IMG/VR virus record: IMGVR_UViG_3300027881_000017
Span: 1 to 56,115 of that record
Length of the DNA stretch: 56,115 nucleotides
Reading direction: 5' to 3' (one strand)
DNA from: a virus
Taxonomy: Duplodnaviria > Caudoviricetes
Position numbers and translations under genes: made by a program
The notes under the pieces: model-generated
What the model was told of the DNA's origin: nothing
Database searches by the model: none
Seen by the model: only the letters and a program-made list of their open reading frames with translations
Shown here: positions 1 through 56,115 of the stretch, piece by piece
Position numbering within the stretch: position 1 is the stretch's first letter
Layout of the letters: the number at the start of each line of letters is the position of its first letter

Positions 1-123
1 TACCAGATGCTTTAGAGATTGACGTAAATGATTCGGCAATAGCGGTTGACGTTCCATCTTTACCAGATTATTTAGAAGTAAATGTTAATGAACAACCGGT
101 TGTTACCGATGTTCCGACAGCAT
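1..123. repeat. Terminal overlap identical to 55993-56115 (circular contig junction)
   Basis: Direct comparison: taccagatgc...gttccgacagcat occurs at both ends, and the reading frame continues across the junction. Confidence 0.95.
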
Positions 124-1505
124 CTTTGCCGGACGCATTAGAGATAGATATAAATGAACCGGCTGTTCCGGTAGATGTTCTTAATTATTCTGTTGTTGAA
201 CCTGGAAATAAAATAATAAATATTCCCGAACCGGCAGTTGTTTCAGATGTTCCGACAGTATCTTTGCCTGATGCCTTAGAAATCAATGTTTTAGATTCAG
301 TGGTTGCTACCGAAGTAATAACGATTAATGCTGATTTTAATATCGATGTTTCAGACCCTGCAGTTGCTACCGAAGCAATAACAGTTGAAGCCAATTTTAA
401 TATAGAAGTAAGCGATCCAGCGATTGCCGGGGAAGCGATTACGGTTAGACCGTCGATAGGTATTGATATAAGCGATGCTGCGGTTGTGACGGAAGCGGCA
501 ACGATCGATGCAGCGATTGGTGTTGATGTAAATGACCCGGCAATTGCAACTGAATCTCTTTCATTAGAAATAGGTAATTTACAAATAGATGTTATTGATC
601 CTGCACGTACGACAGAATCAATAACTCTTGCAGGACTTATAGGTGCCATTGATCTTAATATATCGGAATCAGTGATTGTCACAGATGTTCCTACAGTGTA
701 TTCTTCTGCCGTAGTAGTTATGTCACTTACTTCTGGCATTGAAGAAACTCTGGCTTTGGATTCTGGTATTGAAGAGACATTGGCTTTGACTTCTGGAATT
801 GCCTCCGGGGTAGAACTTGGTTATGGTATTTTTAATGGGGCGTCTTCTTTTGTTACTGTTGAAGATGATGATGTTTTAACTTTTAGTGCTACGCCGTTTA
901 GTTTTGCTGGATGGATTTGGGTTGATAGCAGCAATAATTTGATAATGCAAAAAGGAAACTCGTCTGGCGACAAAGAATATGTTATTTACATGGGTAGTTC
1001 TCATCAGGTAATTATTGAGTTATTTGACCAAATTAATGGTGGCGATATTGAGCAAACTACAAGCAGCACTTTAACGGCGGGAAGATGGAATCATCTTGTA
1101 GCCACTCATGATGGCGGAACGGCTGCTTCTGGCATAAAGGTGTATATTGACGGGGTTTTAGCGGGTGTATCTACAAATAAAGACACCGGTACGTTTGTTC
1201 AAATGCAGAATGTTGCTGGGGAGGGATTACAAATTGGGTCTGGATATAACACTTTCGGTCTTAGTATTTTTAAGTTCGACGGCAGAATGAAGAATATTAA
1301 ATTATTTAATATCGAACTTACTCAAGATCAAATAGATGAAGAATTTGCAATTGGAACAGTGAATGAAAATCTCGTTGCTCATTATAAATTATATAACGAC
1401 GTAAATGATTCTGGCCCAAATTCACTTGATGGTGTAAATACAGACGTAACTTTTGGTTTCACAGCATATCAATCTTTATTAGAAATTGACAGCAGTTTAT
1501 TATAG
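1..1505 (+). CDS. C-terminal part of a long repeat-rich fibre protein with a LamG/concanavalin-A-like domain (gene starts at 54633)
   Basis: In frame with 54633..56115; I(D/N)V(N/S)DPAV-type repeats followed by LamG motifs (FSFAGWI, WNHLVATHDG, VYIDG, FDGRMKNIKLFN). Confidence 0.8.
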   Translation, partial: PDALEIDVNDSAIAVDVPSLPDYLEVNVNEQPVVTDVPTASLPDALEIDINEPAVPVDVLNYSVVEPGNKIINIPEPAVVSDVPTVSLPDALEINVLDSVVATEVITINADFNIDVSDPAVATEAITVEANFNIEVSDPAIAGEAITVRPSIGIDISDAAVVTEAATIDAAIGVDVNDPAIATESLSLEIGNLQIDVIDPARTTESITLAGLIGAIDLNISESVIVTDVPTVYSSAVVVMSLTSGIEETLALDSGIEETLALTSGIASGVELGYGIFNGASSFVTVEDDDVLTFSATPFSFAGWIWVDSSNNLIMQKGNSSGDKEYVIYMGSSHQVIIELFDQINGGDIEQTTSSTLTAGRWNHLVATHDGGTAASGIKVYIDGVLAGVSTNKDTGTFVQMQNVAGEGLQIGSGYNTFGLSIFKFDGRMKNIKLFNIELTQDQIDEEFAIGTVNENLVAHYKLYNDVNDSGPNSLDGVNTDVTFGFTAYQSLLEIDSSLL

Positions 1506-1513
1506 GAGAGATT

Positions 1514-1810
1514 ATGGCAGATTATCATGTAGGTCAAGATTTTAGATTAGAACTTGAAACCAATGTTCCTCTGACGGGTGGAACTTTATTAATTAAGTTT
1601 ATAAAACCAGACAAGAAAACTGAAGGATCATTTTCTGCAACGATTAATGGATCAGATGCCAGCAAAATGTACTATGATGTTGATGGGGCGGCTAAAGATT
1701 TAGATCAATCTGGTGAATGGCGGTTTTGGGCGCATGTAGTTTTTGCTGACACAACGATTGGCATCGGTTCAACAGTTGAACAAGTAATAAAAGCAGAAGG
1801 GCAAATATGA
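1514..1810 (+). CDS. Small virion structural protein, BppU N-terminal/Ig-like
   Basis: RBS aggag; IKPD...DLDQSGEW pattern typical of this family. Confidence 0.5.
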   Translation: MADYHVGQDFRLELETNVPLTGGTLLIKFIKPDKKTEGSFSATINGSDASKMYYDVDGAAKDLDQSGEWRFWAHVVFADTTIGIGSTVEQVIKAEGQI

Positions 1811-2109
1811 AAAGTATAATTGGTTACTGGGAGGTTTGGCATTTTGCTTTAGCCATAATTCTTTTTATGTGGGTTTATATAGGCCGATTCCCTTTTGATT
1901 TATTTTGGAAAGTTATTGGTAGAGATCCGTTTAAACAATTAACTCTTTATATAGTAATGGGGATTGCTTTGCTGTGGGAAATCGGAGAAGCCTTTTTTGG
2001 GTTGGGTGCGTACTTGGATTTTAAACATTTTCTTTTAAACAGCTATAAAGATTTAGGCGTGGCGTTAATCGGGAGTTTAATATGTATAATTTTGTTCAAA
2101 GAAGAATAG
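1807..2109 (+). CDS. Membrane protein (about 3 TM segments)
   Basis: Hydrophobic segments, LWEIGE motif, ATGA overlap with the previous gene. Confidence 0.6.
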   Translation: MKSIIGYWEVWHFALAIILFMWVYIGRFPFDLFWKVIGRDPFKQLTLYIVMGIALLWEIGEAFFGLGAYLDFKHFLLNSYKDLGVALIGSLICIILFKEE

Positions 2110-2117
2110 GAGAGAAA

Positions 2118-2561
2118 ATGAAAAAGGTAATTGTACTTTTATTGGTGCTTGTAGTTGCTGCTGCTTGTCAGCCTACTATGAAACTTGGATTCAGATGGGA
2201 TAAAAACACAGAGGAGGATATGGATCACTATGATCTTTTTACTTTAACCTTATCCGATAGTGCTGGATTTTTTGCTTTGACAACCTGGCCTGCAGATACA
2301 TCTGTTAAAAATGTCTATGTAGATTCTATAATTCACATGCCAAATCTATTAGCAACGATGGCGCATATTTATAGTCCCATTGATTCCATGGTGTATGAGT
2401 GGAATAAGAGGATGGAACAAAAATACTTGCGTGGCTATATTTTGGCCGCAGATTCATCCGGCAATACTTCTGCCCTCGCACCGTCTATTAATATTATATA
2501 TGTTGGTGATCGAGATGGTCCTGATATACCGACTCAAAATTTTGTATTTCCGAGGAAATAA
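2118..2561 (+). CDS. Predicted lipoprotein with FN3-like fold
   Basis: Start moved to ATG 2118 after ggagag; MKK + hydrophobic stretch + AAAC lipobox; W...Y...AADSSGNTS FN3-like pattern. Confidence 0.6.
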   Translation: MKKVIVLLLVLVVAAACQPTMKLGFRWDKNTEEDMDHYDLFTLTLSDSAGFFALTTWPADTSVKNVYVDSIIHMPNLLATMAHIYSPIDSMVYEWNKRMEQKYLRGYILAADSSGNTSALAPSINIIYVGDRDGPDIPTQNFVFPRK

Positions 2562-3134
2562 ATGTCAGGATTTTTTAAAATAAAATGGTGGCCGAGAAAA
2601 ATTAAAGTTAAGATTAAGAAGGAAGTGCCTGTGATTAATTTTGACGAGTATTATCAGAGTCCTAATTTCAGCAAGCGTAAATCTGAAATCGATAGTATCA
2701 TTATTCATCATACTGCTGGTACGTTTCCTGGGTGCGCTAAATGGTTGAGCATGGCAGAGTCTAAAGTGTCTGCTCATATTGTAATAACTCAGGACGGCAA
2801 TACTTATAGATTGGTTGCTGAGCATAATCGAGCGTGGCACGCAGGCAGAGGATCTTTCGATGCGAACAAAGATGGCATAATCTCACCGGCAGAAAAGTTT
2901 TGGAACGACCATTCTATTGGTATTGAACTTGAGGCGGTGAAGCCGTATAGTTATTCCGAAGATCAATTGGACGCATTAACCAGGCTGGTTTATTATTATG
3001 TGTACGAATATCATAGTATTAAGATTGAACAAATTTTAGGCCATAAAGAAATTGCTCCTGACAGGAAAATTGATCCGGCTAATTTTGATATGGATGAGTT
3101 TAGAGAAAAAATAAACAGGTGGAAAAACGGATGA
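2562..3134 (+). CDS. Endolysin, N-acetylmuramoyl-L-alanine amidase (Amidase_2/AmpD-like)
   Basis: IIIHHT, SAH, RAWHAG, SIGIE, GHKEIAPDRKIDP zinc-amidase motifs. Confidence 0.92.
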   Translation: MSGFFKIKWWPRKIKVKIKKEVPVINFDEYYQSPNFSKRKSEIDSIIIHHTAGTFPGCAKWLSMAESKVSAHIVITQDGNTYRLVAEHNRAWHAGRGSFDANKDGIISPAEKFWNDHSIGIELEAVKPYSYSEDQLDALTRLVYYYVYEYHSIKIEQILGHKEIAPDRKIDPANFDMDEFREKINRWKNG

Positions 3135-3493
3135 AAGAATATTTTGTTGTATGTTTACTCGCTATGTTGATTGGAACTTTAGACTACCTTTTGAAGGGCA
3201 CTGTGGTTTGGAAAGATTTGCCGAAACTTTTTCAAGGAATGAGTTGGCACAGCACAATGGCAGGGTTGTATTTCATTGTAGTTTTCTTTTATGCTTATTC
3301 ACATGGACAATGGATATTTTTAATTGGGTGGCTGGGGATTATAAACGAAGACTTTTGGTTTTGGATTATTCGTTGGGCAGTTGAAGATCGGATTAGTTTT
3401 ATTCCTGTGTTCAAATGGCTGACGCTCCGAATATATATATTCATATTGGCCGTATGCAATATTATAATGCTCATGGCATTTAACTTAACTTAA
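3131..3493 (+). CDS. Multi-pass membrane protein (lysis region)
   Basis: ATGA overlap with the amidase; several hydrophobic helices. Confidence 0.55.
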   Translation: MKEYFVVCLLAMLIGTLDYLLKGTVVWKDLPKLFQGMSWHSTMAGLYFIVVFFYAYSHGQWIFLIGWLGIINEDFWFWIIRWAVEDRISFIPVFKWLTLRIYIFILAVCNIIMLMAFNLT

Positions 3494-3503
3494 GGAGGTA
3501 TGT

Positions 3504-3857
3504 ATGTTTGCTCGTAGAATTTTTATAACCATCCTGGCAATCTTATTTATTTTTGCAGTCGGGATTTTATTTGCACAGGAATTTCCAGAGGAGGGATTTA
3601 ATTGGGCATCTCTTGGCGTGAACGTTGGAATAATTGGTGCGATCATCGCGATAGTACAGATCTTTAAAAAGTACATCCCGGTGAAGTTTGTTGTGTTTGC
3701 ACCGATCGTGTTATCTGTAGCAGCATTCTTTGTAATGGGCGGGGATCAGCCTACTGAAAATGTTTTATATTGGGCAGCCGCCGCAGGTTACTTATGGAAA
3801 ATTGCCAACAAGATAACGCCAGACGGGATACTTAAAACGAAAGCAGAATTGGAGTAA
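3504..3857 (+). CDS. Holin-like membrane protein
   Basis: Strong RBS taaggagg; several TM segments; near the endolysin. Confidence 0.45.
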   Translation: MFARRIFITILAILFIFAVGILFAQEFPEEGFNWASLGVNVGIIGAIIAIVQIFKKYIPVKFVVFAPIVLSVAAFFVMGGDQPTENVLYWAAAAGYLWKIANKITPDGILKTKAELE

Positions 3858-4417
3858 TGATGAATAAGCAGATCACTACATATTTGATTGTTGGTATACT
3901 TTGTATAGTAATTGGTCTGCTTCTGCATCCGGTATTTTTTGAGAAGACGGAGCCACCGATTGTAATACCAGTGGCTCCTGATTCTACCTTTATGACAGGA
4001 GCGCCGGATACAGTTTGGACAGAAGCAGAGATAATTTATGTACCAAAATATACTTACCGGGACACCGGCTCAACAAGATATGACACAGTGAGAGAAACAA
4101 CCTATGTTGCTGTCGAACGTACTGTGATTAATAGTTATAAATATTTTAAACATAGCGATTTTACGACAAGTAAAATTTGGACAAAAAGCGCAGGGGAAGT
4201 TTTTGATATTGATAATGAAGTAATTGTTGAATGGCAAGAACATTATGAAGCAGAATATGAACCACAAATAAAAGCAGATATTAAAAGACGCAATGAAAAT
4301 AATTTACTTAAAGCAACCGCAGCGATGGCCTTAGCAGCAGGTGGAGCAGCTACCGGAGAATGGGAAATTGCCTTGGTCGGAATTGGCCTGGGCGGAATTG
4401 TTATTATAGCATTTTAA
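3857..4417 (+). CDS. Membrane-anchored protein with N- and C-terminal hydrophobic segments (possible spanin-like)
   Basis: TM at both ends; lysis-region context. Confidence 0.35.
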   Translation: MMNKQITTYLIVGILCIVIGLLLHPVFFEKTEPPIVIPVAPDSTFMTGAPDTVWTEAEIIYVPKYTYRDTGSTRYDTVRETTYVAVERTVINSYKYFKHSDFTTSKIWTKSAGEVFDIDNEVIVEWQEHYEAEYEPQIKADIKRRNENNLLKATAAMALAAGGAATGEWEIALVGIGLGGIVIIAF

Positions 4418-4427
4418 AGGAGTAAAA

Positions 4428-4793
4428 TTGGAAAAAAGAAGAGACGATAGTGGTTATAATAAACGACGGGTTTTTGATATTAAGACCATTATTGTAATAA
4501 TGACAGCCCTATTTGGTAGTAGCGGAATTACGGGGTTAACTTCGTATTTAACTGATCCGAATATAGAACTTCAGATGAAGGTGTCTGCTATTGAGCAAGA
4601 GGAGAAATTACACTATACAGAGATTACCGCTAAAGCGGAAAACCAAGATACGCGAATGGAAAATTATATAAAAGCGCACGACAACGAAGTTCAATTAAGG
4701 CAACAATTAACCGACCAGGAGTTTGAACATATAAAAGAATTACTCCAAGAAATAAAAACGGATGTAAAATCTATAAAGAATGGCAGGCCATAA
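4428..4793 (+). CDS. Single-TM coiled-coil protein
   Basis: aaggag RBS with TTG start; TM followed by a coiled-coil-like segment. Confidence 0.5.
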   Translation: MEKRRDDSGYNKRRVFDIKTIIVIMTALFGSSGITGLTSYLTDPNIELQMKVSAIEQEEKLHYTEITAKAENQDTRMENYIKAHDNEVQLRQQLTDQEFEHIKELLQEIKTDVKSIKNGRP

Positions 4794-5740
4794 TGTATGA
4801 AATGGTTACATTGAAAGAAGTCAAGGCGTGGTTAGATATTGAGTTGACGAACTCAGATAGCAACGTGGCGCTTAATTATATGATTGATTCGGTGACGAAG
4901 TTCATCGAAACATATATAAATAAGCAAGTGATTACCAGGCCATATACCGAGTTCCAGGACGGGGATAGACAAAGGAATTTGCTAACTAAATTTTATCCGA
5001 TATACAGTGTTACAAGCTTGCATGATGACCCAGGTCATGATTACGGTTCTAATGAATTAATAGCAACTGATGATTATCGAGTATATTATGATCATGGCGA
5101 GATTAAACTCACAGAGGGCGAAGGCAAATTTTTTGCCGGCCAGCAGAACATTAAACTGGTATACCGAGCAGGATTGTCAAGGTATCAACTTGTAGATGAG
5201 GCAAACAACTATATTGATATTAAGGAAAGTTCTTCAGGCACAGATTATGCTATTGAGGTTGCGCCCGCCACAACTCCGTTCGGTAAGTTTGAAGGGTATG
5301 ATGCCGAAGGACTTGCGACAGCGATAGCTGCGGCCTTGAATGCTTCTGCGGATTTGGCTTTGGCTTATACTGTTTTTTATAACCAGTCAAGTAAAAAATT
5401 TACTTTTTCTTCAGGCACTGATTTCGATTTGAAGTGGTTCTCCGGTGCCAGCAGTTTAAAAAACATGGCAGAACTTTTAGGGTTCAGCACGAGTACAGAT
5501 ACGCAAGACGGGACAAGTCATTTAAGTATAGGGACAGATGCATTTACCGGTGTTCCAGATGATTTAAAAGTTGCTGCCCTTCAAATTATAGATTTCCTAC
5601 ACAATGAAAGTGCAGCGGGTAAAGGGAATTTGACTCAGAAAAAAACAATATTGCCTCACGGGGAAGGAACCATGGAATTTATAAAAGATATGCCAGTCGA
5701 GGCAAAGCGAATTTTAGATAGTTATTCAGGAGCAATATAG
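4793..5740 (+). CDS. Head-tail adaptor (gp6/gp15-like) with inserted domain
   Basis: VTLKEVKAWL...IETY N-terminus, YRAG, VPDDLKVAAL, ILDSY C-terminus; internal insert of about 130 aa. Confidence 0.8.
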   Translation: MYEMVTLKEVKAWLDIELTNSDSNVALNYMIDSVTKFIETYINKQVITRPYTEFQDGDRQRNLLTKFYPIYSVTSLHDDPGHDYGSNELIATDDYRVYYDHGEIKLTEGEGKFFAGQQNIKLVYRAGLSRYQLVDEANNYIDIKESSSGTDYAIEVAPATTPFGKFEGYDAEGLATAIAAALNASADLALAYTVFYNQSSKKFTFSSGTDFDLKWFSGASSLKNMAELLGFSTSTDTQDGTSHLSIGTDAFTGVPDDLKVAALQIIDFLHNESAAGKGNLTQKKTILPHGEGTMEFIKDMPVEAKRILDSYSGAI

Positions 5741-6243
5741 TGCCAGTAACTATGACGGTTGATCAAAAAGATATGATTCGAATGTTTCGTCGGCTTCAAA
5801 CTATTTCTCCAGAGATGGTTAGAATTGGTTTAATTGAATCCATGGAGCATGTTGGATTAAAAGCTGTGTCAAAATACATGAAAGTACGTTCCGTGGTGGA
5901 TGCCGCAACCGGCAGAACAGGAAAAAGAAAAAGCGCAGGAGAAAAATTAGGCGTAGTAACATCGCGGTTAGCACGTAGTATCTTGGGCAAAGAAAGCACT
6001 CACGGCCAAGAAAGCATAAGAAGGATTGTTTTTGATGGTAAAGATATGATTGCTGAGATAGGCAGTAAAGTTCCTTATGCCGCAATCCATGAATACGGTG
6101 GTAAGGCCGGTAGAAATAAGTCGGTTCGGATTCCTCAGCGAGCATATTTGAATCCAGCCATTGATGATAGCGATACAGCTATCTTTAAAATCATGAAAAC
6201 TAAACTCGACATAGCGGTAAGGATGGCTGAACGTGGCGTCTAA
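5740..6243 (+). CDS. Neck/tail completion protein (Mu gpG / HK97 gp10-like)
   Basis: RLARSI, IGSKVPYAAIHEYGG, IPQRAYLNPA motifs. Confidence 0.8.
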   Translation: MPVTMTVDQKDMIRMFRRLQTISPEMVRIGLIESMEHVGLKAVSKYMKVRSVVDAATGRTGKRKSAGEKLGVVTSRLARSILGKESTHGQESIRRIVFDGKDMIAEIGSKVPYAAIHEYGGKAGRNKSVRIPQRAYLNPAIDDSDTAIFKIMKTKLDIAVRMAERGV

Positions 6244-6706
6244 AAGAGCACAGATTTTATCTGCAATAAAAACAAAATTACAAACGATAGCACACTCAGC
6301 TGGATATAACGATACAGTTAAAAAGGTTTCTTATGGTTACATTCCATATAGTAAAGTTAATCAATATCCAACTGTTTGCTTAATACCACTTGATGGAATT
6401 TTTGAGCCATTGACTAATGATGAATATACTTCTGGAACTGGAAGAAATACTACTGACGGCTGGCCGATTGCAGTGATCAGTTATGTGAAAAATAAAGTAG
6501 GCGAAGAAGAATTATCTGATAGCCGGGAAAATATGATTGAAGATGTAGCGAAAGCAATTATGCTTGACCGGCATCTTGGTCTTCCCGCTTTTGTCCATAC
6601 CACGTATTATGTTAGTTGTGAAGGGACATTAGATCTTGAGGATAGTGTGGCCACAATAACTCAAATTTTTAGTGTGAAATATGATTTTGATATAACAACA
6701 CCATGA
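6233..6706 (+). CDS. Tail terminator-like protein
   Basis: SKRAQILSAIKTKL N-terminus; position just before the tail tube genes. Confidence 0.6.
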   Translation: MASKRAQILSAIKTKLQTIAHSAGYNDTVKKVSYGYIPYSKVNQYPTVCLIPLDGIFEPLTNDEYTSGTGRNTTDGWPIAVISYVKNKVGEEELSDSRENMIEDVAKAIMLDRHLGLPAFVHTTYYVSCEGTLDLEDSVATITQIFSVKYDFDITTP

Positions 6707-6924
6707 TAATAAAAAAGAAAATACAAGAAAAGATCAAGGCTGTTAGATGTTTTAATATTATATCTAATGACGGTGATCCTAAATTTGGTATGGAATGTGA
6801 ACGAAAACTATTATACAAAAATAGCCAAGGCGAAGTTGCAGGAGAGATAAAGTGCTTAAGATGTGGCGCGGTTTATGATATAAAAAACGGTGAATTAATA
6901 TTAATTAACAGTGGAGAAAAATAA
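6703..6924 (+). CDS. Com-like zinc-ribbon protein
   Basis: RC...CERKL...EIKCLRCG pattern of the Mu Com family. Confidence 0.6.
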   Translation: MIIKKKIQEKIKAVRCFNIISNDGDPKFGMECERKLLYKNSQGEVAGEIKCLRCGAVYDIKNGELILINSGEK

Positions 6925-7979
6925 TGAGTACAGGTCAAGGCGTTGCTTCAAGATGCGCGCTTGGTAAAGAATCGAGTTTTGGAACCGCTGTAGCGGTCAC
7001 GGACATCGTTCCGTTTTCAAGCGAGAGTATAAACCGAGCAATACAGCAACTTGAAAAACAATATTTAGATGGCACAGTCGGCCGTAAGGGTTTAAAGAAC
7101 AGCGTCGTTAGTGTTCTTGGTGGATTGGAATGTGAGTTTATATGGGACGAAGAAAGTGGAGATCCTATCGGGCTTGAAAATTTCTTACGTGGATTTTTTG
7201 GAGCCAGTGCCAGAGATGCCGGTAATGGTTTAAACCAGTACAAAACGGCTAATGCGGTTGATGATTTTTACACTATTTGTTTTAATAAGCAAGTCAGTAA
7301 CTGGGAAATTGTTAGTGCAAAAATTAATACCTTAACGATCGCTGGAGAATCTGCGGGCAAGTTCACGCTGGCAGTAGAAATTATTGGATATGATTTATTA
7401 AGAACCGGTGATGGTGGAATTACAAATGCCATTGCAGCGGTAACAGGTCTTTCAAATACCGATGATCCTGCTGCTATGGTGTATGATGATTTGGTGTTTA
7501 GAATCGGCGATCAGGCAAATTCATTGGCTGCTGGCGATCAGTATAAGATTGATAGTTTTGAATTGGTTTGCAATAACAATTTGACAGAGCCGGAATTTTC
7601 AACTATTGATTCAGGCCATACAGACAGTTTGTTAACATTGGAACCGGTTCGCAATGGACAGCGAGAAGTGGATCTGAAAATTACTTTACCAAGATACGAT
7701 TCAGATCAAATTTTTACTTGGTTGAACAATGGGACTGCTCTGCAAGCAGATCTAAAAGTCGCCAGCGGTAGTTATGAATTTAATATGCTTCTGCCAAACG
7801 TTAAAATTGTGGGCGACCCAACGGCAAATATTGGCGGGGCAGAATTAATCAAACCGGAAATTAATATACAGGCACACAGGTTGGCGGCAAAACATGCTTA
7901 TATGACGTACCAGGACAGTGATACTATTGATGATGAGATTGGTATTGAGGCCAAGTCTGGTAGAACCACGCAAGCATAA
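6924..7979 (+). CDS. Major tail tube protein
   Basis: KESSFGTAVA...FSSESI N-terminus, CNNNL and REV motifs of tail-tube proteins; gene position. Confidence 0.75.
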   Translation: MSTGQGVASRCALGKESSFGTAVAVTDIVPFSSESINRAIQQLEKQYLDGTVGRKGLKNSVVSVLGGLECEFIWDEESGDPIGLENFLRGFFGASARDAGNGLNQYKTANAVDDFYTICFNKQVSNWEIVSAKINTLTIAGESAGKFTLAVEIIGYDLLRTGDGGITNAIAAVTGLSNTDDPAAMVYDDLVFRIGDQANSLAAGDQYKIDSFELVCNNNLTEPEFSTIDSGHTDSLLTLEPVRNGQREVDLKITLPRYDSDQIFTWLNNGTALQADLKVASGSYEFNMLLPNVKIVGDPTANIGGAELIKPEINIQAHRLAAKHAYMTYQDSDTIDDEIGIEAKSGRTTQA

Positions 7980-7992
7980 GGAGAAAAAATAA

Positions 7993-10257
7993 ATGCCAGG
8001 ACAAGGTGTTACAAGTAAAGCGGCCTTCAAAATTGAAGGCACAACCGCATGGGGGACCAGCACAGATTGTGGTTCCGATGATCAAATTCACTTTATAAGC
8101 GAAAGTGTCAGCCATGCAATTGAACAGGCGCAAGCGATTCATAATGACGGGAATGTAGGTGCGAAAAGTTTATATCCAATCTTTAAAAAATACGGTGGCG
8201 ACGTATTGGTTGAAGCGCATTATGCTGGGTTAGAACAATTAGTTGCGATGGCGGTGGGGATGAGTCATCAAACATTGTCCCCTGTAAGTACAAGCACTTC
8301 TGCCAACGAGCATTATTTCTCACCATCAGCCGATATGAGCACCCGTGCTTTTAATGGATATGAAATGACATCGCCGTCAGGGAATGCTCAAAGACGTGGA
8401 TCATTATGCTTTGAAAAAGATACAAGTGTTTGGGAACTGGCGTCAGCTATGTGCAACGCTATGACTTTTGAGGCTGGTCCGGAACGTATTACATTCAGTT
8501 TTACTTTGGCTGGAAAAACAATAACCTTTGACAGTGCAACAAATCCTAATAGCGCTTCATGGTCTTTGCCAAGTAATACTGAACAAATATCTTGGGAAGA
8601 TATGACATTGTATCTCAAGGCCAGAGATCAATTTACAATTGCTGCTGCTAATGATACTTTTATTATTGATGACGGTGGCGGAGATGTTACTTTGGACATT
8701 GCCGATGGCACCTATACTGGGTACGAACTTTGCCAAGCAATAGTGGCTGCGGCAAATGCTGACGCTGATGTGGATGGTGTTTATAAAATGGAGTATGATG
8801 AACACCTTAGAAAATTTCGCATTTATACCACTGATGGTCAAACGTTTAGTGTATCTGGAGCAAGCATGCAGATGGCTGCTACTGTCGGGATGACTGTAGA
8901 TAGTTCAACAGCGATTGAAACGAGATCCGATTCAGCGGCAATTGTGGATTCTTTTGCAGCATTTACGACCACTGATAAAATAGGGGCTTCAAAAATTACT
9001 TGGGCATTGGAAAATAATCTGGACATAGAAAGTCAAGACAGCGAATCAGATCTTAATATTATTGAGCCTGAAAGGAATGGGATGAGGCGGCTGACCGGAA
9101 CTATTGAAATTCCAAGATATAAAAATGATACATTTCTTAAAGCAGTTAGTGGATACACAACGTATGAATTGTGGATTAATTTTACAGGATCTGCTATTGA
9201 CAGCGAATCTTATGAGATGAACATTCATATGCCAGCGGTGAGATTTACAAATGCAGATGCTCCAATAACTGGAGCAGAATTAATTAAACAAACGTTGGCT
9301 TTCGAAGCGGAAGTGCCGGACATAATCGATTGGGTCAATCATGCGTTTAATTCCTATCTTACAATTACGTCAGATACTACAACCAATAATATTATCGACA
9401 TTGCTGTTGGGCCGGATGGCATATATACCGCGCAAGGCGCCGGGACGATTGAAATTTGGAATCCGTTAGATGGTACTTTTAGCACAAGTACAGATACTGG
9501 AACAAATGCTTGGGGGGCTATAAAAGCATTTGGAAACAAGATGTTCGTTGGTGACTCCGCAGGTGAGATTTATGTTCAGGAAAATGGTGCATGGTCATCA
9601 AATTGTGATATTGGAGCAGGGGACGTAAGGAGGTTCGAAGGATTTAATGATGAATTCTTTTGCCTTGAAGGTTCTACCGGTAAAGTTTTTTATTATCCAG
9701 ACGAAGATACCAATTGGTCATTATCATGCGACACAACTTCTACAGATGCGAATGGGTTGATAACTTATAATGGAAATCTTTATATGGTTGGCAGCGATGG
9801 TTCTACTTTTACCAGGGTGTACGAGTTTGACGGTGCCACGCATTTAACCGGCTGGACAACCAGCACTGATATTGGTACTGGTTCTGCTATCCAGGCTGTA
9901 GCAATTCATGATGGTAAATTATATGTTTCTCATGCTGGCGTTTTAAATAGTTTTGATGGGACGACATGGACAGTAGTAGACGCTTCGATTGGTATTAGCC
10001 CTGAATCAATGCATAGTTGGAAAGGTCATTTAATTATGATCCCAACTGGGGCTGGTGCAGATCTTTACTATTATGATTTTAAAACAGGAGCAGCAGTTGC
10101 CATTAATAGTGGCTTAAATTTAAGCAGCGGCCAACCGTCGAAGATTATTGAAGGGAAGTTGTTTATGACGCAATCAGCGACTTCTATAAAGATACAAAAA
10201 CCAGTTCAAGAACTGTTAATGACAATTCAAAATCAAAACAGCACAAATCCATTATGA
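7993..10257 (+). CDS. Second tail-tube paralogue with inserted domain and C-terminal beta-propeller-like extension
   Basis: Aligns by eye to 6924..7979 (GQGV.S, F.SES...AI.Q, NNL, IPRY/LPRY, GAELIK); repeats such as YNGNLY, HDGKLY, FDGTTW after about aa 450. Confidence 0.65.
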   Translation: MPGQGVTSKAAFKIEGTTAWGTSTDCGSDDQIHFISESVSHAIEQAQAIHNDGNVGAKSLYPIFKKYGGDVLVEAHYAGLEQLVAMAVGMSHQTLSPVSTSTSANEHYFSPSADMSTRAFNGYEMTSPSGNAQRRGSLCFEKDTSVWELASAMCNAMTFEAGPERITFSFTLAGKTITFDSATNPNSASWSLPSNTEQISWEDMTLYLKARDQFTIAAANDTFIIDDGGGDVTLDIADGTYTGYELCQAIVAAANADADVDGVYKMEYDEHLRKFRIYTTDGQTFSVSGASMQMAATVGMTVDSSTAIETRSDSAAIVDSFAAFTTTDKIGASKITWALENNLDIESQDSESDLNIIEPERNGMRRLTGTIEIPRYKNDTFLKAVSGYTTYELWINFTGSAIDSESYEMNIHMPAVRFTNADAPITGAELIKQTLAFEAEVPDIIDWVNHAFNSYLTITSDTTTNNIIDIAVGPDGIYTAQGAGTIEIWNPLDGTFSTSTDTGTNAWGAIKAFGNKMFVGDSAGEIYVQENGAWSSNCDIGAGDVRRFEGFNDEFFCLEGSTGKVFYYPDEDTNWSLSCDTTSTDANGLITYNGNLYMVGSDGSTFTRVYEFDGATHLTGWTTSTDIGTGSAIQAVAIHDGKLYVSHAGVLNSFDGTTWTVVDASIGISPESMHSWKGHLIMIPTGAGADLYYYDFKTGAAVAINSGLNLSSGQPSKIIEGKLFMTQSATSIKIQKPVQELLMTIQNQNSTNPL

Positions 10258-11039
10258 AATTAAGCGTATGTTATATGGTTAAAAACGAGATTTTAAGTTT
10301 GCCTGAAAGCATTATGCACACCAAGGATCTTGCCGATGAGATTTGTGTGGTTGATACCGGCAGCACTGATGGCACTGTGGGATATTTGAAAGAAATGCAG
10401 AGTGAGAATACTCTAAAGTTTGCTGAGTTTAAATGGTGCGATGATTTTAGCGCTGCCAGAAATGCTTCGCTTGATATGGCTACTGGGGATTGGATTTTAA
10501 TTCTTGACGCTGACGAGTGGATTTATCTCGATCAATTTGAAACTATCCGTAAATTAATGTCTGACCCCAACATAGATATCTGGGAGTTTAGTATTCTTAG
10601 TTTTATGCAAGATCCGCATTGGGTAAAAAAACCCGTTGTCATTAAAGGTTTTGTCGAGCGGATGTTCCGCAATGGAAAGGGTTTTAAATACGAAGGAATA
10701 GTTCATAACAAATTAATGTTTAATGGCCAGCTTTCTAAGAATAGCAAGTGCGCAATTAATAATTTTAAGTTCAGAGAGAAGCGCACCTATAAAGAAAAGG
10801 CAGCGGCAAATAAAATACTACTCGATAAAAAAATCATTGACCAGGGATGGACTTTCTTGAACTGTGTTCATTACGCAGATATTTATAGGGGATTGTGGAC
10901 ATGGTTTGGCGATGTAAAAGATGGCAACAGAGCCGTTCATTATTTAGATATGGCATTAAAAATAAAACATGATCGAAGAATGGTTGAAACTAAGAACTCA
11001 ATATTACAAGGAGTGAGATATGCCAAGTCCCGGTATTAA
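10254..11039 (+). CDS. Glycosyltransferase family 2 with helical C-terminus
   Basis: LSVCYMVKNE, VVDTGSTDGT, WCDDFSAARN, WILILDADE. Confidence 0.9.
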   Translation: MKLSVCYMVKNEILSLPESIMHTKDLADEICVVDTGSTDGTVGYLKEMQSENTLKFAEFKWCDDFSAARNASLDMATGDWILILDADEWIYLDQFETIRKLMSDPNIDIWEFSILSFMQDPHWVKKPVVIKGFVERMFRNGKGFKYEGIVHNKLMFNGQLSKNSKCAINNFKFREKRTYKEKAAANKILLDKKIIDQGWTFLNCVHYADIYRGLWTWFGDVKDGNRAVHYLDMALKIKHDRRMVETKNSILQGVRYAKSRY

Positions 11040-11277
11040 GGTGTTGGAAAAGAAAAAACTATCGAGCTTTGAATATTATGTAAAAATAAGATATAAGGGG
11101 CGGGATTACAGCGATGCTTTTTCTTTGCCTGGTAAAAAGAAATTTGCCAAAAACTATAAAGATAAAAAATCCATAGCTTATATTATTACAATGGCTATGA
11201 TAAATGCAGTAGAAAAACAAACGGCTGAAGCCGAGGAGGTTAAAGATGTCAACAGTCAAGATAATTCAGAAGGATGA
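11020..11277 (+). CDS. Hypothetical protein
   Basis: aggag RBS; operon packing. Confidence 0.55.
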   Translation: MPSPGIKVLEKKKLSSFEYYVKIRYKGRDYSDAFSLPGKKKFAKNYKDKKSIAYIITMAMINAVEKQTAEAEEVKDVNSQDNSEG

Positions 11278-11614
11278 GAAATTAGTTCATATTGCAGGCG
11301 AAACCACTTTTTATTATAAAAGAATTTCCAGCGAACGAGCCAGCGCAATTAGGCGTAAACACACAAAGCGTGGCGAAATGGACGCTGGCTCCGCTGGATT
11401 TGAAATGCTACAAACTCATTTATTAGGATGGGAAAATGTACAAGATTGGGATGACAATCAAGTTGAGTTTACCGTTGAAAACATTAGATTAATTCCAGAT
11501 GAAATACTTGCTGACTTAATCGCTGCAATTAGTAGTAGCGATGGCGTATTAGCAGAATCGCCTAATATTGAAGATGCGGTTAAGAGCCCAAGCAAAACAG
11601 AAAAAAACTCTTAG
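11246..11614 (+). CDS. Tail assembly chaperone (G)
   Basis: LLGWENVQD motif; upstream of the tape measure gene; ends at a slippery site. Confidence 0.8.
   Translation: MSTVKIIQKDEKLVHIAGETTFYYKRISSERASAIRRKHTKRGEMDAGSAGFEMLQTHLLGWENVQDWDDNQVEFTVENIRLIPDEILADLIAAISSSDGVLAESPNIEDAVKSPSKTEKNS
11602..11608 (+). promoter_or_regulatory. -1 programmed ribosomal frameshift site A AAA AAC
   Basis: In-frame XXXYYYZ heptamer two codons before the stop; the -1 frame stays open to 12015. Confidence 0.8.
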
Positions 11615-12015
11615 CGCATGTTCGGACTTTAGCGATATACAATTTTCCAATTGATGTATGTTCGGCATGCAGGTTCAGTCATTTTGAAAAAGGCAAGGAT
11701 GTTTCGTGTGATGATTGGCAAGAAATATGTTGTAAAACTGATAACCATATTCGAGATGAAAACGAATATATGGACCTGGACCAAATTGAGCGGGATGTCA
11801 TATATTTGTGGAACAAGATAACGTCTTTGTCCAGGTTGGAAAAAATTGAAAGAACTAAGGGAAAGCAATCCATGGTTTATTATATTAAGACCCTTGAAAA
11901 AATGGAAGTTGTTTTGGATAATACTGATTGGAGTGCGATGCATATAAGTAAACAGGGTGCTATTAATTTGATCTCATTAACTCATTCAGTTTACAACAAT
12001 GCGGTGTTAGGATAA
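11602..12015 (+). CDS. Frameshifted extension of the tail assembly chaperone (GT form 11246..12015)
   Basis: The -1 frame reads KKLLAHVRTLAIYNFPIDVCSACRF... without a stop into ORF 11770..12015. Confidence 0.75.
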   Translation, partial: KKLLAHVRTLAIYNFPIDVCSACRFSHFEKGKDVSCDDWQEICCKTDNHIRDENEYMDLDQIERDVIYLWNKITSLSRLEKIERTKGKQSMVYYIKTLEKMEVVLDNTDWSAMHISKQGAINLISLTHSVYNNAVLG

Positions 12016-12016
12016 T

Positions 12017-14404
12017 ATGTCAAATGTAATAGTAAGAATTATTGCTCAAAACCTTATGAAAAAAGGTTTCTTGGCTGCCGGCGCCGATGTTAAAAAATTT
12101 GAAGCAGCCACGAAAGCAGCGACGGCAAGGCTGGGCAAGATGGCCATTGCTGCCGGTGTTGTTGGCGCAATAGGCATTGCAAAGTTTGCAAAGTTTGATA
12201 AAAGTATTCGCGAGATCGGAACACTGCTTGGCAGAGTCACTGATGAAGACATTAAAAGGATGGGCGAAGAGGTCAAGTCTATGTCCGCCAAGTTTGGTCA
12301 AAGCGTTGAGAAGATGGCCAAAGCGAAGTATGATATTATTAGTGCTGGATTTACCGATGCTGCTGAGAGTGCAGAACTCTTAGATGTTGCTGCCCGCCTT
12401 GCATCTGCTGGTGTTACTACTGTTGCTAAAACTGCCGACGTTTTGACTTCTGTTCTTAATGCTTATGGAAGAAGTGCTAAAGATGCAGAACATTTTAGCG
12501 ATGTTTTGTTTACCACTGTTCGTTTAGGCAAAACTACAGTTGATCAATTGGCGTCTGGTCTTGGGCGTGCTGCTGCAATAGCTCCTCAGGTTAACGTTAG
12601 CTTTGAAGAATTGTCTGCCGGCATTGCAACGCTAACTGCTGGCGGCCAGTCAACTGATGAGGTTATGACTTCAATGGTCGCTACAATGTCTGCCATGTTA
12701 AAACCTATGCCTGCTTTGAGCGCCAGGCTTAAAGCGTTGGGTTTTGATACTGGAAGTGCGGCGTTCGAATCTTTGGGTTTTGCTGGTACGTTAGAAAGAC
12801 TTACAGAGGAAATGACTGAAACTGAAATTGCATCGTTCTTCCCTAATATTAGAGCACTAAAAGGAATTTTCCCTTTAACGGGTACGCTGGCAGATAAATT
12901 TACAGAAAACGTAAAAGCGATGGATAAAACTGCTGGAGCAACTGATAAGGCTTTTGGTGTAATGGCAGATGGCATTGCATTTAGATTCAGCCAGATGGGA
13001 GCAGAAGCAGAGAACGCATTAATATCAATTGGTGAAAACTTATTACCAGTTGCTGAAGGATTGCTTTCATTGTTAGAGGGATTTACTAAATTAGATCCGG
13101 CAATGCAAACTGCAATTATAACTTTTGGTTTATTAACAATTGTGGTGGGTAGTTTCGCCACAGCGATTACAATAGCATTGGGACCAGTTGGATTATTATA
13201 TGCCGCTGCTGGAATCCTGGCTGCTGCAGTTGGAACTTATGTTGCTGTTTCAGTTACTGCTACAGAAGAAACTGGCAAACTTGGGGATGCCACAGAAACT
13301 GCTGCCGGCAAAATGAAAATAATGAAGAATAGATTAGATGAATTAAATATGCGACAGCTTGAGGTTAGGGTTATCCAGGTTACTAATGAGATAAAAAGAC
13401 TTGCCAAAAAATTTCAAGAAGGTGGAATGGGTGCTGCTGTATATTCCGCAGAACTACGAACTTTAAAGATTGAATTAAAAGCAACAAAAAAAGCATTAGA
13501 TGATTTTGATAAACGGGGAGCGGCAGCTGCTGATCCAGACCCAGAGGATAAAATCAAAGCTGGTCTTAAGTTTGCTACCTGGGAAGCATATTATGCTTCG
13601 CTTGATGAGGCAGCTCAAACAAAATTAGAAACAGAATTTGAAGCTTTTGATACTGTTTTGGAATACCAAGTAGCAACTGACCTCAGCAAATTAGAATCAG
13701 ACATGATGTACCAAAATACTGTCAAGGAGAACGCAAAGAAAAAACGAATAGCGATGTTAAAATTTCTTATCCAAGAAAGAATGGATAAAGAGGCTGCTAT
13801 AAAAAGACAAATCGAGCTTGATAAATTGGCAGCAAGAGCTAAAGTAATGGCAATAAGAACGGCATTAAATGATATTGCTTCTCTTTTTGGCAAACACACT
13901 GCAATAGCAAAAGGTGCATTAATGACTCAGGCCTTAATGGATACTTATGCTGCTGCGAACAGGGCGCTTGCTTCTTTGCCGCCGCCATGGAGTTTTATTG
14001 CTGCAGCGGCGGCGGTGGCTGCTGGATTGTCAAATGTCGCAAAGATATCAGCGATGGCCCGTGGCGGGATTGTTGAGCCAATAAGAGCACAAACCGGAAT
14101 AGTATCTGCGGGATTTGATTCGGTTCCAGCGTTATTGCGTCCAGGTGAAGCAGTGATCCCAACAGAAACCGCTCGTGACAACTTGCCCGCTATAAGGCAA
14201 TTAATTGCTGGACAAAGCATTAGCGATGGTGGCGGAGGCGGTGGATTGTCAATACAAATAGTGAATAATATTTCCGCTATTGATTCTCAGGGCGTTGCGG
14301 AATTTGTTGAAAGTGGAGATTTTAAAGATGCGATTGTGGATGCTATCAATGATGAAAAGATTAGATTAAATGCTGGGACAGAAACAGTGACAGGAGTATT
14401 TTAA
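12017..14404 (+). CDS. Tape measure protein (TP901 family)
   Basis: YDIISAG, LTSVLNAYG, SDVLFTTVRLGKTT motifs; Ala-rich; C-terminal DSVPALLRPGEAVI. Confidence 0.93.
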   Translation: MSNVIVRIIAQNLMKKGFLAAGADVKKFEAATKAATARLGKMAIAAGVVGAIGIAKFAKFDKSIREIGTLLGRVTDEDIKRMGEEVKSMSAKFGQSVEKMAKAKYDIISAGFTDAAESAELLDVAARLASAGVTTVAKTADVLTSVLNAYGRSAKDAEHFSDVLFTTVRLGKTTVDQLASGLGRAAAIAPQVNVSFEELSAGIATLTAGGQSTDEVMTSMVATMSAMLKPMPALSARLKALGFDTGSAAFESLGFAGTLERLTEEMTETEIASFFPNIRALKGIFPLTGTLADKFTENVKAMDKTAGATDKAFGVMADGIAFRFSQMGAEAENALISIGENLLPVAEGLLSLLEGFTKLDPAMQTAIITFGLLTIVVGSFATAITIALGPVGLLYAAAGILAAAVGTYVAVSVTATEETGKLGDATETAAGKMKIMKNRLDELNMRQLEVRVIQVTNEIKRLAKKFQEGGMGAAVYSAELRTLKIELKATKKALDDFDKRGAAAADPDPEDKIKAGLKFATWEAYYASLDEAAQTKLETEFEAFDTVLEYQVATDLSKLESDMMYQNTVKENAKKKRIAMLKFLIQERMDKEAAIKRQIELDKLAARAKVMAIRTALNDIASLFGKHTAIAKGALMTQALMDTYAAANRALASLPPPWSFIAAAAAVAAGLSNVAKISAMARGGIVEPIRAQTGIVSAGFDSVPALLRPGEAVIPTETARDNLPAIRQLIAGQSISDGGGGGGLSIQIVNNISAIDSQGVAEFVESGDFKDAIVDAINDEKIRLNAGTETVTGVF

Positions 14405-14787
14405 TGAGCATAGTATTTACAAAAGCAGGCAGATCAAATTTAACTTTTGAGCGTGGAAGAATTGTTCCGTATTCTACTGTTGAATATACAATCAATCAAC
14501 AAATGGATTTAACAGAATCAAATACTCCAAAAGTTACTGACTATGGCGATGATTTAAAATTAATGAAATTAGTATTTAATCATCTTAGCAAAGACATGTA
14601 CAATGGAACGGTTAATGGTCTTGAAACATGGTTTAGTTCTTCTGAGGTAAATTGGGCTGAGAACAGTTTTACAATGACCGATGAAACCGGCGCCACCCAT
14701 ACAGTCAGGTTATGGCAAAAGAAGTTTGGAATGACAGCAGACCAGGGAGGACGATATGGTGTTTCAATTGTTCTGCTTAAGGAATAA
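14404..14787 (+). CDS. Distal tail (Dit)-like protein
   Basis: Size and position directly after the tape measure gene. Confidence 0.55.
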   Translation: MSIVFTKAGRSNLTFERGRIVPYSTVEYTINQQMDLTESNTPKVTDYGDDLKLMKLVFNHLSKDMYNGTVNGLETWFSSSEVNWAENSFTMTDETGATHTVRLWQKKFGMTADQGGRYGVSIVLLKE

Positions 14788-14789
14788 TA

Positions 14790-17201
14790 ATGTTATATAG
14801 TGTGCCCGCCCAAATAACTACCGAACAATTTAAGCAAGGTTATAAAATATTACTGCTGGTTGATTTCTCAGAACTTCCCGGCACTAATAACTATCGCAGA
14901 TTTAGCAACGGGGGCAAGTGGATAAGAGAGACTGGTACTGATGGAGTAGTGACTGGAAATAATTATTTTTCATCAGCAACCGCAAAGTTTCTACAATGGA
15001 ACACTAAAGAGGATGATGAACTTTTTATTGATGGTACTTGGGATACAGATATCGCAAGCTTAAATAGCGATACAGCGGCAGGTCTTGATGATTATGCTGC
15101 TAATGGGTCAGGATTAGATTGGATTTTATATCATAGGGTTTATGATTCTCTTAGAAAAAATATGCGGTTAAGTGTCAATGTTAAAATGCCCGAACTTATT
15201 AATGGCATGAGTTCTATTGGGTCTGCTAATGTTCAATTGGTTGATTTTAGAGGTACTATTGCTCTTCGCCTTTTATCTGATCCCGAAATTATTGGAACGG
15301 AAGTTAATGTATGGTTGCAGTTTGATGATGGCACTGCTTATGATTATGACGATGCTGTAAATATATATTCTGGTATCATTAGTAGTTATAATCAAAAACA
15401 AAATACTTTAACTGTTAAATTAAAGAATAAAGAATTAGATTTGGGCAAATTACCTGCAACTCTTCTTGGCGATACTTATTCTTTTTATGCTGGTCCATCT
15501 GGTTATACAGAACAAATTCAGTTTGGTGATTTTAATTGGGCAAATGATTTCCAATATTGGGCAGAGTGGAACGAACATAGATTGGCCGCAGTAATTTATA
15601 GCGGCAGAGACGTTCCTGCTGATCTTGATCATTTCCATGTCGCTAATCACGATATGACGGAATTTCCTACTGGTACAAATTTCAAAGAAATGATCACAGC
15701 TACTTCTAATGATTATAATCCTCCGTGGGCTTTCATAAGAGTTGAAAATAGTTGGTGCCCTTTTAGGCTTGGCTCTACTGAAACATTTGTAATGACTAAT
15801 TCTGAAAGTGAAAATTCCTTTACGAGAGATGATGCCGGTGCTCTAAGTTATACTATCGATCCATTTATAATGCATCATTTAACTGCTGAGTGGTCTACCG
15901 GTACAAATATTTATAATAATGATGTTGCTGGTTTTGCTAATTGTATTGATGGAGATTCAACGACTACTGATGCTATAACCGGCACTGAAAACTTAAGCGT
16001 TCAAACAATTGATAGAACCAATCTTGGTCAACTTGATCATGATGGTAGTAGGACGATATATTGGTTAGTTAGTTTTGGAGCGATAGATGTTACCGGTGCG
16101 CCGAGGTTGCGAGTTTATGATGTGGCGACTTCAAGTTTGCAGGTGAGTTTAACTTTACAAGGTGGGATGGCGGACACAAGCCAGCATGTTCAGGTTTTTA
16201 GTGCGACTGATCCAGATGATTATTTTGTTAATGTTGGCGGGTCTTCTGGGGGTGCTTATGTTGTGGTTAAAAACATTACTGTTTGGGATACTATACCAAG
16301 TGACTTTGACCAGGATTTGTTAAGCAATCCAGTTTTTTATTCTCGTGGTCAGGGACGCAATTATTCAAGCGTCTGGACTGGGTTGTCTGGCAGCAGGAAA
16401 ACTTCTGGAAATCTTATTGAGAATCCTGCTGATGCGATAGAAAGTATTTTGCGAGACGATCTTGGATATACTGGGATTTATAACGGCAATCCAGATACCA
16501 CAAAAGATAAAATTGAATGCGAGCAAAGTTTTGATGATACTTTTGATATATTTAATGCTGTTAGTATCGCTGCTTGTGGCAGTATTTATCAGCAGCAAGA
16601 TGCTGAGGTTTTATTAAAGCAAATATGCAAGATGTTTAATTTCAATCTAAACTTTACAATGCTTAGGCGTTGGCGGTTAGATTTTCCACAGGCTGCTGGT
16701 TTGGATTTTGAAAATAGTGCCAGCGGAACTCCAGATGCCGATGATATTTTCACCGATGACGAATCGGTTGTTGGCGGTTTTTTTAGCAATCATCCAATAC
16801 TAAAAGGCTCATTCCAATACAACAGAACAAAAGGCAATGAAAAATATGACGCATTGACAATAAGGTACGGCAGAGATGTCGGTACTTTTTTGAGCAGCGT
16901 TACGGTTGGGTCCGGCAAAACGCTGACGTTAAATAATTTTCTTATTTCTGATTCAACAAACGCTACTGCCTTGAGGGATCTTTTGGATGATTGGGTGCTA
17001 ACTAGCAAAGCATTGGTCTCGTTTAAAACATGGTACAATGCTATCCATTATGAAATCGGAGATGCAATAAATATCCAACACGCTGCCATGCGTGATGATA
17101 TGGTCGATGCCACGGTTGCTACTCAAAAATGGATGATCCTGGAAAAGACAATTCATTGGCATCCTCCCCATATTACCGTTAAGGCAATTGAGTTGGTTTA
17201 G
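14790..17201 (+). CDS. Tail tip/baseplate hub protein
   Basis: 803 aa after Dit; IENPADAIESIL and YEIGDAINI hub-like motifs. Confidence 0.65.
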   Translation: MLYSVPAQITTEQFKQGYKILLLVDFSELPGTNNYRRFSNGGKWIRETGTDGVVTGNNYFSSATAKFLQWNTKEDDELFIDGTWDTDIASLNSDTAAGLDDYAANGSGLDWILYHRVYDSLRKNMRLSVNVKMPELINGMSSIGSANVQLVDFRGTIALRLLSDPEIIGTEVNVWLQFDDGTAYDYDDAVNIYSGIISSYNQKQNTLTVKLKNKELDLGKLPATLLGDTYSFYAGPSGYTEQIQFGDFNWANDFQYWAEWNEHRLAAVIYSGRDVPADLDHFHVANHDMTEFPTGTNFKEMITATSNDYNPPWAFIRVENSWCPFRLGSTETFVMTNSESENSFTRDDAGALSYTIDPFIMHHLTAEWSTGTNIYNNDVAGFANCIDGDSTTTDAITGTENLSVQTIDRTNLGQLDHDGSRTIYWLVSFGAIDVTGAPRLRVYDVATSSLQVSLTLQGGMADTSQHVQVFSATDPDDYFVNVGGSSGGAYVVVKNITVWDTIPSDFDQDLLSNPVFYSRGQGRNYSSVWTGLSGSRKTSGNLIENPADAIESILRDDLGYTGIYNGNPDTTKDKIECEQSFDDTFDIFNAVSIAACGSIYQQQDAEVLLKQICKMFNFNLNFTMLRRWRLDFPQAAGLDFENSASGTPDADDIFTDDESVVGGFFSNHPILKGSFQYNRTKGNEKYDALTIRYGRDVGTFLSSVTVGSGKTLTLNNFLISDSTNATALRDLLDDWVLTSKALVSFKTWYNAIHYEIGDAINIQHAAMRDDMVDATVATQKWMILEKTIHWHPPHITVKAIELV

Positions 17202-17205
17202 ACAT

Positions 17206-17236
17206 AAAAAAACCCCGACCATTTCTGGCCGAGGTT
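17206..17236 (-). terminator. Intrinsic terminator between convergent late and early transcripts
   Basis: Minus strand AACCUCGGCCA-GAAA-UGGUCGGGGUU followed by a U-tract; G-U pairs favour the minus strand. Confidence 0.8.
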
Positions 17237-17241
17237 AATTT

Positions 17242-17448
17242 TTAAATATCGATCTTATCTATTCTCCTTGTCCCGTGAAGCTTGTTATCCTTTCTTGCCC
17301 GAGGATTTCTGTCTTTTATTTTACGCTCGCATTTATAACACGGGATGCCTGTTCCTTTTTTTGCGATCAAGTTCATCTTAAGTGGTTCGCCGCAGACAAT
17401 ACATTTATCCATTGGGCTTTTCTGTTTGTAATCATATGGTTTTTTCAT
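17242..17448 (-). CDS. Small zinc-finger protein (CxxC...CxxC)
   Basis: Start moved to ATG 17448 (ATGA overlap); CIVCG...CYKC. Confidence 0.6.
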   Translation of the reverse strand: MKKPYDYKQKSPMDKCIVCGEPLKMNLIAKKGTGIPCYKCERKIKDRNPRARKDNKLHGTRRIDKIDI

Positions 17449-17537
17449 AATAACCCTCTTACTATCTGAACCGCAAAATAAATTGCAGTCAGGGTCATAA
17501 ACATTATTGCCAAGATATAACCTAATCCTTTCTTCAT
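17445..17537 (-). CDS. 30-aa single-TM peptide MKKGLGYILAIMFMTLTAIYFAVQIVRGLL (not in the ORF track)
   Basis: ggaaagg RBS; stop overlaps the next ATG. Confidence 0.55.
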   Translation of the reverse strand: MKKGLGYILAIMFMTLTAIYFAVQIVRGLL

Positions 17538-17690
17538 TTGATTTCCTTTCCATTTGTGAATAATAATTTTCTCCCACGGCTGTAAAACCTGCACTCAATC
17601 AAAGTCGACTCCGCCCAATGTCCCGCCAAGGTCGGGGTCGCTTGTGGCTATCGGTTTTCCTCTTTGATCTGTGGTGCTAATGAAAAGTAA

Positions 17691-18503
17691 TTATTCTGAT
17701 CCCATTAATTGTTGGCTGGTTTGAATCGAAGCGTCAATTGCTCTCCTGCGGTTTCGATTCTCCATTACGTGGGTTGTAAACCAAGTTACCATATTGTAGA
17801 AATCCCACATGGTTTTAAGTTCATCGTTTTTTAGTTTCTGCTGGTAGATATATCCAATTTTTTTGCTATACATTTTGCCGAGTTCCAATGAACGTAAAAC
17901 CACAGCCGCTTGAACTTTGTCAAAATCAAGCTTGGTTAGTTCTTCCCAGGAATTTGCAAGATCATTGTAGAATATTTCCTTGGCCATTTCAAAATTAACA
18001 ATAAATATATCCAGTAGATCTTCTTCACTTCCAACGTGGCTGTCACGCCATTCATACAATTTTTCTTTGGTCATTAAACCGTTCAAGCAGATCTTGCGCA
18101 ATCCGCCAATGCTCATTCCTTTGCTAATACCGTCACCATATCCGTTCCAAAGATCGCACATCAGTTCTATGTCATCTGTCATGCTACCATATCCAGTTTC
18201 GTATTCGCCGACGTTGGTTTTAATGTCTGGGAAACGATAATTTGCCCAGAACCGGCTTCCAGTTAAGTTGCATCCTGCTCCAGTTCGTGAAAATTTCACG
18301 TCGGTATCGTTCAGATATTTTTCAAACGTATTTACGAGAACATCATTCTGGACGATTTTGTACCGGTTAGATACGACCGATACCAGATTGCCCGTATTTG
18401 CGTTGAAAATAGCCTGTCTGGGGATCAAAACACCTGATTCGACTGCTTGTACTTTCTCAACCTTTAACGGGAAAAACGGATCAATCAGTTTTTCTTTGCT
18501 CAT
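17691..18503 (-). CDS. DUF932-family protein
   Basis: VVSNRYKIVQN, NGYGDG, RKICLNGL, HVG, WDFYNMVT motifs. Confidence 0.8.
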   Translation of the reverse strand: MSKEKLIDPFFPLKVEKVQAVESGVLIPRQAIFNANTGNLVSVVSNRYKIVQNDVLVNTFEKYLNDTDVKFSRTGAGCNLTGSRFWANYRFPDIKTNVGEYETGYGSMTDDIELMCDLWNGYGDGISKGMSIGGLRKICLNGLMTKEKLYEWRDSHVGSEEDLLDIFIVNFEMAKEIFYNDLANSWEELTKLDFDKVQAAVVLRSLELGKMYSKKIGYIYQQKLKNDELKTMWDFYNMVTWFTTHVMENRNRRRAIDASIQTSQQLMGSE

Positions 18504-18530
18504 GATTTACTCCTTTTGTTTGTGGTTTGC

Positions 18531-18571
18531 AGCACGGGCTGGAGTTGAACCAGCCCTGCGACCATCGTGCT
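18531..18571 (-). ncRNA. tRNA-minihelix-like element (acceptor-like stem plus T-arm)
   Basis: AGCACG/CGUGCU stem stacked on GGCUGG/CCAGCC with canonical T-loop UUCAACU. Confidence 0.5.
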
Positions 18572-18692
18572 TGTTACCTCGAGTTGATACTGTAAAGAAC
18601 TTCGCCATTTTCTTTTTCTTTTTGTACATCGTATTTAGTCCGCATATTATGAAGATGGCGAGTAATGGTTCTGGACAATGCTTCTTTATCCT

Positions 18693-18765
18693 GGCATGAG
18701 ATGTATATGATTCATGCTTCGCCCGCAAGTGGCTAAATGCCCTATTTTAAGCCGCCACTTCGGCT
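18693..18765 (-). ncRNA. Pistol-like ribozyme
   Basis: P1 AGCCG/CGGCU, loop AAGUGG pairing with CCACUU, linker UAAAAUAG, P2 GGCA/UGCC, UUUAG loop, GCG; P3 and cleavage dinucleotide are atypical. Confidence 0.55.
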
Positions 18766-19303
18766 ATGTGTAATCACCGTTTAACAATGTTTCGCTGATT
18801 TCATCTGCGTTGAATTTTTGTCCTTTGTAATATACAGTATAAGTTCCATCTAATCTTACAAGAATGCCCATCGTCCTCTTCTCTTCTGTTTTAAATTTCC
18901 ACGCTACTTGCTTTCCTTTGCTTAATGCAGGATTTGGGTCTACGCCAAAAATTTCTTTAATTTTTTCTCCAGCAGATCTTAACAACTCGTCTTTTTTTAA
19001 CAATAAATCTTTACGAGTTGACGATTTTTTCTTGTTCGGTTTTGTTACTGCTTCTTTTTGGTGTTTTTGCAACTCTGAAACAAGATCGTCTTTTTTGACG
19101 TTGGCTAAATTGCCGGAAGTATAACCGCCCATAAAAGGCGTTAAAGCACGATTTAATTCCTGTTTAGTCATTGTTTCTAATTGCTGCGTGTTCATCTTGT
19201 TCTCCTTTTGTTTGGTTTTTGTTAAAATTGGAACTCTTGTAGCAATAGAATCATTGCCATAATAATCCTTCATTGCTCTTTCAACCGCTTGGCTAAAAGT
19301 CAT
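18764..19303 (-). CDS. Hypothetical early protein (strong internal start at 19195)
   Basis: RBS-like sequences before both ATG 19303 and ATG 19195. Confidence 0.65.
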   Translation of the reverse strand: MTFSQAVERAMKDYYGNDSIATRVPILTKTKQKENKMNTQQLETMTKQELNRALTPFMGGYTSGNLANVKKDDLVSELQKHQKEAVTKPNKKKSSTRKDLLLKKDELLRSAGEKIKEIFGVDPNPALSKGKQVAWKFKTEEKRTMGILVRLDGTYTVYYKGQKFNADEISETLLNGDYT

Positions 19304-19366
19304 TGTTTTTCCTTTCTGTTTTAAATGAATAGCGGCTGGCGGGATGCGAAATCCCGCTTACGCTTT

Positions 19367-19729
19367 TCAGCCGTTCACAAATAAATTGCTATCAACTTTG
19401 CCACTGACGTCTACCCGTTTGAATTTTGACCGCTCTTTGATATATTTTTTAAACTCTTCTACATCCATATCGGTTTTGTTAGCATAAGTAATACAGGCTT
19501 CGATATCTTCTTTGGTTAATTTGATTGACATCAAGTACATTATTAACCAAGGATCTGCAAGCGAGTCAGCGCGAAGATGATCCTCACCAACCTTTAACGT
19601 GCCTTTAACCGTTACGGTAAATTCTACCGGATATTGCCCAGGTTTTACTTTTGCCCTGGCTGCTTTGTAGTCACCGTTAACTGCATTCTTTAATGCAATG
19701 ATTTCTACTGGTTTTAATTTCTTAACCAT
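19367..19729 (-). CDS. Hypothetical early protein
   Basis: aggag RBS within the repeated leader motif. Confidence 0.7.
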   Translation of the reverse strand: MVKKLKPVEIIALKNAVNGDYKAARAKVKPGQYPVEFTVTVKGTLKVGEDHLRADSLADPWLIMYLMSIKLTKEDIEACITYANKTDMDVEEFKKYIKERSKFKRVDVSGKVDSNLFVNG

Positions 19730-19747
19730 TACTTTCTCCTTTTTGGT

Positions 19748-20014
19748 TTAATACCATTTAATTTTTCCATCTAAATAATAGCCAACTAAATCCCAATCCT
19801 CATCGTAGAACGATGATTCAATTTTGCCATGAGTACCAATGTCCCACATTCTGTTTTTAAATTTTGTAAAAGCGCAATCTCTGAAAAATATTTGAAGATT
19901 ATATCTTTGACGCAGTTTAAAAACGATGATATTGGGATCATTAAAGAGCTTTCTTATAAGTTTTAATCGGCTCGGGGTAATATGGAGAGGTCTATCTCTT
20001 TTTTTAATTTTCAT
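19748..20014 (-). CDS. Hypothetical early protein
   Basis: Likely start ATG 20014; fills the operon. Confidence 0.55.
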   Translation of the reverse strand: MKIKKRDRPLHITPSRLKLIRKLFNDPNIIVFKLRQRYNLQIFFRDCAFTKFKNRMWDIGTHGKIESSFYDEDWDLVGYYLDGKIKWY

Positions 20015-20024
20015 GTTAATCTCT

Positions 20025-20279
20025 TTATTTACCTGGCTCTGGTTCCCAGAAAAAACTATCAATGATTTTTTCTTCGTGTTCTGTAACCATCAATCGAATT
20101 ATTGCCTTTATTGTTTCATGGGGAAACAATGCCTCAATTTCTAAATCAACCATCGGCTCATTAACAATATCTCTTATTTTGTCTAACTGATCATAATAAG
20201 ACATGGCATAAAATTCATCCCACTTGGCATTAATCTCATCGTCCAAATGTTCTTTTTCACCCTGTAATATATTACTCAT
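20025..20279 (-). CDS. Hypothetical acidic early protein
   Basis: aaggag RBS; directly downstream of the hammerhead. Confidence 0.7.
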   Translation of the reverse strand: MSNILQGEKEHLDDEINAKWDEFYAMSYYDQLDKIRDIVNEPMVDLEIEALFPHETIKAIIRLMVTEHEEKIIDSFFWEPEPGK

Positions 20280-20301
20280 TACTTTCTCCTTTGTGGTTTT
20301 T

Positions 20302-20355
20302 GTCTAAGACCCGCCCGAAGGCAGGTTTCGGATATTAAATCCTCATCGGTTAGAC
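20302..20355 (-). ncRNA. Type I hammerhead ribozyme (CCGAUGA core variant)
   Basis: GUCUAA-CCGAUGA-GGAU(UUAAU)AUCC-GAAA-CCUGCC(UUCG)GGCGGG-UC-UUAGAC: all three stems, core and GUC triplet present in an intergenic gap. Confidence 0.9.
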
Positions 20356-20356
20356 T

Positions 20357-20779
20357 TTATTCTTCTTCCATAAATTCAACTAAATCTTCAACATCAATTA
20401 TAAACTGTATAGTTGCTTTTGCTTCCGCAACTTCACGAGCAACCCTTACTGGTGAACTTGAACTATGATAATGACCAAATATTCCGTGAGCATTATTAAA
20501 GTGACGTTTTTTCCAAATCTTAGCGTTGACAACTAACCATATTTTAAATTCAGAAAGACGAGATGTTTTCTGAAACTCATCATAAATCATCAACCAATTT
20601 CTTAATGCTGTTTCTGCTTCCATTGTTGCATCGCCATATGCTTCAAGTTGCATTGCAATAGTAAGAAATTCACAGTCTTTAACTTTGTCTTGAAATTCCT
20701 GAATAGTCTTTTCTGCTTTTGAAATGTGGCGATTAATTAATTTTGCTGCGTTGTTTTTGCTTTCTCTTGATTGTACCAT
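20357..20779 (-). CDS. Hypothetical protein, first gene of the early operon
   Basis: aaggag RBS within the repeated leader motif. Confidence 0.7.
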   Translation of the reverse strand: MVQSRESKNNAAKLINRHISKAEKTIQEFQDKVKDCEFLTIAMQLEAYGDATMEAETALRNWLMIYDEFQKTSRLSEFKIWLVVNAKIWKKRHFNNAHGIFGHYHSSSSPVRVAREVAEAKATIQFIIDVEDLVEFMEEE

Positions 20780-20811
20780 TTTGTTTCTCCTTTGTGGTTT
20801 GTGTAAAATAG

Positions 20812-21148
20812 CCGCCAGTCAGGTCTTAAAACCTGCAACCTAAAATACTTGTCATCGATAAAATCGATCGGCTTGATTTTGGTATCGCTGGCGAAAAAGG
20901 AGTCGGGTTGTTTTAAGGATTCCTCCAGGAAATCGGCCTATCATCCGATTATGTCGTCCTGATGTCTATCTTTGATTTCACCTGCCTTATCACGCATAGT
21001 ACCAATGTTTCATCAAAAGAGATTACTACTGGTTTTTGGAAGTGTTTCAGGCTTATGTCTGCTCTATTCATTTTTTCCCGAGCCAGGGATGTGGAGGAGT
21101 TTGGGGTCAGGTGCTCCCGTTGAACCTGTTTGGTGTTGTTCACCACCC
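20812..21148 (-). ncRNA. Structured leader RNA of about 340 nt
   Basis: Many complementary segments between a sigma70-like promoter and the first RBS. Confidence 0.5.
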
Positions 21149-21154
21149 AATAAG

Positions 21155-21183
21155 AATATACACAATAAATAGACAGAAGTAAA
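21155..21183 (-). promoter_or_regulatory. Sigma70-like early promoter
   Basis: TTTACT-17 bp-TATATT, TGTG just before the -10 box, A/T tract upstream. Confidence 0.7.
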
Positions 21184-21253
21184 CAAAAAAAATTATTTTT
21201 TTTTATCTACTTTCATTTACCTTGCTTAAGTAGAAGAAAAATAATAGTTTAGA

Positions 21254-21589
21254 TCAAAAAATATTTATTAACTTTTTTTGCTTTTTCTCAGACCATTTGG
21301 CTTTAAAGCCATCTCCCACAACATATCCGGTAATAAAGCCAAATTCTCTTAAGTCTTGAATATTGAATTTTTGGAGATCAGATGGTTCGTCCTTCCAGTT
21401 TCTTTTAATTTCAAGCCAGTACCTTGCGTTGCCGCCTTCATTAAAAGAAATTAAAACCATCAAGTCTGGCAAACCGGTTTCTTGGTATCGGCCACCGTGG
21501 ATTTTTATAAATCTGATTTTTGTGGATTTTAGAGGGAATCGTTCATGAACTATTTTTTTTATTAAACTAATATTCTTGTTTTGTAGCAT
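21254..21589 (-). CDS. VRR-NUC family nuclease
   Basis: KIHGGRYQETGLPDL...WLEIK...PSDLQ. Confidence 0.85.
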   Translation of the reverse strand: MLQNKNISLIKKIVHERFPLKSTKIRFIKIHGGRYQETGLPDLMVLISFNEGGNARYWLEIKRNWKDEPSDLQKFNIQDLREFGFITGYVVGDGFKAKWSEKKQKKLINIF

Positions 21590-22445
21590 TTTTTCTTATC
21601 CAATGTTTTTGGATTACCTCAAGTGCGTTATCTAAATATTCCGATTCGGTTAAAAAATTGATACGACTAAGCTGCTTTCCTGATCTTATTTGATTTTCAT
21701 AAAACCAAAATTCTTGTAGTTCCATCCCTGTTTTCTTGTAACTAAGATCCCATTTAAATTGAACATGATCATTAAATAATAGCCCCGCGTTTATTATCTT
21801 TTCTTTTTGCTCAATCATATCTGTATACAGATGCAAGCTGGTAACAACATGAGTATATATTCCGATCGGTATTTCAAGCCAACGAGCCATGACTTCTTGT
21901 ATAAATGTAAACTGGCTGATGTCATATGGAAATCCCCACATCGCATCGTTCGATCTCATGTATCCTACCATATCGAGTCCGTTTTCAGATACCTTAAAAT
22001 TTAAAGCGAGCGTGCAGGGGGTATTTTCTCGGTCGCCTCGATTGTCTTCAAGATAGTTATAAATATTTACCACCGCTTGCCTGGTTTGTGGATCCCGCTT
22101 TAAAAGGCTATATATATATGGAAGCTGCTGAGATATCCTGTAACCGTAGGATCCCGGGTCTATGAAGTTTGATTCTACAAATCTACTATAGTTTTTGTTA
22201 TATGACGTTATGATATTTGGGTAAAAGCCGACGCCGCTGATATATGATAATTTTTCAATAATATTAAACGCGTAATTAAGCCTTCGTTCTTTTAACGTTA
22301 TCAGTGAATCGGCGGGGTTAATCTCCACGACATATGGCGTGTCGGCTGCTTCGTAATAAATTAATCCTCTACTTGTTTTTTCTACGCTTGCTATTCCGAC
22401 GCAATCAGACAGCACCTTTAAATAAATTTGATTGATACTTTTCAT
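21567..22445 (-). CDS. Thymidylate-synthase-fold enzyme, probable dCMP hydroxymethylase
   Basis: TRQAV, catalytic TPCT, YMRSNDAMWGFPYD (Asp where ThyA has Asn), SLHLY. Confidence 0.8.
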   Translation of the reverse strand: MKSINQIYLKVLSDCVGIASVEKTSRGLIYYEAADTPYVVEINPADSLITLKERRLNYAFNIIEKLSYISGVGFYPNIITSYNKNYSRFVESNFIDPGSYGYRISQQLPYIYSLLKRDPQTRQAVVNIYNYLEDNRGDRENTPCTLALNFKVSENGLDMVGYMRSNDAMWGFPYDISQFTFIQEVMARWLEIPIGIYTHVVTSLHLYTDMIEQKEKIINAGLLFNDHVQFKWDLSYKKTGMELQEFWFYENQIRSGKQLSRINFLTESEYLDNALEVIQKHWIRKNATKQEY

Positions 22446-23358
22446 TTACTTTTTCCTTTATTAATTTTGCATATTCGAGAATTTTATCATGTTTAAATCT
22501 AAGATAGTATTGCGGATGCGGAATGAGTTCATGTCTTATATTACACCTTTTTAATAAGTCAGCTGCTTTTTTCCCAAGAGCAATTACAATGCCTGGTTTT
22601 ATAGCAGCATTTTCGTTGTGCACCATCTCTTTATTAACAAAATCGTTTGATGTTTTTATTGCGTTTGTAATATAAAAATCTTGTTGATTTAATTTGGTCA
22701 ATTCTAATACCTGGTGCAAATATGCGCTTGAGTTAGAGTGATATGCAAATGCTTGTTTTCTGCTCGTTCCAATATATGATCCATCTCCATATTGATTGCC
22801 CACAAGCATGATTTTACCTCCATAAATGTTTCCAGAACATTCATACGAGGACATAGCAGCACTCCTACGACATAAAGAATCATAAAATGATAAAACATAT
22901 TCGATGAACCTATTATTGTGGTAAAGTGGCATAGAGATCATCGGTAGAATTGTCTTTTGTATAGTAGTTTCAAATAATTTTATTTCTTGTTGTATTTGAT
23001 CTTTTTTTATAAAGTTTTCATTTAGTTCGTCATGTTTTTTTCTTAAAAAATCAATGTTCGCCGAACAACATAATAACAATGCTCCTTTTGCTAATAAAAT
23101 TCTTTCAATCAAATGTTGTTCCCATGTTTCAAACGGTTTCCGTCCAGGTTTCAAGTGTGGGTATACGCAGTTCCCAAGATGAAATCGATCAAGTACTGTT
23201 CGCAAGCTTCGTGTTAATGCTTTTTCTGCATAATATTTTAATGGTTCGATGTTTTGAGGAGGCGGCCCTTCATGGACATGGTGGTAGTTTAAAATCCTTG
23301 CTAATTTTTTTGCAAGAGTTGTTTTTCCTGAATTGTTTGGTCCTTCAATTATTATCAT
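22405..23358 (-). CDS. dNMP kinase fused to a uracil-DNA-glycosylase-like domain
   Basis: IIIEGPNNSGKTT and LDRFH (thymidylate-kinase-like); C-terminal IMLVG, YITNAIK, IVIALGKKA, HPQY (family-4 UDG fold motifs). Confidence 0.75.
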   Translation of the reverse strand: MIIIEGPNNSGKTTLAKKLARILNYHHVHEGPPPQNIEPLKYYAEKALTRSLRTVLDRFHLGNCVYPHLKPGRKPFETWEQHLIERILLAKGALLLCCSANIDFLRKKHDELNENFIKKDQIQQEIKLFETTIQKTILPMISMPLYHNNRFIEYVLSFYDSLCRRSAAMSSYECSGNIYGGKIMLVGNQYGDGSYIGTSRKQAFAYHSNSSAYLHQVLELTKLNQQDFYITNAIKTSNDFVNKEMVHNENAAIKPGIVIALGKKAADLLKRCNIRHELIPHPQYYLRFKHDKILEYAKLIKEKVNEKYQSNLFKGAV

Positions 23359-24470
23359 AAGGCCTCCTTTAATAAAAGTTCAATCTCGCTTAATTCTTTG
23401 TTGAGATCCAATGAACTTGATAGTTTTTCTTTAAGTTGTGGCATTATTTTATTTCTTGTTGTTAAGTTTTGCTTGATTTCGTTTGAGTCATTGACTAAAA
23501 GATATTTTTCTATATCATGTGATCCACCATAGCCTTCAAGAGAAAAATCGGAACTTTGAAAAAACATATTTTTATCAATAAAACAAGGAATGCCTGAAAA
23601 TATTGCATGATAGTGCCGTAAGCAATATGAGGATAGTTTCATATATCTTTCTTCATATATTTGTACTGTGAATGCGTATTTGTTTATAATATTTTGTTGA
23701 TTGTTAAACAATATGTAGTTTTTATATATAAAACTGTAATTTGGCCAAAACCTATTTCCGTAATGATCTATTCTTTTTTCAATTTTTTTCAACAATCTAT
23801 CAACAGAGTGATTTCTTCCTTCTCTAATGTTTCCTACATATACTCCTTTGTTTTCATAGTCTTTAATTATTTTCATATCTTTTAAATAGTAGCATTCAAA
23901 TCTGCATAAATCAACAAATCTAAATGTATATAATTTTTCTTTAGTTTGATAAAATGTCATCGTGTCGTTTTGCTTTTCACGATATTTTTTCACATGCGCT
24001 GCATTACACCAAATTATTATTTTTTTTATATTTTTAAATATTTCTTCTGGTTTGGTTTCTAATTTTTCTTTATAATGTTGTTTAGATTCCCAACCAAACA
24101 ATTTCTCTGCATTGTAAATTAGATATAAATCGGGATCATTTTGTGAATATATTATCGAACCGCTCCATCTTGAAATAACGTTGTATGCATCGATTATATA
24201 ATCACAAGATAATAAATTTGCCCATCTGCCGTTAATGATAAATAAAATATCGTATTTTTCGGGATCAAATTTCGACCAATGTTGATAACTTACATTTCTA
24301 ACAGTTGAAAACAAGTCATCGTTTTTCAAGTCTATCGGCGTAAAAAAAGTTATTTTGTGGTCTCTTTTTCCAAGTAATTTTAATAACGTTGTCTCTATTG
24401 TATACATTTTCTTACTATCAGAAAATATGAACAGTTTTCTTGGGCACACTACAGCTATTTTATATGGCAT
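23355..24470 (-). CDS. DNA glycosyltransferase, T4 beta-glucosyltransferase-like (GT-B)
   Basis: Collinear motif matches to T4 BGT as recalled: YDILFIIN, IIYSQNDPDL, VYVGNIREGR, IDHYGN, LRHYHAIFS...FID. Confidence 0.7.
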   Translation of the reverse strand: MPYKIAVVCPRKLFIFSDSKKMYTIETTLLKLLGKRDHKITFFTPIDLKNDDLFSTVRNVSYQHWSKFDPEKYDILFIINGRWANLLSCDYIIDAYNVISRWSGSIIYSQNDPDLYLIYNAEKLFGWESKQHYKEKLETKPEEIFKNIKKIIIWCNAAHVKKYREKQNDTMTFYQTKEKLYTFRFVDLCRFECYYLKDMKIIKDYENKGVYVGNIREGRNHSVDRLLKKIEKRIDHYGNRFWPNYSFIYKNYILFNNQQNIINKYAFTVQIYEERYMKLSSYCLRHYHAIFSGIPCFIDKNMFFQSSDFSLEGYGGSHDIEKYLLVNDSNEIKQNLTTRNKIMPQLKEKLSSSLDLNKELSEIELLLKEAL

Positions 24471-25563
24471 TTTTCCTCCAGTTTTTTGTATAGTCTGTTA
24501 CGTTTGGAATGTCATCAAAAAGAATGATTTCTTTATTTTGATTAATTAAAAAATCGTAACATTGCTCTGCTACGTAAGTTCCTACGTTTGCTGGGATTGC
24601 CTTTCCTACCTCAGCCATTTGTTTGTCAATGTTTATAGTTGGTGAAAATTTAAAGTTATCTGGCAATGACATCGCTCTTGCACGTTCACGTATACTAAGT
24701 TGACGATTTAATATAGGATGAATATATTTGTCAGCGGTTAGTATAACTGGGCAAGGTTTGTTATATCGCAATTTCGTGTCCGCATAAAATCCAAATATTT
24801 TTTTTCTTTTTTTCTCTATCCGCTTGTTTAAAAAGTAATCACTTAAATGCTGGTCTTCTAAGTCGTTTATACTTTCTCCTTGTTTTAAATGTTTCCACAT
24901 ATTTAACATAGATGTTTTTCTTATTTCTATCTCATGATTATATATAAATTTCTTTCCAACTTTTTGTTTAAATCCCTTGTTTACCGGAATTTTTTCAAGA
25001 TCAGAAATGATGTCTTGAAGCACCAATGCTTTTTGTTGTTTTGGAATATCAAATTTTATATAATCTTTTTTACTTGCTGCAAAAAAAACCCGTGGGCGAT
25101 TCTGTGCAACTCCATGATTAAGGGCATTAGTAAGAAATATATTTATTTTATAATCTGATAAAATATTTTTTGATATATCTAAAATTAATTCTTGGCCTTT
25201 TTTATATAAGCCTTGGACTGACTCAAGTACTATAATTTTCGCGTTTAGTTTTTTTCCTGTTTCACAAAGTTCGTATATATATTTATTCCATTTTGAATCT
25301 AATCCTCTGTCATACGTGTTGAGTATGCTAAATCCAAAGCAAGGCGGATTGCCATAACAAATATCGCATCCTTTATAATTGTTTACTGGCCATTTGTCAA
25401 CATAGACAGGTACGTTAGGAAAATTTAACTTAAACGTATCTACGCCAAAGTTTTTAAAGTCGGGATTTTCAAAGTGTGCAATAATATCAAAATATTTATT
25501 TATGCCTACAGAAAAATGACCAGAAAAAACTGAAATACCGACCGCTGTTGGTTTAGTATCCAT
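24460..25563 (-). CDS. Atypical DNA cytosine-C5 methyltransferase
   Basis: GNPPCFGFS (motif IV), ESV (VI, normally ENV), QNRPRVF (VIII), RQLSIRERAR (IX), GKAIP (X); motif I is degenerate (VFSGHFSVG). Confidence 0.8.
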   Translation of the reverse strand: MDTKPTAVGISVFSGHFSVGINKYFDIIAHFENPDFKNFGVDTFKLNFPNVPVYVDKWPVNNYKGCDICYGNPPCFGFSILNTYDRGLDSKWNKYIYELCETGKKLNAKIIVLESVQGLYKKGQELILDISKNILSDYKINIFLTNALNHGVAQNRPRVFFAASKKDYIKFDIPKQQKALVLQDIISDLEKIPVNKGFKQKVGKKFIYNHEIEIRKTSMLNMWKHLKQGESINDLEDQHLSDYFLNKRIEKKRKKIFGFYADTKLRYNKPCPVILTADKYIHPILNRQLSIRERARAMSLPDNFKFSPTINIDKQMAEVGKAIPANVGTYVAEQCYDFLINQNKEIILFDDIPNVTDYTKNWRKNAI

Positions 25564-25984
25564 CTTCTTGCCTTCTAATATTTTCTTTTAGTTTAACTAA
25601 GTAATAATCTTCTATCTCGTCGAACGGCATATTCCAAATAAACGCAAGGTTAAATATAAAGTGTAGTAAATCAATGATTTCAAATTTAATTTCTTCTGTT
25701 TCCAGTTTATGCTCAGTATAATTCTTCCAATGTTTCCATGGAAGCCAGCCCATTATCTCAGAACATTCGTCGTGAATTGCATGGATAATTTCTTTAGTTA
25801 CTCTTAATTTTTCACCTCCAACTAAATCATCTATAGATTTTCTATTTGAATTAATAATTCCTTTTCTGATCATCATCGGTATGATATGTTTATCAATATA
25901 TTTTTTATGTTCTTCAAATATCTCGATCATTGGAATATTGAGTGGTTTCTTCGGCGTCAAATGTTTCATTGTCTTTTTCTCCAT
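25553..25984 (-). CDS. All-alpha dimeric dUTPase/dCTPase
   Basis: ECSE...PWKHWK...EIIDLLHF...KLKENIRRQEDGY. Confidence 0.85.
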   Translation of the reverse strand: MEKKTMKHLTPKKPLNIPMIEIFEEHKKYIDKHIIPMMIRKGIINSNRKSIDDLVGGEKLRVTKEIIHAIHDECSEIMGWLPWKHWKNYTEHKLETEEIKFEIIDLLHFIFNLAFIWNMPFDEIEDYYLVKLKENIRRQEDGY

Positions 25985-26486
25985 AATTTCCCTCCATCCT
26001 GTCGATTAATGAATAAAACTCAGGACTACTGTTTTCAGGTTCTAATGTTAAATTTTTTATATCATCGATCTCTTTTTTTGTTAACTCCCAAATATCTTGC
26101 ATTATTTGAATTGGAAAATTCACCATATTTTTTCCGTTTTGCGTTTTAAGAATTTCAGCATATTTCATTAAAGCTGAAATTGGTTTACCATATGCTTTTT
26201 TATTCTTATAGTCAACGAATATTATCAGAATATCTTTAGGATATTTTATATAAATATTATAGATGTTTTCTGTAAATCCTATTTTTCCATTACTCATAGG
26301 TTCTTGAGTTTTAATTTGAACTAACGTAGTGTTTCCTGTTTCTTTGTTTATCAGTACGTAGTCTATCGGTGAATATCTTTGCTTTACTTCTGCTACGTCA
26401 TATCTACCGTCATGTAAAAAATGTTCTTCAAATAATTTTTCTCCTAAATTACCTTTTGCTTCTTTTCTTTTAGTTTCATCATTCAT
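25914..26486 (-). CDS. PD-(D/E)XK-family endonuclease
   Basis: GNLGEKLF...IDY...VQIKT restriction-endonuclease-like core. Confidence 0.6.
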   Translation of the reverse strand: MNDETKRKEAKGNLGEKLFEEHFLHDGRYDVAEVKQRYSPIDYVLINKETGNTTLVQIKTQEPMSNGKIGFTENIYNIYIKYPKDILIIFVDYKNKKAYGKPISALMKYAEILKTQNGKNMVNFPIQIMQDIWELTKKEIDDIKNLTLEPENSSPEFYSLIDRMEGNYGEKDNETFDAEETTQYSNDRDI

Positions 26487-26707
26487 TTTTTCACCTCGTA
26501 TTGTTTTAACAATTGTTGAAATTTATTGTTTAATGGTTTATCAAATTTCTGCTCAAATATCTCCAGTTTTTCTTGTATGTTTTTTTTGTCCCATTCATCG
26601 AAGTGGTTATTAAAATACTTAATTGCCCGCTTACAGGCAATTCCTTCTTTAGTTTTCCATAAGATATTTAACAGTGGTTTTATCGTATTCTTTTTATGCG
26701 TTTCCAA
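26483..26707 (-). CDS. Hypothetical protein
   Basis: Operon packing with overlaps. Confidence 0.5.
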   Translation of the reverse strand: METHKKNTIKPLLNILWKTKEGIACKRAIKYFNNHFDEWDKKNIQEKLEIFEQKFDKPLNNKFQQLLKQYEVKK

Positions 26708-26952
26708 GGGGCAGCAACCTCCTCTTTTATAAAAATTGCCATCGCAATTTCTTTATTTAAATGAACCGGAAAACATCGGTTAATGTGGTCTTCAACGTTG
26801 TCCAAAGTTTTCCTATAAAAAATCCCTGTCCAATCTTCCCAGTGAGTTATTGATTTGGATTTGCAATATTTAGAATCCGATCGATTTACTCTAACGATAA
26901 AAGCAGGGAAATTATTTTCTATTCTATCTTGTGCGCTACCCATATCGTTCAC
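26680..26952 (-). CDS. Hypothetical protein
   Basis: Operon packing. Confidence 0.5.
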   Translation of the reverse strand: MNDMGSAQDRIENNFPAFIVRVNRSDSKYCKSKSITHWEDWTGIFYRKTLDNVEDHINRCFPVHLNKEIAMAIFIKEEVAAPWKRIKRIR

Positions 26953-27271
26953 TTACTTTCTTGCTTTCGGTTTCACCAAGGATGAATTCAACATCTACCA
27001 CGTCGCCATCATTTAAATCGTCCCAATAATCCCTTATGTGCTTGTGGGCAATTGGCATTGTCCGAGCTCCATTACCCCAACTAAATTCATCGTAGTTTGC
27101 AGTAATATCACCAACCATTTTTATTACAATTTTATAATCTCCTCTGCCAGACGTTCCAAACCCCGCCCTACTCAACAAATATTTTTGTTCCTCAGATTCT
27201 GCACAAACATCAATAGCCATTACCGGCATGAAGGTTGCTTTATCTCGAATCTCTAACATTTTAATTTCCAT
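26936..27271 (-). CDS. Phage hypothetical protein
   Basis: aaggag RBS; ordinary globular composition. Confidence 0.7.
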   Translation of the reverse strand: MEIKMLEIRDKATFMPVMAIDVCAESEEQKYLLSRAGFGTSGRGDYKIVIKMVGDITANYDEFSWGNGARTMPIAHKHIRDYWDDLNDGDVVDVEFILGETESKKVSERYG

Positions 27272-27379
27272 TAGTTTCTCCTTTATAGAGGACGGCTACC
27301 CCAGCCGCCCTCGTTGTTATTATGACAAATCCTCACGGAATATTTGCTTGATCAAGTCATTGGCAATTCTCACCCTCCG

Positions 27380-30214
27380 TTAAAATGGCAATTCATCTTC
27401 TTCTTCCTCTAACCTTTCGTCAACTTTGTCAGCATCAAACAGTTCGCCGTTTTTATGTGTTCTTAAAAATTCAGAAAATGCTCTGGTCTTTTCATATCCG
27501 CCGCTAATCCGTTTTAATGCTTTGTTGATCAGTAATTTGTTTAATAGTTTTCTTGTATCTCCCCTGTTGCCCAGATCAAACATTTCTTGTAAATCTGTCT
27601 GGCTTATTTTTTCAATTTCTAATAGTTGATCTATTACATATCTCTTGTCAACAAGAAGTTCTTTTATCTCGTCTTCGTTTAATATTTTTTTACGCGTCTT
27701 TTCAAGCCGGCTATATTCATCGTATCCCATTACCGGTTTGTCGAATATCTTACATAGGTAATTGTAGGCAAATTCTACATGAATTTTATTTACAATAAGA
27801 TTTCTGCCGTCATGGCTAAATACCATCGCTGCTGTTGCTACCGCTATTTTTGCCAATCTTACCCTTTGTGAGTTTGGTATCATTAAAGGGATTGATTCAT
27901 CATATTTAAATGCCATCCATTTTGTGCACTGATATATGTGGTTCATCGCTTCTTGAGTAAATGTTATTTGCTCTTTTTTTAATGTCCAGGCAAACATAAT
28001 AAGATCTCGGAAATCGTCGCCGACATATTTAAATGTCTTAGGCGCTTTTATTGGCGTGTTAATTATATCCATTGACACGTCGTCTATGCCCAACAATAAA
28101 ACTAAATCGAATCTACTCATATCTTCTTTTTGACCAACCAGTTCTGGGAATGCTCTGACTCCCTGACTATAATCGCCGAGCATTTTATTATGTTCTTCTT
28201 TGGTTCCACGTGGATTACTTAACCATATGAGCCGAGTACGCGCCCATGTTTTTTCTGTCCTGATTTTTGTTATCTCTGCTCTACCGCTGGATCTAATGCC
28301 GGATAATTTCGCAATTTCCCATAGAGCCAGTCCGCTCATCTCATCAACAGCTACCAATCTTTTATCATTTAATGGAATACGCCCCCAGGTTAAGTGCCAT
28401 CGGCTGCCCATCTGTTGGAGCCCACCAACCAATCCGGCAAACGAGGCACTTTCACCAAGGACCAATTCTCCAAGTTTAAAATATTCTATTAATGATTTTA
28501 TCATTTCTGTTTTTCCGGTTCTTGTATCGCCAAGCACAAGGCTTTCAAGATATCCTTTATCTAATTGCTTGTCTTCAAAACTCCACACCAATGGGCTACA
28601 ATATGTCAAAAGCGTTAATGTAAATAAATCTTCACGACCTTTTAATCCAGTAACGTGCATGACAGTACTTTCGTATATATCCTGGATTTTTTCTTCAATA
28701 TTATCTGTTTGAAATTTTTCTAATTTTTTTACAGTTTCATCGGTAAATTCGTAACTGTCGATTGCGGTCATGCTCGGCTTAGCGTTAAATATTAAATGTG
28801 TTCCTTTTTGTGTCTTTGGATGGGCGATGGTTTTTGCTTCCATGTCATATGATCTATTTGCTTCAATGTTGTGGCCAATATAATACGATCTTCTGGTTTT
28901 AAATTGTTCGTCCTGATTTATGTCAGTCGTGTATTCTATCTCCGTTGTAAGCACAACCTCTTCGATATTAAAACTTTTCTTTTCTTCGATATTAACTATA
29001 TTACATCTTTGTGGTATACCAAGTATTTCTTTCAGCCCGGTTGTTTTTTCTTTTTTAGTTACGTCGCACAACAACAGTATATTTTCATCGCTTTTTTCAA
29101 TTACTGCTTTAATGTCGCCACTGTCAAAATTCATCGGACATACCGGACATGCTTTTTCACTATAATTTATGCTGCAAGTTGCGTGTATTTTTTGTGGTAC
29201 AATATATGCCTCAATGTCTTTGCCTGAAATAAGCGCGCTTGTTCTTATAAATTTATTATTATATTTTCCATGATCTGCTTGTGCTAATGATACTTCGAAA
29301 AACTTATCTTCATCTTCGTCCTTCAAAATATACAGCGGCATGCTTTTTAATAATTTTATTAAATCTTTTTTTTGCGCACCATTTATAATATAATCTGTCA
29401 AGTCTCCACCAGGATATTGCTCAATATCAAGTGGTAAGTTTATTATTTTTATAGCGTCGGCGAATTTACTTAGTAGTTTTGCGACTCTTTGGCTGCCGGC
29501 CTTACCTGCTTCGTCTATGTCATAGCAAATCATGACCTTCTTGCCACTGAAATATTTTGCCCATTCCGCCGGAAAAGTGCTTACCCCGGTTGTACCTGTA
29601 ATTGCGTTATAGCCCAACTGGTTCGCCAGAATACAATCCATTTCTCCTTCACAAAGCATAACCGTATTTTTGTATAAGTTTTCTGCTGGAAATAATCTTG
29701 CAGCACCATACCCACTTTTCCAGCTTGCGACCTTTGGCTTTCCTTTCTCTGGTCTTGGATCGTGAATTCTGATATTTACTATTTCGCCATATATATCATA
29801 TATTGGGATTGTAAATTTTTGATTAAACGCCCCAATTTTATACTTTTTTACTGTTTCTATTTCTAACCCTCTTTTGCGCTTTAACCAATTAATAGCTGTT
29901 TCGTTTTTAATTAGTTCTTGATGCATTGTATCTATTTCTGATTTATCAATTTTTTTCTGTTCTGTTTTAATGTTGTTTTCAGCAGCAATCTGCTTTAAGT
30001 CTAAATTTTGCTTTTTACACCATGTAAGAAAATTACCCTTTTCGTTGCAAGTGTGGCAATAATACATGCCCGTCGCGGCGTTGATGCTCATGCTGGCATG
30101 CTCGTCTTCGTGGAACGGGCAATTTATGATTATTTGGTTTGGACCAGTACTCTTTCCACGCGGGTAAAAATCAATAAAGTGTATTTTTGAAAGAAGCTCA
30201 TCGACCCAGTTCAT
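27380..30214 (-). CDS. Primase-helicase fusion: CHC2 zinc finger, TOPRIM and MCM-type AAA+ helicase
   Basis: CPFHED...CHTC; CEGEMD, YDID, DLTD; GDTRTGKT, SFAGLVGG, VDEM, SNP, SRFDL. Confidence 0.88.
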   Translation of the reverse strand: MNWVDELLSKIHFIDFYPRGKSTGPNQIIINCPFHEDEHASMSINAATGMYYCHTCNEKGNFLTWCKKQNLDLKQIAAENNIKTEQKKIDKSEIDTMHQELIKNETAINWLKRKRGLEIETVKKYKIGAFNQKFTIPIYDIYGEIVNIRIHDPRPEKGKPKVASWKSGYGAARLFPAENLYKNTVMLCEGEMDCILANQLGYNAITGTTGVSTFPAEWAKYFSGKKVMICYDIDEAGKAGSQRVAKLLSKFADAIKIINLPLDIEQYPGGDLTDYIINGAQKKDLIKLLKSMPLYILKDEDEDKFFEVSLAQADHGKYNNKFIRTSALISGKDIEAYIVPQKIHATCSINYSEKACPVCPMNFDSGDIKAVIEKSDENILLLCDVTKKEKTTGLKEILGIPQRCNIVNIEEKKSFNIEEVVLTTEIEYTTDINQDEQFKTRRSYYIGHNIEANRSYDMEAKTIAHPKTQKGTHLIFNAKPSMTAIDSYEFTDETVKKLEKFQTDNIEEKIQDIYESTVMHVTGLKGREDLFTLTLLTYCSPLVWSFEDKQLDKGYLESLVLGDTRTGKTEMIKSLIEYFKLGELVLGESASFAGLVGGLQQMGSRWHLTWGRIPLNDKRLVAVDEMSGLALWEIAKLSGIRSSGRAEITKIRTEKTWARTRLIWLSNPRGTKEEHNKMLGDYSQGVRAFPELVGQKEDMSRFDLVLLLGIDDVSMDIINTPIKAPKTFKYVGDDFRDLIMFAWTLKKEQITFTQEAMNHIYQCTKWMAFKYDESIPLMIPNSQRVRLAKIAVATAAMVFSHDGRNLIVNKIHVEFAYNYLCKIFDKPVMGYDEYSRLEKTRKKILNEDEIKELLVDKRYVIDQLLEIEKISQTDLQEMFDLGNRGDTRKLLNKLLINKALKRISGGYEKTRAFSEFLRTHKNGELFDADKVDERLEEEEDELPF

Positions 30215-30345
30215 TCAACTTCCTTATTTTAAATGCGCCTACACTAATAACACCTGCCGGTATTATTACTATCCCTCAAACCCCCAAGCGCTTTTGCCGT
30301 TGGCCAACGGCATGCTCACTTGCTCTCCCTCGGCGCAAGGTTTAA

Positions 30346-31194
30346 CTATTCTTCATCGTCTGCAAATGGATTTTCTTCGTCTTCGTTAAATTTGCCTTTG
30401 TCCTCATCCTCTGGCTTGGATTTCTTTTCAACGTTTCTCTGTTCTGCTTTTATTTCGTCTTCGTCCTCATGGACTTCAACCTGGGTTGATGTTATTAACT
30501 TGTAAAACTCCTCTCCTTTTTTTATTTCGTTTTTTTCTGCCATTCCTCCCGGTGCTATTTTGAATTGAAAATAAGTACCTTTGACATTTTCCTTAAAATC
30601 TGTCGAAAGATTATAGGCGAAATGCCAGCTATTTTTTTGCGCTTTTTGCGCATCAAAATAAATCATATTTCTTAATTGCTTGCCCGCACCCATCGATGTT
30701 CTACCGAACGACGCGGTTAATGGTATCGGAAAGTCATATCCTCTAACGATGCAAAAACTGTTTATTAATTCAGTACATGGAGGCGGAATGCCCTTGCCTG
30801 TTTTTTCATCTATCGGCCACGGATTTGGATTAAACTCACAGCCAATGCAATTCCCGCCAGGTTCGCCCCTGCCTGTTTTTCCATTAAGTGATTGACATAA
30901 TAAACCGCCTCCTTCGCCGAAATCCCGAAACATTAGTCGTGTCGGATGGAATTTTAAAGGAATAATAGTAAGGGATTCATCTGTCTCGCATATTACCTCT
31001 TTTGTTACGCTGTTAACAACCTCCCCTGGCTTGGCGGTTTTATCATCAATTTCCACACTGTTCTTTTGGACAAGTTTTAATCGGGGGATTGTTAACATGT
31101 CCTGAGTGATGCCTTCAAGGCCGGCAATTACTCCGTCTTTCGTTTTGACGACTGCCGTATCGCTGGGTTTTTTTACTACATCTTTGTTTGCCAT
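30346..31194 (-). CDS. Putative ssDNA-binding/recombination protein
   Basis: IPRLKLVQKNS motif, Cys cluster, acidic tail ending NPFADDEE; replication context. Confidence 0.55.
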   Translation of the reverse strand: MANKDVVKKPSDTAVVKTKDGVIAGLEGITQDMLTIPRLKLVQKNSVEIDDKTAKPGEVVNSVTKEVICETDESLTIIPLKFHPTRLMFRDFGEGGGLLCQSLNGKTGRGEPGGNCIGCEFNPNPWPIDEKTGKGIPPPCTELINSFCIVRGYDFPIPLTASFGRTSMGAGKQLRNMIYFDAQKAQKNSWHFAYNLSTDFKENVKGTYFQFKIAPGGMAEKNEIKKGEEFYKLITSTQVEVHEDEDEIKAEQRNVEKKSKPEDEDKGKFNEDEENPFADDEE

Positions 31195-31196
31195 AA

Positions 31197-31565
31197 TTAA
31201 ATTCTCCTTAAGTTAAGTTTTGGTTCGGTATATGATTTTACTCCCGGTGGGAGTTTGTTTGTGCTGTCTAACATTTCTTTAATTGCAGCAGAGCTAACCC
31301 GTTTTTGCATCATCTCGTATTTACCGTTTTTAACTACCCAGTTGGCAAATAACTCAAGGTCTTCAACTCCTGGATAAAATCCTATACTTATGCTGGCGCT
31401 GGCCTTAATTCCTTTTACGGCTTTAACGTCTTCAGCCTGCATGTGTGATATAATATCTATTTGTATAATATCAAAATCTTTTTGAATATCTGAGACAATT
31501 TCCTTTGCTTTTAATTTTTTCTCTCTTAATTCAAAAAGTTTATCAATTTTTTCACCTAATGTCAT
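31197..31565 (-). CDS. Phage replication-module protein (coiled-coil N-terminus)
   Basis: QKRVS...LPPGV motif common beside phage SSB/SNF2 genes. Confidence 0.6.
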   Translation of the reverse strand: MTLGEKIDKLFELREKKLKAKEIVSDIQKDFDIIQIDIISHMQAEDVKAVKGIKASASISIGFYPGVEDLELFANWVVKNGKYEMMQKRVSSAAIKEMLDSTNKLPPGVKSYTEPKLNLRRI

Positions 31566-31870
31566 ATTTTAAACTCCTTTTTTACATATTTTTTATTTTT
31601 TGCATCCCATAATAACAACCATGCGCTCCCAAACTTACCACAGATCGCTCCCATTACAAAATTTAACGGCAGCCCGCCACTCAATAATATATAATCTTCC
31701 TTGTGGTTATAATGATAGGTTCCCAGTATATCTTTTAAAGTATATAGCAACCGATCTAAATTAAAAACGTCTACATTCCCTTCTGTAACCGGAATTAGCA
31801 TCCCGTATTGTTTGGCATCGCTCATATCTTTGCCAACATGATTAACTACAAAAACCCGACTATCTTGCAT
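31562..31870 (-). CDS. Hypothetical alpha/beta protein
   Basis: Start moved to ATG 31870 after aaggagg; DYILLSG...LLLWD. Confidence 0.65.
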   Translation of the reverse strand: MQDSRVFVVNHVGKDMSDAKQYGMLIPVTEGNVDVFNLDRLLYTLKDILGTYHYNHKEDYILLSGGLPLNFVMGAICGKFGSAWLLLWDAKNKKYVKKEFKI

Positions 31871-31977
31871 AGGTACAACCTCCTTTCTTTTACATATTTT
31901 ACATATTTGAATTTCCGTACTTTGGAAATTTTTATGATAAGTTATTTTACAGTGAATACAGGTGAAGGCGTCGGTGC

Positions 31978-32169
31978 TCAATAACTTTTTCTTATGTGTA
32001 CTTGTCTCCATGTCTTCTCCATCAATACGTTTCTAATGCATTGCCGAGTAACGTCGTAGTGATTTGCAAGCACTAATATTAACCGTTCCTGTTCTGCTTT
32101 TATTTTTATTACTTTTGCCGGCGTTAGTTTTTTATTTGTTGGCGTGCGATCTTTCCTAAGAAATCCCAT
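31978..32169 (-). CDS. Small HTH DNA-binding protein
   Basis: KLT...LANHYDVTRQCIRNV...KTW. Confidence 0.6.
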   Translation of the reverse strand: MGFLRKDRTPTNKKLTPAKVIKIKAEQERLILVLANHYDVTRQCIRNVLMEKTWRQVHIRKSY

Positions 32170-32420
32170 TACAGTTCCTCTATTTCATTTAAAGTTACGA
32201 ACAATTTTTCTATGTCTTTAATCACTTTTTCTGCTCCTGGCTTGCCTATTATTTCTTCCTTCATAGTAGTGAGAATTTCTTTGTGTACTAATGCTAATTT
32301 TTTATCTGGTAGCATTTTTGTAGCAAGATGCATTAATTTAATAGATCCGGATATTCTGGCGTCTTCAAGACAATCCATGGTTATTTTAACCATGTCGCTT
32401 ATTGCTTCTGGAAGCTCCAT
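32169..32420 (-). CDS. Hypothetical protein
   Basis: TAATG coupling at both ends. Confidence 0.6.
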   Translation of the reverse strand: MELPEAISDMVKITMDCLEDARISGSIKLMHLATKMLPDKKLALVHKEILTTMKEEIIGKPGAEKVIKDIEKLFVTLNEIEEL

Positions 32421-34027
32421 TATAATGCCCCTTTCAATTCGTTAATATCTAATTTCCTGTTGACATCTTCTTTCTGTTTTAGTTTCTTATATATATAATT
32501 TTCAACTGTCCCTTTCGTTAGTAAATGGTAGACCGTCATTTTATTTTTCTGTCCAATTCGTTCAATTCGTTGCATGCTCTGGATATAATTCTCCAGATTA
32601 AAGTCCTGTTCATAATAAATTATATTAGAACAGAACTGTAGATTTAATCCGTGACCGGCAGATGCTGGGTTGGCAATAAGAATTTGGCAGGCACGTGGGT
32701 TTGTTTTTTTATGTTCAAATACTTCTAATGCGACGCTTTTTTCTGATCCAAAATATGCAATCGACTTTCCGTTTAATTTTTCTCTTATGTGCTCTATTGT
32801 TCTATTAAAATGAGCAAATACTATGCATTTCTTATCACCGATTTGATCCAAGATTTCAAACATCGCGGCGTCTTTTGGATTACTATTTGATATTGGAAAT
32901 GACTTTTCGTTCATATATATAAACCCACTGGCAATCTGTCTTAATTTCATTAATTTCGTTATAACGAAAGGAGCGGTTACTGCGTTATTTTCATTTAACC
33001 AGACAATGCATTCGTTTTTCATCTGCTCATAAACTTCCTTTTGCTTGCTAAGCATCTCAACTTTACGGATCTCTTCCACCAGCGGTGGTAAATCAATGCA
33101 TTCGCGTTTATGATGCTGTATGCTTACACCGGCTGCTTTTCTTTTGAATACATCCAATGCCTCTGGTTTGGGAAACCATTCATAATTCAAATAGCCGCCC
33201 TGGGTAAAATACCGGTGACGGAACGCATAAAACACTTCGCCAAATATATTTGGCTGGACAAACTTGTACTGGTTAAATGCGTCCTGCAGGCCGTTCGGCG
33301 CCAGCGTACCGGTCATGATGCTTCTATAGCTAACCATATCTCTTAGCTTCATGATCGCTTTGCTGCGCTGTGCATTCGGCGATTTGATCCGGGTTGATTC
33401 ATCTAATATAATTGCCTTCCATTTGATTTGCATTAATTCATCTAATACTCGAGGAACCATCTCGTAGTTGATTATATATATGCGTTGATTCCAAAATATT
33501 TCGTGGCATTCATTATCTGCCCAACAATCCATAGTTGTATTTAATACTTTTTTAACTTTAGCAGATCCTTCATTTAAAATTATTCCAGTCAATTTACATT
33601 CATCAAGTTGCTTCTCCCATACCGGCTCCATGATCGATTTCGGGCATATAACCAATACCGGCCAATCGTTTCGCTCAAGCATCAATTCGATCTGGACCAA
33701 CGTTTTGCCGGTCCCGGGCTCGCTCAGGTCGGCAAAGTATTTTGTCTTGCGAGCAACTTGAACGCTTTCTTTTTGATGCTTATACAGATTTTTTAAAACC
33801 AGGTCGGTCGCCGGAATTCTATCAGAATCTTCTATACGACTTATCACAGGCTGTGGCAAGGAAATGCCAAGGAGGGAATTTGCGAGGACTACGGTGTCTT
33901 CGTCATATGGAATCGACCATAGCTTTTGTTTGGGGTTCCAGCGCCAACCTGGAATTTGCTTAATTACTTCTTTCTGGTCATAAGGCACTTTTATATATAC
34001 CCTATTTCCTTGAATTAGATGCGTCAT
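32420..34027 (-). CDS. SNF2-family helicase/ATPase
   Basis: EPGTGKT, ILDES, MTGT, GHGLNLQ, QSMQRIERIGQ. Confidence 0.93.
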   Translation of the reverse strand: MTHLIQGNRVYIKVPYDQKEVIKQIPGWRWNPKQKLWSIPYDEDTVVLANSLLGISLPQPVISRIEDSDRIPATDLVLKNLYKHQKESVQVARKTKYFADLSEPGTGKTLVQIELMLERNDWPVLVICPKSIMEPVWEKQLDECKLTGIILNEGSAKVKKVLNTTMDCWADNECHEIFWNQRIYIINYEMVPRVLDELMQIKWKAIILDESTRIKSPNAQRSKAIMKLRDMVSYRSIMTGTLAPNGLQDAFNQYKFVQPNIFGEVFYAFRHRYFTQGGYLNYEWFPKPEALDVFKRKAAGVSIQHHKRECIDLPPLVEEIRKVEMLSKQKEVYEQMKNECIVWLNENNAVTAPFVITKLMKLRQIASGFIYMNEKSFPISNSNPKDAAMFEILDQIGDKKCIVFAHFNRTIEHIREKLNGKSIAYFGSEKSVALEVFEHKKTNPRACQILIANPASAGHGLNLQFCSNIIYYEQDFNLENYIQSMQRIERIGQKNKMTVYHLLTKGTVENYIYKKLKQKEDVNRKLDINELKGAL

Positions 34028-34167
34028 TTTAGTTTCTCCTTTTTATCCCAGCATTCATCACAAACAGTAAACGTTATATTCCCAACGGGTTCACCGCATT
34101 TTATGCATTTATTTTTCATGCAAGCACATTTCTTTTTTTTCTCTTTACAATTAGGACAAGGTTTCAT
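34024..34167 (-). CDS. 47-aa Cys-rich zinc-binding peptide (not in the ORF track)
   Basis: MKPCPNCKEKKKKCACMKNKCIKCG...CDECW; ggagag RBS; ATGA overlap with the SNF2 gene. Confidence 0.6.
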   Translation of the reverse strand: MKPCPNCKEKKKKCACMKNKCIKCGEPVGNITFTVCDECWDKKEKLK

Positions 34168-34467
34168 TTTCTCTCCCAACTTATTACTTTTAAATATGAT
34201 CCCATTAGGGCAGGATCATGATACGAACTAACCTTTACGTTAATGTCTGCCAATTTTTTTAATTCAAATAATGCTGGATATGCCGTATCAACCAACATCT
34301 TTTCTATCGCGTTTAAAGCATGTTCGATATTTTTATCTGTCATTTTTTGTCTTTCGTTTCAAGTTTTTTTAATATTCTATCTACTTTTTTATGAAGCGGT
34401 AAGAGCCAAAGTACAATTATAACAATAATGCAAAGTGACCAAATTATAATAAGAAAATCTTCATTAC

Positions 34468-34827
34468 TCACAGCGATTCCTCCAGGATTTCAAAAGCTTT
34501 TGGGATTGCAGATTGCCACGCTTCGGTGCGGGTTTTGAAACCCGTGATAATTTCGTGCACTTTGCTGTATGTTTTAATTTCATGTCCAAAGAACCCCGCA
34601 TTGTTACAAAATGGAGTTATATAAATCCCCTGCTCGTCAAAGAATAATAGCAGGTGTCCGATTAGGGATGCAAGAGATAAAGATAAAACATATAATTCAA
34701 ATTCAGCCGTTTTGTTAAGTTTTAGATATTTATTTTTTAGAATATTGTCCCATTCTCTTGAATAAATATTTTGTATAAACTTCGCCCACGCTTTCGGGCA
34801 TTTCTTTTCTATCTTTTCGAACATTAT
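34468..34827 (-). CDS. Hypothetical protein
   Basis: ggag RBS before MFEK; start approximate. Confidence 0.55.
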   Translation of the reverse strand: MMFEKIEKKCPKAWAKFIQNIYSREWDNILKNKYLKLNKTAEFELYVLSLSLASLIGHLLLFFDEQGIYITPFCNNAGFFGHEIKTYSKVHEIITGFKTRTEAWQSAIPKAFEILEESL

Positions 34828-35045
34828 TTCTCCAATGCTTTTTGTGCCCACCCCTCTATCCAACTTAAAATTAAATTTAGACTCTCGTTTGGAGTTGTAT
34901 ATCTTTTTTCACCTATGCCCAATATTTTTCTTTCATTACAATATTTTTTTATTTTCTTCAAAGCTGCTTCCAGTTCTTTGACTTTATCATGTTCAATTCT
35001 AAAATTATGTTCAGCGCTTTCCGCTCGTTGTTTATAATCACTCAT
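34824..35045 (-). CDS. Hypothetical protein
   Basis: ggagg RBS. Confidence 0.6.
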   Translation of the reverse strand: MSDYKQRAESAEHNFRIEHDKVKELEAALKKIKKYCNERKILGIGEKRYTTPNESLNLILSWIEGWAQKALEK

Positions 35046-35186
35046 TCTTTACCCTCCAATTTAGAACTGCCGCTTGGACTTCTTGCGGCCCTGGGATGCT
35101 AAAGCAACCGCAATAAACCAAAGAGCGATTATCACAAAACCGCCAATAAGACCTAATATAATAGTTAAAGTATCCATTAAACCCTC

Positions 35187-35381
35187 CTATGTAATTGTAC
35201 ATAAAGATTTTTTGCAATTGACGATATCACCAACTGTAAGATCGTCGGTAAAATGCGCTACCATTTTTGCGGTTCCGGCAACTATCTCGCCTTTAAACCA
35301 CTCTGGACTTTCTTCTATAAGCTTGATATTGAACAGACCTTTTCTGCGATGGTTAATCGTATAGATTTCTCCAATGGTCAT
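35187..35381 (-). CDS. Hypothetical protein
   Basis: aggagg RBS. Confidence 0.6.
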   Translation of the reverse strand: MTIGEIYTINHRRKGLFNIKLIEESPEWFKGEIVAGTAKMVAHFTDDLTVGDIVNCKKSLCTIT

Positions 35382-35583
35382 TAGATCCTCCTGGACGTTA
35401 TAATATACAATACATATGAAATGGGAATGATAACAATAATGGTGATAAAAATGAGGTAAGGTAACATGTGAGTTTACCCTGGTTTTAATTTTTAATTTTT
35501 AATAAAACCGGCGACACCACTCTGGACAAATAAATGCCGCCGGTTAGGCGGATCGACACCGCCTGGTGACCTTTCGGGGTCAG

Positions 35584-35982
35584 CTAATTTGTGCTGTCCT
35601 CTTTGTCTATCGCCTGCAGAATTTCTATAATATCGTTCTTAATTTCTTTTTTAAGATTCTTGCCCACCTTAACCGTCTCTTCAACTCGCTCAAAAGTTAT
35701 CTTGTCAGCAATATACATTTGCAGCAGTGTCGTTTTGTCCGGCACAAAAACTGCAAGAAATACGCAAATCAAGAACGGCATAAATAGTTTCTTGAAAACG
35801 TTTTGACACTTTTTATAGTCGTCATTATCTTTGCCGTACTCTATGAGATTTACCGTCGCGCCTATTTTGGAAATAACCGAGCCAATGCCCAGCAATACAG
35901 AACAGACGCACGCAGCAATAACTACATTATTAACAACCTGCAGCATATAAATAAAAAATGGGCTTACGATGGATTCATCCAT
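35584..35982 (-). CDS. Hypothetical membrane protein
   Basis: ggaggt RBS; two TM segments. Confidence 0.65.
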   Translation of the reverse strand: MDESIVSPFFIYMLQVVNNVVIAACVCSVLLGIGSVISKIGATVNLIEYGKDNDDYKKCQNVFKKLFMPFLICVFLAVFVPDKTTLLQMYIADKITFERVEETVKVGKNLKKEIKNDIIEILQAIDKEDSTN

Positions 35983-36208
35983 TGAACACCTCCATTACTT
36001 TACGTTTCATTAAAGCATCACAACGATAACACATCTTTGGCATTATAGCGATCGGATGATTACCAAATTTCAAATACGTCGCTGGCTTCAGATGTATCTT
36101 CTGGGCAATGCGATGGCCCTTCTCATCCTTCGTCGGAAATTCGGTTCCGCATATCCCACAAGTGTATTCGCCGTTCTTGCTTTGATGTTTTCCAAGTTTT
36201 TTAATCAT
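35975..36208 (-). CDS. Zinc-finger protein
   Basis: CGICG...CYRC. Confidence 0.55.
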   Translation of the reverse strand: MIKKLGKHQSKNGEYTCGICGTEFPTKDEKGHRIAQKIHLKPATYLKFGNHPIAIMPKMCYRCDALMKRKVMEVFNG

Positions 36209-36243
36209 GGTCTAATTTAATCAATTTTTATTAAAATAAAAAA

Positions 36244-36771
36244 TTATTTTTTATCAATTAAATCTTTTATCTCTTTCGCTATTTTCCGTTTACAGCTATA
36301 ACAAAACATCGTGATTGAAAATACCTCAGATTGAGCAAACATTATATAATCCCTGTTGCATAAGTTTTCTCTGAACTTATCATATCTTTTATGGCATAGG
36401 TTGCATTCGTATTTACCATATTTCTTTGCTATCATATTATCATAAATTTTTTCTGCTTTTTCGACTGTTTCCTTGTCGGTTCCAAATGGATTATCAAATG
36501 CCTGGTCATGCGCTAATTTTCTTAGTTCTCGTTCTTCTTTTAATAAAATCAGTTTGTCATCGTTGCGGTCCTTTTTTACTATTTTTTCGATCTTTTTTAA
36601 TAGTTTTTTATCACATGAGTGACAGATTTTTCCGCAATCGACGATGTCAAAATTCCTGAAGCTAATTTTCCGGTTTGGTTTTATAAATTTTTTCTCCGGA
36701 GTCTTTTCCCAAAAATTAGCAAAAACGGGGAACTTTTTGGCGCAAAATTCGCATTGGTAGAACTTGTTCAT
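36244..36771 (-). CDS. Double zinc-finger protein, first leftward gene
   Basis: aggag RBS; two CxxC...CxxC units. Confidence 0.6.
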   Translation of the reverse strand: MNKFYQCEFCAKKFPVFANFWEKTPEKKFIKPNRKISFRNFDIVDCGKICHSCDKKLLKKIEKIVKKDRNDDKLILLKEERELRKLAHDQAFDNPFGTDKETVEKAEKIYDNMIAKKYGKYECNLCHKRYDKFRENLCNRDYIMFAQSEVFSITMFCYSCKRKIAKEIKDLIDKK

Positions 36772-37122
36772 TTTAAATTCTCCTATGTTATTGTTTTTTA
36801 ATGACTTAAAAAGATAAGCAAGTTAATCCTTTGTTTTTATTGAACTTACATTTAGTTTTTGGTAAGAGAGAATTTTTTTAGTATTTTATTGTTAAATATA
36901 ATATAAATATTATAAAATAAATAAATATATAATTATTTTTTTTTAAAAAAAAAAATTTATATATCTTTATAATTTTCGTTTTTTGTTTACGGAACAGGGT
37001 GTGATATTAAAAAAGTTTTTTTAATTAATGATTTTGTGTAAAAAAATTATTTTTTAAATTGTTATTTTTTATTAAATTAACACGATGAAAATATTATAAA
37101 ACATTAGAGAATGTTATAAAAC
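36772..37122. promoter_or_regulatory. Very AT-rich divergent intergenic region (promoters, possible origin or pac region)
   Basis: Strand switch point; long A and T tracts. Confidence 0.5.
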
Positions 37123-37731
37123 ATGAGAAAAAACGAAAAAAAGCGGTCTGAACAGGTGATTTTGTATAACAGAAGAACTATTGCTCGACAATATTTAAAA
37201 GGTAGAAACCAAGAAGATATTGCTGAAATGGTTAACCTGACTCAAGCGACAGTTAGTAAAGAAATCGATGCATTAAAAGAACAATGGGTGCGATCGACCG
37301 AAGTCGATTTTGCCGAAGCACAAGGCGCTGCGCTTAATAAAGTTGATGCGATGGAGCAAGAAGCACTTAATCAATATAAAAAAAGCAAACGAGCAAAAAA
37401 GACAACTACTCAGAAAAAACAACCTGCGGCAATGCCTGACAACGAAAATCCAGAGGTCACAAGTGAAGGAGAAATCGTTGCTCCCATAATAACCGAATAT
37501 GTTATAGTTGAGGAAACGATCAGAAAAGAAGAAGGCACCGGCGATGTTAAATGGTACGACCAGGTAATGAAATGCATCGACATGCGATTAAAGATTTTAG
37601 GTTTATATAACCAGTCAAGCAAGGAGCCATCTATTGGACCATTCATCCCAACTGGAATTGCTAAAGAAACTACCAAAAGTAAAGTTGCACTCTTTCTCGC
37701 AGTCTTTAAAGAGTGGGACGACGCATCTTAA
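37123..37731 (+). CDS. terS: Terminase small subunit
   Basis: N-terminal HTH (QEDIAEMVNLTQATVSKEI), R.KILGL motif; precedes TerL. Confidence 0.7.
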   Translation: MRKNEKKRSEQVILYNRRTIARQYLKGRNQEDIAEMVNLTQATVSKEIDALKEQWVRSTEVDFAEAQGAALNKVDAMEQEALNQYKKSKRAKKTTTQKKQPAAMPDNENPEVTSEGEIVAPIITEYVIVEETIRKEEGTGDVKWYDQVMKCIDMRLKILGLYNQSSKEPSIGPFIPTGIAKETTKSKVALFLAVFKEWDDAS

Positions 37732-39199
37732 AATAGCTGAAAAGTTTTTTTTAGATGATAATATCTGGTGGATTCCTCGCCCTGGGGCACAGGTATTCGC
37801 TTATTTTCACCTTGCCGATGAAATATATTATGGAGGTAAGGCTGGCGGCGGCAAGACAGATTTATTGCTTGGCTTATCATCATTAGAGCACAGACGATCA
37901 CTTATATTAAGACGGATATATCCGCAACTAGAAGCAATGATATTTCGAAGCCAGGAAATTTTTAGTGCAGCAGGGTTATATAACCTTTCGAAAAACTTCT
38001 GGCATTTTCCTTCAAGGCCGGGCAGCGTTAAAAGATTCTTACAATTTGGAGCAGTGCAATATGATCGAGATAAACTTAACTATCAAGGCCGACCTTTTGA
38101 CTTTATTGGATTTGATGAGATTACTCAATTCCTGTTTTCCCAATTTACATATATCAAAGGATGGAATAGAAGTGTGGATTCAACTCAAAGATGTAGAATC
38201 ATCTGCACTGGGAATCCGCCAACTGATCAAGATGGGGCGTGGGTAATTGATTATTGGGCTCCATGGTTGGATAGGACATATCCTAGTCCGGCAGAGCCCG
38301 GTGAACTTAGATGGTTTATAATGAAGGGCGATCAGAGCGTAATGGTCGATGGTCCGGAGCCGCAAATTGTTGATTGGTCACCTGAGCCCATATATCCGCT
38401 TAGCAGGACATTTATTCCCGCTGAGATGCTACCTGAATTAGTTGAATCTGGATATCGAACAAAGCTACAAGGCCTGCCGGAACCGCTCAGATCTCAGTTG
38501 CTGTATGGGGACATGGGGCTGACGCAAGATGATGATATATGGCAGATCATTCCTACCGAGTGGGTCCGAGCAGCGATGGCAAGATGGCATGATATGGAAA
38601 TCCCAAAGGTCGAAGACAAAGAAGGGAACCTTATAAATCATCCGATGAATTATGTTGGTGTCGATGTGGCCAGGGGAGGCAAGGACAATACGGTCATTGC
38701 GCCGAGGTATGGTAATTATATCGATGAGCTAATAAAACTTCCAGGCAAGCAGACACCAGATGGCCAATCAGTTGCAGGGCAAGTTGTAAAGGTAGTGGAA
38801 AAAGGCACTGTGATATTGATTGACATTATAGGTGTAGGGTCTTCGCCGTTTGACTGGCTGGCTGAATATGGATATCCGGTGATCGGATTTAACAGTTCGG
38901 AGAAATCAAATGCTACGGATAAGAGTGGTCAACTCACGTTTAGAAATATCCGTGCTGAGGCGTGGTGGAAAGCCAGGGAGATGCTTGATCCTGACAGTGG
39001 AGAGGAAATTGCTTTGCCCGACGATCGTATGTTATTACGTGAACTCACTACTCCCCGGTGGAAGCCTACAGCTTCAGGTATTCTTGTCGAAAGCAAAGAA
39101 GAGTTGATGAAGCCAGATCGGTTAGGCCATTCACCGGATCATGCCGATGCTGTGGTAATGGTATTACATGGTCAACCAAGATTGGGATTGATTGGATGA
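37634..39199 (+). CDS. terL: Terminase large subunit
   Basis: YGGKAGGGKT, FDEITQF, TGNP, GVDVARGGKD, SPDHADA; aaggag RBS before TTG 37634. Confidence 0.95.
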   Translation: MDHSSQLELLKKLPKVKLHSFSQSLKSGTTHLKIAEKFFLDDNIWWIPRPGAQVFAYFHLADEIYYGGKAGGGKTDLLLGLSSLEHRRSLILRRIYPQLEAMIFRSQEIFSAAGLYNLSKNFWHFPSRPGSVKRFLQFGAVQYDRDKLNYQGRPFDFIGFDEITQFLFSQFTYIKGWNRSVDSTQRCRIICTGNPPTDQDGAWVIDYWAPWLDRTYPSPAEPGELRWFIMKGDQSVMVDGPEPQIVDWSPEPIYPLSRTFIPAEMLPELVESGYRTKLQGLPEPLRSQLLYGDMGLTQDDDIWQIIPTEWVRAAMARWHDMEIPKVEDKEGNLINHPMNYVGVDVARGGKDNTVIAPRYGNYIDELIKLPGKQTPDGQSVAGQVVKVVEKGTVILIDIIGVGSSPFDWLAEYGYPVIGFNSSEKSNATDKSGQLTFRNIRAEAWWKAREMLDPDSGEEIALPDDRMLLRELTTPRWKPTASGILVESKEELMKPDRLGHSPDHADAVVMVLHGQPRLGLIG

Positions 39200-39402
39200 C
39201 CGATACGGAGAAAATGCGGATAGGGATCAAAGATTCTGATCAACTGTCGCAATTTATTAAGGATGTAATTGTCATGCCGATGGAACACAAGATAACTGGC
39301 AATGTAACTATCCATTTTTTAGAAGGAGAAATAAGAGCCGTAGAAATAAATCAGCATACCAGAGTGCTTAGTCAAATAACTTTCTTTAAGGAGGTAAAAT
39401 GA
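39196..39402 (+). CDS. Small hypothetical protein
   Basis: ATGA coupling with TerL. Confidence 0.55.
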   Translation: MTDTEKMRIGIKDSDQLSQFIKDVIVMPMEHKITGNVTIHFLEGEIRAVEINQHTRVLSQITFFKEVK

Positions 39403-40082
39403 TAAATGTAATAATTCCTAACTATGGGCATGAATGTTACTTGCCAGATCTAATCGCTTCGCTGACTCATCAAGACAATGCAAATTGGATAGCAACAATA
39501 TATAACGACGATGACCGACCAGGCAAGGAACTTGGATATGTGTTTGATGAGCATTGGGTTTATTGTAAGGACGACAGGAAGAGGATAGGGCAAGCAGCAA
39601 GATTTAACCAAGGGATTGTAAAAGCGGATAATGAATGGATTTCTTTTATGGGCGCTGATGATATTGCGATGCCATGGAAGATAAGTTCTATATTGGATTA
39701 TGCAGAAAATGCTGATGTCATTTATACTGACGCTGTTCAGTTGATGCTAAACGACACAAGGTTGTATATCAAAAGCGATAAACCTATTGAACAGATTTGT
39801 GATCAAAACTTTATAGTAGCGTCTACCGTAGCGGTTCGTCGGCAGTTTTTATTAGATCATATCATACGGTTTGACGAGAAGTTGTCATATGGAGAGGATT
39901 GGTTGTTTTATAATCAACTTGCTATTGCCGGAGCAAAGTTTAAGTACCTGCCCTGGCCTACCGTATATTACCGGGATTATACTTCGAATATCATGATTAG
40001 GGGCAGACCGGAATGGCACCAAAGGAAAAAACAAATTTATGATAAGATTCAGCAGTTATATACTAATATTAAAGGAGGATAA
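39399..40082 (+). CDS. Glycosyltransferase family 2
   Basis: VIIPNY, FNQGI, FMGADD, GEDW. Confidence 0.88.
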   Translation: MINVIIPNYGHECYLPDLIASLTHQDNANWIATIYNDDDRPGKELGYVFDEHWVYCKDDRKRIGQAARFNQGIVKADNEWISFMGADDIAMPWKISSILDYAENADVIYTDAVQLMLNDTRLYIKSDKPIEQICDQNFIVASTVAVRRQFLLDHIIRFDEKLSYGEDWLFYNQLAIAGAKFKYLPWPTVYYRDYTSNIMIRGRPEWHQRKKQIYDKIQQLYTNIKGG

Positions 40083-40086
40083 AATT

Positions 40087-40467
40087 ATGATTTTACGAGC
40101 ATCGTTATTGTTAATGTCACTGGTGTTAATTGCCAGTTGTCAGACCACAGCACCAAGAGGGTTTGTTTGGGATTATGACCATGCTGCAAATGGTCCAGCA
40201 TATCAAGACTCGATTCAGTTCAAGTTGTATTATGGTCAGTCTGCACAAGACACTTTGTTCATGTTACTGGACAGCACTGAGGCGCTGGATATAGATATTC
40301 GATCTCATAGATGGCTGTATTCAAATCAAGACAGGTGGTTTTATTTGATTGCAGAGAGCATGAGAGACAAGGCAACGTCACTATCGTCTAATATTGTTCA
40401 GATATATTTCCCGAAGATAATAAATCAAGACCCAGTTAATTTTGAAGCAGTCAAATTTAAATTTTAA
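40087..40467 (+). CDS. Predicted lipoprotein, FN3-like
   Basis: aggagg RBS, LIASC lipobox, W...FKLYYG...SLSSN. Confidence 0.55.
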   Translation: MILRASLLLMSLVLIASCQTTAPRGFVWDYDHAANGPAYQDSIQFKLYYGQSAQDTLFMLLDSTEALDIDIRSHRWLYSNQDRWFYLIAESMRDKATSLSSNIVQIYFPKIINQDPVNFEAVKFKF

Positions 40468-40506
40468 TTCTAACCCATAACCGGCTAAAAGCCGAAGGAG
40501 AAAATT

Positions 40507-40818
40507 ATGCCATTAGTAAAGAAATCCAAGAAGCAAGTAATTGAAGCAGGGGTAGATCTCCCGATCAAGCCTGAACATGTAAAGTTGTTTAAGGATTTAA
40601 TCAAAAGAGAAGCAGATATTAAGTTTGCTCTTGGTAGTATGTCCGAAATGCTGAGGGAAAGGCACGAGATGTTCTGGGATACGGTTAACGAGTTATATCC
40701 GGAGATAAAAGATTGGATTACTACAGCAGATCTGGAGGAAGAATGTTTCCATGTGCTGTACGAAAAAACTAAGGCATGGAGTAAGCGACATACGAAAGAA
40801 ACAGCGGGGGTGAACTGA
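40507..40818 (+). CDS. Hypothetical protein
   Basis: aaggag RBS. Confidence 0.65.
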   Translation: MPLVKKSKKQVIEAGVDLPIKPEHVKLFKDLIKREADIKFALGSMSEMLRERHEMFWDTVNELYPEIKDWITTADLEEECFHVLYEKTKAWSKRHTKETAGVN

Positions 40819-41027
40819 TGGATACTTGTAAATGCGACAATTGCGGAAATGATATGCCAAAAATATTTGGCAGAACAGTAGCGGTGGTGGAAATAAAGAA
40901 AGATGATCATATTGATATGGTCGTTACTTACAGAAGATGGCGGTCCTTAGAGCCTGGGAAAGAGGCTGATATTTGCGAGGAATGCCACAGCAAGTTCATT
41001 AGAAAATTTAAGCAGGAGACGCAATGA
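40818..41027 (+). CDS. Zinc-finger protein
   Basis: CDNCG...DICEEC. Confidence 0.65.
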   Translation: MDTCKCDNCGNDMPKIFGRTVAVVEIKKDDHIDMVVTYRRWRSLEPGKEADICEECHSKFIRKFKQETQ

Positions 41028-42052
41028 AAAAGATACTTATAACCGGAGCGCCGGGATTCGCTGCAAGTCATTTGGTAAAACGTTTATTAAGCGAAGATGT
41101 TTTATCAAAAGATAGTATTGAAATCCATGGCACCAAGCGGGTCCGGTCGGACATGTACCGGCTGGAAAAGAAGGGCCTAATTGGTGAGATCAATTTTCAC
41201 TTAATAGAATTAACAGATGCTCATAGTGTATATAATGTAATAGCAAAAGTAATGCCGGATCAGATATATCACCTGGCGGCTCAGGATTATGTTGAGTCAA
41301 GTTGGGAGGCGCCGCATGAAACATTCCATACTAATATCGATGGAACGATAAATCTATTTGAAGCGGTACGGAGATGCTATAATCCAGAACCAGAAAAATG
41401 GATTTCAACAGGACGAGATATGCCGATATTTATAGAATATCCTAAGATCTTGGTCACTTCAACCAGCGAGACTTACGGTCTGCATAAGGAGGAGATATAT
41501 GAAGGAACAGAACAGCATCCCAACAACCCGTATGGGATTAGTAAGCTGGCTCAAGATATGTTGGCCCGTCTTTATAGTAGGAGTTATAATATACCTGTTG
41601 TTATCACACGTTCCTTTAACATCACCGGCTGGGGCAGGAATGATCCTTTTGTTGATAGTGATTTCGCTCGACAGATTGCTGAGATAGAAAAGGGTGCTGG
41701 TAGAGAGGCCGTATTGAATCATGGTAATCTTGATAGCAAGCGGACGTTCTTTGATGTTAAAGATGCGGTGCGGGGATATTACCTGGCCATGGAAAGCAAG
41801 TACAAGGATGGCGATGTGTTCTGTTTTGGCACAGATACAAGTACCAGCATCAAAGATTTACTTGGTATATTGTTTTCACTTACTGATGTAGAAATCAGGA
41901 GCAACGAACAACAGGACAGATTGCGCCCGGTAGACACATCTGATATGAGATGCGATGCTTCAAAGGCAAAGCAATTATTGGGATGGGAACCAACGATACC
42001 GCTTAAACAATCTTTAGAGGATCTGCTTAACTACTGGAGGGAGCGATTATGA
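41024..42052 (+). CDS. GDP-mannose 4,6-dehydratase / GDP-4-keto-6-deoxymannose reductase family (extended SDR)
   Basis: ITGAPGF, YHLAAQ, STSETYG, PYGISK, GNLDSKR. Confidence 0.9.
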   Translation: MKKILITGAPGFAASHLVKRLLSEDVLSKDSIEIHGTKRVRSDMYRLEKKGLIGEINFHLIELTDAHSVYNVIAKVMPDQIYHLAAQDYVESSWEAPHETFHTNIDGTINLFEAVRRCYNPEPEKWISTGRDMPIFIEYPKILVTSTSETYGLHKEEIYEGTEQHPNNPYGISKLAQDMLARLYSRSYNIPVVITRSFNITGWGRNDPFVDSDFARQIAEIEKGAGREAVLNHGNLDSKRTFFDVKDAVRGYYLAMESKYKDGDVFCFGTDTSTSIKDLLGILFSLTDVEIRSNEQQDRLRPVDTSDMRCDASKAKQLLGWEPTIPLKQSLEDLLNYWRERL

Positions 42053-42360
42053 AATTAGGTGATAGAGTAAAAGACAAAATTGATGGATTTGAAGGGATCA
42101 TTGTGGCAAAGTGTCATTACCTTAACGGCTGTATCCAATATCAAGTACAGCCGGAATACTTGGATGAACATAAAGGCATTAAGCCAGAATGGATAGATGA
42201 GGACCAATTAGAATTGTTAATGGAAGATGCGTTAACACCAAGCACAGACAGAGAGTTTGGCGAATTCCTGGATAAGCCTAAAGACGAGAATGCAGATCTC
42301 AGCAATTATAGCACTGGTGGTCCACGAAAGAACTTGCCAAAGGGGATGCGTCATGATTAA
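42049..42360 (+). CDS. Phage hypothetical protein (SH3-like)
   Basis: LGDRVKDKIDGFEG...LNGC...WIDE. Confidence 0.65.
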   Translation: MKLGDRVKDKIDGFEGIIVAKCHYLNGCIQYQVQPEYLDEHKGIKPEWIDEDQLELLMEDALTPSTDREFGEFLDKPKDENADLSNYSTGGPRKNLPKGMRHD

Positions 42361-43201
42361 CTGTCTAATATTCACTAAAAACAGAGCATGTCAGTTACAC
42401 TTACTTATGGAGAGCATAAATGAATTTTTCCATACGGGATTGGATATTCATATCCTGGTCAAATCCACTGAGCAAAAATACAGAACCGGATATGGGCGTT
42501 TTCTCAAAGCCAATGAAGGTTTCTATTGGTACGAAGAATCGCCAAATGATTTTAAAGATCAAGTTATGGCAATTGTTAGCAGGTTTAATCACCCTTGGAC
42601 TTTGTGCTTTTGTGATGATGACGTGGTTGTTGATCATGTTGACGTGGTTTCTTTCCTGAAGTATATAACATATGACGTTAATGCTTTGTCTTTAAGGATG
42701 GGAACTCATATTGACTACTGTTATCCAAAAGACATGAAGATGGTTGCTCCATCCTTTACAGTTGCTTCGGAGCTAATTAAATGGAGGTGGGTTGACTATC
42801 AACGTGGATTAGATTGGGGTTATTCAATGTCTCTTGCCGGTAATATATATAGAGCAGAATGGCTAAAAGATATATGGCTGCAGATCCCGTTCACTTCGCC
42901 GAACTTAATTGAAGGGCTGATGGCAATGCGAGCACCGGCACATAGACCCTGTCAACTATCGTTTTCAAAGCAGCGGGTCTATAATGTAGCGAACAATTTG
43001 GTCCAAGATGTTTGTGCCAATAGGCATGAAGGCGATCCATGGATGTTGCCCGATGTTCTTAACAAGCAATATCTTAAAGGAAAGAAGATTGATTTATCTA
43101 AAATAGCCGGGAAGGTATATAATAGTGCCAATGGGCCAGCGATATATGAAATGATTAATCAACGAGGAGAGCACCGTGAGCAGATGGGTTTAGACAACTG
43201 A
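42353..43201 (+). CDS. GT-A-fold glycosyltransferase-like protein
   Basis: IFTKNRACQL N-terminus, FCDDD DxD motif. Confidence 0.65.
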   Translation: MINCLIFTKNRACQLHLLMESINEFFHTGLDIHILVKSTEQKYRTGYGRFLKANEGFYWYEESPNDFKDQVMAIVSRFNHPWTLCFCDDDVVVDHVDVVSFLKYITYDVNALSLRMGTHIDYCYPKDMKMVAPSFTVASELIKWRWVDYQRGLDWGYSMSLAGNIYRAEWLKDIWLQIPFTSPNLIEGLMAMRAPAHRPCQLSFSKQRVYNVANNLVQDVCANRHEGDPWMLPDVLNKQYLKGKKIDLSKIAGKVYNSANGPAIYEMINQRGEHREQMGLDN

Positions 43202-43287
43202 GCATGCTAAGGTTGTCCATATGCAAAAAAAGGTTCGGTGGAAATGCGGTACGCCGCAAGTGGTGGGCTCGAATCCCACCCTCCCTC
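43164..43287 (+). ncRNA. tRNA-like structured RNA
   Basis: Acceptor-like stem, long arm, variable-arm-like hairpin, T-arm GGUGGG-CUCGAAU-CCCACC. Confidence 0.4.
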
Positions 43288-43310
43288 TTCATTATAAACA
43301 AGGAGGAGAT

Positions 43311-43394
43311 ATGCAGAATTTTTGTAACTCCTGCGAGCACTATCATGATGCGAATCAGATGTGTCCGCAAAGTTACCAGATATTAGGGGATTGA
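43311..43394 (+). CDS. 27-aa Cys/His peptide MQNFCNSCEHYHDANQMCPQSYQILGD
   Basis: aaggagg RBS. Confidence 0.4.
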   Translation: MQNFCNSCEHYHDANQMCPQSYQILGD

Positions 43395-43492
43395 AGGGTG
43401 GGCAAAAAAAATCATAAAAACATTTTTATTCTGAGCATCTTTTTATTATATTAACCGCATACATGTGAATTTGCTCGGCCAATCTTACAAAG

Positions 43493-43533
43493 ATGCCATT
43501 AAGTGAATCTATTTACTTAGTGGCATTTTTTTT
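43493..43533 (+). terminator. Intrinsic terminator or attenuator before the head genes
   Basis: ATGCCATTAAGTGAAT/ATTTACTTAGTGGCAT stem plus T-tract. Confidence 0.75.
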
Positions 43534-43544
43534 ATGGAGGAAAC

Positions 43545-43796
43545 ATGAGCGAAGTTCAATTTTTTATTTTCTTTTTATTTGTAGTTTTAATCTTCTTTGG
43601 TATATCAATTTCCGCAGTAACCACCTGGATTAGATCTTTTGCAAAAATGAAAGAGATTTTAAAAGATCCAAACAAGCACTGGTCATTTAAAGGTTTTATT
43701 TATTACGGTGTTTTCTTTACTATATTCATTACATTTTCAGTTTTTGTTTCATTAGTTGTTGGTATGGGCATTTGGATCTGGAGCATAAATGTTTAA
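43545..43796 (+). CDS. Two-TM membrane protein
   Basis: ggagg RBS; two hydrophobic segments. Confidence 0.6.
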   Translation: MSEVQFFIFFLFVVLIFFGISISAVTTWIRSFAKMKEILKDPNKHWSFKGFIYYGVFFTIFITFSVFVSLVVGMGIWIWSINV

Positions 43797-45885
43797 GTTC
43801 ATAGATCAGATTGTAAAAGACTATGAACCAAAACAGAAAACTGTGGCAGAGGTATTGTTCAATCTCGGGGCAACGACCGGATACGATACGAGCACAGATC
43901 AGTTCGCCGACCAGCAAAGCCTCAATAGTATTTATAGCAACATCACTTGGGCGTATCGCTCAATAGCATTTATTGCTTCGAACCTTGCTCGAATTCCCTG
44001 GATATATAAAAAGAACGACGAGGATATAACCGACACTATTGTTGATGATATATTCCAGAACCCAAACCCAATGCAGACTCGATATGATTTTTTCCTTGAG
44101 TCTATTAGCCGATTAGAGTTACAGGGTGAGATGTTCTGGGAATTATTTCGCGGCACTGGCGCCGTTGGCAGGCAAGTGCTTGCCATATTCCCAGACTGGC
44201 GCAGCGAAGAAGTTACGGTCATCCCGGACAACAAGAAATATGTTATTAAAGGATACAAGCGGAACATCAACGGCAAGGTGGTTGATTTTGACGCCGATGA
44301 AGTATTTTATCTTAAGCATTTTAATAGTTTAAATCCTATTCGCGGGATGAGTCCTTTATTCCCTGCCAGGCACGCTGCGGGCACAGACCTTAATGCTACT
44401 TATTATACTAAACAATTTTTCAAACAGGGCGCCCGACCAAGCGGTATGCTAACTACGGAGCAGAAATTAACTGAACCGGAGCAGCGTCGCCTCGAAGAAT
44501 ACATCAAGAAGAAATATCAATCGGTCAATCAGATGCATGAGATCATGGTTATGTGGGGCGGGTTAGAATTTACACCGTTGAACACGATGAACATGACTGA
44601 CATGCAGTTTACTGATCTGAAGAAAATGACCCGCGAAGAAATTATCTTAGCATTTGGATTATCGCTTGAAGTAATGGGGCTCGGGCAAAAGACATTTGAG
44701 AATGTGCAATTTTACAGGCGGCTGGCGTGGACAGAAACGATGCAGCCTCTTATGGATAAATTTTTAGCGCTGTTAAATAAAAATTTGGCTGAAGAATTAT
44801 ACCAAATAGAAGGCATAACAGTCGAAGCAGATTATAATAATGTTGAAGCATTAAGAGAAGAGAGGTCTAAGAAAGTAATTGATTTTGAACGTGGGTTCAA
44901 GACGGGCGCAATTACGCCAAATGAAATGCGCGAGATTGTATTTGGTCTCGATCCAATTAGTATCCCTGAAATGGACAGCACGTATCTTCATCTTAATGTT
45001 GCTAACCCGGTAGATTTACCAGAGATCCAGATGCCAGAATCGGTGCCAGGAACAGAAGCGGTGTCGGCAGGATTTCAACCACTCGGTAAAAAGGGACTGA
45101 GTTATGATGATCGTACAAAAATATGGTATAGCCGGGTAAAAAAATATGAGCAATATGAGCCGTCGTTTAAGACAATGGTTAATAAGATCTTTGATCAAAT
45201 CATGGCTGATGTGAAGAAGAGAGCAAGCGGTTTATTAAAAGGGCTATATGCAAATCAAGCAATTGACAAGGCTGAAGAGGAAGGGATTACTATTCCACCT
45301 TCACTCGTTATAAAGATAAAAAAACTATATGACAATAAACGCTGGGAAAAGGAATTTGCGAGAAAAGGTGAGCCAGTTATACTTGATACAATGGCTTCGG
45401 TTGGCGGGCAGTTATTACAGTCTGAGGGAGAGGTATTTAATTTAGTACATCCTGAAGTTAAAAAATTATTAGGTGAAAGAGTAAAACAGTTTAGTGCTTT
45501 TGTCAGCGACACAACATCAGATGACATCACCCGGATTGTAATAAGGACGCTACAGGAAACTGCAGATCTTAGTATTGCAGAACAGACCAGGGCTATCCAA
45601 AAAGTATTTGATGCGTATCACGTTATGGCGAAGACGAGCCGGGCTGCGACCATAGCCAGAACAGAAGCGATGGGCGCTGCCAACGCTGGTACTCAAGCGG
45701 CGTTGGTTCAGGGCGGATTTTTGCGCAAGATGTGGATCACATCCAGGGACGACCGGGTTAGGGACGAGCACCAAATCGATGGAGAGGTGGTTAATGTCCA
45801 AGAAAGTTTTTCGCTTGGCGTGGCATTTCCTCAGGCAATAAATGAGAGATGTATTATAATAGATACGTTAGAACCAGTAACTTAG
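43789..45885 (+). CDS. Portal protein (HK97-like) fused to a MuF/head morphogenesis domain
   Basis: PNPMQT, RGMSPL, FKQGARPSG, ITPNEMR; C-terminal RAATIARTE...KMWITSRDDRVRDEH...INERC. Confidence 0.9.
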   Translation: MFKFIDQIVKDYEPKQKTVAEVLFNLGATTGYDTSTDQFADQQSLNSIYSNITWAYRSIAFIASNLARIPWIYKKNDEDITDTIVDDIFQNPNPMQTRYDFFLESISRLELQGEMFWELFRGTGAVGRQVLAIFPDWRSEEVTVIPDNKKYVIKGYKRNINGKVVDFDADEVFYLKHFNSLNPIRGMSPLFPARHAAGTDLNATYYTKQFFKQGARPSGMLTTEQKLTEPEQRRLEEYIKKKYQSVNQMHEIMVMWGGLEFTPLNTMNMTDMQFTDLKKMTREEIILAFGLSLEVMGLGQKTFENVQFYRRLAWTETMQPLMDKFLALLNKNLAEELYQIEGITVEADYNNVEALREERSKKVIDFERGFKTGAITPNEMREIVFGLDPISIPEMDSTYLHLNVANPVDLPEIQMPESVPGTEAVSAGFQPLGKKGLSYDDRTKIWYSRVKKYEQYEPSFKTMVNKIFDQIMADVKKRASGLLKGLYANQAIDKAEEEGITIPPSLVIKIKKLYDNKRWEKEFARKGEPVILDTMASVGGQLLQSEGEVFNLVHPEVKKLLGERVKQFSAFVSDTTSDDITRIVIRTLQETADLSIAEQTRAIQKVFDAYHVMAKTSRAATIARTEAMGAANAGTQAALVQGGFLRKMWITSRDDRVRDEHQIDGEVVNVQESFSLGVAFPQAINERCIIIDTLEPVT

Positions 45886-45895
45886 GAGAACAAAA

Positions 45896-46264
45896 ATGAA
45901 GAGAGCGCAATTGGCTCAATCAAGAGTATCGGGCACAGACGCCTTAAAGATATTTAATATTTCTGACATGGCAGAAAACCCGGCAAGGGTAACAATTGAG
46001 CAAATCGTGGTTTGCAACACTACCGGAACGGACCTTACTTTCGATGTTTATCATGACAAGGACGGAGTTACCTACGATGAAACAACGGCAATATTTTTTG
46101 AGGAAACATCTTGTGGGGCAAGCAACATCGGTATCGGTCATGATAAAACAAAAATTTACGATGTTAACATCGGCGTTGAGAATGAATCGGAGAATATTGC
46201 CGCTAAGTCCAGCCTGTCAAAAGGACTCACTTATACTTTATATGGTCAACTTATAGAAGGGTAA
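45896..46264 (+). CDS. Putative virion structural protein
   Basis: aggag RBS; beta-rich; between portal and protease. Confidence 0.55.
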   Translation: MKRAQLAQSRVSGTDALKIFNISDMAENPARVTIEQIVVCNTTGTDLTFDVYHDKDGVTYDETTAIFFEETSCGASNIGIGHDKTKIYDVNIGVENESENIAAKSSLSKGLTYTLYGQLIEG

Positions 46265-46269
46265 AATGA

Positions 46270-47415
46270 ATGAAAAAATTTCCATTTAAATCAGCCTCAA
46301 TAGATGTCGAGAAAAAGATTAATCTTGAGAAGGGGATAATTCCTTTTATCCTGACATCTAAAACTGTAGACAGAGACAGCGAGGTTATATTACCAGATGG
46401 CGGTGATGTAGAAGAGTTTAAAACTAATCCAGTTTTTTTATGGGCGCACGATATTTGGTCACCGTCGATTGGCAAAGTATTAACTAAGACAATGAATATT
46501 AATCATTTAAGAATGAGCGCAGATGTTCAATTTGACCTGGATGATCCTTTCGCTGCATTGATATTTAATAAATATGCTAAAGGGCATTTAAATGCAGGGA
46601 GTATTAGATTCCGGCCTACGCAAGTCAGCCCCGATCCAGTTATGAAAGGCCAAAAAGGTGTAACGATCGAGAAATGGAAACTGTTAGAGTTCAGCGCAGT
46701 ACCGGTCCCGGCCAATCCTCAGGCCTTAGCTCAGATACAGAAAGGTTTTGAAGAGATAGATGACCATAGGGTGAAAGAGTGGGGCAAACAACTAAGTGAG
46801 ATGGAACCGTCCAACGCGGCGAAAGAAATTACTGAGGAAAATCTTAATCTTGTTGACCTCTATATTAAAATGATAAATACAGGGAAGGGCGATGACGCTC
46901 CTGAGCAAAAGCAAGGCAGGTTGACCAGGGATGAGCCGATACCATTTCAAGCAACTTTCGATGCAAATGGAAACGAGGTATCTCAAACATCTTCATCTAA
47001 CCCAACCGCAGATATTAAATATGTTCAAGTTGAAGAAGATACGTTTAAACTTACTGATCACGTAATGGATCAAATTGAAGCAAGCGTCCTGGCTGGTATT
47101 CAGAAAGCAATGAACCCGCTGCTCATGGATGAGTTTAAATATGTAGACAAAGACGGAGAGCCCCAGTGGGTATTATTGGCAAATGCTATGATAAATTTAT
47201 TTCACAATAAAACACTGCCGGATTATCAGAAGAAATATGTGTATGACCACCTGGCCGCAAATTACAAAAAGTTTGACCGCAAGCCACCAGCGTTTGAAGA
47301 ACAGCCGGATCCACAGCCAGACCCGGATCCCAATCCGCCAGAAGAGAATATTGTGATAAGTAATGAAAGTATTGAGAAAATTATAGATTCAGTAAAAGAG
47401 AAAATGAAAGAATAA
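46270..47415 (+). CDS. Prohead maturation protease (HK97-type) with C-terminal extension
   Basis: DRDSE, NPVFLWAHD, GSIRF, LLEFSAVPVPANP. Confidence 0.88.
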   Translation: MKKFPFKSASIDVEKKINLEKGIIPFILTSKTVDRDSEVILPDGGDVEEFKTNPVFLWAHDIWSPSIGKVLTKTMNINHLRMSADVQFDLDDPFAALIFNKYAKGHLNAGSIRFRPTQVSPDPVMKGQKGVTIEKWKLLEFSAVPVPANPQALAQIQKGFEEIDDHRVKEWGKQLSEMEPSNAAKEITEENLNLVDLYIKMINTGKGDDAPEQKQGRLTRDEPIPFQATFDANGNEVSQTSSSNPTADIKYVQVEEDTFKLTDHVMDQIEASVLAGIQKAMNPLLMDEFKYVDKDGEPQWVLLANAMINLFHNKTLPDYQKKYVYDHLAANYKKFDRKPPAFEEQPDPQPDPDPNPPEENIVISNESIEKIIDSVKEKMKE

Positions 47416-47520
47416 ATTGTTTTAAGCAATATATATTTGAGTGTGATTGATAAACCTTTCTAAAAAGTTAAGAATCAGCAAAGCTCAAGAACTAATACTA
47501 ATTAACAGGAGAAAAGGCAA

Positions 47521-49065
47521 ATGGAAGAAATCAAATTAACGGATGAGCAGTTAGGTAAAATCACTGCTTCTATCGTTACTGAGATTGCCGAAGCCAAGGA
47601 AGCCGGACATGATCTGAGCGATGCCGAAACTAAAGCCAAAATAGAGAAGATGGTAGCTACGCAGATGGCAGTAGCACAGGAGAAATCTAACCTGGAACGC
47701 AAAAGCGAATTTACCACTACGGATTTCGTCAGCCCAGAAGATCAGGAAAAGGCTTACAAAGCAGAGTTTGAAGGCGTTGATGCGATGAACAAAAAAGAGC
47801 GAGAAGCAGTGCAAGAAACAAAAATGCTCACATCTTCAGATCGTCTTGAACTCCGTGAAGGCAAGGCAATCGGACAGCGAGTAGAAGAGTTTAAAAAACT
47901 CAACGATGATGCATATTTAATTACGACAATGCTTGTTGGTGCAGCGAGGAAAAAGGAAACCGGAGATGAGTCTCAGTTAAGTATTTATCGCAGGACTGAT
48001 ATTTACAAACAAATTGAGAACAAACTGAAAGATGATAAAGAATTGCGCAAAGCATTAGCCGTCGCTACATCGGGTAGCGGGGCGGAATGGATTCCAACCG
48101 GCTTTAGTTCACAGGTTCTGGTTACGATAGAACTACAGCTAAAAATCGCAGCGTTATTTAACCAGATAGCGATGCCGACCAGTCCTTATACATTACCGGT
48201 TCAGACCAGTAATGCTGAGGGATATTTAATTCCGGAATCGACTGCTGACGAAGCAACTAAGATTAAAGCGTCAACTCCAGGAACTGGGAACAGTTCGTTT
48301 GTTGCAAGGAAACTTGCTGATCGCGTATTGTTTTCGGAAGAGATTAACGAGGACAGCATAGTTGCAGTTGGTCCTTTTACGTTGGCAGAAATGGGCAAAG
48401 CGATTGCCCGTGCCCAGGAAACATCATTGATAAATGGCGACAGAACTGGTGCGGCTGGTGTTCCAGGAAGTCATCAGGACAATGCTGGTACGGCGTTATT
48501 TTCCAGTACATATGATGCGAGATTAGCGTATGATGGCCTACGTTATTTTGCCTTGAATCAGGCTGACACATCCACTAAAGATTTTTCGAATGCAGTACCT
48601 TCGGATGCTTTGATGGGTGCGATCAGATTGCTGATGGGTAAACACAGCGTGCTGCCGTCAGATGTTGCCTGGGCAATGAGTGTAAATTCATATTTACAAT
48701 GTCTGTTCAATTTGAGCAACATTACAACCCTGGAGAAATACGGGCCACAAGCTACGATTCTTTCAGGCGAAATGATGAAGTATCAGAACATACCGGTAAT
48801 TGTATCTGAATATATATTTAGTAACCTCAATGCTTCCGGCGTGTATGATGGTTCAACAACGGACCGGTCGATGATCTTGTGCGTATATCGTCCAGGTTTT
48901 TTAATTGGTAACCGTGGTGGCGTTACATTAGCGACGGCCAATGATATCGAAACTGACCAGGTAATAATGGTTGGCAAAAGACGTACCGATTTCATTGACC
49001 CTTACGGCGCAACCACCAGCGGTAATGTTCAATGCGCTGGAGGCATAAGCGTTAAAACCACATAA
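47521..49065 (+). CDS. Major capsid protein (HK97 fold) with N-terminal scaffold segment
   Basis: GAEWIPTGFS, SEEINEDS, LINGD; position after the protease. Confidence 0.9.
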   Translation: MEEIKLTDEQLGKITASIVTEIAEAKEAGHDLSDAETKAKIEKMVATQMAVAQEKSNLERKSEFTTTDFVSPEDQEKAYKAEFEGVDAMNKKEREAVQETKMLTSSDRLELREGKAIGQRVEEFKKLNDDAYLITTMLVGAARKKETGDESQLSIYRRTDIYKQIENKLKDDKELRKALAVATSGSGAEWIPTGFSSQVLVTIELQLKIAALFNQIAMPTSPYTLPVQTSNAEGYLIPESTADEATKIKASTPGTGNSSFVARKLADRVLFSEEINEDSIVAVGPFTLAEMGKAIARAQETSLINGDRTGAAGVPGSHQDNAGTALFSSTYDARLAYDGLRYFALNQADTSTKDFSNAVPSDALMGAIRLLMGKHSVLPSDVAWAMSVNSYLQCLFNLSNITTLEKYGPQATILSGEMMKYQNIPVIVSEYIFSNLNASGVYDGSTTDRSMILCVYRPGFLIGNRGGVTLATANDIETDQVIMVGKRRTDFIDPYGATTSGNVQCAGGISVKTT

Positions 49066-49080
49066 AGAAGGAGGCATCTT

Positions 49081-49479
49081 ATGTATGTATTTTCAGGAAG
49101 TCCAAAGAGCCTTAGTGATCTTGATACTTCTTTTGGGTGGAAAGCGCCAGGAACGCAAGTAGACTTAAAAGATGCCATTCAGGAACTGCAGGGCTTGCAC
49201 ATGTCTGTAGCAGTTGGCGCCGGTGCTTCTGCGTTGTTAGAACTTCAGGGTTCTGGCGCGGAGTCCAAAGCCGCTGCTTTAATAACGCAAGATGATGTTA
49301 TCGTAGGCGTCCTTGAATTCGTTGGTCAGGGAGGCACATCGGGAGTTACATGGTTCTCGATGAGGGGCGATGTCAGAATTGCGGCCACTCCAGGTTTTAT
49401 TTCTATCAGTGGTGGCGCAACAACGGCAAATCAGATTTTGGTTCTCTGGTATGACAAAACAGGGTACAGTGCATATTAA
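49081..49479 (+). CDS. Putative capsid decoration protein
   Basis: Small Gly/Ala-rich protein directly after the capsid gene. Confidence 0.5.
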   Translation: MYVFSGSPKSLSDLDTSFGWKAPGTQVDLKDAIQELQGLHMSVAVGAGASALLELQGSGAESKAAALITQDDVIVGVLEFVGQGGTSGVTWFSMRGDVRIAATPGFISISGGATTANQILVLWYDKTGYSAY

Positions 49480-49782
49480 ATGGAATTTTTCGAATTAGAT
49501 AAACGAGTACCTATCTTACAACGGGAACTTCTCGGAGGCGTAAAAACCTCCGAGTATTCCTGTACTATTTACAAGAATTCAGACGGGCCATTTTTCATAG
49601 TTCGTATTAACGATCGAGAATTCATGGTTCGGGTCGGCAGTATTTTTAGAACAATAATTGACGTTGCAAAAATTAAACCTTTACAAAAGGTAAAAAATGA
49701 AAATCACATTAGTGATGGTTCTGAAGGACGAAGCAAGAACCATAAGGAAAGCGATAGAGTCCGTGCTCCCCATAGTGGATGA
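49480..49782 (+). CDS. Hypothetical protein
   Basis: Abuts the previous gene. Confidence 0.4.
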   Translation: MEFFELDKRVPILQRELLGGVKTSEYSCTIYKNSDGPFFIVRINDREFMVRVGSIFRTIIDVAKIKPLQKVKNENHISDGSEGRSKNHKESDRVRAPHSG

Positions 49783-51730
49783 GGCGGTAATCGCAATTGA
49801 CAAAAGTACGACAGACAAAACCAAAGAAGAAGCTCACAAGGTTTTAGGCAATAAATATACTCAATGGTATGAGTTTGACTTTGAGGACGATTTTTCTAAA
49901 GCAAGAAACGAGTATATTGCCAAAGCCAACCATGAATGGGTTCTTATTTTGGATGGTCATGAATATATTGACCAGTCTTGCCTGCCTTTCCTTAAAGAAA
50001 TAAAAAAGAATCCGCCCAAGAATGTTCAAATTTTTGATTTCAACATTTATGAACCCAGGGATGGAAGATATTTTCAGCAGCCTCGCCTTTTCAAATCTGC
50101 AATAAGATACGAGCTGCCGATTCATAATATGATACGGCAAAGGGATTATCGGCTTTCTATGCCCCAAGTCACTATTTGGCACAATCAACCTGATGATAGA
50201 TATAAGGCAAGACGTGAGCAGCGTCGAAAAATGAATTTAAAAGGGCTAACAGAAAAAGCAAACAAGGGCGATGTTCGCAGCATGTATTATTTAGCTGATG
50301 CTTTTTATGAATTAGGCGATTTGAAAAATGCAGCACATTGGTTTAAGAAGTATATTCCGAAGAGTGATTTTCCACACGAGAGATATACAGCCAGAATCAG
50401 GATGGCTGTAATCACTGAAAGATTAGGCGACGATGAACAGGCTGAGAAATACGCCATGTATTGTTTCGACGATGAAGTGAATTTAAATGAGCATTTGATA
50501 TTTCTCGGAGATTTAAAGTATAAACAAAAAAATTATTATCGGGCAATTTATTTTTACAGATTGGCCGCAGTAATAAAGATCCCTGAAATGTTTTTGATAG
50601 TTAGCAAAGCGTGCTATACTTGGATTCCTTGGTACAAATTAGCGATGGCATACGGGATGATGAATGATTTAGATGGTGTTAGAGAATGCATCATCAAAGG
50701 AAAACAACTTGCGCCGGAGCGGGATGAGTTTTTTGAATTAGAGGACCAGATTCAAAAAACAATAAAAGTGCATAATCTTAAAAAGAAAGGCAAGGTCTAT
50801 ATAGTTGCATCTTTGCCTCGATTTATTGAGCCGATCTTTAAAGATTTTGTAGAGAAGGGTGATTATTATGTCAGGTTTGATCAACAATTTAATCCTTATA
50901 ATGCTGAAAATGCCGATGTAATATTCTGCGAGTGGGCAGATCACAATGCGATAGCAGTTAGTAATTTTAATAGTAAGGCCAAAAAAATAATTCGGATTCA
51001 TGCCTATGAAGTGTTCAGTGATTTTATTGATAAAATTAATTTTCAAAATATTGACGCTCTTGTTTTTGTAGCCAATCACATTAAAAAGTATTTTATGAAA
51101 AGGGCACACGGGATAGATGACATCAAGACCACTGTAATAAGTAATGGGGTGGATCTTAATAAATTTACCATACCATCTAAAAAAAAGCCCAACAATAAAA
51201 TAGCGTATGCCGGATATATTTCTAATAAAAAAGGCGCAGTGTTACTTTTGCACACAGTGCATAATTTTCCAGAATATGAGTTTCATGTCGCTGGGACATT
51301 CCAGGAGCCAGATGTTCAGGAGTTGTTTGAGCGAAGAAAATCAGAGAATTTATTTTTATATCCATGGCAAGAGGATTTGAATAGTTTCTTCGCTGATAAG
51401 ACTTACATAATTAATACTTCGCCTCGGGAAGGCTGCCCGGTTGCAGTTCTTGAAGGAATGGCTGCCGGTTTAATGCCATTAGTGTTTCGTTGGGACGGGG
51501 TTGATGATATGTTTTCATGGGGCTGGTCAAGTTTAAAAGGACTACAAGAATTGTTATATCGTTCTGTAGATTTCAAGGCAAACAGAGCGCATATAGAACT
51601 TAAATTTGATTTCAAGGAAAAGAAAACACAGATTAAAAATTTAATCGATTCACATATAAAGGAGAAAGATGATGTCAGAGAAAATGATCAAACTGCAGTT
51701 CAGGCCGTCAAAGAGCCATCGCACTCATAA
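49697..51730 (+). CDS. Glycosyltransferase fusion: GT2, TPR repeats and GT4-like domain
   Basis: DDFSKARN, LILDGHE; TPR-like helices (YYLADAFYELG); NGVDL, REGCPVAVLEGMAAG. Confidence 0.88.
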   Translation: MKITLVMVLKDEARTIRKAIESVLPIVDEAVIAIDKSTTDKTKEEAHKVLGNKYTQWYEFDFEDDFSKARNEYIAKANHEWVLILDGHEYIDQSCLPFLKEIKKNPPKNVQIFDFNIYEPRDGRYFQQPRLFKSAIRYELPIHNMIRQRDYRLSMPQVTIWHNQPDDRYKARREQRRKMNLKGLTEKANKGDVRSMYYLADAFYELGDLKNAAHWFKKYIPKSDFPHERYTARIRMAVITERLGDDEQAEKYAMYCFDDEVNLNEHLIFLGDLKYKQKNYYRAIYFYRLAAVIKIPEMFLIVSKACYTWIPWYKLAMAYGMMNDLDGVRECIIKGKQLAPERDEFFELEDQIQKTIKVHNLKKKGKVYIVASLPRFIEPIFKDFVEKGDYYVRFDQQFNPYNAENADVIFCEWADHNAIAVSNFNSKAKKIIRIHAYEVFSDFIDKINFQNIDALVFVANHIKKYFMKRAHGIDDIKTTVISNGVDLNKFTIPSKKKPNNKIAYAGYISNKKGAVLLLHTVHNFPEYEFHVAGTFQEPDVQELFERRKSENLFLYPWQEDLNSFFADKTYIINTSPREGCPVAVLEGMAAGLMPLVFRWDGVDDMFSWGWSSLKGLQELLYRSVDFKANRAHIELKFDFKEKKTQIKNLIDSHIKEKDDVRENDQTAVQAVKEPSHS

Positions 51731-51959
51731 CGATGTGTGGAATGTCTTTATCGAAGATGGTCAGGTTGGTGAATACCCGGCAGATGTGGCTAAACAAAAA
51801 TTGGTGGATTTTCCTCTAAACTTTACAGAGTATAAACAAGAGGCGCAGCCAAAAAAAGTAGCCAAACCACAACCCAAAATCGAGAAGCCAGCAGAGAAAA
51901 AGGTTGAAGACGAGCCGGATAAAGGTTTGAAAGAATCTAAAACGAAAACTAAGGAGTAA
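51669..51959 (+). CDS. Hypothetical head-associated protein with Lys/Glu/Pro-rich tail
   Basis: aaggag RBS. Confidence 0.55.
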   Translation: MMSEKMIKLQFRPSKSHRTHNDVWNVFIEDGQVGEYPADVAKQKLVDFPLNFTEYKQEAQPKKVAKPQPKIEKPAEKKVEDEPDKGLKESKTKTKE

Positions 51960-52171
51960 TGATGGTACGTACCGAATTCAGAATAATTTTAACAGTTACT
52001 TGTGATAACGTTGCAGATCGAGATGCTGTTTATAGTTTTTTACGTCAGACTTATATTGACCGCAGGGACGGAGTAGGTTTGCCTGCAGGTCTTACTGCTG
52101 CCCACATGACAAAAGATGAATATGCGATTACTGATGTAAGGGCAACCGAAGATATGGGTTCGGCTGTTTAA
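51959..52171 (+). CDS. Hypothetical protein
   Basis: TAATG coupling; aaggag RBS. Confidence 0.6.
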   Translation: MMVRTEFRIILTVTCDNVADRDAVYSFLRQTYIDRRDGVGLPAGLTAAHMTKDEYAITDVRATEDMGSAV

Positions 52172-52786
52172 ATGGCGAATGGATTTCAATTAACTAGGCC
52201 AGCATCACATGGTGCGCAGCAAATGAATGCCAGTGCTCAAGTGGTCGTTGGGACTGAGTTTACTTGCCCCGGATCAGGTACTCAAAATGTCTCAGAAATG
52301 GGACATTTCGGAGATACGGATGGTGGTGATGCATTGTTTAATCTTAGTATTTATACTGACGATGTGACAAATGATTGCCCGGAGGATCAAGTTTCAGGTT
52401 CGATTGTCGCAGGTTTGGCAATGCCTGAAGCCGGGACAGAAATTTATGGTGCTATAGATCCAGTTGTTGAACTTACGGGTGGGGTTATTTATTGGCTTTG
52501 TTCAATGTCTTTAGATGGTGATTTAAATTATGATAGGGATAATTCAGGTGGGAATTCCAAACAGGGTTTTACATCTGGTAGTGTTTGGCCGAGTGGGGCA
52601 GATTGGGAAGGCTATAATAATAGAAATTGGGATATGGGAATCTGGGCTATTTATGAAGCGGCGGCAAGTGATCCACAAATAAATGTAAATGAGCAACCTT
52701 CAGCGGCAGATACAGTCATTTCTGCTTTAGGAGATTTGGGAGTCGATGTTGCTGATTGTTCAAAACCAATAGACAAAGTAATGTAG
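52172..52786 (+). CDS. Putative fibre-associated beta-sandwich protein
   Basis: C-terminus carries the INVNEQP and ALGDL motifs of the repeat fibre protein. Confidence 0.55.
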   Translation: MANGFQLTRPASHGAQQMNASAQVVVGTEFTCPGSGTQNVSEMGHFGDTDGGDALFNLSIYTDDVTNDCPEDQVSGSIVAGLAMPEAGTEIYGAIDPVVELTGGVIYWLCSMSLDGDLNYDRDNSGGNSKQGFTSGSVWPSGADWEGYNNRNWDMGIWAIYEAAASDPQINVNEQPSAADTVISALGDLGVDVADCSKPIDKVM

Positions 52787-52795
52787 GAGATTAGG

Positions 52796-53317
52796 ATGGA
52801 AAATTATGGATTTAACGAAAATCCGGACACTTCGCTTGCGCCTTTGGCGGATGCGGTAAAAGTCCGAGGATTTTTCAGACTGCAAATTGAAGACGGTCCA
52901 ACCGGAAAAATTGTAGGTGATAGTGGCTGGAAAAGCAACATGATTACGAATACAGGATTTCAACATTATATGGTTGAATTAATGTCATCTGAGGCTGGTT
53001 CCAGTAAAGTAACTCATTGTGCATTAGGTAAAGGGACTGAGCCAGGGGTCGCTGGTACATCTTTAGAATCTGAGCATGAAGTCAGAGAAACAGTTGTTTT
53101 GGCTTCAAATGGAAGTAAGACATTTCAAGCGACTTGTACTTTGGCATCAGGTATTTCATTTGTTACGAATGCGCAGACTTTGCAGAATGTGGGCTTGTTT
53201 GCGACATCGACGAAAGATGGTGGATCAATATTATGCGGAAATACTTTTGCAACCAGTTCAGTTAATGTAAATCAAAATGTCAATGTAACATATCAGATTC
53301 AATTTGCAACTTCATAA
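52796..53317 (+). CDS. Putative virion fibre-attachment protein
   Basis: NMITNTG, ALGKGT, NVGLF, VTYQIQF pattern of phage structural proteins. Confidence 0.55.
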   Translation: MENYGFNENPDTSLAPLADAVKVRGFFRLQIEDGPTGKIVGDSGWKSNMITNTGFQHYMVELMSSEAGSSKVTHCALGKGTEPGVAGTSLESEHEVRETVVLASNGSKTFQATCTLASGISFVTNAQTLQNVGLFATSTKDGGSILCGNTFATSSVNVNQNVNVTYQIQFATS

Positions 53318-53330
53318 ATAGGAGTTTTTA

Positions 53331-53828
53331 ATGACAAATAAAACTGTTAAAACAGTACTTGAAAAAAATTCTGGTATTCGGTTGGATATTGGATGCGGAG
53401 CAAATAAAAATCCAGGGTTTGTCGGAATGGATAAAAGAAAATTGACCGGCGTAGATATCGTTCATGATCTTGAAAAATTTCCTTATCCTTTACCAGATGA
53501 AACTTGTTTAGTAATAATGGGGTCTCATATTGTTGAGCATATTAAGCCGTGGCTTATGATTGATTTTATGAACGAACTCTGGAGAATAACCAAACCAGAA
53601 GGACAATTAGCTTTTTCTCATCCTTATGCTTGGTCGTTTGGTTTCGTTCAAGATCCGACACATTGTAATCCATGTAACGAAGCAACGTGGCAATACTTTG
53701 ATCCAGGATATCCATTATATGGTATTTATACTCCATCTCCTTGGATTATTGAAAAGGGTTTTCCGGTTTGGCAAAATACAGGAAACATGGAAGTTGCTTT
53801 TCGGAAAGGAGTTCAAAATGGAAAATAA
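53331..53828 (+). CDS. Class I SAM-dependent methyltransferase
   Basis: LDIGCG, VHDLE, SHIVEHI, LWRITKPEG, DPTH. Confidence 0.88.
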   Translation: MTNKTVKTVLEKNSGIRLDIGCGANKNPGFVGMDKRKLTGVDIVHDLEKFPYPLPDETCLVIMGSHIVEHIKPWLMIDFMNELWRITKPEGQLAFSHPYAWSFGFVQDPTHCNPCNEATWQYFDPGYPLYGIYTPSPWIIEKGFPVWQNTGNMEVAFRKGVQNGK

Positions 53829-54636
53829 ATTAAAAGCCGGGACTCTTATCAAGAACTTAGAGGATTCAACAAGAAGGATTATGATGGGCATTCCAATGAC
53901 AGGACTTTTAAGGTCTGAATGGGTGTTAGCAAGATATGGTCAAGTTATTCCTTGTAATTGGGGCATGGTTGAATTTTATCAATTTATCGATCAATGGAGT
54001 CCGTTGAAACATACGGTCGCAGATGCTCGAAATATCATAGCATGCGCTGCGGTGGAGAAAGGTTTTGAGTGGTTATTCTTTGTCGATCATGATGTCGTTT
54101 TGCCGCCATCAACGATTTTGTATATCAATGATCAAATGCATCGAAATGATGTGCCTGTTTATAGTGGGCTTTATTTTACTCAAAGTAAACCATCTGAACC
54201 ATTAATTTATCGAGGTCGAGGAAATAGTCATTTTAAAGGATGGAAGTTGGGTCAAAAAGTTTGGGTCGATGGCGTTCCGATGGGATGCACATTAATTAAT
54301 GTCAGGTTGCTCAAGGCATTATATGATGAGTCTGAGGAATATATGGCAGGTGCTACAAAGACTCGAAGGATTTTTATTACACCAAGATCTACTTATTATG
54401 ATCCTGAAAAAATGGGTTGGTTTAATTCAACCGGCACAGAAGATCTTCAATGGTGTACCAGAGTGATGGAAGGTGATTTTTTCACAAAGGCCGGATGGCC
54501 AAAATTCGCAAAAAAGAAATATCCTTTTCTTTTGGATACTGCTATTTTCTGTAAACATATTGATTGGAGTGGTGTTCAATATCCAGCAGAAGGTGAAGAG
54601 GGTGAATACGTAAAAATAAAGGATCGTATTAAATGA
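53818..54636 (+). CDS. GT-A-fold glycosyltransferase
   Basis: ARN, WLFFVDHD, GCTLI, TEDL, CKH. Confidence 0.8.
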   Translation: MENKLKAGTLIKNLEDSTRRIMMGIPMTGLLRSEWVLARYGQVIPCNWGMVEFYQFIDQWSPLKHTVADARNIIACAAVEKGFEWLFFVDHDVVLPPSTILYINDQMHRNDVPVYSGLYFTQSKPSEPLIYRGRGNSHFKGWKLGQKVWVDGVPMGCTLINVRLLKALYDESEEYMAGATKTRRIFITPRSTYYDPEKMGWFNSTGTEDLQWCTRVMEGDFFTKAGWPKFAKKKYPFLLDTAIFCKHIDWSGVQYPAEGEEGEYVKIKDRIK

Positions 54637-56115
54637 GTGCTGTAGGAACTGATGTTGTACTTATTGCATTATCGACTTTAACAATTAACGTTTCAGATGC
54701 GGCGGTTGTAACAGATAATGTTGCTGTTGAAATGGCTGTTCCTGTTTCAGTTGTCGAGGTTCCGGTTGCTGTTGATGCTGTTATTGCTGTATCGATGTCT
54801 GATATGGGAATTTCAGTTAATGATCCAGCGGTAATAGCAGACGTTCCGAGTCCAGCCTTAGGCGATCTAACAATTGATGTTTCTGATGCTGCAGTTGTGA
54901 CGGATAGTTCATCCGGGGTTATTGTTTTTGGAATTGATGTTTCAGATCCTGGAGTTGTTTCAGATTTGCCGACAGTATCTGTTGCAGATTATGAAATAAA
55001 TATTAATGACCCAGGAATTGTGGTAGATGTCCCGGCTGTTTCTTTACCCGATGCTTTAGAGATTAATGTCAACGATTCTATTACGGTAAGGGATGTTTCC
55101 GATTTCAATGAACGGTATGAGAATCCTTCAGGTTATGATCAGACTTGGGCGGGTGCTACTGTTGGTGCAGGTTCTACCTATGATCCAAATCAAATCACCG
55201 ATAGTGTGTCTGGTGCTCCTGCTTCTTGGGGGGATGAGTGTTTACAAATTGTTACAGCCTCTGGAGAAAACTGTAGAAATAGATCTCTTGTTTATGATCC
55301 TGCTTATCAAAGCGTTGTTTATTCAAAGTTTGAAGTTATTATTGAAAGCGAAAGCCTGTCTAATGACACTCTTAGACGCTTATCTTTCCTAACCAATTCT
55401 ATTGGTTTTAATGTTTGTGAAGTAAGACTTAATAAAGATGGAAGCGGTAATTTACGCTTTAGATTCACAATTTCCAGAGATGGTTCAACTTGGATTAGTC
55501 ATTATAGTATAAACACGGTGTCTGTAGATACGCTTTACAGAATAGAAATAAAGTATGATGCTGATAATGATGCTTGGGCTTGGAGAATTGATGGTGTAGA
55601 TCAGCCCAATGATATTGATAGTAGTGATCCTATAGAATCTGAAGGCACATTAACAACTGGTAGGAAAGATGATATACGTCAATTATATGTTGGGGCAGAT
55701 ATCTCGGATAGTGGTAGTGCCATTACTTGTTACATTGATAATGTTGTTGTAAACACTGAGGAGTGGATCGGTGATTGGGTAGGTGTTGGTGTTGAGGTTA
55801 TAGCGGCTGATCTTGAAATTGATGTTAATGAGCAACCAGTTGTTACTGATGTTCCAACAGCGTCGTTACCAGATGCTTTAGAGATTGACGTAAATGATTC
55901 GGCAATAGCGGTTGACGTTCCATCTTTACCAGATTATTTAGAAGTAAATGTTAATGAACAACCGGTTGTTACCGATGTTCCGACAGCATCGTTACCAGAT
56001 GCTTTAGAGATTGACGTAAATGATTCGGCAATAGCGGTTGACGTTCCATCTTTACCAGATTATTTAGAAGTAAATGTTAATGAACAACCGGTTGTTACCG
56101 ATGTTCCGACAGCAT
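54633..56115 (+). CDS. N-terminal part of the repeat-rich fibre protein (about 954 aa when joined to 1..1505; absent from the ORF track)
   Basis: ATGA overlap at 54633; open frame MSAVGTDVVL... to the window end; repeats flank a lectin-like domain (YRIEIKYD...WRIDG...YIDNV). Confidence 0.85.
   Translation, partial: MSAVGTDVVLIALSTLTINVSDAAVVTDNVAVEMAVPVSVVEVPVAVDAVIAVSMSDMGISVNDPAVIADVPSPALGDLTIDVSDAAVVTDSSSGVIVFGIDVSDPGVVSDLPTVSVADYEININDPGIVVDVPAVSLPDALEINVNDSITVRDVSDFNERYENPSGYDQTWAGATVGAGSTYDPNQITDSVSGAPASWGDECLQIVTASGENCRNRSLVYDPAYQSVVYSKFEVIIESESLSNDTLRRLSFLTNSIGFNVCEVRLNKDGSGNLRFRFTISRDGSTWISHYSINTVSVDTLYRIEIKYDADNDAWAWRIDGVDQPNDIDSSDPIESEGTLTTGRKDDIRQLYVGADISDSGSAITCYIDNVVVNTEEWIGDWVGVGVEVIAADLEIDVNEQPVVTDVPTASLPDALEIDVNDSAIAVDVPSLPDYLEVNVNEQPVVTDVPTASLPDALEIDVNDSAIAVDVPSLPDYLEVNVNEQPVVTDVPTA
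55867..56115 (+). repeat. 126-bp (42-codon) tandem repeat
   Basis: Units start at 55867 and 55993, with a partial diverged copy just upstream. Confidence 0.9.

What the first reader, a model, noticed from the sequence alone, without database searches (positions are those of the whole stretch)
17591..21148. Early operon punctuated by ribozymes and tRNA-like processing elements
Seen: in one transcript of about 4 kb from the promoter at 21155-21183, most sizeable intergenic gaps hold a distinct structured RNA. In order: long leader (20812-21148), hammerhead (20302-20355), bulged coaxial hairpin (19333-19373), pistol-like fold (18693-18765), T-loop minihelix (18531-18571) and a multi-stem element (17591-17677). 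Three begin at or overlap the upstream stop codon, and several lie just ahead of a conserved RBS leader. Inference: an RNA-encoded system that cuts the polycistronic early mRNA into separate units, possibly releasing small RNAs. This would parallel RNase III processing of T7 early RNA, but by self-cleavage and tRNA mimicry. I know of no description of this combination.
Basis: partly seen in the sequence, partly recalled or inferred. Interest (0 to 1): 0.87.

Follow-up and report, generated by a model that had tools for sequence, protein, structure and literature searches.

The report
tRNA-like and ribozyme marks between phage genes
Between the genes of one operon of a marine phage lie a small tRNA-like RNA fold that proves to be widespread in phages, a hammerhead-like ribozyme and the dead stump of a pistol ribozyme, which suggests that phages mark gene boundaries for RNA cutting in several interchangeable ways.

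Summary
Of the six elements, one is strongly supported, one is plausible, one is a relic and three have no support.

- **T-loop minihelix (18531-18571, minus strand):** it belongs to a conserved family that Rfam 15 did not match. I found 44 distinct copies in viral contigs, 99.7% of cells paired, with heavy covariation. Copies usually start just after a stop codon. One phage operon carries 13 T-arm motifs of this kind on its coding strand. Mycobacterium phage Sheen has an unannotated copy.
- **Hammerhead (20302-20355):** every core position fits except U4, which is C. Rfam models do not score it. A second C4 copy and three canonical copies of the same compact design lie at gene boundaries in other phages, one operon also holding a minihelix.
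- **Pistol-like fold:** this is the 5' two-thirds of a pistol. P3, the cleavage junction and the 3' strand of P2 are missing. A relative has an intact pistol (47.9 bits) at the junction where this phage and another relative carry the minihelix.
- **Leader, bulged hairpin and multi-stem element:** no conservation or family match.

Ribozymes flanking phage genes are already described. The tRNA-like family seems not to be. Cleavage is inferred, not shown.

The parts
18529..18573 (-). tRNA-like minihelix. Paired core 18571-18531: a 5-bp outer (acceptor-like) stem, a 10-nt linker with a 2-bp mini D-hairpin around UGG, a 7-bp inner stem, the T-loop UUCAACU, then N and C at the 3' side. It lies 2 nt after the TAA of the relic ORF and 27 nt before the DUF932 start codon.
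   Evidence: Model R2 gives 66.3 bits, E 2e-17, and this is the only copy in the window. Family covariation is shown. The homologous copy is at L004:3127-3167.
20302..20355 (-). Compact type I hammerhead-like motif with C at core position 4 (20348). The predicted scissile bond lies between C20308 and U20307. Cleavage there would leave a 28-nt leader carrying the conserved RBS ahead of the ATG at 20279.
   Evidence: Direct reading, the descriptor hit and the MFE fold. Rfam gives no hit.
18715..18765 (-). 3'-truncated pistol relic. P1 is 18765-18750, the A-rich linker 18749-18742, the 5' strand of P2 18741-18738, the 3' strand of the pseudoknot 18733-18727, and GCG 18726-18724. P3, the 2-nt cleavage junction and the 3' strand of P2 are missing.
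   Evidence: Rfam Pistol 20 bits, below the gathering score of 34.5. An intact pistol lies at L013:796-862 (47.9 bits). No substrate strand was found in the operon.
18574..18711 (-). Relic of the C-terminal part of the wHTH gene, of the L004 type: 45 codons and a stop, with no ATG at its head. It lies directly after the pistol relic.
   Evidence: BLASTP gives 25 of 39 identical residues to the last 39 residues of the L004 protein, E 2e-18.
19333..19373 (-). Bulged hairpin: 6 bp, a 10-nt 5' bulge, then 7 bp with a UUCGC loop. It overlaps the UGA of the 120-aa gene. Function unsupported.
   Evidence: Fold z -3.15. There is no counterpart at the same junction in L013. R2 gives 7.2 bits, E 1.3.
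17591..17677 (-). Multi-stem fold in the 153-nt gap after the DUF932 gene. Unsupported.
   Evidence: z -1.81, or -2.43 with flanks. No match in the loci held at that point and no Rfam match.
20780..21154 (-). Long gap ahead of the first gene that holds no supported gene (the 'leader'). It is not notably structured.
   Evidence: z -0.98. No Rfam match. The 65-aa ORF inside it has no homologue. Only its last 24 nt, the RBS leader, recur elsewhere.
17691..18503 (-). DUF932 gene (270 aa), used as the anchor to find relatives.
   Evidence: Pfam PF06067, 37.5 bits against a cut-off of 23. 16 proteins at E<=0.001, the query's own included.
18764..19303 (-). 179-aa gene. Its N-terminal part is shared with L004 and L013, and its C-terminal part is mosaic. 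The UAG stop overlaps P1 of the pistol relic.
   Evidence: Alignment A3.
20283..20298 (-). Conserved RBS leader AACCACAAAGGAGAAA. It also occurs at 20784-20799 and, with one mismatch, at 19733-19748.
   Evidence: 5 matches with up to 3 mismatches, against 0.91 expected. repeat family D3. The same leader stands ahead of the DUF932 gene in L013.
17211..17236 (-). Intrinsic-terminator-like hairpin with a U tract, at the end of the operon.

Best explanation
This stretch is the distal part of a phage operon in which some gene boundaries carry interchangeable RNA-cutting modules, in different states of repair.

(a) A tRNA 'top-half' mimic sits at 18531-18571. It combines an acceptor-like stem stacked on a T-arm with a tiny D-loop mimic. 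It belongs to a widespread family found in phages and actinobacteria. I propose that host tRNA-processing enzymes read it: RNase P at its 5' edge, RNase Z or a related enzyme after the nucleotide that follows its 3' strand. That would separate the upstream cistron from the DUF932 cistron and could release a roughly 45-nt RNA.

(b) A compact type I hammerhead sits at 20302-20355 with a C4 core variant. If active, it cuts between 20308 and 20307 and gives the next gene a 28-nt 5'-OH leader.

(c) The pistol-like fold is the dead 5' stump of a true pistol, left by recombination that also left a stranded gene fragment.

The leader, the bulged hairpin and the multi-stem fold are not shown to be part of any system.

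Shown here: the structures, their conservation, their positions and their interchange. Inferred: every cleavage.
For: **Minihelix family**
- Two pattern scans of IMG/VR and models R1 and R2 gave 52 matches at E<=1e-4 in 43 of 44 sources. 44 of them are distinct.
- 99.7% of cells are paired. The covariation score is 0.703 against 0.171 in shuffles (0 of 500 reach it), and slid controls stay at or below 0.125 (one search agrees).
- The linker pair at columns 9 and 19 covaries: GC 34, AU 7, UA 1.
- The C two nucleotides after the stem is present in 43 of 44 copies, although it lay outside the search pattern.
- G-U pairs occur, which fits RNA better than DNA.

**Context**
- 42 of 48 strong matches start within -7 to +26 nt of the stop of a same-strand ORF of at least 40 aa.
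- Copies cluster in one region of each phage record.
- L029 has 13 T-arm motif matches on the coding strand within 4.5 kb, against 1 on the other strand.

**Interchange with ribozymes**
- L013 has a pistol at 47.9 bits between the wHTH and DUF932 genes, where the window and L004 carry the minihelix.
- L027 has three canonical compact hammerheads and one minihelix at gene boundaries of one operon, with stop codons inside stem I or inside the core.

**Hammerhead**
- All core positions other than position 4 match the consensus given in PMC7151607 (section read).
- A second C4 copy, L077:2739-2797, lies between a stop codon and the next start codon.
- Across 5 copies, stems I and II are 100% paired and 6 of 11 pairs carry compensatory changes (0 of 500 shuffles).

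**Precedents in print**
- RNase P cuts acceptor/T-stem/T-loop hairpins and phage RNAs (PMC11143913, passages).
- Plant mitochondrial t-elements with the GGTTCRANYCC motif mark mRNA ends through RNase P and RNase Z (PMC1920247, passages).
- The U4C hammerhead variant keeps enough activity in vivo for viroid infectivity (PMC3088659, passage).
Against: - No RNA data exist. No RNA run holds this phage, so no cleavage has been seen.
- The window has a single minihelix and a single hammerhead-like motif, so 'punctuated' overstates this operon.
- Rfam hammerhead models give nothing at E<=10 for the window or for L077. U4C is reported to lower activity considerably in vitro.
- The window's hammerhead shows no obvious stem I / stem II tertiary contact.
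- At genome scale the descriptor hit alone is only about 1 in 100.
- My pattern scans fixed part of the linker and the T-loop, so conservation of those letters is partly built in. The alignments were fitted to the model.
- The strong sequence conservation of the linker and loop exceeds what RNase P is known to need. It could instead mark a protein-binding site or another function.
- A terminating ribosome would unwind an element that starts 0 to 12 nt after the stop codon.
- The tRNA models do not recognise the element.
Confidence: 0.55

Rival explanations
1. The minihelix is not cut. It acts in cis as a folded element at the end of a cistron. It could be a 3' or 5' stabiliser, a ribosome- or protein-binding site that couples termination to re-initiation at the next gene, or a binding site for a phage protein.
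For: It sits 0 to 12 nt after stop codons, and the next start codon usually follows within 15 to 50 nt. Linker and loop nucleotides are more conserved than a mere RNase P substrate needs. In many copies a second hairpin follows (flanking sequences printed).
Against: It occupies the same junction as a self-cleaving pistol in a relative. It shares an operon with three hammerheads at like positions, which points to cutting as the common function. Its 12-bp stack with a T-loop matches the known minimal substrate of RNase P.
Confidence: 0.2
2. The main product is the excised small tRNA-like RNA, acting in trans. After CCA addition it could serve as a decoy or sponge for host factors that bind the tRNA acceptor end or elbow, such as defence toxins or modification enzymes. 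On this reading, operon cutting is a by-product.
For: Some operons carry many copies (13 T-arm motifs in L029; three copies each in Streptomyces loci L088, L096 and L110), which would give a high dose of small RNA. M. smegmatis YrlA, a tRNA-like domain, is cut by RNase P and receives CCA (PMC4201824, passages). The conserved N-C after the stem sits where the discriminator and C74 would sit.
Against: No anticodon arm is present, so it cannot be a decoy for anticodon nucleases. No small RNA has been observed. Its strict placement at cistron boundaries and its interchange with ribozymes fit a cis role better.
Confidence: 0.12
3. The minihelix is itself a new class of small self-cleaving ribozyme. 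Its resemblance to tRNA is either ancestral or coincidental.
For: It shares genomic niches with hammerhead and pistol ribozymes. That kind of association led to the discovery of twister and pistol (PMC6765202; PMC4604425). About 20 of its unpaired nucleotides are nearly invariant.
Against: The invariant letters are those of a tRNA T-arm and D-loop (GG, UUCRANU). That is explained more simply by mimicry of a substrate for tRNA enzymes. Real tRNAs also score 24 to 33 bits with the model.
Confidence: 0.06
4. The elements in this window are decaying relics or chance hairpins with no present function. On this reading the hammerhead is dead because of C4, and the minihelix is a remnant of a tRNA gene or an attP-like piece.
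For: The pistol is certainly a relic. Rfam hammerhead models fail on the window's motif. Real phage tRNAs share the same 3' end sequence as the minihelix.
Against: The minihelix shows compensatory changes in 9 of its 14 pairs across 44 distinct copies. It is strand- and position-specific and multi-copy. That excludes a neutral remnant or a DNA site. The C4 hammerhead recurs with fully covarying stems in an unrelated contig, at the same kind of site.
Confidence: 0.07

Closest known systems
Clustered hammerhead ribozymes flanking genes in prophages and phages (Perreault et al. 2011, PMC3088659; passages read)
   Same: Type I hammerheads lie in phage intergenic regions and flank single genes. That paper already proposes that long phage transcripts are cut into gene-length mRNAs. 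Core variants occur in phage intergenic regions, and U4C is noted as weak in vitro but viable in vivo.
   Different: The window has one copy only, with C4, a very compact design and no evident tertiary contact. It fails the Rfam models. It is accompanied by a tRNA-like element, which did not come up in the passages I read.
Pistol ribozyme and the ribozyme-associated gene neighbourhoods (Harris et al. 2015, PMC4604425; review PMC6765202)
   Same: The P1 hairpin, the pseudoknot between the P1 loop and the P2/P3 junction, the A-rich linker and GCG are all present. The phage context fits. Different ribozyme classes are known to share neighbourhoods.
   Different: P3, the strictly 2-nt cleavage junction and the 3' strand of P2 are absent. 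The score is 20 bits against a gathering score of 34.5. It is a stump, not a member.
Plant mitochondrial t-elements and the mitochondrial tRNA punctuation model (Forner et al. 2007, PMC1920247)
   Same: Partial tRNA mimics carry the GGTTCRANYCC T-arm motif and sit at mRNA ends. They are read by RNase P and RNase Z and can be released as small RNAs that receive CCA.
   Different: Here the setting is phage and bacterial DNA. The architecture is much smaller and uniform: a 5-bp plus 7-bp stack, a 2-bp D mimic and no anticodon arm. Copies follow stop codons directly, sometimes one per gene. Processing has not been tested.
RNase P minimal substrates and non-tRNA substrates: acceptor/T-stem/T-loop hairpins, phage M3 RNA, P1/P7 C4 RNA, operon mRNAs (review PMC11143913); M. 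smegmatis YrlA (PMC4201824)
   Same: The element has a 12-bp coaxial stack capped by a T-loop, which is what RNase P measures. tRNA-like domains in bacteria and phages are known to be cut by RNase P and to receive CCA.
   Different: None of the passages I read describes a repeated intergenic family placed after stop codons. YrlA is larger and is linked to Ro60.
RNase III processing sites of T7 early mRNA
   Same: A polycistronic early phage RNA is cut between cistrons at structured intergenic sites by a host enzyme.
   Different: The T7 sites are long imperfect double-stranded hairpins read by RNase III. Here the folds are a hammerhead and a tRNA mimic.

Membership tests
Hammerhead ribozyme, type I (Rfam RF00163) | Core nucleotides C3, G5, A6, G8, A9, G12, A13 and A14 | tested here: met
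   Direct reading (CCGAUGA ... GAAA) and the descriptor hit. The consensus is as written in PMC7151607.
Hammerhead ribozyme, type I (Rfam RF00163) | U at core position 4 | tested here: not met
   C at 20348. The same change is present in L077.
Hammerhead ribozyme, type I (Rfam RF00163) | A15.1-U16.1 pair, H17, a G10.1-C11.1 pair, and three stems around the core | tested here: met
   The MFE fold is the three-way junction, with stems of 6, 4 and 7 bp. Across 5 copies stems I and II are 100% paired, and 6 of 11 pairs are compensatory.
Hammerhead ribozyme, type I (Rfam RF00163) | Score at or above the family's gathering score (34 bits) | tested here: not met
   No match at E<=10 (type II model). 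For comparison, two of the three canonical compact copies in L027's record reach only 29.3 and 24.8 bits.
Hammerhead ribozyme, type I (Rfam RF00163) | Self-cleavage after H17 | not testable with these tools
   Needs in vitro transcription or mapping of RNA ends.
Pistol ribozyme (Rfam RF02679) | P1 hairpin whose loop forms a 6-7 bp pseudoknot with the P2/P3 junction, plus the A-rich linker and GCG | tested here: met
   Model alignments. P1 is AGCCG/CGGCU in the window and ACUCG/CGAGU in L013. The pseudoknot is AAGUGG/CCACUU in the window and UCUGAG/CUUAGA in L013 (direct reading).
Pistol ribozyme (Rfam RF02679) | P3 stem, a 2-nt junction holding the scissile bond, and the 3' strand of P2 | tested here: not met
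   The model alignment deletes P3. No fitting strand lies on the minus strand between 16824 and 24665. Homology to the L004 gene starts just after the stump.
Pistol ribozyme (Rfam RF02679) | Score at or above the gathering score (34.5 bits) | tested here: not met
   20 bits. The L013 copy scores 47.9 bits.
tRNA (Rfam RF00005; ARAGORN) | Cloverleaf with an anticodon arm, recognised by tRNA models | tested here: not met
   ARAGORN finds 0 genes in the window. No tRNA match at E<=10 on 18515-18600. There is no room for an anticodon arm, because the linker is only 10 nt.
Phage tRNA-like minihelix family (model R2, built here) | 5-bp outer stem, R-A-N-G-G-U-Y linker hairpin, G-Y-A, a 7-bp GGGNNGG stem, the T-loop UUCRAYU, and N-C after the stem | tested here: met
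   66.3 bits, E 2e-17. Column counts are and covariation. The window's copy was one of the two seeds of R1, so its match is partly by construction. The other 42 sources are independent.
t-element-like or RNase P/Z processing signal | T-arm motif GGTTCRANYCC on a 12-bp acceptor/T stack | tested here: met
   GGTTCAACTCC, with 5 bp plus 7 bp. The motif is as written in PMC1920247.
t-element-like or RNase P/Z processing signal | RNA ends at the edges of the element, made by RNase P and RNase Z | not testable with these tools
   No RNA run holds this phage.

The most novel reading that the evidence does not exclude
Phages, and mobile DNA of actinobacteria and other bacteria, carry an undescribed family of miniature tRNA 'top-half' mimics placed right after stop codons. 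These mimics hijack host tRNA-processing enzymes to cut operon RNA gene by gene. At the same junctions they are functionally interchangeable with hammerhead and pistol ribozymes. That would mean RNA cutting at cistron boundaries is the selected function of the long-unexplained self-cleaving ribozymes of phages.
Probability: 0.45. Interest if true: 0.85.

Novelty: new variant of a known kind. Interest (0 to 1): 0.7.

Why it matters
The biological role of most bacterial and phage self-cleaving ribozymes is still open (PMC6765202).

In this phage group a protein-dependent tRNA mimic and self-cleaving ribozymes occupy the same gene boundaries. One homologous junction carries a pistol in one phage and the minihelix in two others. 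One operon in another phage holds three hammerheads and a minihelix. This points to cutting at cistron boundaries as the shared function, and it offers an independent way to test that idea.

The minihelix family itself is absent from Rfam 15. It is unannotated in the one GenBank record I checked. It is present in a cultured phage of a tractable host (Mycobacterium phage Sheen on M. smegmatis) and in Streptomyces genomes, so experiments are within reach.

It could also serve as a compact natural part for insulating genes in synthetic operons.

Tried and rejected
- **RNA evidence:** no RNA holder is listed for this phage. Laying the three DNA runs gave near-identical contigs: one other letter, in one low-depth contig inside the DUF932 gene, and none in any element, so nothing usable for covariation.
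- **Relatives of the hammerhead's neighbour:** the 140-aa gene is an orphan.
- **Wider relatives:**
  - blastn of the whole 4.5 kb against the phage collection gave no match.
  - The portal protein gave one distant locus.
  - DUF932 gave none in genome contigs.
- **Ribozymes in the rest of the two related records:** none at gathering score. There were none in 15 minihelix-bearing loci either. That scan also missed the L027 hammerheads, so it is a weak negative.
- **Trans or distant substrate strand for the pistol stump:** none in the operon.
- **Stop-codon readthrough plus frameshift to join the 179-aa ORF to the relic:** considered and dropped as needing two recoding events with no support.
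- **Linker GGUC pairing with T-loop GACU:** the variants give mismatches (window, L060, L061, L041), so I rejected it in favour of the 2-bp mini-hairpin, which does covary.
- **Bulged hairpin as a diverged minihelix:** rejected (7.2 bits).
- **Minihelix as attP or a tRNA gene remnant:** rejected by covariation, strand bias and copy number.
- **Leader as a gene:** its 65-aa ORF has no homologue. Leader as a structured RNA: z -0.98.
- **Not used:** structure, complex and atlas tools, because no protein question was decisive.
- **Supplements closed:** the hammerhead alignments of PMC3088659 and the tables of 10,006 candidate viral RNAs of PMC10690425 may already list C4 hammerheads or this minihelix. 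I could not see them.

Full report
**Setting.** The window is a complete 56,115-bp virus record with direct terminal repeats. Near-identical copies stand in three seawater DNA runs. The finding lies at the end of the leftward gene block, downstream of replication and nucleotide-metabolism genes. On the minus strand the ORFs run 140 aa, 84 aa, 88 aa, 120 aa, 179 aa, 270 aa (DUF932; Pfam 37.5 bits against a cut-off of 23), 30 aa and 68 aa. A terminator-like hairpin follows at 17236-17211. Several genes are preceded by the leader AACCACAAAGGAGAAA. The proposed promoter is a 9-of-12 match, in a region with no more such matches than shuffles give.

**Rfam.** The whole window has no match at gathering score. 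In E-value mode the only relevant match is Pistol at 18715-18765, with 20 bits against a gathering score of 34.5 (E 0.006 per genome). No hammerhead model matches at E<=10, even on 101 nt alone.

**Relatives.** Single proteins found nothing, and the 140-aa gene next to the hammerhead is an orphan. An alignment of 16 DUF932 proteins retrieved these loci:
- L004, 58% identity
- L013, 67% identity
- L005 and L014, 44% identity
- L015 and L016

**The pistol-like fold is a stump.**
- L013 has an intact pistol (47.9 bits) at 796-862, between the stop of the homologue of the 179-aa gene and the DUF932 start codon.
- Laid on the same Rfam model, the window's element keeps P1, the A-rich linker, the 5' strand of P2, the 3' strand of the pseudoknot and GCG. 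P1 and the pseudoknot differ from L013 by compensatory changes.
- The model alignment deletes P3. No P3 3' strand, 2-nt junction or P2 3' strand exists anywhere in the operon.
- Right after the stump, 45 codons without a start codon match the C-terminus of the L004 protein: 25 of 39 residues identical, E 2e-18. The 179-aa ORF itself ends in a different C-terminal stretch.
- The simplest reading is a recombination scar. A cassette consisting of a C-terminal end plus a pistol was set in front of the original gene end, and the 3' third of the pistol was lost.
- Harris et al. state that the length of the cleavage junction is strictly conserved (PMC4604425). That feature is missing here, so I do not file this element as a pistol.

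**The T-loop minihelix is real and widespread.**
- In L004 the same 41-nt element sits at the same junction. It differs at six positions: two in the linker, two in variable T-loop positions, and two forming a compensatory U-A to C-G change.
- A pattern scan for its 3' half found it in two further viral contigs, L027 and L029. ARAGORN sees no tRNA there. The other seven matches were real phage tRNAs.
- A second pattern, which left both strands of the outer stem free, gave 43 stretches.
- Model R1, built from the two seed copies, matched 43 of 44 sources at E<=1e-4: 52 matches, 44 of them distinct.
- On that alignment 99.7% of cells pair. The covariation score is 0.703 against 0.171 in shuffles (0 of 500), slid controls stay at or below 0.125, and all five outer-stem pairs vary on both sides (one search agrees on the wider set).
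- A further pair inside the linker covaries (GC 34, AU 7, UA 1) next to an invariant A-U. Together they make a 2-bp hairpin around NGG.
- The consensus reads: Y-A, 5 bp, R-A-(U/A)-G-G-U-Y, G-Y-A, GGGNNGG, UUCGACU, CCNNCCC, 5 bp, N, C. The final C is present in 43 of 44 copies although it lay outside the pattern.
- This is a tRNA top half: a 12-bp acceptor/T stack, a canonical T-loop closed by G-C, and a GG where the D-loop GG would meet the T-loop. That last comparison is my inference from general tRNA knowledge.
- Rfam 15 does not cover it. One search scanned 15 loci that hold more than 20 copies, and only three real tRNAs were reported.

**Context of the family.**
- 42 of 48 strong matches begin within -7 to +26 nt of the stop of a same-strand ORF. 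The next ORF usually starts 15 to 50 nt later. The window's copy counts among the six misses, because its upstream ORF is the relic without a start codon. It lies 2 nt after that relic's TAA.
- Copies are confined to one region of each phage record and are often multiple:
  - L071 has three.
  - L049 has three at E<=1e-4 and four T-arm motifs.
  - L029 has 13 T-arm motifs on the coding strand within 4.5 kb against 1 on the other strand, roughly one per small gene.
- The L029 copies are a variant with a 7-bp acceptor stem and a small D-like hairpin.
- In bacterial genomes, 26 matches of at least 49.8 bits lie in 18 loci: Streptomyces, other Actinomycetota, Catenuloplanes, a planctomycete and an Anaeroplasma MAG. 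None of them is an ARAGORN tRNA. Three Streptomyces loci carry three copies each, 300 to 370 nt apart. Real tRNAs (Sec, Glu, Gly and others) score only 24 to 33 bits.
- Mycobacterium phage Sheen has a copy at 51141-51188, between genes 85 and 84. Nothing is annotated there.

**The hammerhead.**
- Read directly, 20302-20355 has every core position of the consensus except U4, which is C. It also has G10.1-C11.1, A15.1-U16.1 and C17. The MFE fold is the expected junction.
- Alone, this is about a 1-in-100 event per genome under my loose descriptor.
- A pattern scan for the C4 form gave four stretches, about what chance predicts. One of them, L077:2739-2797, folds into the full motif with different stem sequences. 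It sits between a UAG stop and the next ATG.
- Running the descriptor over 960,330 bases of fetched loci found three canonical copies of the same compact design: stem I of 6 bp, stem II of 4 bp with a 5-nt loop, and stem III of 5 to 8 bp.
- All three lie in L027, on the same strand and in the same small-gene operon as its minihelix. Stop codons sit inside stem I or inside the core.
- Across the five copies, stems I and II are 100% paired and 6 of 11 pairs are compensatory (0 of 500 shuffles).
- Rfam's type I model gives two of the three canonical L027 copies only 29.3 and 24.8 bits, below its cut-off of 34. It gives nothing for either C4 copy. The missing Rfam match is therefore weak evidence against the fold, but it does reflect the core change.
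- Perreault et al. report that U4C lowers activity considerably in vitro yet still supports viroid infectivity. They also describe core variants in phage intergenic regions.
- I put the chance that the window's copy cleaves at a useful rate at roughly one in two.

**The other three elements.**
- The leader folds no better than shuffles. It has no Rfam match and no relatives, and its ORF has no homologue.
- The bulged hairpin is stable but is missing in L013, where the two genes abut. It is not a minihelix.
- The multi-stem fold is unremarkable and unconserved in what I could compare.

**Mechanism.**
- What is shown: the folds, their conservation, their position at cistron ends, and their interchange. 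A pistol in L013 stands where the window and L004 have a minihelix, and hammerheads and a minihelix share one operon in L027.
- What is inferred: that the common function is cutting the operon RNA at cistron boundaries, by self-cleavage for the ribozymes and by host RNase P and/or RNase Z for the minihelix.
- The inference rests on three precedents:
  - RNase P cuts acceptor/T-stem/T-loop hairpins and several phage RNAs.
  - M. smegmatis YrlA is cut by RNase P and receives CCA.
  - Plant mitochondrial t-elements with the same T-arm motif define mRNA ends.
- Rival readings are a cis-acting stabiliser or coupling element, an excised decoy RNA, a new self-cleaving class, and relics. They are weighed in their own section.

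**Novelty.**
- Ribozymes flanking phage genes, and the processing hypothesis, are in print.
- For a tRNA-like intergenic family in phages I found nothing in six of my ten full-text searches.
- A 2023 survey lists thousands of unnamed candidate viral RNAs whose tables I could not open.
- I therefore rate this a new variant of a known kind: tRNA punctuation and t-elements, moved to phages in a minimal form and paired with ribozymes.

Noticed in passing
L029:2500-7000 (+): 13 T-arm motifs (GGTTCRANTCC-like) lie on the coding strand within 4.5 kb, spaced 290 to 480 nt apart, about one after each small ORF. Most are followed by CCCAUG, a short hairpin and GUAAACC. ARAGORN calls no tRNA here. These copies have a 7-bp acceptor-like stem and a small D-like hairpin but no anticodon arm.
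   Followed up: partly
L027:10311-11448 (-) and L027:9029-9073 (-): Three canonical compact type I hammerheads share the same stem I (GGUUAA/UUAACC). The stop codons of the upstream genes lie inside stem I or inside the CUGA core. The next start codons follow 8 to 19 nt after the motif. One tRNA-like minihelix lies further down the same operon.
   Followed up: yes
L088, L096, L110 (Streptomyces genome contigs): Each locus has three minihelix copies of 61 to 69 bits on one strand, 300 to 370 nt apart. I did not determine whether these are prophages or other mobile DNA.
   Followed up: no
L074 (Mycobacterium phage Sheen, NC_028914.1 51141-51188): An unannotated minihelix copy (62.4 bits) lies between genes 85 and 84 of a cultured phage of M. 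smegmatis. It is the only copy in that genome.
   Followed up: partly
window 19195-19221 (-): Inside the 179-aa ORF there is an in-frame RBS-like leader (AAACCAAACAAAAGGAGAACAAG) followed by ATG. It is also present in L013 and L004. The gene may therefore yield a second, shorter product, or it may be a fusion of two ORFs.
   Followed up: no
L083, L087, L103, L105 and other Nitrospirota loci: Model R2 cross-hits bacterial tRNA-Sec genes at about 27 bits, and tRNA-Glu and tRNA-Gly genes at 24 to 33 bits. These scores are well separated from the minihelices, which reach at least 49.8 bits.
   Followed up: yes
L025, L028, L030, L031, L033: Phage tRNA-Thr(CGU) genes share the T-arm and the 3' acceptor strand sequence (…CCCGTGCT) with the window's minihelix. 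This hints that the family arose from such a tRNA by loss of the D and anticodon arms.
   Followed up: no
window 21177-21212: An A/U-only inverted repeat (16-nt arms, 88% complementary, 4 nt apart) lies between the upstream gene and the proposed promoter. Its meaning is unknown.
   Followed up: no

Follow-up and report, generated by a model that had tools for sequence, protein, structure and literature searches.

The analyzed window represents a complete virus record of 56,115 bp with direct terminal repeats, and DNA near-identical to it was contained in seawater metagenome runs. No RNA runs were listed among those matching the window. In two additional seawater DNA runs the assembled contigs left 18515-18991 uncovered and thus carry no information on variants. 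A reassignment of stop codons in this genome was considered and dismissed, since with translation table 11 the 57 ORFs that reach 100 aa or more account for 84% of its length. The locus consists of a complete gene for a 179-aa protein, a pistol-like RNA element at its end, an out-of-frame 3' fragment of an alternative version of the same gene, a tRNA-like minihelix and a gene of the DUF932 family (Table 1). The pistol layout had been claimed for the minus strand element by element in the first-pass annotation, and all of these elements were found in place.

Table 1. Features of the locus in minus-strand order; positions are those of the window.
Feature	Position	Strand	Remarks
179-aa ORF with 'A-type' C-terminus	18764-19303	(-)	complete; colinear with P0025
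stop UAG of the 179-aa ORF	18766-18764	(-)	overlaps the first two bases of P1
P1 hairpin	18765-18750	(-)	AGCCG 18765-18761 / CGGCU 18754-18750; 5/5 standard pairs; 6-nt loop
pseudoknot 5' strand, AAGUGG	18760-18755	(-)	identical with the P1 loop
A-rich linker, UAAAAUAG	18749-18742	(-)	includes the invariant AAA (19-21) and A23; alignment A4
P2 5' strand, GGCA	18741-18738	(-)	Rfam and R1 alignments
core junction, UUUAG	18737-18733	(-)	U-[U/C]-A-[A/G]-G in real pistols
pseudoknot 3' strand, CCACUU	18732-18727	(-)	6/6 Watson-Crick pairs with AAGUGG
invariant GCG, positions 40-42	18726-18724	(-)	alignment column conservation
putative P3 remnant	18723-18694	(-)	GGCGAAGCAUGA 18723-18712, loop 18711-18700 (12 nt), UCAUGC 18699-18694
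competing stem	GCAUGA 18717-18712 with UCAUGC 18699-18694	(-)	6-bp hairpin, present in the MFE fold
UGCC, putative P2 partner	18696-18693	(-)	CA at 18698-18697 just before
stranded 'B-type' 3' gene fragment	18574-18693	(-)	39 codons and stop; frame +1 relative to the 179-aa ORF
tRNA-like minihelix	18531-18571	(-)	spacer ahead of the DUF932 gene
DUF932 gene (PF06067)	17691-18503	(-)	downstream; the element lies 220 nt upstream of the gene

The Rfam scan at gathering scores produced no RNA family match in the window. Below this level, the pistol family (RF02679; Weinberg et al., 2015, as cited in PMC4604425) matched 18715-18765(-) at 20.0 bits against a gathering cut-off of 34.5, with E-values of 0.28 (601 nt, all families) and 0.006 (pistol family alone, whole genome). 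The check with the Rfam covariance model, proposed in the first-pass annotation, therefore gave a divided answer: the element was the sole match in the genome at E ≤ 10, but it stayed under the cut-off. Sub-threshold pistol matches at E ≤ 10 also occurred in 8 out of 14 control genomes. In the Rfam alignment the 5' part fitted well, while P3 was reduced to 1 nt compared to 19 in the model and the GU was absent, so that the low score of the full model is explained by the missing 3' part.

The 5' part was then compared with phage pistols. A linear motif, TWAAATAG-N4-TTWAG-N6-GCG, had 72 matches in IMG/VR outside the record of the window; 22 of them possessed at least four of the five P1 pairs together with at least five of the six pseudoknot pairs, while the other 50 failed, showing that the linear motif alone arises by chance. 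Among the 22 pistols chosen in this way by their 5' half alone, all except L052 exceeded the Rfam cut-off (34.6-71.4 bits), and two Rfam scans of IMG/VR loci listed 31 pistols. An independent model, R1, was built from the 5' 40-44 nt of 24 distinct phage pistols with the window excluded and with P1 as its sole structure; the exact duplicates L050, L056, L059 and L061 were left out, and so were L064:6126, L064:7804, L073 and L076, whose 5' parts duplicate included rows. This model matched 18765-18724 over its positions 1-42 at 32.4 bits (rough E-value 1.5e-7), while the runner-up match in the window reached just 9.8 bits. The 32.4 bits exclude any contribution of the pseudoknot, and the window forms 11 of 11 P1 and pseudoknot pairs. 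In the alignment of 25 sequences (window included), 97.8% of the P1 and pseudoknot cells were paired and all 11 pairs varied on both sides, with 98% of the cells paired and 6/6 pairs changing on both sides in the pseudoknot helix taken separately, although this covariation is partly circular because 14 of the alignment rows were selected for having the P1/pseudoknot pairings. The R1 score, the complete set of pairs and the covariation within the family argue for a homology of 18765-18724(-) to the pistol ribozyme which is beyond reasonable doubt.

Eight alignment columns, namely A19-A21, U29, G33, G40, C41 and G42, were invariant in all 25 sequences and, the window being one of them, are all kept in it; it also retains the highly conserved A23 and, like the real pistols, a purine at position 32. 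Purine 32, the G33-C41 pair, G40 and G42 are named as catalytically important in the review PMC6154101, the numbering of which we presume to map onto the present alignment. The exception is position 31, where the window has U and all 24 real pistols compared have A; the corresponding TTAAG was present in all 22 pattern-selected pistols from IMG/VR. A strict pattern with the TTTAG form gave no matches among the genome contigs of 185,579 species, and the 26 matches of a TTTAG-type motif in IMG/VR contained the pseudoknot in no case. The main texts of the pistol literature searched made no statement on position 31 or 'A31'. The 5' half, with P1, the 6-bp pseudoknot, the linker, the P2 5' strand and GCG present, thus deserves the description 'near-canonical' that it had received, apart from U31.

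The situation at the 3' side is different. [quoted passage not shown] Both AU and GG junctions occurred among the real pistols examined, and since the junction identity varies in nature, CA alone does not disqualify the element. The UGCC with CA instead of GU in front of it, which had been pointed out before, can indeed be read at 18698-18693, although its UGC doubles as the end of the hairpin of greater stability, and its final C is already part of the gene fragment. In real pistols P3 starts at the base directly after GCG, while in the UGCC register only two contiguous P3 pairs abut the junction. The bulged pistol-like fold with UGCC in P2 had a predicted energy of -4.6 kcal/mol compared to -8.97 kcal/mol for P1 and P2 alone, i.e., the bulged P3 carries a penalty of +4.4 kcal/mol. 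The combination of P1 with the competing hairpin reached -12.6 kcal/mol, which is 8 kcal/mol better than the pistol-like fold, and it buries the putative cleavage site in a helix. Both the bulge in P3 and the competition by the GCAUGA/UCAUGC stem, as stated in the first-pass annotation, agree with these predicted energies (-4.6 versus -12.6 kcal/mol).

The search for a better 3' part was negative. Within 330 nt downstream there was no site with more than four contiguous P3 pairs and, when the full P2' (4 pairs) was demanded, none with more than three. A P3 adjoining a 2-nt junction and the P2 3' strand was found neither in cis nor elsewhere in the genome, and inspection by eye of the region upstream of P1 revealed no P3'-NN-P2' strand, so that a circular permutation is not apparent. 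The 3' arm is, as had been claimed, non-canonical: P3 is collapsed in the Rfam alignment and none abuts a 2-nt junction. The local fold of 131 nt was unremarkable (z -1.3), with 21 of 200 shuffled sequences at least as stable.

The 179-aa protein was 33% identical to P0025 over query residues 45-173 (E 9e-18) and colinear with it to the end, which shows that its ORF is not a broken gene. Its N-terminal part of approximately 100 residues is common to a family of 19 members, while the C-termini differ: in the family alignment the type present in the relative L028 (B-type) was found in 8 of 11 members, the A-type in the window protein and P0025, and P0023 had a different one. This small phage family (P0017-P0035) appears as a shared N-terminal part combined with interchangeable C-terminal domains. 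The C-terminus in 8 of the 11 aligned members is helix-rich and gives a DNA-binding-like impression, and Pfam detected in the 179-aa protein just a sub-threshold SAP-like match at residues 45-85. The AlphaFold model of this protein had a mean pLDDT of 61.8, falling to about 55 towards the C-terminus, and such values do not permit a fold search. All that this low-confidence model suggests for the C-terminus of the type shared with P0025 is one helix and then five strands, beginning after residue 96.

In L028, which was retrieved by way of the DUF932 family and whose DUF932 protein is 58% identical to that of the window, the upstream gene is a single uninterrupted ORF of 169 aa. The N-terminal ~100 residues of its product match the 179-aa ORF of the window, while the last 39 residues match the translation of window 18693-18577 (25/39 identical, 37/39 positive, E 2e-18), and the stop position is identical in the L028 gene and in the window fragment. 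Starting with the fragment, the window is colinear with L028, including the tRNA-like minihelix. Base 18694, the last one of UCAUGC, directly abuts 18693, where CAG, the codon with which the aligned part of the fragment opens, begins. A comparison of the 39-codon fragment with L028 gave a pS of 0.68 and a pN of 0.16 with no frame damage, i.e., strong purifying selection. The fragment may thus either come from a recent crossover or still be translated, e.g., from UUG at 18678, which has AGGA 10 nt upstream and is located 14 nt after UGCC. From the purifying selection, which would be unexplained if the crossover were old, we take it that the event was recent; that the 5' part shows just one change in its core is in line with this. 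Scans of the surroundings for promoters and terminators produced nothing beyond the shuffled expectation.

The gene order shared by the window and L028 extends beyond the locus (window 21254-21589(-) and L028 835-1200), as exemplified by a protein of ~111-121 aa starting with MLQNKNISLIKKI.../MKQNQNIKLIKKI... on the upstream side. The minihelix consists of coaxial 5-bp and 7-bp stems with a T-loop-like UUCAACU (UUCGAUU in L028), followed by ...AAACCA, and its fold has -22.5 kcal/mol (z -2.1). It is kept in L028 (about 2404-2444) with a compensatory change of U-A to C-G, while L037 has a plain hairpin. The minihelix is part of the L028-like backbone and has no share in the pistol. ARAGORN found no tRNAs and RF00005 had no match at E ≤ 10, the resemblance being limited to the acceptor-like and T-arm-like stack. 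It might serve as an intercistronic signal for processing of the RNase P/Z type, a task which a pistol would fulfil as well.

The setting of real pistols was surveyed with 27 non-redundant Rfam-supported representatives. In four of them the upstream stop codon, ending a frame open over at least 65 codons, overlaps P1 by 1-2 nt, and three of these four overlaps involve TAG exactly as in the window. In a further seven, P1 is preceded within 11 nt by the end of an upstream frame of 83 or more open codons, and 16 out of 27 are followed by an ORF of at least 50 codons that begins 1-59 nt past the ribozyme. Pistols occupy short same-strand intergenic spacers. Their cleavage is reported to leave one product ending with a 2',3'-cyclic phosphate and another starting with 5'-OH (PMC4604425), and by this chemistry pistols in such spacers would split polycistronic RNA; the text of PMC6765202 still calls their biological role unknown.

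The explanation which we prefer, with a probability of roughly two-thirds, is that the element represents the 5' ~72 nt of a pistol whose last ~12 nt were lost through an illegitimate crossover, and that it most likely no longer cleaves. The stretch following GCG would then be a truncated P3 helix: a P3 5' strand and a loop are followed by only 6 nt of the partner, placing the break at 18694/18693. The ancestor would have been an intact pistol in the position usual for phages, right after the stop of one gene and separated by some tens of nucleotides from a following gene of like orientation, where it would have cut the polycistronic transcript. One crossover partner would have been a phage with an A-type gene followed by the pistol, and the other a phage of the L028 type, contributing its DNA from the middle of the B-type gene onward, with the joint halfway along the P3 3' strand. 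The P3 would originally have had 12 bp, formed by GGCGAAGCAUGA, the loop and the partner strand; its six distal pairs (GCAUGA/UCAUGC) would remain, and GGCGAA would be left without a partner. The lost ~12 nt would include six nucleotides of P3, two of the junction with the scissile phosphate and four of P2', while the present UGCC would have been created by the joint itself, with UGC coming from P3 and C from the fragment. Such a remnant could still form P1 and the pseudoknot. A single crossover explains the stranded out-of-frame 39 codons, the colinearity with L028 downstream and the presence of the enzyme part without a cleavage site.

From the four readings offered in the first-pass annotation (variant, switchable, decayed, or supplied with a substrate strand from elsewhere), this retains 'decayed' in the more exact sense of truncated, since the element ends where the stranded fragment begins. 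The bases following GCG, moreover, resemble a P3 helix in which the proximal half of the 3' strand is lacking.

Neither an intact relative of the ribozyme nor a donor was found in the IMG/VR and genome-contig searches, and we accordingly deduce from one genome and one uninterrupted relative that a crossover took place; the precise position of the joint and the loss of activity are deduced as well. A pattern scan of IMG/VR with the predicted lost 3' strand had seven matches, none of them with a pistol 5' half. Cultured phages contained no relatives of the locus according to blastn and tblastn, the word-indexed protein search returned one homologue for the 179-aa protein and none for its tail, the IMG/VR scans by family and tail alignments retrieved the L028 contig only or nothing, and no DUF932 relative was present in the genome contigs.

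Any residual or trans activity of the element is unlikely. The first form of it is an active non-canonical pistol cleaving in cis with UGCC in P2, a CA junction and a weak bulged P3. A cut between C18698 and A18697 would free a 5'-OH RNA starting 19 nt before UUG 18678. The catalytic-core columns other than A31 are kept, a 4-bp P2 partner and a 2-nt junction do exist, the variable identity of natural junctions (PMC4604425; AU and GG seen here) tolerates CA, the distance of 14 nt from UGCC to UUG resembles the 13-17 nt behind six pistols in the L060 locus, and the downstream fragment is under purifying selection. We nevertheless consider this improbable, since P3 has only two contiguous pairs and the competing hairpin is favored by 8 kcal/mol, A31 is changed, and a 4-nt partner for GGCA is expected by chance within ~60 nt (about 1/64 per position). 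Furthermore, the L028 homology extends five codons upstream of the UUG, as for a cut gene and not for a designed small ORF.

It is still less probable that a pistol lacking its own substrate strand stays alive by being completed, either by a host or phage RNA offering UUCGCC-NN-UGCC or by an alternative fold in cis. If it were so, the alternative cis fold would cut just upstream of the conserved fragment of 34-39 codons and govern its expression.

Taken by itself, the notion of a natural enzyme strand which cleaves another RNA in trans, with the target supplying UUCGCC-NN-UGCC, appears very doubtful. To our knowledge, there is no case of trans cleavage by a natural small nucleolytic ribozyme. 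The surviving part does have a counterpart in the bimolecular pistols of the laboratory, namely their enzyme strand with most of the conserved nucleotides (PMC4604425, PMC6154101), and the genome has an exact 6+2+4 site, TTCGCC-CC-TGCC, at 30862-30873(+). This site, however, is antisense to the sole long ORF there, and a genome should contain ~0.1 such exact sites by chance. When as many as two mismatches were allowed, the 14-nt pattern had five matches against 1.83 expected, and five were reached by 4 of 100 shuffles, and the best genomic site, with nine P3 and four P2 pairs, was matched or bettered by 144 of 200 shuffled guides. The scan for a strand complementary to P3 and P2, suggested in the earlier reading of the sequence, thus yielded nothing above chance in the phage genome, and the supply of the substrate strand from elsewhere found no support, given that no genomic site stands out and the shuffled guides do as well.

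A similarly slight chance is given to a fold of P1 and pseudoknot that is kept for another use, such as a stop or readthrough structure or a switch with an anti-P1 sequence. The hairpin does begin inside the stop codon, and the MFE fold permits a helix between GAAGUGGCG and the downstream CUCGCCAUCUUC. On the other hand, ordinary pistols too have stops overlapping P1, a readthrough of UAG would add just 26 codons before UAA at 18688-18686, and TAG ends 13 of the 57 long ORFs, i.e., it is an ordinary stop in this genome; the fold, with its z of -1.3, is not unusual, and for a switch no relatives were found to show conservation.

Hardly credible is an intron or a spliced or bypassed insert of 232-238 nt between codon 125 and the fragment, with an incidental likeness to a pistol. 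If 18928-18694 were excised, ...NP would continue in frame with QDKE... (with DKE... if 18928-18691 were excised), much like L028, but no group I/II or other ribozyme family was detected at E ≤ 10 over 18400-19000 and none at gathering score across the window. Moreover, the 'intronic' frame encodes a true protein domain, which P0025 has as well, and the homology with B-type members already stops near residue 101, which points to a replacement and not to an insertion. A mere chance resemblance to a pistol, to which the score under the Rfam cut-off and the sub-threshold matches in control genomes could be attributed, is practically negligible in view of the 32.4 bits (E 1.5e-7) with the independent 5'-half model, the unscored 6/6 pseudoknot and the fact that P1 and the pseudoknot occur together in none of the 50 chance motif matches.

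The element has several key properties in common with RF02679: the 5-bp P1, the 6-bp pseudoknot that ties the P1 loop to the P2-P3 junction, the AAA linker, the P2 5' strand and GCG, as well as the setting in a phage, immediately after the stop of a gene within a series of genes on one strand. In contrast to RF02679, the element has neither a P3 next to a 2-nt junction nor an unpaired P2 3' strand and hence no canonical cleavage site, it carries U31 in place of the invariant A31, and its score is 20.0 bits versus the 34.5 required. The laboratory bimolecular pistol consists of a 47-nt enzyme and an 11-nt substrate (PMC6154101); the remnant would approximate this enzyme strand plus the P3 loop, and the missing ~12 nt the substrate strand. 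The laboratory system is, however, engineered and supplied with its substrate, while for the window element no natural substrate was found.

Mosaic phage genomes form a further parallel. In them, illegitimate recombination leaves partial genes at the joints, and the window shows the same picture, with a complete gene followed by the out-of-frame 3' fragment of its alternative version and a downstream part colinear with another lineage. The difference is that the joint in the window would also cut a ribozyme, which places the breakpoint within a few bases.

The element itself is ordinary biology, being a known ribozyme class in a broken state. It demonstrates that true homology to pistols is possible far under the Rfam cut-off, and the score that is lacking indicates which part was lost. 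If the preferred reading is correct, the ribozyme marks, to the level of single bases, the joint at which two phage lineages underwent illegitimate recombination, and supports the presence of pistols at the borders of gene modules, where such joints survive selection. The remnant would also be a natural near-equivalent of the enzyme strand from the bimolecular pistol experiments.

Several other pistol loci encountered in the survey had peculiarities of their own. The 9,955-nt locus L060 contains six pistols above the cut-off within ~6 kb, each ending with ...CAGUAAA, and after every one of them the ATG of an ORF with at least 50 codons begins 13-17 nt further on, which resembles a repeated intercistronic cassette. 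The pistols L064 7804-7882, L064 6126-6201 and L073 57-130 end 7-11 nt before tRNA genes (at L064 7890, L064 6211 and L073 142, respectively). L064 and L073 belong to a single IMG/VR contig, and this phage tRNA array contains six pistols; a full-text literature search turned up no description of such a pistol-tRNA pairing. The pistol L076 7623-7688(-) is short of ~25 nt after the P3 5' strand in comparison with the otherwise identical L046, L050 and L056, while L052 has a canonical 5' half with no Rfam match at the cut-off, and both are candidates for further damaged or variant pistols. Similarly to the window element, L076 comes from a phage and is damaged on the 3' side, but at 39.9 bits it remains above the Rfam cut-off, while the window element falls below.

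Follow-up and report, generated by a model that had tools for sequence, protein, structure and literature searches.

The locus examined here raises the question of what a hammerhead motif does between two phage genes when it is complete except for one conserved core base, and whether such a motif is a genuine self-cleaving element, the remains of one, or something else altogether. The sequence-only reading had placed at this site a type I hammerhead ribozyme with a C in place of U at core position 4, just behind the stop codon of one gene and ahead of the ribosome binding site of the next. Reading of the minus strand at 20355..20302 indeed identified a complete type I hammerhead motif, with stem I open and stems II and III capped, in the window, by which we mean the whole stretch of 56,115 nucleotides that was analysed. 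In the 5' to 3' direction of the minus strand, the element and its immediate neighbours are composed as follows:

20357..20779, minus strand: upstream ORF of 140 aa, ending with the stop codon TAA at 20359-20357; no Pfam or PHROG family match
20356, minus strand: unpaired A immediately 5' of stem I, matching the family pattern described below
20350..20355, minus strand: 5' strand of stem I, GUCUAA, pairing with 20302-20307 in the minimum free energy (MFE) fold
20343..20349, minus strand: 5' strand of the core, CCGAUGA, with C3 at 20349 and C4 at 20348 replacing U4, then G5, A6, U7, G8 and A9
20330..20342, minus strand: stem II hairpin GGAU-UUAAU-AUCC (GGAUUUAAUAUCC), 13 nt, made of 4 bp and the 5-nt loop UUAAU
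20327..20329, minus strand: core G12 A13 A14 (GAA), from sequence reading
20309..20326, minus strand: stem III, A-CCUGCC-UUCG-GGCGGG-U (ACCUGCCUUCGGGCGGGU), 7 pairs, one of them U-G, capped by a UUCG loop
20326 and 20309, minus strand: A15.1-U16.1 pair of stem III (A20326 / U20309), to which 6 further pairs are added
20307..20308, minus strand: predicted scissile bond, after C17 (20308) and before U1.1 (20307), from hammerhead numbering
20302..20307, minus strand: 3' strand of stem I, UUAGAC, which would form the 5' end of the downstream RNA
20301, minus strand: unpaired A immediately 3' of stem I, likewise matching the family pattern
20286..20292, minus strand: Shine-Dalgarno-like AAAGGAG ahead of the downstream gene, belonging to a leader motif that precedes three genes
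20025..20279, minus strand: downstream ORF of 84 aa, with its ATG at 20279; no Pfam or PHROG family match

Stems I, II and III of the element have 6, 4 and 7 pairs, respectively, and the cleavage triplet is GUC. Among the bases that define the hammerhead class, C3, G5, A6, G8 and A9 are all present at 20349-20343, as are G12, A13 and A14, the A15.1-U16.1 pair and H17 (C20308), and the consensus U4 is replaced by the C at 20348. The stretch was found, as contigs, in three seawater DNA runs, with no RNA run listed for it; since the contigs of the two other runs, which belong to other studies, are letter-identical across 20348 (X2, 20248-20741; X3, 20325-20475), C4 is not an assembly error of the record. 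The type I topology, the core, the GUC triplet and the UUCG loop claimed by the sequence-only reading were thus all recovered in our own reading of the sequence, in the MFE fold and by descriptor search, and the U4C variant was found again in the contigs of both other runs. The proposed start of the element just past the upstream stop also held, with TAA 20359-20357 ending 1 nt before stem I; stem I in turn is separated by 22 nt from the downstream ATG. The predicted cleavage position, 20308/20307, agrees with hammerhead numbering, and the product expected downstream of this predicted cut would lie ahead of the ribosome binding site of 20025..20279, as had been stated, with AAAGGAG at 20286..20292. 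The leader from the element to the ATG at 20279 is AAAAACCACAAAGGAGAAAGUA, and the downstream leader reads UUAGACAAAAACCACAAAGGAG...

We consider it likely that the element is a genuine intercistronic type I hammerhead of a marine phage, predicted to self-cleave and to separate two cistrons. It would be transcribed within a polycistronic minus-strand message, whereupon the transcript would fold into the three-way junction and self-cleave 3' of C17 (20308/20307), probably at a slower rate than a U4 copy would give. The RNA of the upstream 140-aa cistron would then end in the compact ribozyme fold with a 2',3'-cyclic phosphate, and that of the 84-aa cistron downstream would have a 5'-OH end followed by 28 nt of unstructured leader, in which no more than 6 nt of the ribozyme precede the Shine-Dalgarno sequence. 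The two cistrons would likely become separate RNAs with stabilities of their own, and effects on stability and translation might follow. A weak point of this explanation is that, with the upstream stop codon only 1 nt away from stem I, ribosomes terminating there would cover part of the ribozyme.

In structure prediction, the MFE fold of 20362-20296 (67 nt) was exactly the hammerhead three-way junction (-19.6 kcal/mol, z -3.34), and an equally stable fold occurred in 1 of 200 shuffles of this segment. A descriptor allowing one core mismatch returned a single site in the whole 56,115-bp genome, and the same genome held no site for the strict-core descriptor, no hammerhead of type II or type III topology and no tRNA; by descriptor and covariance model, the element is the sole hammerhead in the genome. 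Dinucleotide shuffles of the genome yielded stems of at least 6/4/7 bp in 0 of 300 cases, of 5/3/4 bp in 5 and of 4/3/3 bp in 37, figures whose significance is somewhat overstated since shuffles are devoid of real intergenic hairpins, a weakness from which the homology evidence presented below is free. The motif is complete and not a product of chance, given the result for 300 shuffled genomes and the identity of the MFE fold with the hammerhead fold. A second weak point is the low predicted stability of stem I in longer RNAs: its predicted mean pair probability was 0.90 in an 89-nt context, 0.06 in a 181-nt context and 0.31 in a 281-nt context. A segment inside the downstream gene, UUGGAC at 20246-20241 (minus strand), can pair with the stem I 5' strand GUCUAA, and in the MFE fold of the 181-nt context it displaces the proper partner of this strand, such that a competing conformation appears possible in these models. 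The Shine-Dalgarno sequence of the downstream gene is predicted to be unpaired in the local fold.

When viral contigs were scanned for the C4 core together with the ends of stem II, 119 loci came up, mostly chance matches; five of them, L096 included, contained complete C4 hammerheads. Further scans, in which different parts of the core were left free, led to about 200 unique complete members of a family. Matches in which stem III, or the 3' half of stem I, was missing did not enter the counts; these were 11 of 133 with positions 4-9 free, 13 of 124 and 11 of 103 in the two samples with the other core positions free, 2 of 60 in the scan with the stem I of the window and 18 of 35 in cellular genomes. 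Several of the set-aside matches look like real hammerheads with one imperfect pair. The build of the members is highly stereotyped. In 197 of 200, stem I is 6 bp long and no more (shorter stems were excluded by the descriptor, longer ones allowed), an unpaired A precedes it in 189 and follows it in 191 of 196, and stem II is a 13-nt hairpin with a U-N-A-N-U loop, the U, A and U being found in 186, 172 and 170 of 187 members, respectively. All of these features, the 6-bp stem I, both flanking A residues and the U-N-A-N-U loop, are shared by the element; its exact stem I recurs at locus L188, and its exact stem II, together with a UUCG-capped stem III, at L157. The flanking A residues and loop II are near-invariant and thus offer no covariation that could bear on the tertiary contact between stem I and loop II, which in hammerheads gives speed at low Mg2+.

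The position of the members relative to genes is equally uniform. Of 201 members, counting the window, 170 are followed by an ORF of at least 40 aa whose start lies 5-40 nt past stem I (median 16 nt), and 165 are preceded by an ORF whose stop falls in the range from 12 nt inside the element (-12) to 20 nt before it (+20); the 1 nt and 22 nt seen for the element lie within this typical spacing. Cleavage under this fixed plan would keep nearly all of the ribozyme with the upstream RNA; the downstream message would receive only six of its nucleotides, at a median of 16 nt from the start codon, a layout that fits a role in separating cistrons. In many members the ribozyme sequence contains the stop codon of the upstream ORF, as UAA in stem I (offset -6) or as the UGA of the core (offset -10), and the type I topology leaves such stops on the upstream cleavage product. 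A dense array is found at L096 (2289-8610, plus strand), where about 15 type I hammerheads occupy some 6.3 kb, each closely followed by a small ORF of 40-150 aa that has a strong Shine-Dalgarno sequence; only the copy at 4987-5038 has the C4 core, the other copies being canonical. Among the genome contigs (L449-L480), members turn up in assemblies with the labels Bacteroidota (Mucilaginibacter, Paraflavitalea, Puia), Bdellovibrionales and Aliivibrio, and the labels also include Burkholderiales, Thermodesulfobacteriota and one Thermoplasmata MAG. This range of labels means that the design spans phages of very different hosts, with a downstream Shine-Dalgarno sequence or none.

As one way of checking its proposal, the sequence-only reading had named cmsearch with hammerhead models. 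With the Rfam models this turned out to be uninformative: at the gathering score there was no match in the whole window, and at E<=10 the 261 nt at 20200-20460 gave nine weak matches, none of them to a hammerhead family. The silence of Rfam says little on the element because canonical relatives are missed as well. Five loci with eleven canonical relatives, L096 among them, likewise gave no Rfam match at the gathering score, and at E<=10 one of three canonical copies on a test stretch was detected, as RF03152 RAGATH-1 hammerhead; the best canonical relative (L096, 5681-5747) reached 27 bits, the gathering score of RF03152 being 56.3 bits. The other Rfam hammerhead families comprise type I, II and III models, which likewise missed every canonical relative at the five loci and so have no power for this family.

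We therefore relied on a covariance model of our own, R1, built from 40 canonical U4 members with the window and every C4 copy excluded. Its alignment contains both-side changes in 14 of 16 helix pairs; that 99.4% of its paired cells are indeed paired is circular, as the rows were picked by a pairing descriptor, and what informs is how diverse the pair types are. Run across the entire genome with its filters switched off, R1 aligned to the element at full length (1-58) with 62.3 bits (E ~1e-14), the next-best match in the genome scoring 14.6 bits, and the sole mismatch of the element to invariant columns was position 4. Family members score 28.4-71.6 bits against R1 (42 hits at 17 loci), a range that includes the element. 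Judged by this sequence comparison, the element is a clear homologue of a large phage type I hammerhead family. The same data bear on the idea that the locus is no ribozyme at all, and instead a terminator, a site for RNase III or for RNase E, or an assembly of chance hairpins. The strong GC hairpin of stem III with its UUCG loop, placed just after a stop codon, could be taken this way, as could the lack of a match to any Rfam hammerhead model, yet a U-tract is absent, no terminator-like site was called at or near the element, none of the 300 shuffles matched it, and the score against R1 is that of a family member, with Rfam being blind to canonical relatives too. We regard this idea as very improbable and close to refuted.

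With the hammerhead assignment in place, the C at position 4 is the feature that has to be accounted for. The commonest stem I class was sampled three times, each time with different core positions free. When positions 4-9 were free, 94 of 100 unique complete hammerheads were canonical, and the six deviating ones all carried C4 (with U, C or G at N7), changes at G5, A6, G8 and A9 amounting to 0 of 100. When G12-A14 and the 15.1-16.1 pair were free, 87 of 88 were canonical, the exception being a swap to U15.1-A16.1, with none at G12-A14; when C3 was free, 71 of 72 had the canonical C and one had U3. The swap is found in L357 (pattern match 10379-10404, plus strand) and the U3 variant, which keeps G8, in L398 (3315-3345, minus strand), both being complete members otherwise. 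In cellular genomes, 17 of 35 pattern matches were descriptor-positive, made up of 15 with U4, one with C4 (L471) and one with a dubious A4. C4 is the main recurrent natural core deviation in the family, at roughly 5%. The six C4 copies of the positions 4-9 sample do not represent six independent events, as three of them belong to one clade. In L007, L029 (identical to L286), L232 and L240, the flanks are 68-91% identical and C4 is present in all. Variation is seen at N7 (U or G), at one free position of loop II, where each of the four bases occurs, and in the distal part of stem III; C4 kept amid diverged flanks is the pattern that would be expected of a working element. A G at the free position 7 occurs in 3 of 200 members, and two of these three are C4 copies (L232:3326-3391, plus strand; L240:3543-3604, minus strand). 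Since L232 and L240 share one clade, a link between positions 4 and 7 is at most hinted at.

What C4 does to catalysis can be approached from published work. According to PMC3088659, U4C 'considerably decreases activity in vitro', and the viroid variant with this substitution (Ambros and Flores 1998, as cited in PMC3088659) is described there as weak in vitro and sufficient in vivo; in the comprehensive mutagenesis of a type III hammerhead reported in PMC9901934, single mutants of the CUGA turn had low co-transcriptional activity. By analogy, the published mutagenesis suggests that C4 slows cleavage. An inactivated relic is conceivable, in which the change of U4 to C abolished useful cleavage and what is left is kept, if at all, as a spacer or as a hairpin protecting the 3' end. 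The low activity of CUGA-turn changes in these laboratory data (PMC9901934; PMC3088659) would suit such an origin, and so would the distribution of the base itself. U4 is otherwise strongly conserved, which speaks against our preferred explanation, and in metagenome contigs all 35 of 35 unique complete hammerheads with the stem I of the element carry U4, so that C4 may be recent. These 35 share nothing with the window outside the element and have no surrounding genes in common with it; L120, the only relative locus found via the thymidylate-synthase-like neighbour (41% identity), has no hammerhead by R1, and at the locus of the element itself conservation of C4, and of the ribozyme as such, was found in nothing beyond the identical copies in two other seawater runs. 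As only identical copies of the phage were found, selection on the element is not measurable, and as the element is the sole hammerhead in its genome, this phage does not depend on an array. On the other hand, 17 stem pairs, 9 other conserved core bases, the flanking A residues and the U-N-A-N-U loop are all intact in the element. Decay should strike other core positions as well, but C4 makes up 6 of 6 deviations at positions 4-9, with only one deviation each at C3 and at the 15.1-16.1 pair, and it is still present throughout a clade with flanks only 68-91% identical. On balance, we hold a relic to be unlikely. C4 is a tolerated natural variant in the family, and its recurrence and retention in a clade are at odds with the simple reading of the mutagenesis data that position 4 cannot change.

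Slow cleavage might also be the purpose rather than the price of the substitution. C4 could tune the ribozyme or make it conditional, slowing cleavage or tying it to pH, Mn2+ or high Mg2+, and might in this way set the fraction of transcripts that is split and fix the ratio of the two gene products. Its recurrence at a few per cent, its retention in one clade and its occurrence next to canonical copies in the same contigs at L096, L187, L235 and L343 would all be in line with tuning. A precedent is the natural A6C variant of phage Bcep176, which works poorly with Mg2+ and does work with Mn2+ (PMC7151607; also PMC3088659), and Perreault et al. speculate in PMC3088659 that the slower variants in phages might be responsive to conditions. 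A frequency of this order is compatible with near-neutrality as well, though, and no second feature accompanies C4, save for the weak hint at N7 in one clade; for the element itself we rate a tuned or conditional ribozyme as quite improbable. For the family at large, that C4 hammerheads, with cytidine for the uridine of the U-turn, form a selected subclass, slower or dependent on conditions such as pH or metal ion, as opposed to tolerated noise, is a doubtful proposition, if one with consequences: phages would then place C4 copies where a partial separation of neighbouring cistrons is wanted, and hammerhead core variants would amount to a graded dial for operon stoichiometry. Taken alone, the present instance adds little; the comparison that it prompted yields two testable points, the fixed plan of the family and the standing of C4 as its main natural core deviation. 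The phage type I hammerhead is a known class, and the recurrent C4 subclass is, in a modest sense, a new observation.

We return to the intercistronic hammerhead that we favour and to the genes around it. The element had been described as lying between two early genes. It does lie between two genes; the term 'early' finds no backing in the flanking ORFs, which are without family match, plausible as it is. The flanking 140-aa and 84-aa proteins had no relatives in viral contigs, and blastn of 19300-21300 against phage records gave no match. A 17-nt leader including the Shine-Dalgarno sequence (AAACCACAAAGGAGAAA) is found at 20784-20800, 20283-20299 and 19733-19749 (minus strand), ahead of three successive small genes, the third copy having one mismatch; the motif has 5 matches at <=3 mismatches versus 0.37 expected. 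The minus-strand arm that carries the element also holds thymidylate-synthase-like, kinase/UDG-like and primase-helicase genes. At 21567-23358 (minus strand), a 292-aa protein of the thymidylate synthase family adjoins a 317-aa fusion protein that joins a nucleotide-kinase P-loop at its N terminus to a C-terminal domain of the uracil-DNA-glycosylase superfamily, a pairing that might point to an unusual pyrimidine metabolism in this phage. A promoter-like site was located at 21183-21155, upstream of a 350-nt leader, and some 450 nt at 20801-21250 (minus strand), between this site and the 140-aa gene, are poor in ORFs and have a G+C content above that of the surroundings. The 350-nt leader (20801-21150) was considered as a structured RNA and dropped, its fold z being -0.5 and its one Rfam match (E 2.4) being, in our view, noise.

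How does the element compare with the hammerheads already described? Type I hammerheads have been known in phage and prophage DNA since 2011, in the accounts of PMC3088659 and PMC6155905 often as clusters around single small genes, and a 2026 survey (PMC13725137) already treats phage hammerheads as described. Clustered prophage hammerheads have been proposed to process long phage transcripts (PMC3088659), and the role of many hammerheads in phage genomes is still called open in passages of PMC6155905 and PMC6765202. Our search of full texts brought up no mention of phage hammerheads with C4; some may be listed in Figures S6-S7 and Dataset S1 of PMC3088659. The element resembles the phage and prophage type I hammerheads presented in PMC3088659 and PMC6155905 in fold, core and GUC site. 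As with those treated in the PMC3088659 text, its location is intergenic in a same-strand run of genes and beside small ORFs of unknown function, and the role proposed for it would be the same, the cutting of long transcripts into gene-length RNAs. It differs from the phage hammerheads described there in having C4 and in being a single copy rather than part of an array. The stereotyped build of the family, i.e., the 6-bp stem I closed by A residues on both sides, the U-N-A-N-U loop and a start codon about 16 nt further on, does not figure in the portions of PMC3088659, PMC6155905 and PMC13725137 that we consulted. The RF03152 consensus is alike in its type I topology, its GUC and its GC stem III, in having a stem I that is short and rich in A/U, and in the abundance of A in the 5' flank, but its model carries an extra 5' hairpin, and the element gave no match to it even at E<=10.

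The known single-base core variants provide two further points of reference. The viroid U4C hammerhead cited in PMC3088659 has the same lone core substitution, there in a viroid RNA replicon and here in an intercistronic element of a DNA phage. The A6C hammerhead of Bcep176 (as given in PMC3088659 and PMC7151607) is likewise an intergenic phage hammerhead with one core deviation, at position 6 instead of 4, and its low activity and Mn2+ preference have been measured. Another known relative is the HHphage of haloviruses HF1 and HF2. According to PMC3088659, it differs from the element by a two-nucleotide insertion near C3 and belongs to archaeal viruses of high-salt habitats, and, like the element, it is placed shortly before a gene, with 13 nt between it and the start codon, the gene being an early one. 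A transcript 5' end has been mapped within 3 nt of its cleavage site (PMC3088659), and the HF1/HF2 HHphage is the best in vivo precedent for the arrangement that we propose.

Follow-up and report, generated by a model that had tools for sequence, protein, structure and literature searches.

A run of overlapping genes in the window, by which we mean the whole stretch of 56,115 nucleotides analysed, is best read as a T4-like pathway for glycosylated 5-hydroxymethylcytosine (5hmC), three anomalous enzymes notwithstanding, and we consider this reading about evenly balanced between right and wrong. The pathway can be set out in five steps: (i) a pyrophosphatase resembling T4 gp56 would hydrolyse dCTP (and dUTP) to the monophosphate; (ii) a thymidylate-synthase (TS)-fold enzyme, judging by its active-site residues, would use methylene-tetrahydrofolate as one-carbon donor to modify dCMP at C5, most likely giving 5-hydroxymethyl-dCMP; (iii) a YorR-like kinase domain would phosphorylate the modified dCMP, as suggested by its fold, its DR motif and the conserved adjacency to the TS gene; (iv) host NDP kinase and the host replicase, the latter invoked because no phage-encoded DNA polymerase was found in the genome, would finish the process, the modified base thereby entering phage DNA; and (v) a transferase of the T4 beta-glucosyltransferase (BGT) family would move a sugar from a UDP-sugar to the 5-hydroxymethyl group in DNA, an activity predicted from its family membership. 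An earlier note on this DNA had proposed a T4-like glycosyl-hmC pathway, of which the gp56-like, dCMP-type TS, nucleotide kinase and BGT roles are retained, whereas the hydroxymethylase is not secured and the kinase is not gp1.

Layout and base composition of the operon

The 56-kb record comes from an uncultivated phage and, bearing terminal repeats, represents the whole genome. The run occupies positions 21254 to 26707 of the window and contains the six genes flagged earlier as overlapping and co-oriented, a description that the ORF coordinates confirm, all being on the minus strand. From 26707 down to 21254, successive genes overlap by 4, 71, 11, 11, 4, 41 and 23 nt:

26483..26707, minus strand, 74-aa ORF (orf74), function unassigned, Pfam matches sub-threshold only
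25914..26486, minus strand, probable PD-(D/E)XK-fold nuclease, 190 aa, first of the six flagged genes
25553..25984, minus strand, all-alpha NTP pyrophosphatase (dUTPase_2/MazG-like), T4 gp56 dCTPase/dUTPase homologue, 143 aa (Pfam, PHROG, BLASTP)
24460..25563, minus strand, C5-cytosine-methyltransferase (C5-MTase)-fold protein, 367 aa (PF00145)
23355..24470, minus strand, T4 BGT-family DNA glycosyltransferase (GT-B), 371 aa (hhalign, Foldseek)
22405..23358, minus strand, fusion of P-loop (d)NMP kinase and family-4-like UDG fold, 317 aa (Pfam, AF2 model)
21567..22445, minus strand, dCMP-type thymidylate-synthase-fold enzyme, 292 aa (PF00303, phrog_5131)
21254..21589, minus strand, VRR-NUC-like PD-(D/E)XK nuclease, 111 aa (phrog_93)

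Since orf74 overlaps the 190-aa nuclease gene by 4 nt, the co-oriented run continues upstream of the flagged interval, and at the other end the 111-aa VRR-NUC-like gene, with its 23-nt overlap with the TS gene, is likely a seventh operon member. The cassette had also been described as AT-rich, and sliding-window GC places the deviation mid-cassette (0.278 to 0.309, against 0.382 for the window): the glycosyltransferase gene has a GC content of 0.278 and the C5-MTase-like gene 0.309, two further values being 0.299 and 0.288. GC fell to 0.305 or below in 35 of 551 sliding 1.1-kb segments, 28 of which lie at 22.8 to 25.8 kb, and the AT-richest stretch of the window holds the BGT-like and C5-MTase-like genes. 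Separate acquisition of the mid-cassette genes is plausible.

Enzymes of the cassette

The earlier assignment of the 143-aa protein to the all-alpha dUTP/dCTPases agrees with matches to PF08761 (dUTPase_2, E 9.3e-11) and phrog_173 (E 1.1e-12) and with BLASTP homology to T4 gp56 (E 2e-10, 43% identity over the C-terminal 46 residues). Its homologues adjoin kinase and TS genes in three related loci (L008, L009 and L010).

The TS homologue matches PF00303 (Thymidylat_synt, E 8.8e-17) and phrog_5131 (E 1.5e-43); its best solved relative is the CMP hydroxymethylase MilA (E 9.2e-23), and every NCBIfam thymidylate-synthase equivalog scores far under its cut-off. It carries C144, T145, M163, R164-S165-N166-D167, D175 (ThyA N177), H205 and Y207, and E. 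coli ThyA F176/N177 align with Tyr/Asp, as expected from the PYD noted earlier in place of the PFN of ThyA. The substitutions N177D, H147T and Q165M (ThyA numbering) are all as in T4 gp42, and positions 177 and 147 are reported to rank highest when conservation is compared between metagenomic contigs with and without cytosine modification (PMC8670742). S165 and R122 are deoxyribo-type residues by the criterion given in PMC5175136. A role as 5-hydroxy-dCMP synthase was rejected, D169 being retained where PMC13326640 describes D169N as diagnostic. Asn141 stands three residues before the catalytic Cys, at the position of ThyA L143 and D145 of T4 dCH, where the T4 dCH structure paper places an Asp/Glu signature of hydroxymethylation (PMC6400193). 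On sequence, the hydroxymethylase call is not secured because Asn occupies this signature position.

In the fusion protein, the kinase (about residues 1 to 168, YorR/TMPK-like) precedes the UDG fold (about 170 to 308), an architecture recognised in the earlier note and borne out by Pfam (UDG, E 5.1e-10, residues 180 to 295; Thymidylate_kin, E 3.8e-7, residues 4 to 36), by a compact AF2 model (pLDDT 85.8, pTM 0.87) and by fold matches. The kinase fold is nearest YorR, dTMP kinases and dNKs (VIA Z 19.4 and rmsd 2.5 over 165 residues against YorR 2axp; Z 11.6 to 13.6 against dTMP kinase entries). Homology to T4 gp1 was rejected: the sole match of the family profile in T4 is a stretch of 21 residues (E 0.014, positions 3 to 23) containing the P-loop. 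For the UDG half, the profile matches TM0511 UDG (E 1.2e-4), and the domain reaches TM 0.76 over 135 residues against a UDG-superfamily cluster (Atlas). The P-loop, D57-R58, N232 and H281 are kept in eleven same-length fusion homologues; the UDG motif-A acid is Asp or Glu in 11/11 of these and Asn in the window protein. Most likely, the domain would recognise uracil in DNA and serve in repair or surveillance, a role analogous to that of the UDG domains joined to polymerases in T-modified phages.

The 371-aa protein has no Pfam or PHROG match, and a search of 1.84 billion representatives gave only eight proteins, itself counted, at E <= 1e-3. It is nevertheless a genuine member of the T4 BGT family, as previously suspected: hhalign aligns it with T4 BGT at 99.3% (E 1e-20, 315 columns), its family HMM gives T4 BGT 97.7 bits, and Foldseek ranks 1 to 6 for its AF2 model (pLDDT 75.9, pTM 0.81) are all T4 BGT (E 7.7e-13 to 2.2e-11, TM 0.62 to 0.71), the first non-BGT match being BshA (2.7e-7). 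T4 BGT residues D100, R191, R195 and R269 are kept, and transferase function is predicted.

Two components had been placed outside the T4 pathway, and the C5-MTase fold and the UDG fold are both confirmed. The C5-MTase-fold protein matches DNA_methylase (PF00145, E 8.2e-32) from residue 25, past motif I, scores 84.6 bits on TIGR00675 against a cut-off of 100.65, and is 28% identical to its best non-self homologue. Aligned with E. coli Dcm, SpCmoX and homologues, it retains the catalytic PPC (C75), E114 and Q154-x-R156-x-R158 and has atypical motifs I (FSGHFS, broken), IV (NPPCF), VI (ESV) and X (GK, K321), where K321 aligns with SpCmoX R350, HhaI N304 and the Dcm motif-X Asn. The cytosine-activating residues are thus kept and the cofactor pocket is rebuilt; the fold had been called correctly, but the Lys at the N304/R350 position had been missed. 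The enzyme would most likely add a second C5 substituent, methyl, or carboxymethyl from host Cx-SAM, to cytosines that escaped replacement.

For the 190-aa protein, no Pfam, PHROG or NCBIfam family was assigned, so that the PD-(D/E)XK call, made previously, lacks a family match and draws instead on ESM Atlas feature neighbours (restriction endonuclease, NOV_C, PDDEXK_5, PDDEXK_14 and Hjc clusters, scores 0.90 to 0.93) and a visible D42...Q57-x-K59 motif. By structure it reaches TM 0.72 against unnamed phage clusters and 0.54 against a PDDEXK_14 cluster, the putative nuclease fold comprising residues 1 to 149 and being followed by an acidic tail. The 111-aa protein matches the phrog_93 endonuclease (E 1.1e-5) and, under the cut-off, Pfam VRR_NUC (E 0.074), and shows a PD...E-I-K motif. 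Conceivably, these flanking nucleases act on unmodified DNA.

Related loci and alternative explanations

The trio of NTP pyrophosphatase, kinase(-UDG) and TS (Asp177) recurs in other phages, AXL3 among them, and is accompanied by a dCMP deaminase in Stenotrophomonas phage AXL3, Bacillus phage G, Actinomycetia phage DSL-LC01, MW202621 and IMG/VR contigs. A TS homologue shares the kinase locus in 5/5 cultured-phage or GenBank loci and in 9/11 IMG/VR loci found with the kinase; of the two without it, one ends at the contig end. A Methyltransf_23 class-I methyltransferase lies within the module in five loci (L001, L006, L008, L010 and L021), and in L008 and L010 it occupies the slot between pyrophosphatase and kinase that here holds the C5-MTase-like and BGT-like genes. 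The neighbourhood search for the same cassette thus recovered the trio, but the BGT-like, C5-MTase-like and 190-aa genes are absent from all related loci compared. Of 37 enzymes, just 2 are reported to cut AXL3 DNA, and the sites of both consist of A/T alone (PMC7504290). In the literature, we found no determined product for the AXL3-type pyrophosphatase/kinase/TS module.

The anomalies of the cassette can be accommodated in other ways. The TS homologue could be a dCMP methyltransferase as in Xp12, with 5-methyl-dCTP entering DNA and the BGT-like and C5-MTase-like proteins serving other ends. Among 17 other Asp177 homologues examined, residue 143 is Asp in 14, Arg in 2 and Asn only in Xp12, a phage whose DNA carries 5mC (PMC7653180), and T4 dCH D145N is described as inactive, making no 5hm-dCMP (PMC6400193). 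We nonetheless regard this route as unlikely, since the TS homologue belongs to the hydroxymethylase-like clade, its closest relative (in L021, 37-41% identity) has Asp at position 143, SPO1 dUMP hydroxymethylase is nearer to it (29% identity) than the Xp12 enzyme (21%), T147 and M165 are gp42-like where Xp12 has Pro and Leu, and the DHFR gene that adjoins the Xp12 enzyme is missing from this genome. Furthermore, 5mC offers a BGT-family transferase no acceptor, and as no Tet_JBP (TET) domain was found in the complete genome, the hydroxyl acceptor can come only from the TS route. Somewhat less likely still, the C5-MTase-fold and BGT-like proteins could form a post-replicative two-step module, the TS route being separate, partial or inactive: the former would install a handle, for instance carboxymethyl from Cx-SAM, and the latter would glycosylate that handle or hmC. 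With an 11-nt overlap and the lowest GC content (0.278 and 0.309), the two genes are missing together from every related locus and fill the methyltransferase slot; in addition, K321 lies at the position of CmoX R350, the residue binding the carboxyl of Cx-SAM, and engineered M.MpeI N374K also accepts Cx-SAM (PMC12783734). Against this, the residue is Lys rather than Arg, the motif NPPC rather than the SPPC of CmoX, no CmoA was found in the genome and no CmoY-like ligase was seen, and the kept BGT residues suit the ordinary 5hmC reaction. We also know of no precedent for carboxylate glycosylation by a BGT-family enzyme, which counts against such a module.

A kinase-UDG fusion acting on DNA, phosphorylating 5hmC there and/or exchanging an activated group, would be the cytosine counterpart of the 5-hmdU DNA kinase and glycosylase-fold pair of thymidine hypermodification. 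According to PMC5889632, all four T-hypermodifying lineages have just two genes in common, one for a DNA kinase and one for a DNA-glycosylase-fold enzyme, and the kinase co-associates with a TS-family hydroxymethylase; here the two folds are fused in one compact model beside the TS homologue. We hold this to be improbable, since the family profile found 0/3 matches in the 5-HMUDK phages PhiW-14, SP10 and Ab18, the aGPT-Pplase fold is described as helix-hairpin-helix and not UDG (PMC5889632), the kinase has no UDG domain in 8/16 related loci and still adjoins the TS gene, the invariant D-R motif and TMPK/dNK-like fold suit a mononucleotide substrate, and no second kinase able to make the modified dNDP was found in the genome. 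Equally doubtful is partial decay of the cassette, with several enzymes catalytically lost and the modified base no longer made: substitutions at key residues in the TS homologue (Asp to Asn), UDG motif A (Asp/Glu to Asn) and MTase motifs I, IV, VI and X, together with AT-richness, would fit, but the frames of 143 to 371 codons are all open in 28-36% GC DNA and tightly overlapping, the remaining catalytic residues are all kept, the genome is complete with terminal repeats, and the identical TS protein occurs in three sources (JGI/IMG, Logan and ENA). The T4-like glycosyl-5hmC reading has its own difficulties: TS Asn141, the UDG motif-A Asn and a kinase unlike gp1 would all speak against it, and complete replacement of cytosine, if true, would leave the C5-transferase no substrate.

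Comparison with known systems

As in T4, the pyrophosphatase is homologous to gp56, the transferase to BGT and the TS-fold enzyme to gp42 (with C146, T147, M165, RSND and D177), and the base would be made before replication and the sugar added after it. Unlike T4, Asn replaces gp42 Asp145, the kinase is YorR-like rather than gp1-like and fused to a UDG fold, an extra C5-MTase-fold gene is present, the phage has no DNA polymerase of its own, and the cassette genes lie in one 5-kb operon of a siphovirus-like genome. The AXL3-type module shares the kinase-UDG fusion family beside a TS homologue with Asp177, whereas in its loci residue 143 is Asp, a dCMP deaminase is present and the BGT-like, C5-MTase-like and 190-aa genes are missing. 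Xp12 deoxycytidylate methyltransferase shares Asp at 177 and Asn at 143, but it keeps W80 and R127, has P147 and L165, is flanked by DHFR and resembles E. coli ThyA (30% identity) more than the window protein (21%).

CmoX, the DNA cytosine C5-carboxymethyltransferase of Synechococcus phage S-B43 (PDB 8YF3), shares the C5-MTase fold (SpCmoX, pairwise BLASTP E 4.9e-17, 23% identity) and a basic residue at R350/HhaI N304, Lys being found also in engineered M.MpeI N374K; the window protein differs in Lys for Arg, NPPC for SPPC and a motif I without GG, and its gene lies in a TS/BGT operon of a genome in which neither CmoA nor CmoY was seen. Finally, the base-modifying phages YerA41 and phiLo also fuse a UDG fold to a DNA-precursor or replication enzyme, and uracil removal by their UDG-A-family DNA polymerase fusions has been proposed to protect modified DNA (PMC13697223); in the window, unlike these phages, the partner is a kinase and not a polymerase, the modification would be on C and not T, and the motif-A acid is Asn.

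Layout, composition and genomic setting of the cassette

The operon reads as a T4-like glycosyl-hmC pathway placed in a new genomic setting and carrying three active-site anomalies (in the thymidylate synthase [TS] homologue, the UDG domain and the C5-methyltransferase [C5-MTase]-fold protein), an interpretation to which we give about an even chance of being right. To our knowledge, phages other than the T4-like ones have T4-type hmC pathways of which just the outline is known, and text searches of the literature returned no paper on an operon combining TS, BGT and C5-MTase genes, an absence that is no proof. The six overlapping, co-oriented genes that an earlier note had placed at 21567-26486 are real: they lie head-to-tail on the minus strand (190, 143, 367, 371, 317 and 292 codons; overlaps of 71, 11, 11, 4 and 41 nt), and the gene run exceeds this interval, with orf74 upstream (4-nt overlap) and a 111-codon VRR-NUC-like gene downstream (23-nt overlap). 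Four of the six genes have Pfam matches above the gathering score (dUTPase_2; DNA_methylase; UDG with Thymidylate_kin; Thymidylat_synt), with which the PHROGs concur. The dUTPase_2 match belongs to the 143-aa protein, which over its last 46 residues shares 43% identity with the C terminus of T4 gp56 (E 2e-10), in keeping with the earlier call of an all-alpha dUTP/dCTPase. The 190-aa protein has no family match but has ESM-Atlas neighbours that indicate the PD-(D/E)XK clan, and the nuclease call is retained as a supported lead rather than a finding.

The AT richness noted for the cassette was borne out by sliding-window GC, with 28 of the 35 most GC-poor stretches (among 551 sliding windows of 1.1 kb) at 22.8-25.8 kb and the other 7 at 35.9-36.5 kb. 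The glycosyltransferase, C5-MTase-like, pyrophosphatase and nuclease genes have a GC content of 0.28-0.31, the kinase-UDG gene 0.325 and the TS gene 0.364, against 0.382 overall. The second very AT-rich stretch, at 35900-36500 (GC minimum of 0.264 in the 1.1-kb window from 36200), is the point at which minus-strand gene blocks switch to plus-strand ones, and it could be an origin or a regulatory region. No match to the cassette DNA was found by blastn among 50,697 phage records, and scans for promoters (26 sites versus 33.8 in shuffles) and terminators (4 versus 4.0) gave no excess.

The window spans an entire IMG/VR virus record (56,115 bases), which has direct repeats at its termini and a CheckV completeness of 100%. 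Open reading frames at 3-1505 (+) and 54633-56114 (+) extend past both record ends, which is consistent with a terminal repeat and one long, perhaps tail-fibre-like, gene across the junction. Terminase, portal, capsid, tape-measure and tail genes occupy the plus strand, the portal being only 27% identical to that of the nearest cultured phage, Geobacillus phage GBK2, and a minus-strand block at about 17-37 kb holds replication genes. Genes for sugar metabolism are scattered within the structural modules.

Replication and sugar-metabolism genes of the window
27380-30214, minus strand: primase-Toprim-MCM fusion, 944 aa
30346-32011, minus strand: three successive genes in the replication block, of Pfam families named for cyanophage Pam3 gp34, gp33 and gp32
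32420-34027, minus strand: SNF2 helicase
10254-11039, plus strand: NDP-sugar 4,6-dehydratase/epimerase (PF16363, E 4.7e-63)
39399-40082, plus strand: GT2 glycosyltransferase
41024-42052, plus strand: GT2 glycosyltransferase
49697-51730, plus strand: GT2-TPR-GT1 fusion, 677 aa

The sugar-metabolism genes could serve the glycosylation of virion proteins, or the supply or extension of a sugar on DNA. No family-A or family-B DNA polymerase domain occurs in the complete genome, and therefore the host replicase would have to accept any modified dNTP.

The glycosyltransferase and the thymidylate synthase homologue

The relationship of the 371-aa glycosyltransferase to BGT is visible by profiles and fold only, and sequence searches alone nearly fail: the protein has no Pfam or PHROG match, tblastn against phages gave none, and pairwise BLASTP was not significant for either T4 BGT (E 0.33) or the transferase of phage ATCCB (E 3.3). 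A single 47%-identical protein was found among 5.8 billion clusters, the family comprises 8 proteins (self included) at an E value of <= 1e-3 among 1.84 billion representatives, and no related loci were found in IMG/VR or the JGI metagenomes. Comparison of profiles by hhalign matched the protein to T4 BGT over 315 columns (99.3%, E 1e-20; identity about 16%), and the family HMM reached 97.7 bits with T4 BGT and 54.1 bits with the protein annotated as BGT in Lactobacillus phage ATCCB. With an AF2 model built from a seven-sequence alignment (pLDDT 75.9, pTM 0.81), Foldseek ranks 1-6 were all T4 beta-glucosyltransferase (E 7.7e-13 to 2.2e-11), the next protein, BshA, following five orders of magnitude behind. 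In T4 BGT, Asp100 is catalytic and Arg191, Arg195 and Arg269 bind the UDP-phosphate; all four are kept, each in at least 8 of 9 aligned sequences, while E22 corresponds to a gap and E272 to His. The BGT-like call is thus secured at the level of family, and the protein, a whole GT-B enzyme, is a bona fide, very divergent member of the BGT family.

The TS homologue (PF00303, E 8.8e-17) has as its best solved relative the CMP hydroxymethylase MilA (E 9.2e-23), whereas thymidylate synthases match no better than 1e-9; among phage proteins, it matches gp319 of phage G and the dUMP hydroxymethylases of the SPO1 group best. In an alignment with E. coli ThyA, T4 gp42, SPO1 gp29 and 15 other phage homologues, it keeps the catalytic Cys (ThyA C146) and E58, Y94, R166, H207 and Y209 (ThyA numbering), and the Asp previously noticed at the position of ThyA N177 is confirmed as D175, matching gp42; Asp at this position has a role in cytosine specificity, according to the available sections of PMC13326640 and PMC8670742. 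Ser at ThyA position 167 (S165) and Arg at 126 (R122) are of the deoxyribose type, as opposed to the Ala and Lys of MilA (PMC5175136, available sections), and a MilA-like ribonucleotide enzyme was rejected on these residues. A 5-hydroxy-dCMP synthase of the RB69 gp48 type was likewise rejected, since D169 is retained (D167) and Asn at this position is described as diagnostic of such synthases in the consulted part of PMC13326640.

The anomaly lies three residues before the catalytic Cys, where the acidic hydroxymethylase residue is absent and Asn141, preceded by Glu140, is found instead. An assembly slip behind Asn141 is unlikely, because the identical TS protein sequence occurs in three sources (JGI/IMG, Logan and ENA). 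Asp or Glu at T4 D145 activates water and is the signature of hydroxymethylation, and the D145N variant of T4 dCH is inactive, as given in the accessible text of PMC6400193. Residue 143, the equivalent ThyA position, is Asp in 14, Arg in two and Asn in one of 17 other TS-fold proteins with Asp at ThyA N177, and the sole Asn belongs to phage Xp12, the DNA of which contains 5-methylcytosine (PMC7653180, in its accessible text). The nearest relative of the window protein, encoded at L021 (37-41% identity), has Asp at 143.

TS homologues of related loci with variant active sites (ThyA numbering)
L020 (Xp12), 45326-46195: Asn143 and Asp177; flanked by DHFR and dCMP deaminase
L011 (IMG/VR), 9955-10638: Asp177, Arg143 and His173, a third active-site variant
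L015 (IMG/VR), 4113-4928: the same variant as L011

Asn143 could mark dCMP methyltransferases, and the window enzyme has the same pattern as that of Xp12 (N141 with D175); the overall identity between the two is 21%, and there is no DHFR, the partner expected to recycle dihydrofolate, in the genome. By phmmer, neither a dCMP deaminase nor a second TS was found in it. No Tet_JBP occurs in the complete genome, on which ground a TET-dependent route was rejected, which leaves the TS route as the sole source of a hydroxyl group on which the BGT-like enzyme could act. The most persuasive reason to think that 5hm-dCMP is still the product of the TS homologue, Asn141 notwithstanding, is this need of the BGT-like enzyme for a hydroxyl acceptor in a genome devoid of TET.

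The C5-methyltransferase-fold protein, the kinase-UDG fusion and the related module

The C5-MTase-fold protein, 28% identical to its closest database protein, matches PF00145 (E 8.2e-32) from residue 25 on, past motif I, and stays under the cut-off of the NCBIfam dcm model TIGR00675. In an alignment with nine database homologues, E. coli Dcm and SpCmoX of phage S-B43 (CmoX being the DNA cytosine C5-carboxymethyltransferase that uses carboxy-SAM [Cx-SAM]), it keeps C75 (the motif IV Pro-Cys), E114 (the motif VI Glu) and Q154, R156 and R158 (motif VIII, Q-x-R-x-R). All the conserved positions that surround the transferable group are changed: (i) motif I is FSGHFS and not the F-x-G-x-G-G of the nine homologues, Dcm and SpCmoX, bar one with GAMG; (ii) motif IV is PCF versus the usual PCQ; (iii) motif VI is ESV versus ENV; and (iv) motif X is G-K versus G-N, with Asn in 9 of 10 comparators and Lys (K321) in the window. 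The C5-methyltransferase-like assignment accordingly stands for the fold and the nucleophile motifs but not for motifs I and X of the AdoMet pocket. K321 aligns with Arg350 of SpCmoX and corresponds to HhaI N304 and M.MpeI N374K; as described in the sections of PMC12783734 consulted, R350 of SpCmoX binds the Cx-SAM carboxyl and the engineered M.MpeI N374K uses Cx-SAM. A CmoA gene usually lies near CmoX, and the CmoX survey demanded SPPC and Arg; the window C5-MTase-fold protein, with NPPC and Lys, would therefore escape that survey. No CmoA (TIGR00740) was found in the genome, and Cx-SAM could be supplied by host CmoA.

Both domains of the kinase-UDG fusion (AF2 model: pLDDT 85.8, pTM 0.87) are common to eleven homologues of 294-317 aa, and both halves proposed by the earlier note hold as folds. 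A G-x-x-x-x-G-K-T P-loop and D57-R58 of a D-R-(Y/F/H) motif are invariant in 12 of 12 sequences, and residues 1-168, to which the Foldseek and VIA alignments are confined, kinase matches filling the lists, superpose on SPbeta YorR (VIA Z 19.4, rmsd 2.5, 165 residues), with dTMP kinases and dNKs at Z 10.8-13.6. The C-terminal half has a UDG fold, as identified by Pfam (40 bits against a cut-off of 24.3), by the match of the fusion profile to the Thermotoga UDG TM0511 (E 1.2e-4) and by the Atlas, in which the UDG set is assigned to 28 of the 30 neighbours that have names (TM 0.76 over 135 residues); a single-sequence PDB search with this part was not significant. The family-4 UDG model TIGR00758 scored 19 bits against a cut-off of 125. 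Family-4 enzymes are marked by G-E-x-P-G (motif A), the Asn of an I-T-N-x-x-K segment and His-Pro (motif B). Within the fusion family, neither the Asn that recognises uracil (N232) nor the His of motif B (H281) varies, while the motif-A acid, Asp or Glu in all 11 homologues, is Asn in the window. Judging by the sequence, the Fe-S cysteines of family-4 UDGs are seemingly absent from the fusion. We read the kinase domain as a putative dedicated dNMP kinase for the TS product. A relationship to 5-HMUDK, the 5-hmdU DNA kinase of thymidine-hypermodifying phages (PhiW-14, SP10 and the M6 group), was not found, the family profile having no match at E <= 1 in PhiW-14, SP10 or Ab18 (0 of 3 records), and in T4 that profile matched no more than 21 residues (positions 3-23, where the P-loop lies). 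No paper on a kinase-UDG fusion was found by literature text searches, which again is no proof.

By tblastn, four phages have the fusion, namely AXL3, Bacillus phage G, DSL-LC01 and MW202621, and in each it adjoins or lies close to a dCMP deaminase and a TS homologue that has Asp177. A TS homologue is present in 9 of the 11 IMG/VR loci found by the kinase, and all 16 related loci divide into 8 with the fusion and 8 with the kinase alone; none related to the kinase-UDG family was found in GTDB genomes or JGI metagenomes. The module of these relatives comprises an NTP pyrophosphatase, a class-I methyltransferase (Methyltransf_23, 5 loci), the kinase(-UDG), TS, dCMP deaminase and often PolA.

Class-I SAM methyltransferase genes (Methyltransf_23) of the related loci
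L001, 4602-5426
L006, 5691-6440
L008, 7184-7957
L010, 3827-4621
L021, 5827-6591

The recurrence of the Methyltransf_23 gene (AXL3, MW202621 and three IMG/VR contigs) suggests a module product beyond plain 5hmC. Literature searches found no paper identifying the modified base of this module (AXL3, G); for AXL3 DNA, the part of PMC7504290 consulted reports that, of 37 restriction enzymes, just 2 cut it, each at a site made up of A/T alone. In the window, the C5-MTase-fold and BGT-like genes occupy the position between those for the pyrophosphatase and the kinase; neither gene occurs at any other locus examined, and their GC is the lowest. These observations fit, but do not prove, the separate acquisition suggested earlier, with the two genes as a pair of tailoring functions added to a more ancient precursor module.

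Alternative readings and comparison with known systems

The proposal of a T4-like glycosyl-hmC cassette stands as far as four T4-type roles are present, including the BGT and gp56 homologues, but the TS homologue has Asn141, a substitution with which T4 dCH is inactive. The C5-MTase-fold protein may be an ordinary m5C methyltransferase, and a changed cofactor is a serious alternative. A C5-transferase requires unsubstituted cytosines, and therefore either some cytosines escape replacement or the enzyme acts on something else. A broader reading would have the operon perform a mixed, two-route cytosine hypermodification, in which glycosyl-5hmC is made by way of the TS homologue and kinase, and the remaining cytosines receive a C5 adduct, carboxymethyl or some other non-methyl group, from a natural Lys-type relative of CmoX using host Cx-SAM, with the widespread kinase-UDG fusion as a hitherto unrecognised dedicated component of cytosine-modifying phages. 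Taken as a whole, we consider this broader reading improbable.

On the reading of a T4-like pathway with three anomalies, one small complete genome brings together a BGT-family enzyme, a 'D145N' TS-fold enzyme, a Lys-type C5-MTase and a kinase-UDG fusion, and each anomaly bears on a topic of present interest: the signature of hydroxymethylases, enzymes that use Cx-SAM naturally, or the modified base of phages like AXL3. The TS homologue probes the generality of that signature as opposed to Asn as the mark of a methyl product (Xp12), the C5-MTase-fold enzyme naturally has Lys at the position whose mutation gives M.MpeI the use of Cx-SAM, and the occurrence of the fusion family in AXL3 and G gives the module cultured relatives. 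The glycosyltransferase may offer a new 5hmC-labelling reagent or another sugar specificity.

Compared with known systems, the cassette is alike in part and different in part. The TS homologue is identical to T4 gp42 at C146, T147, M165, R-S-N-D (166-169) and D177 and differs from it in Asn at gp42 Asp145. CmoX has Arg350 and SPPC, whereas the window protein has Lys321 and NPPC in a genome without CmoA. The related module includes a dCMP deaminase, for which phmmer found no counterpart in the window genome. The UDG domain may be read as an optional uracil-directed accessory, for which the nearest precedent would be the active UDG-polymerase fusions of T-modified phages described in the consulted sections of PMC13697223, the UDG being fused to a polymerase in those phages and to a kinase in the window.
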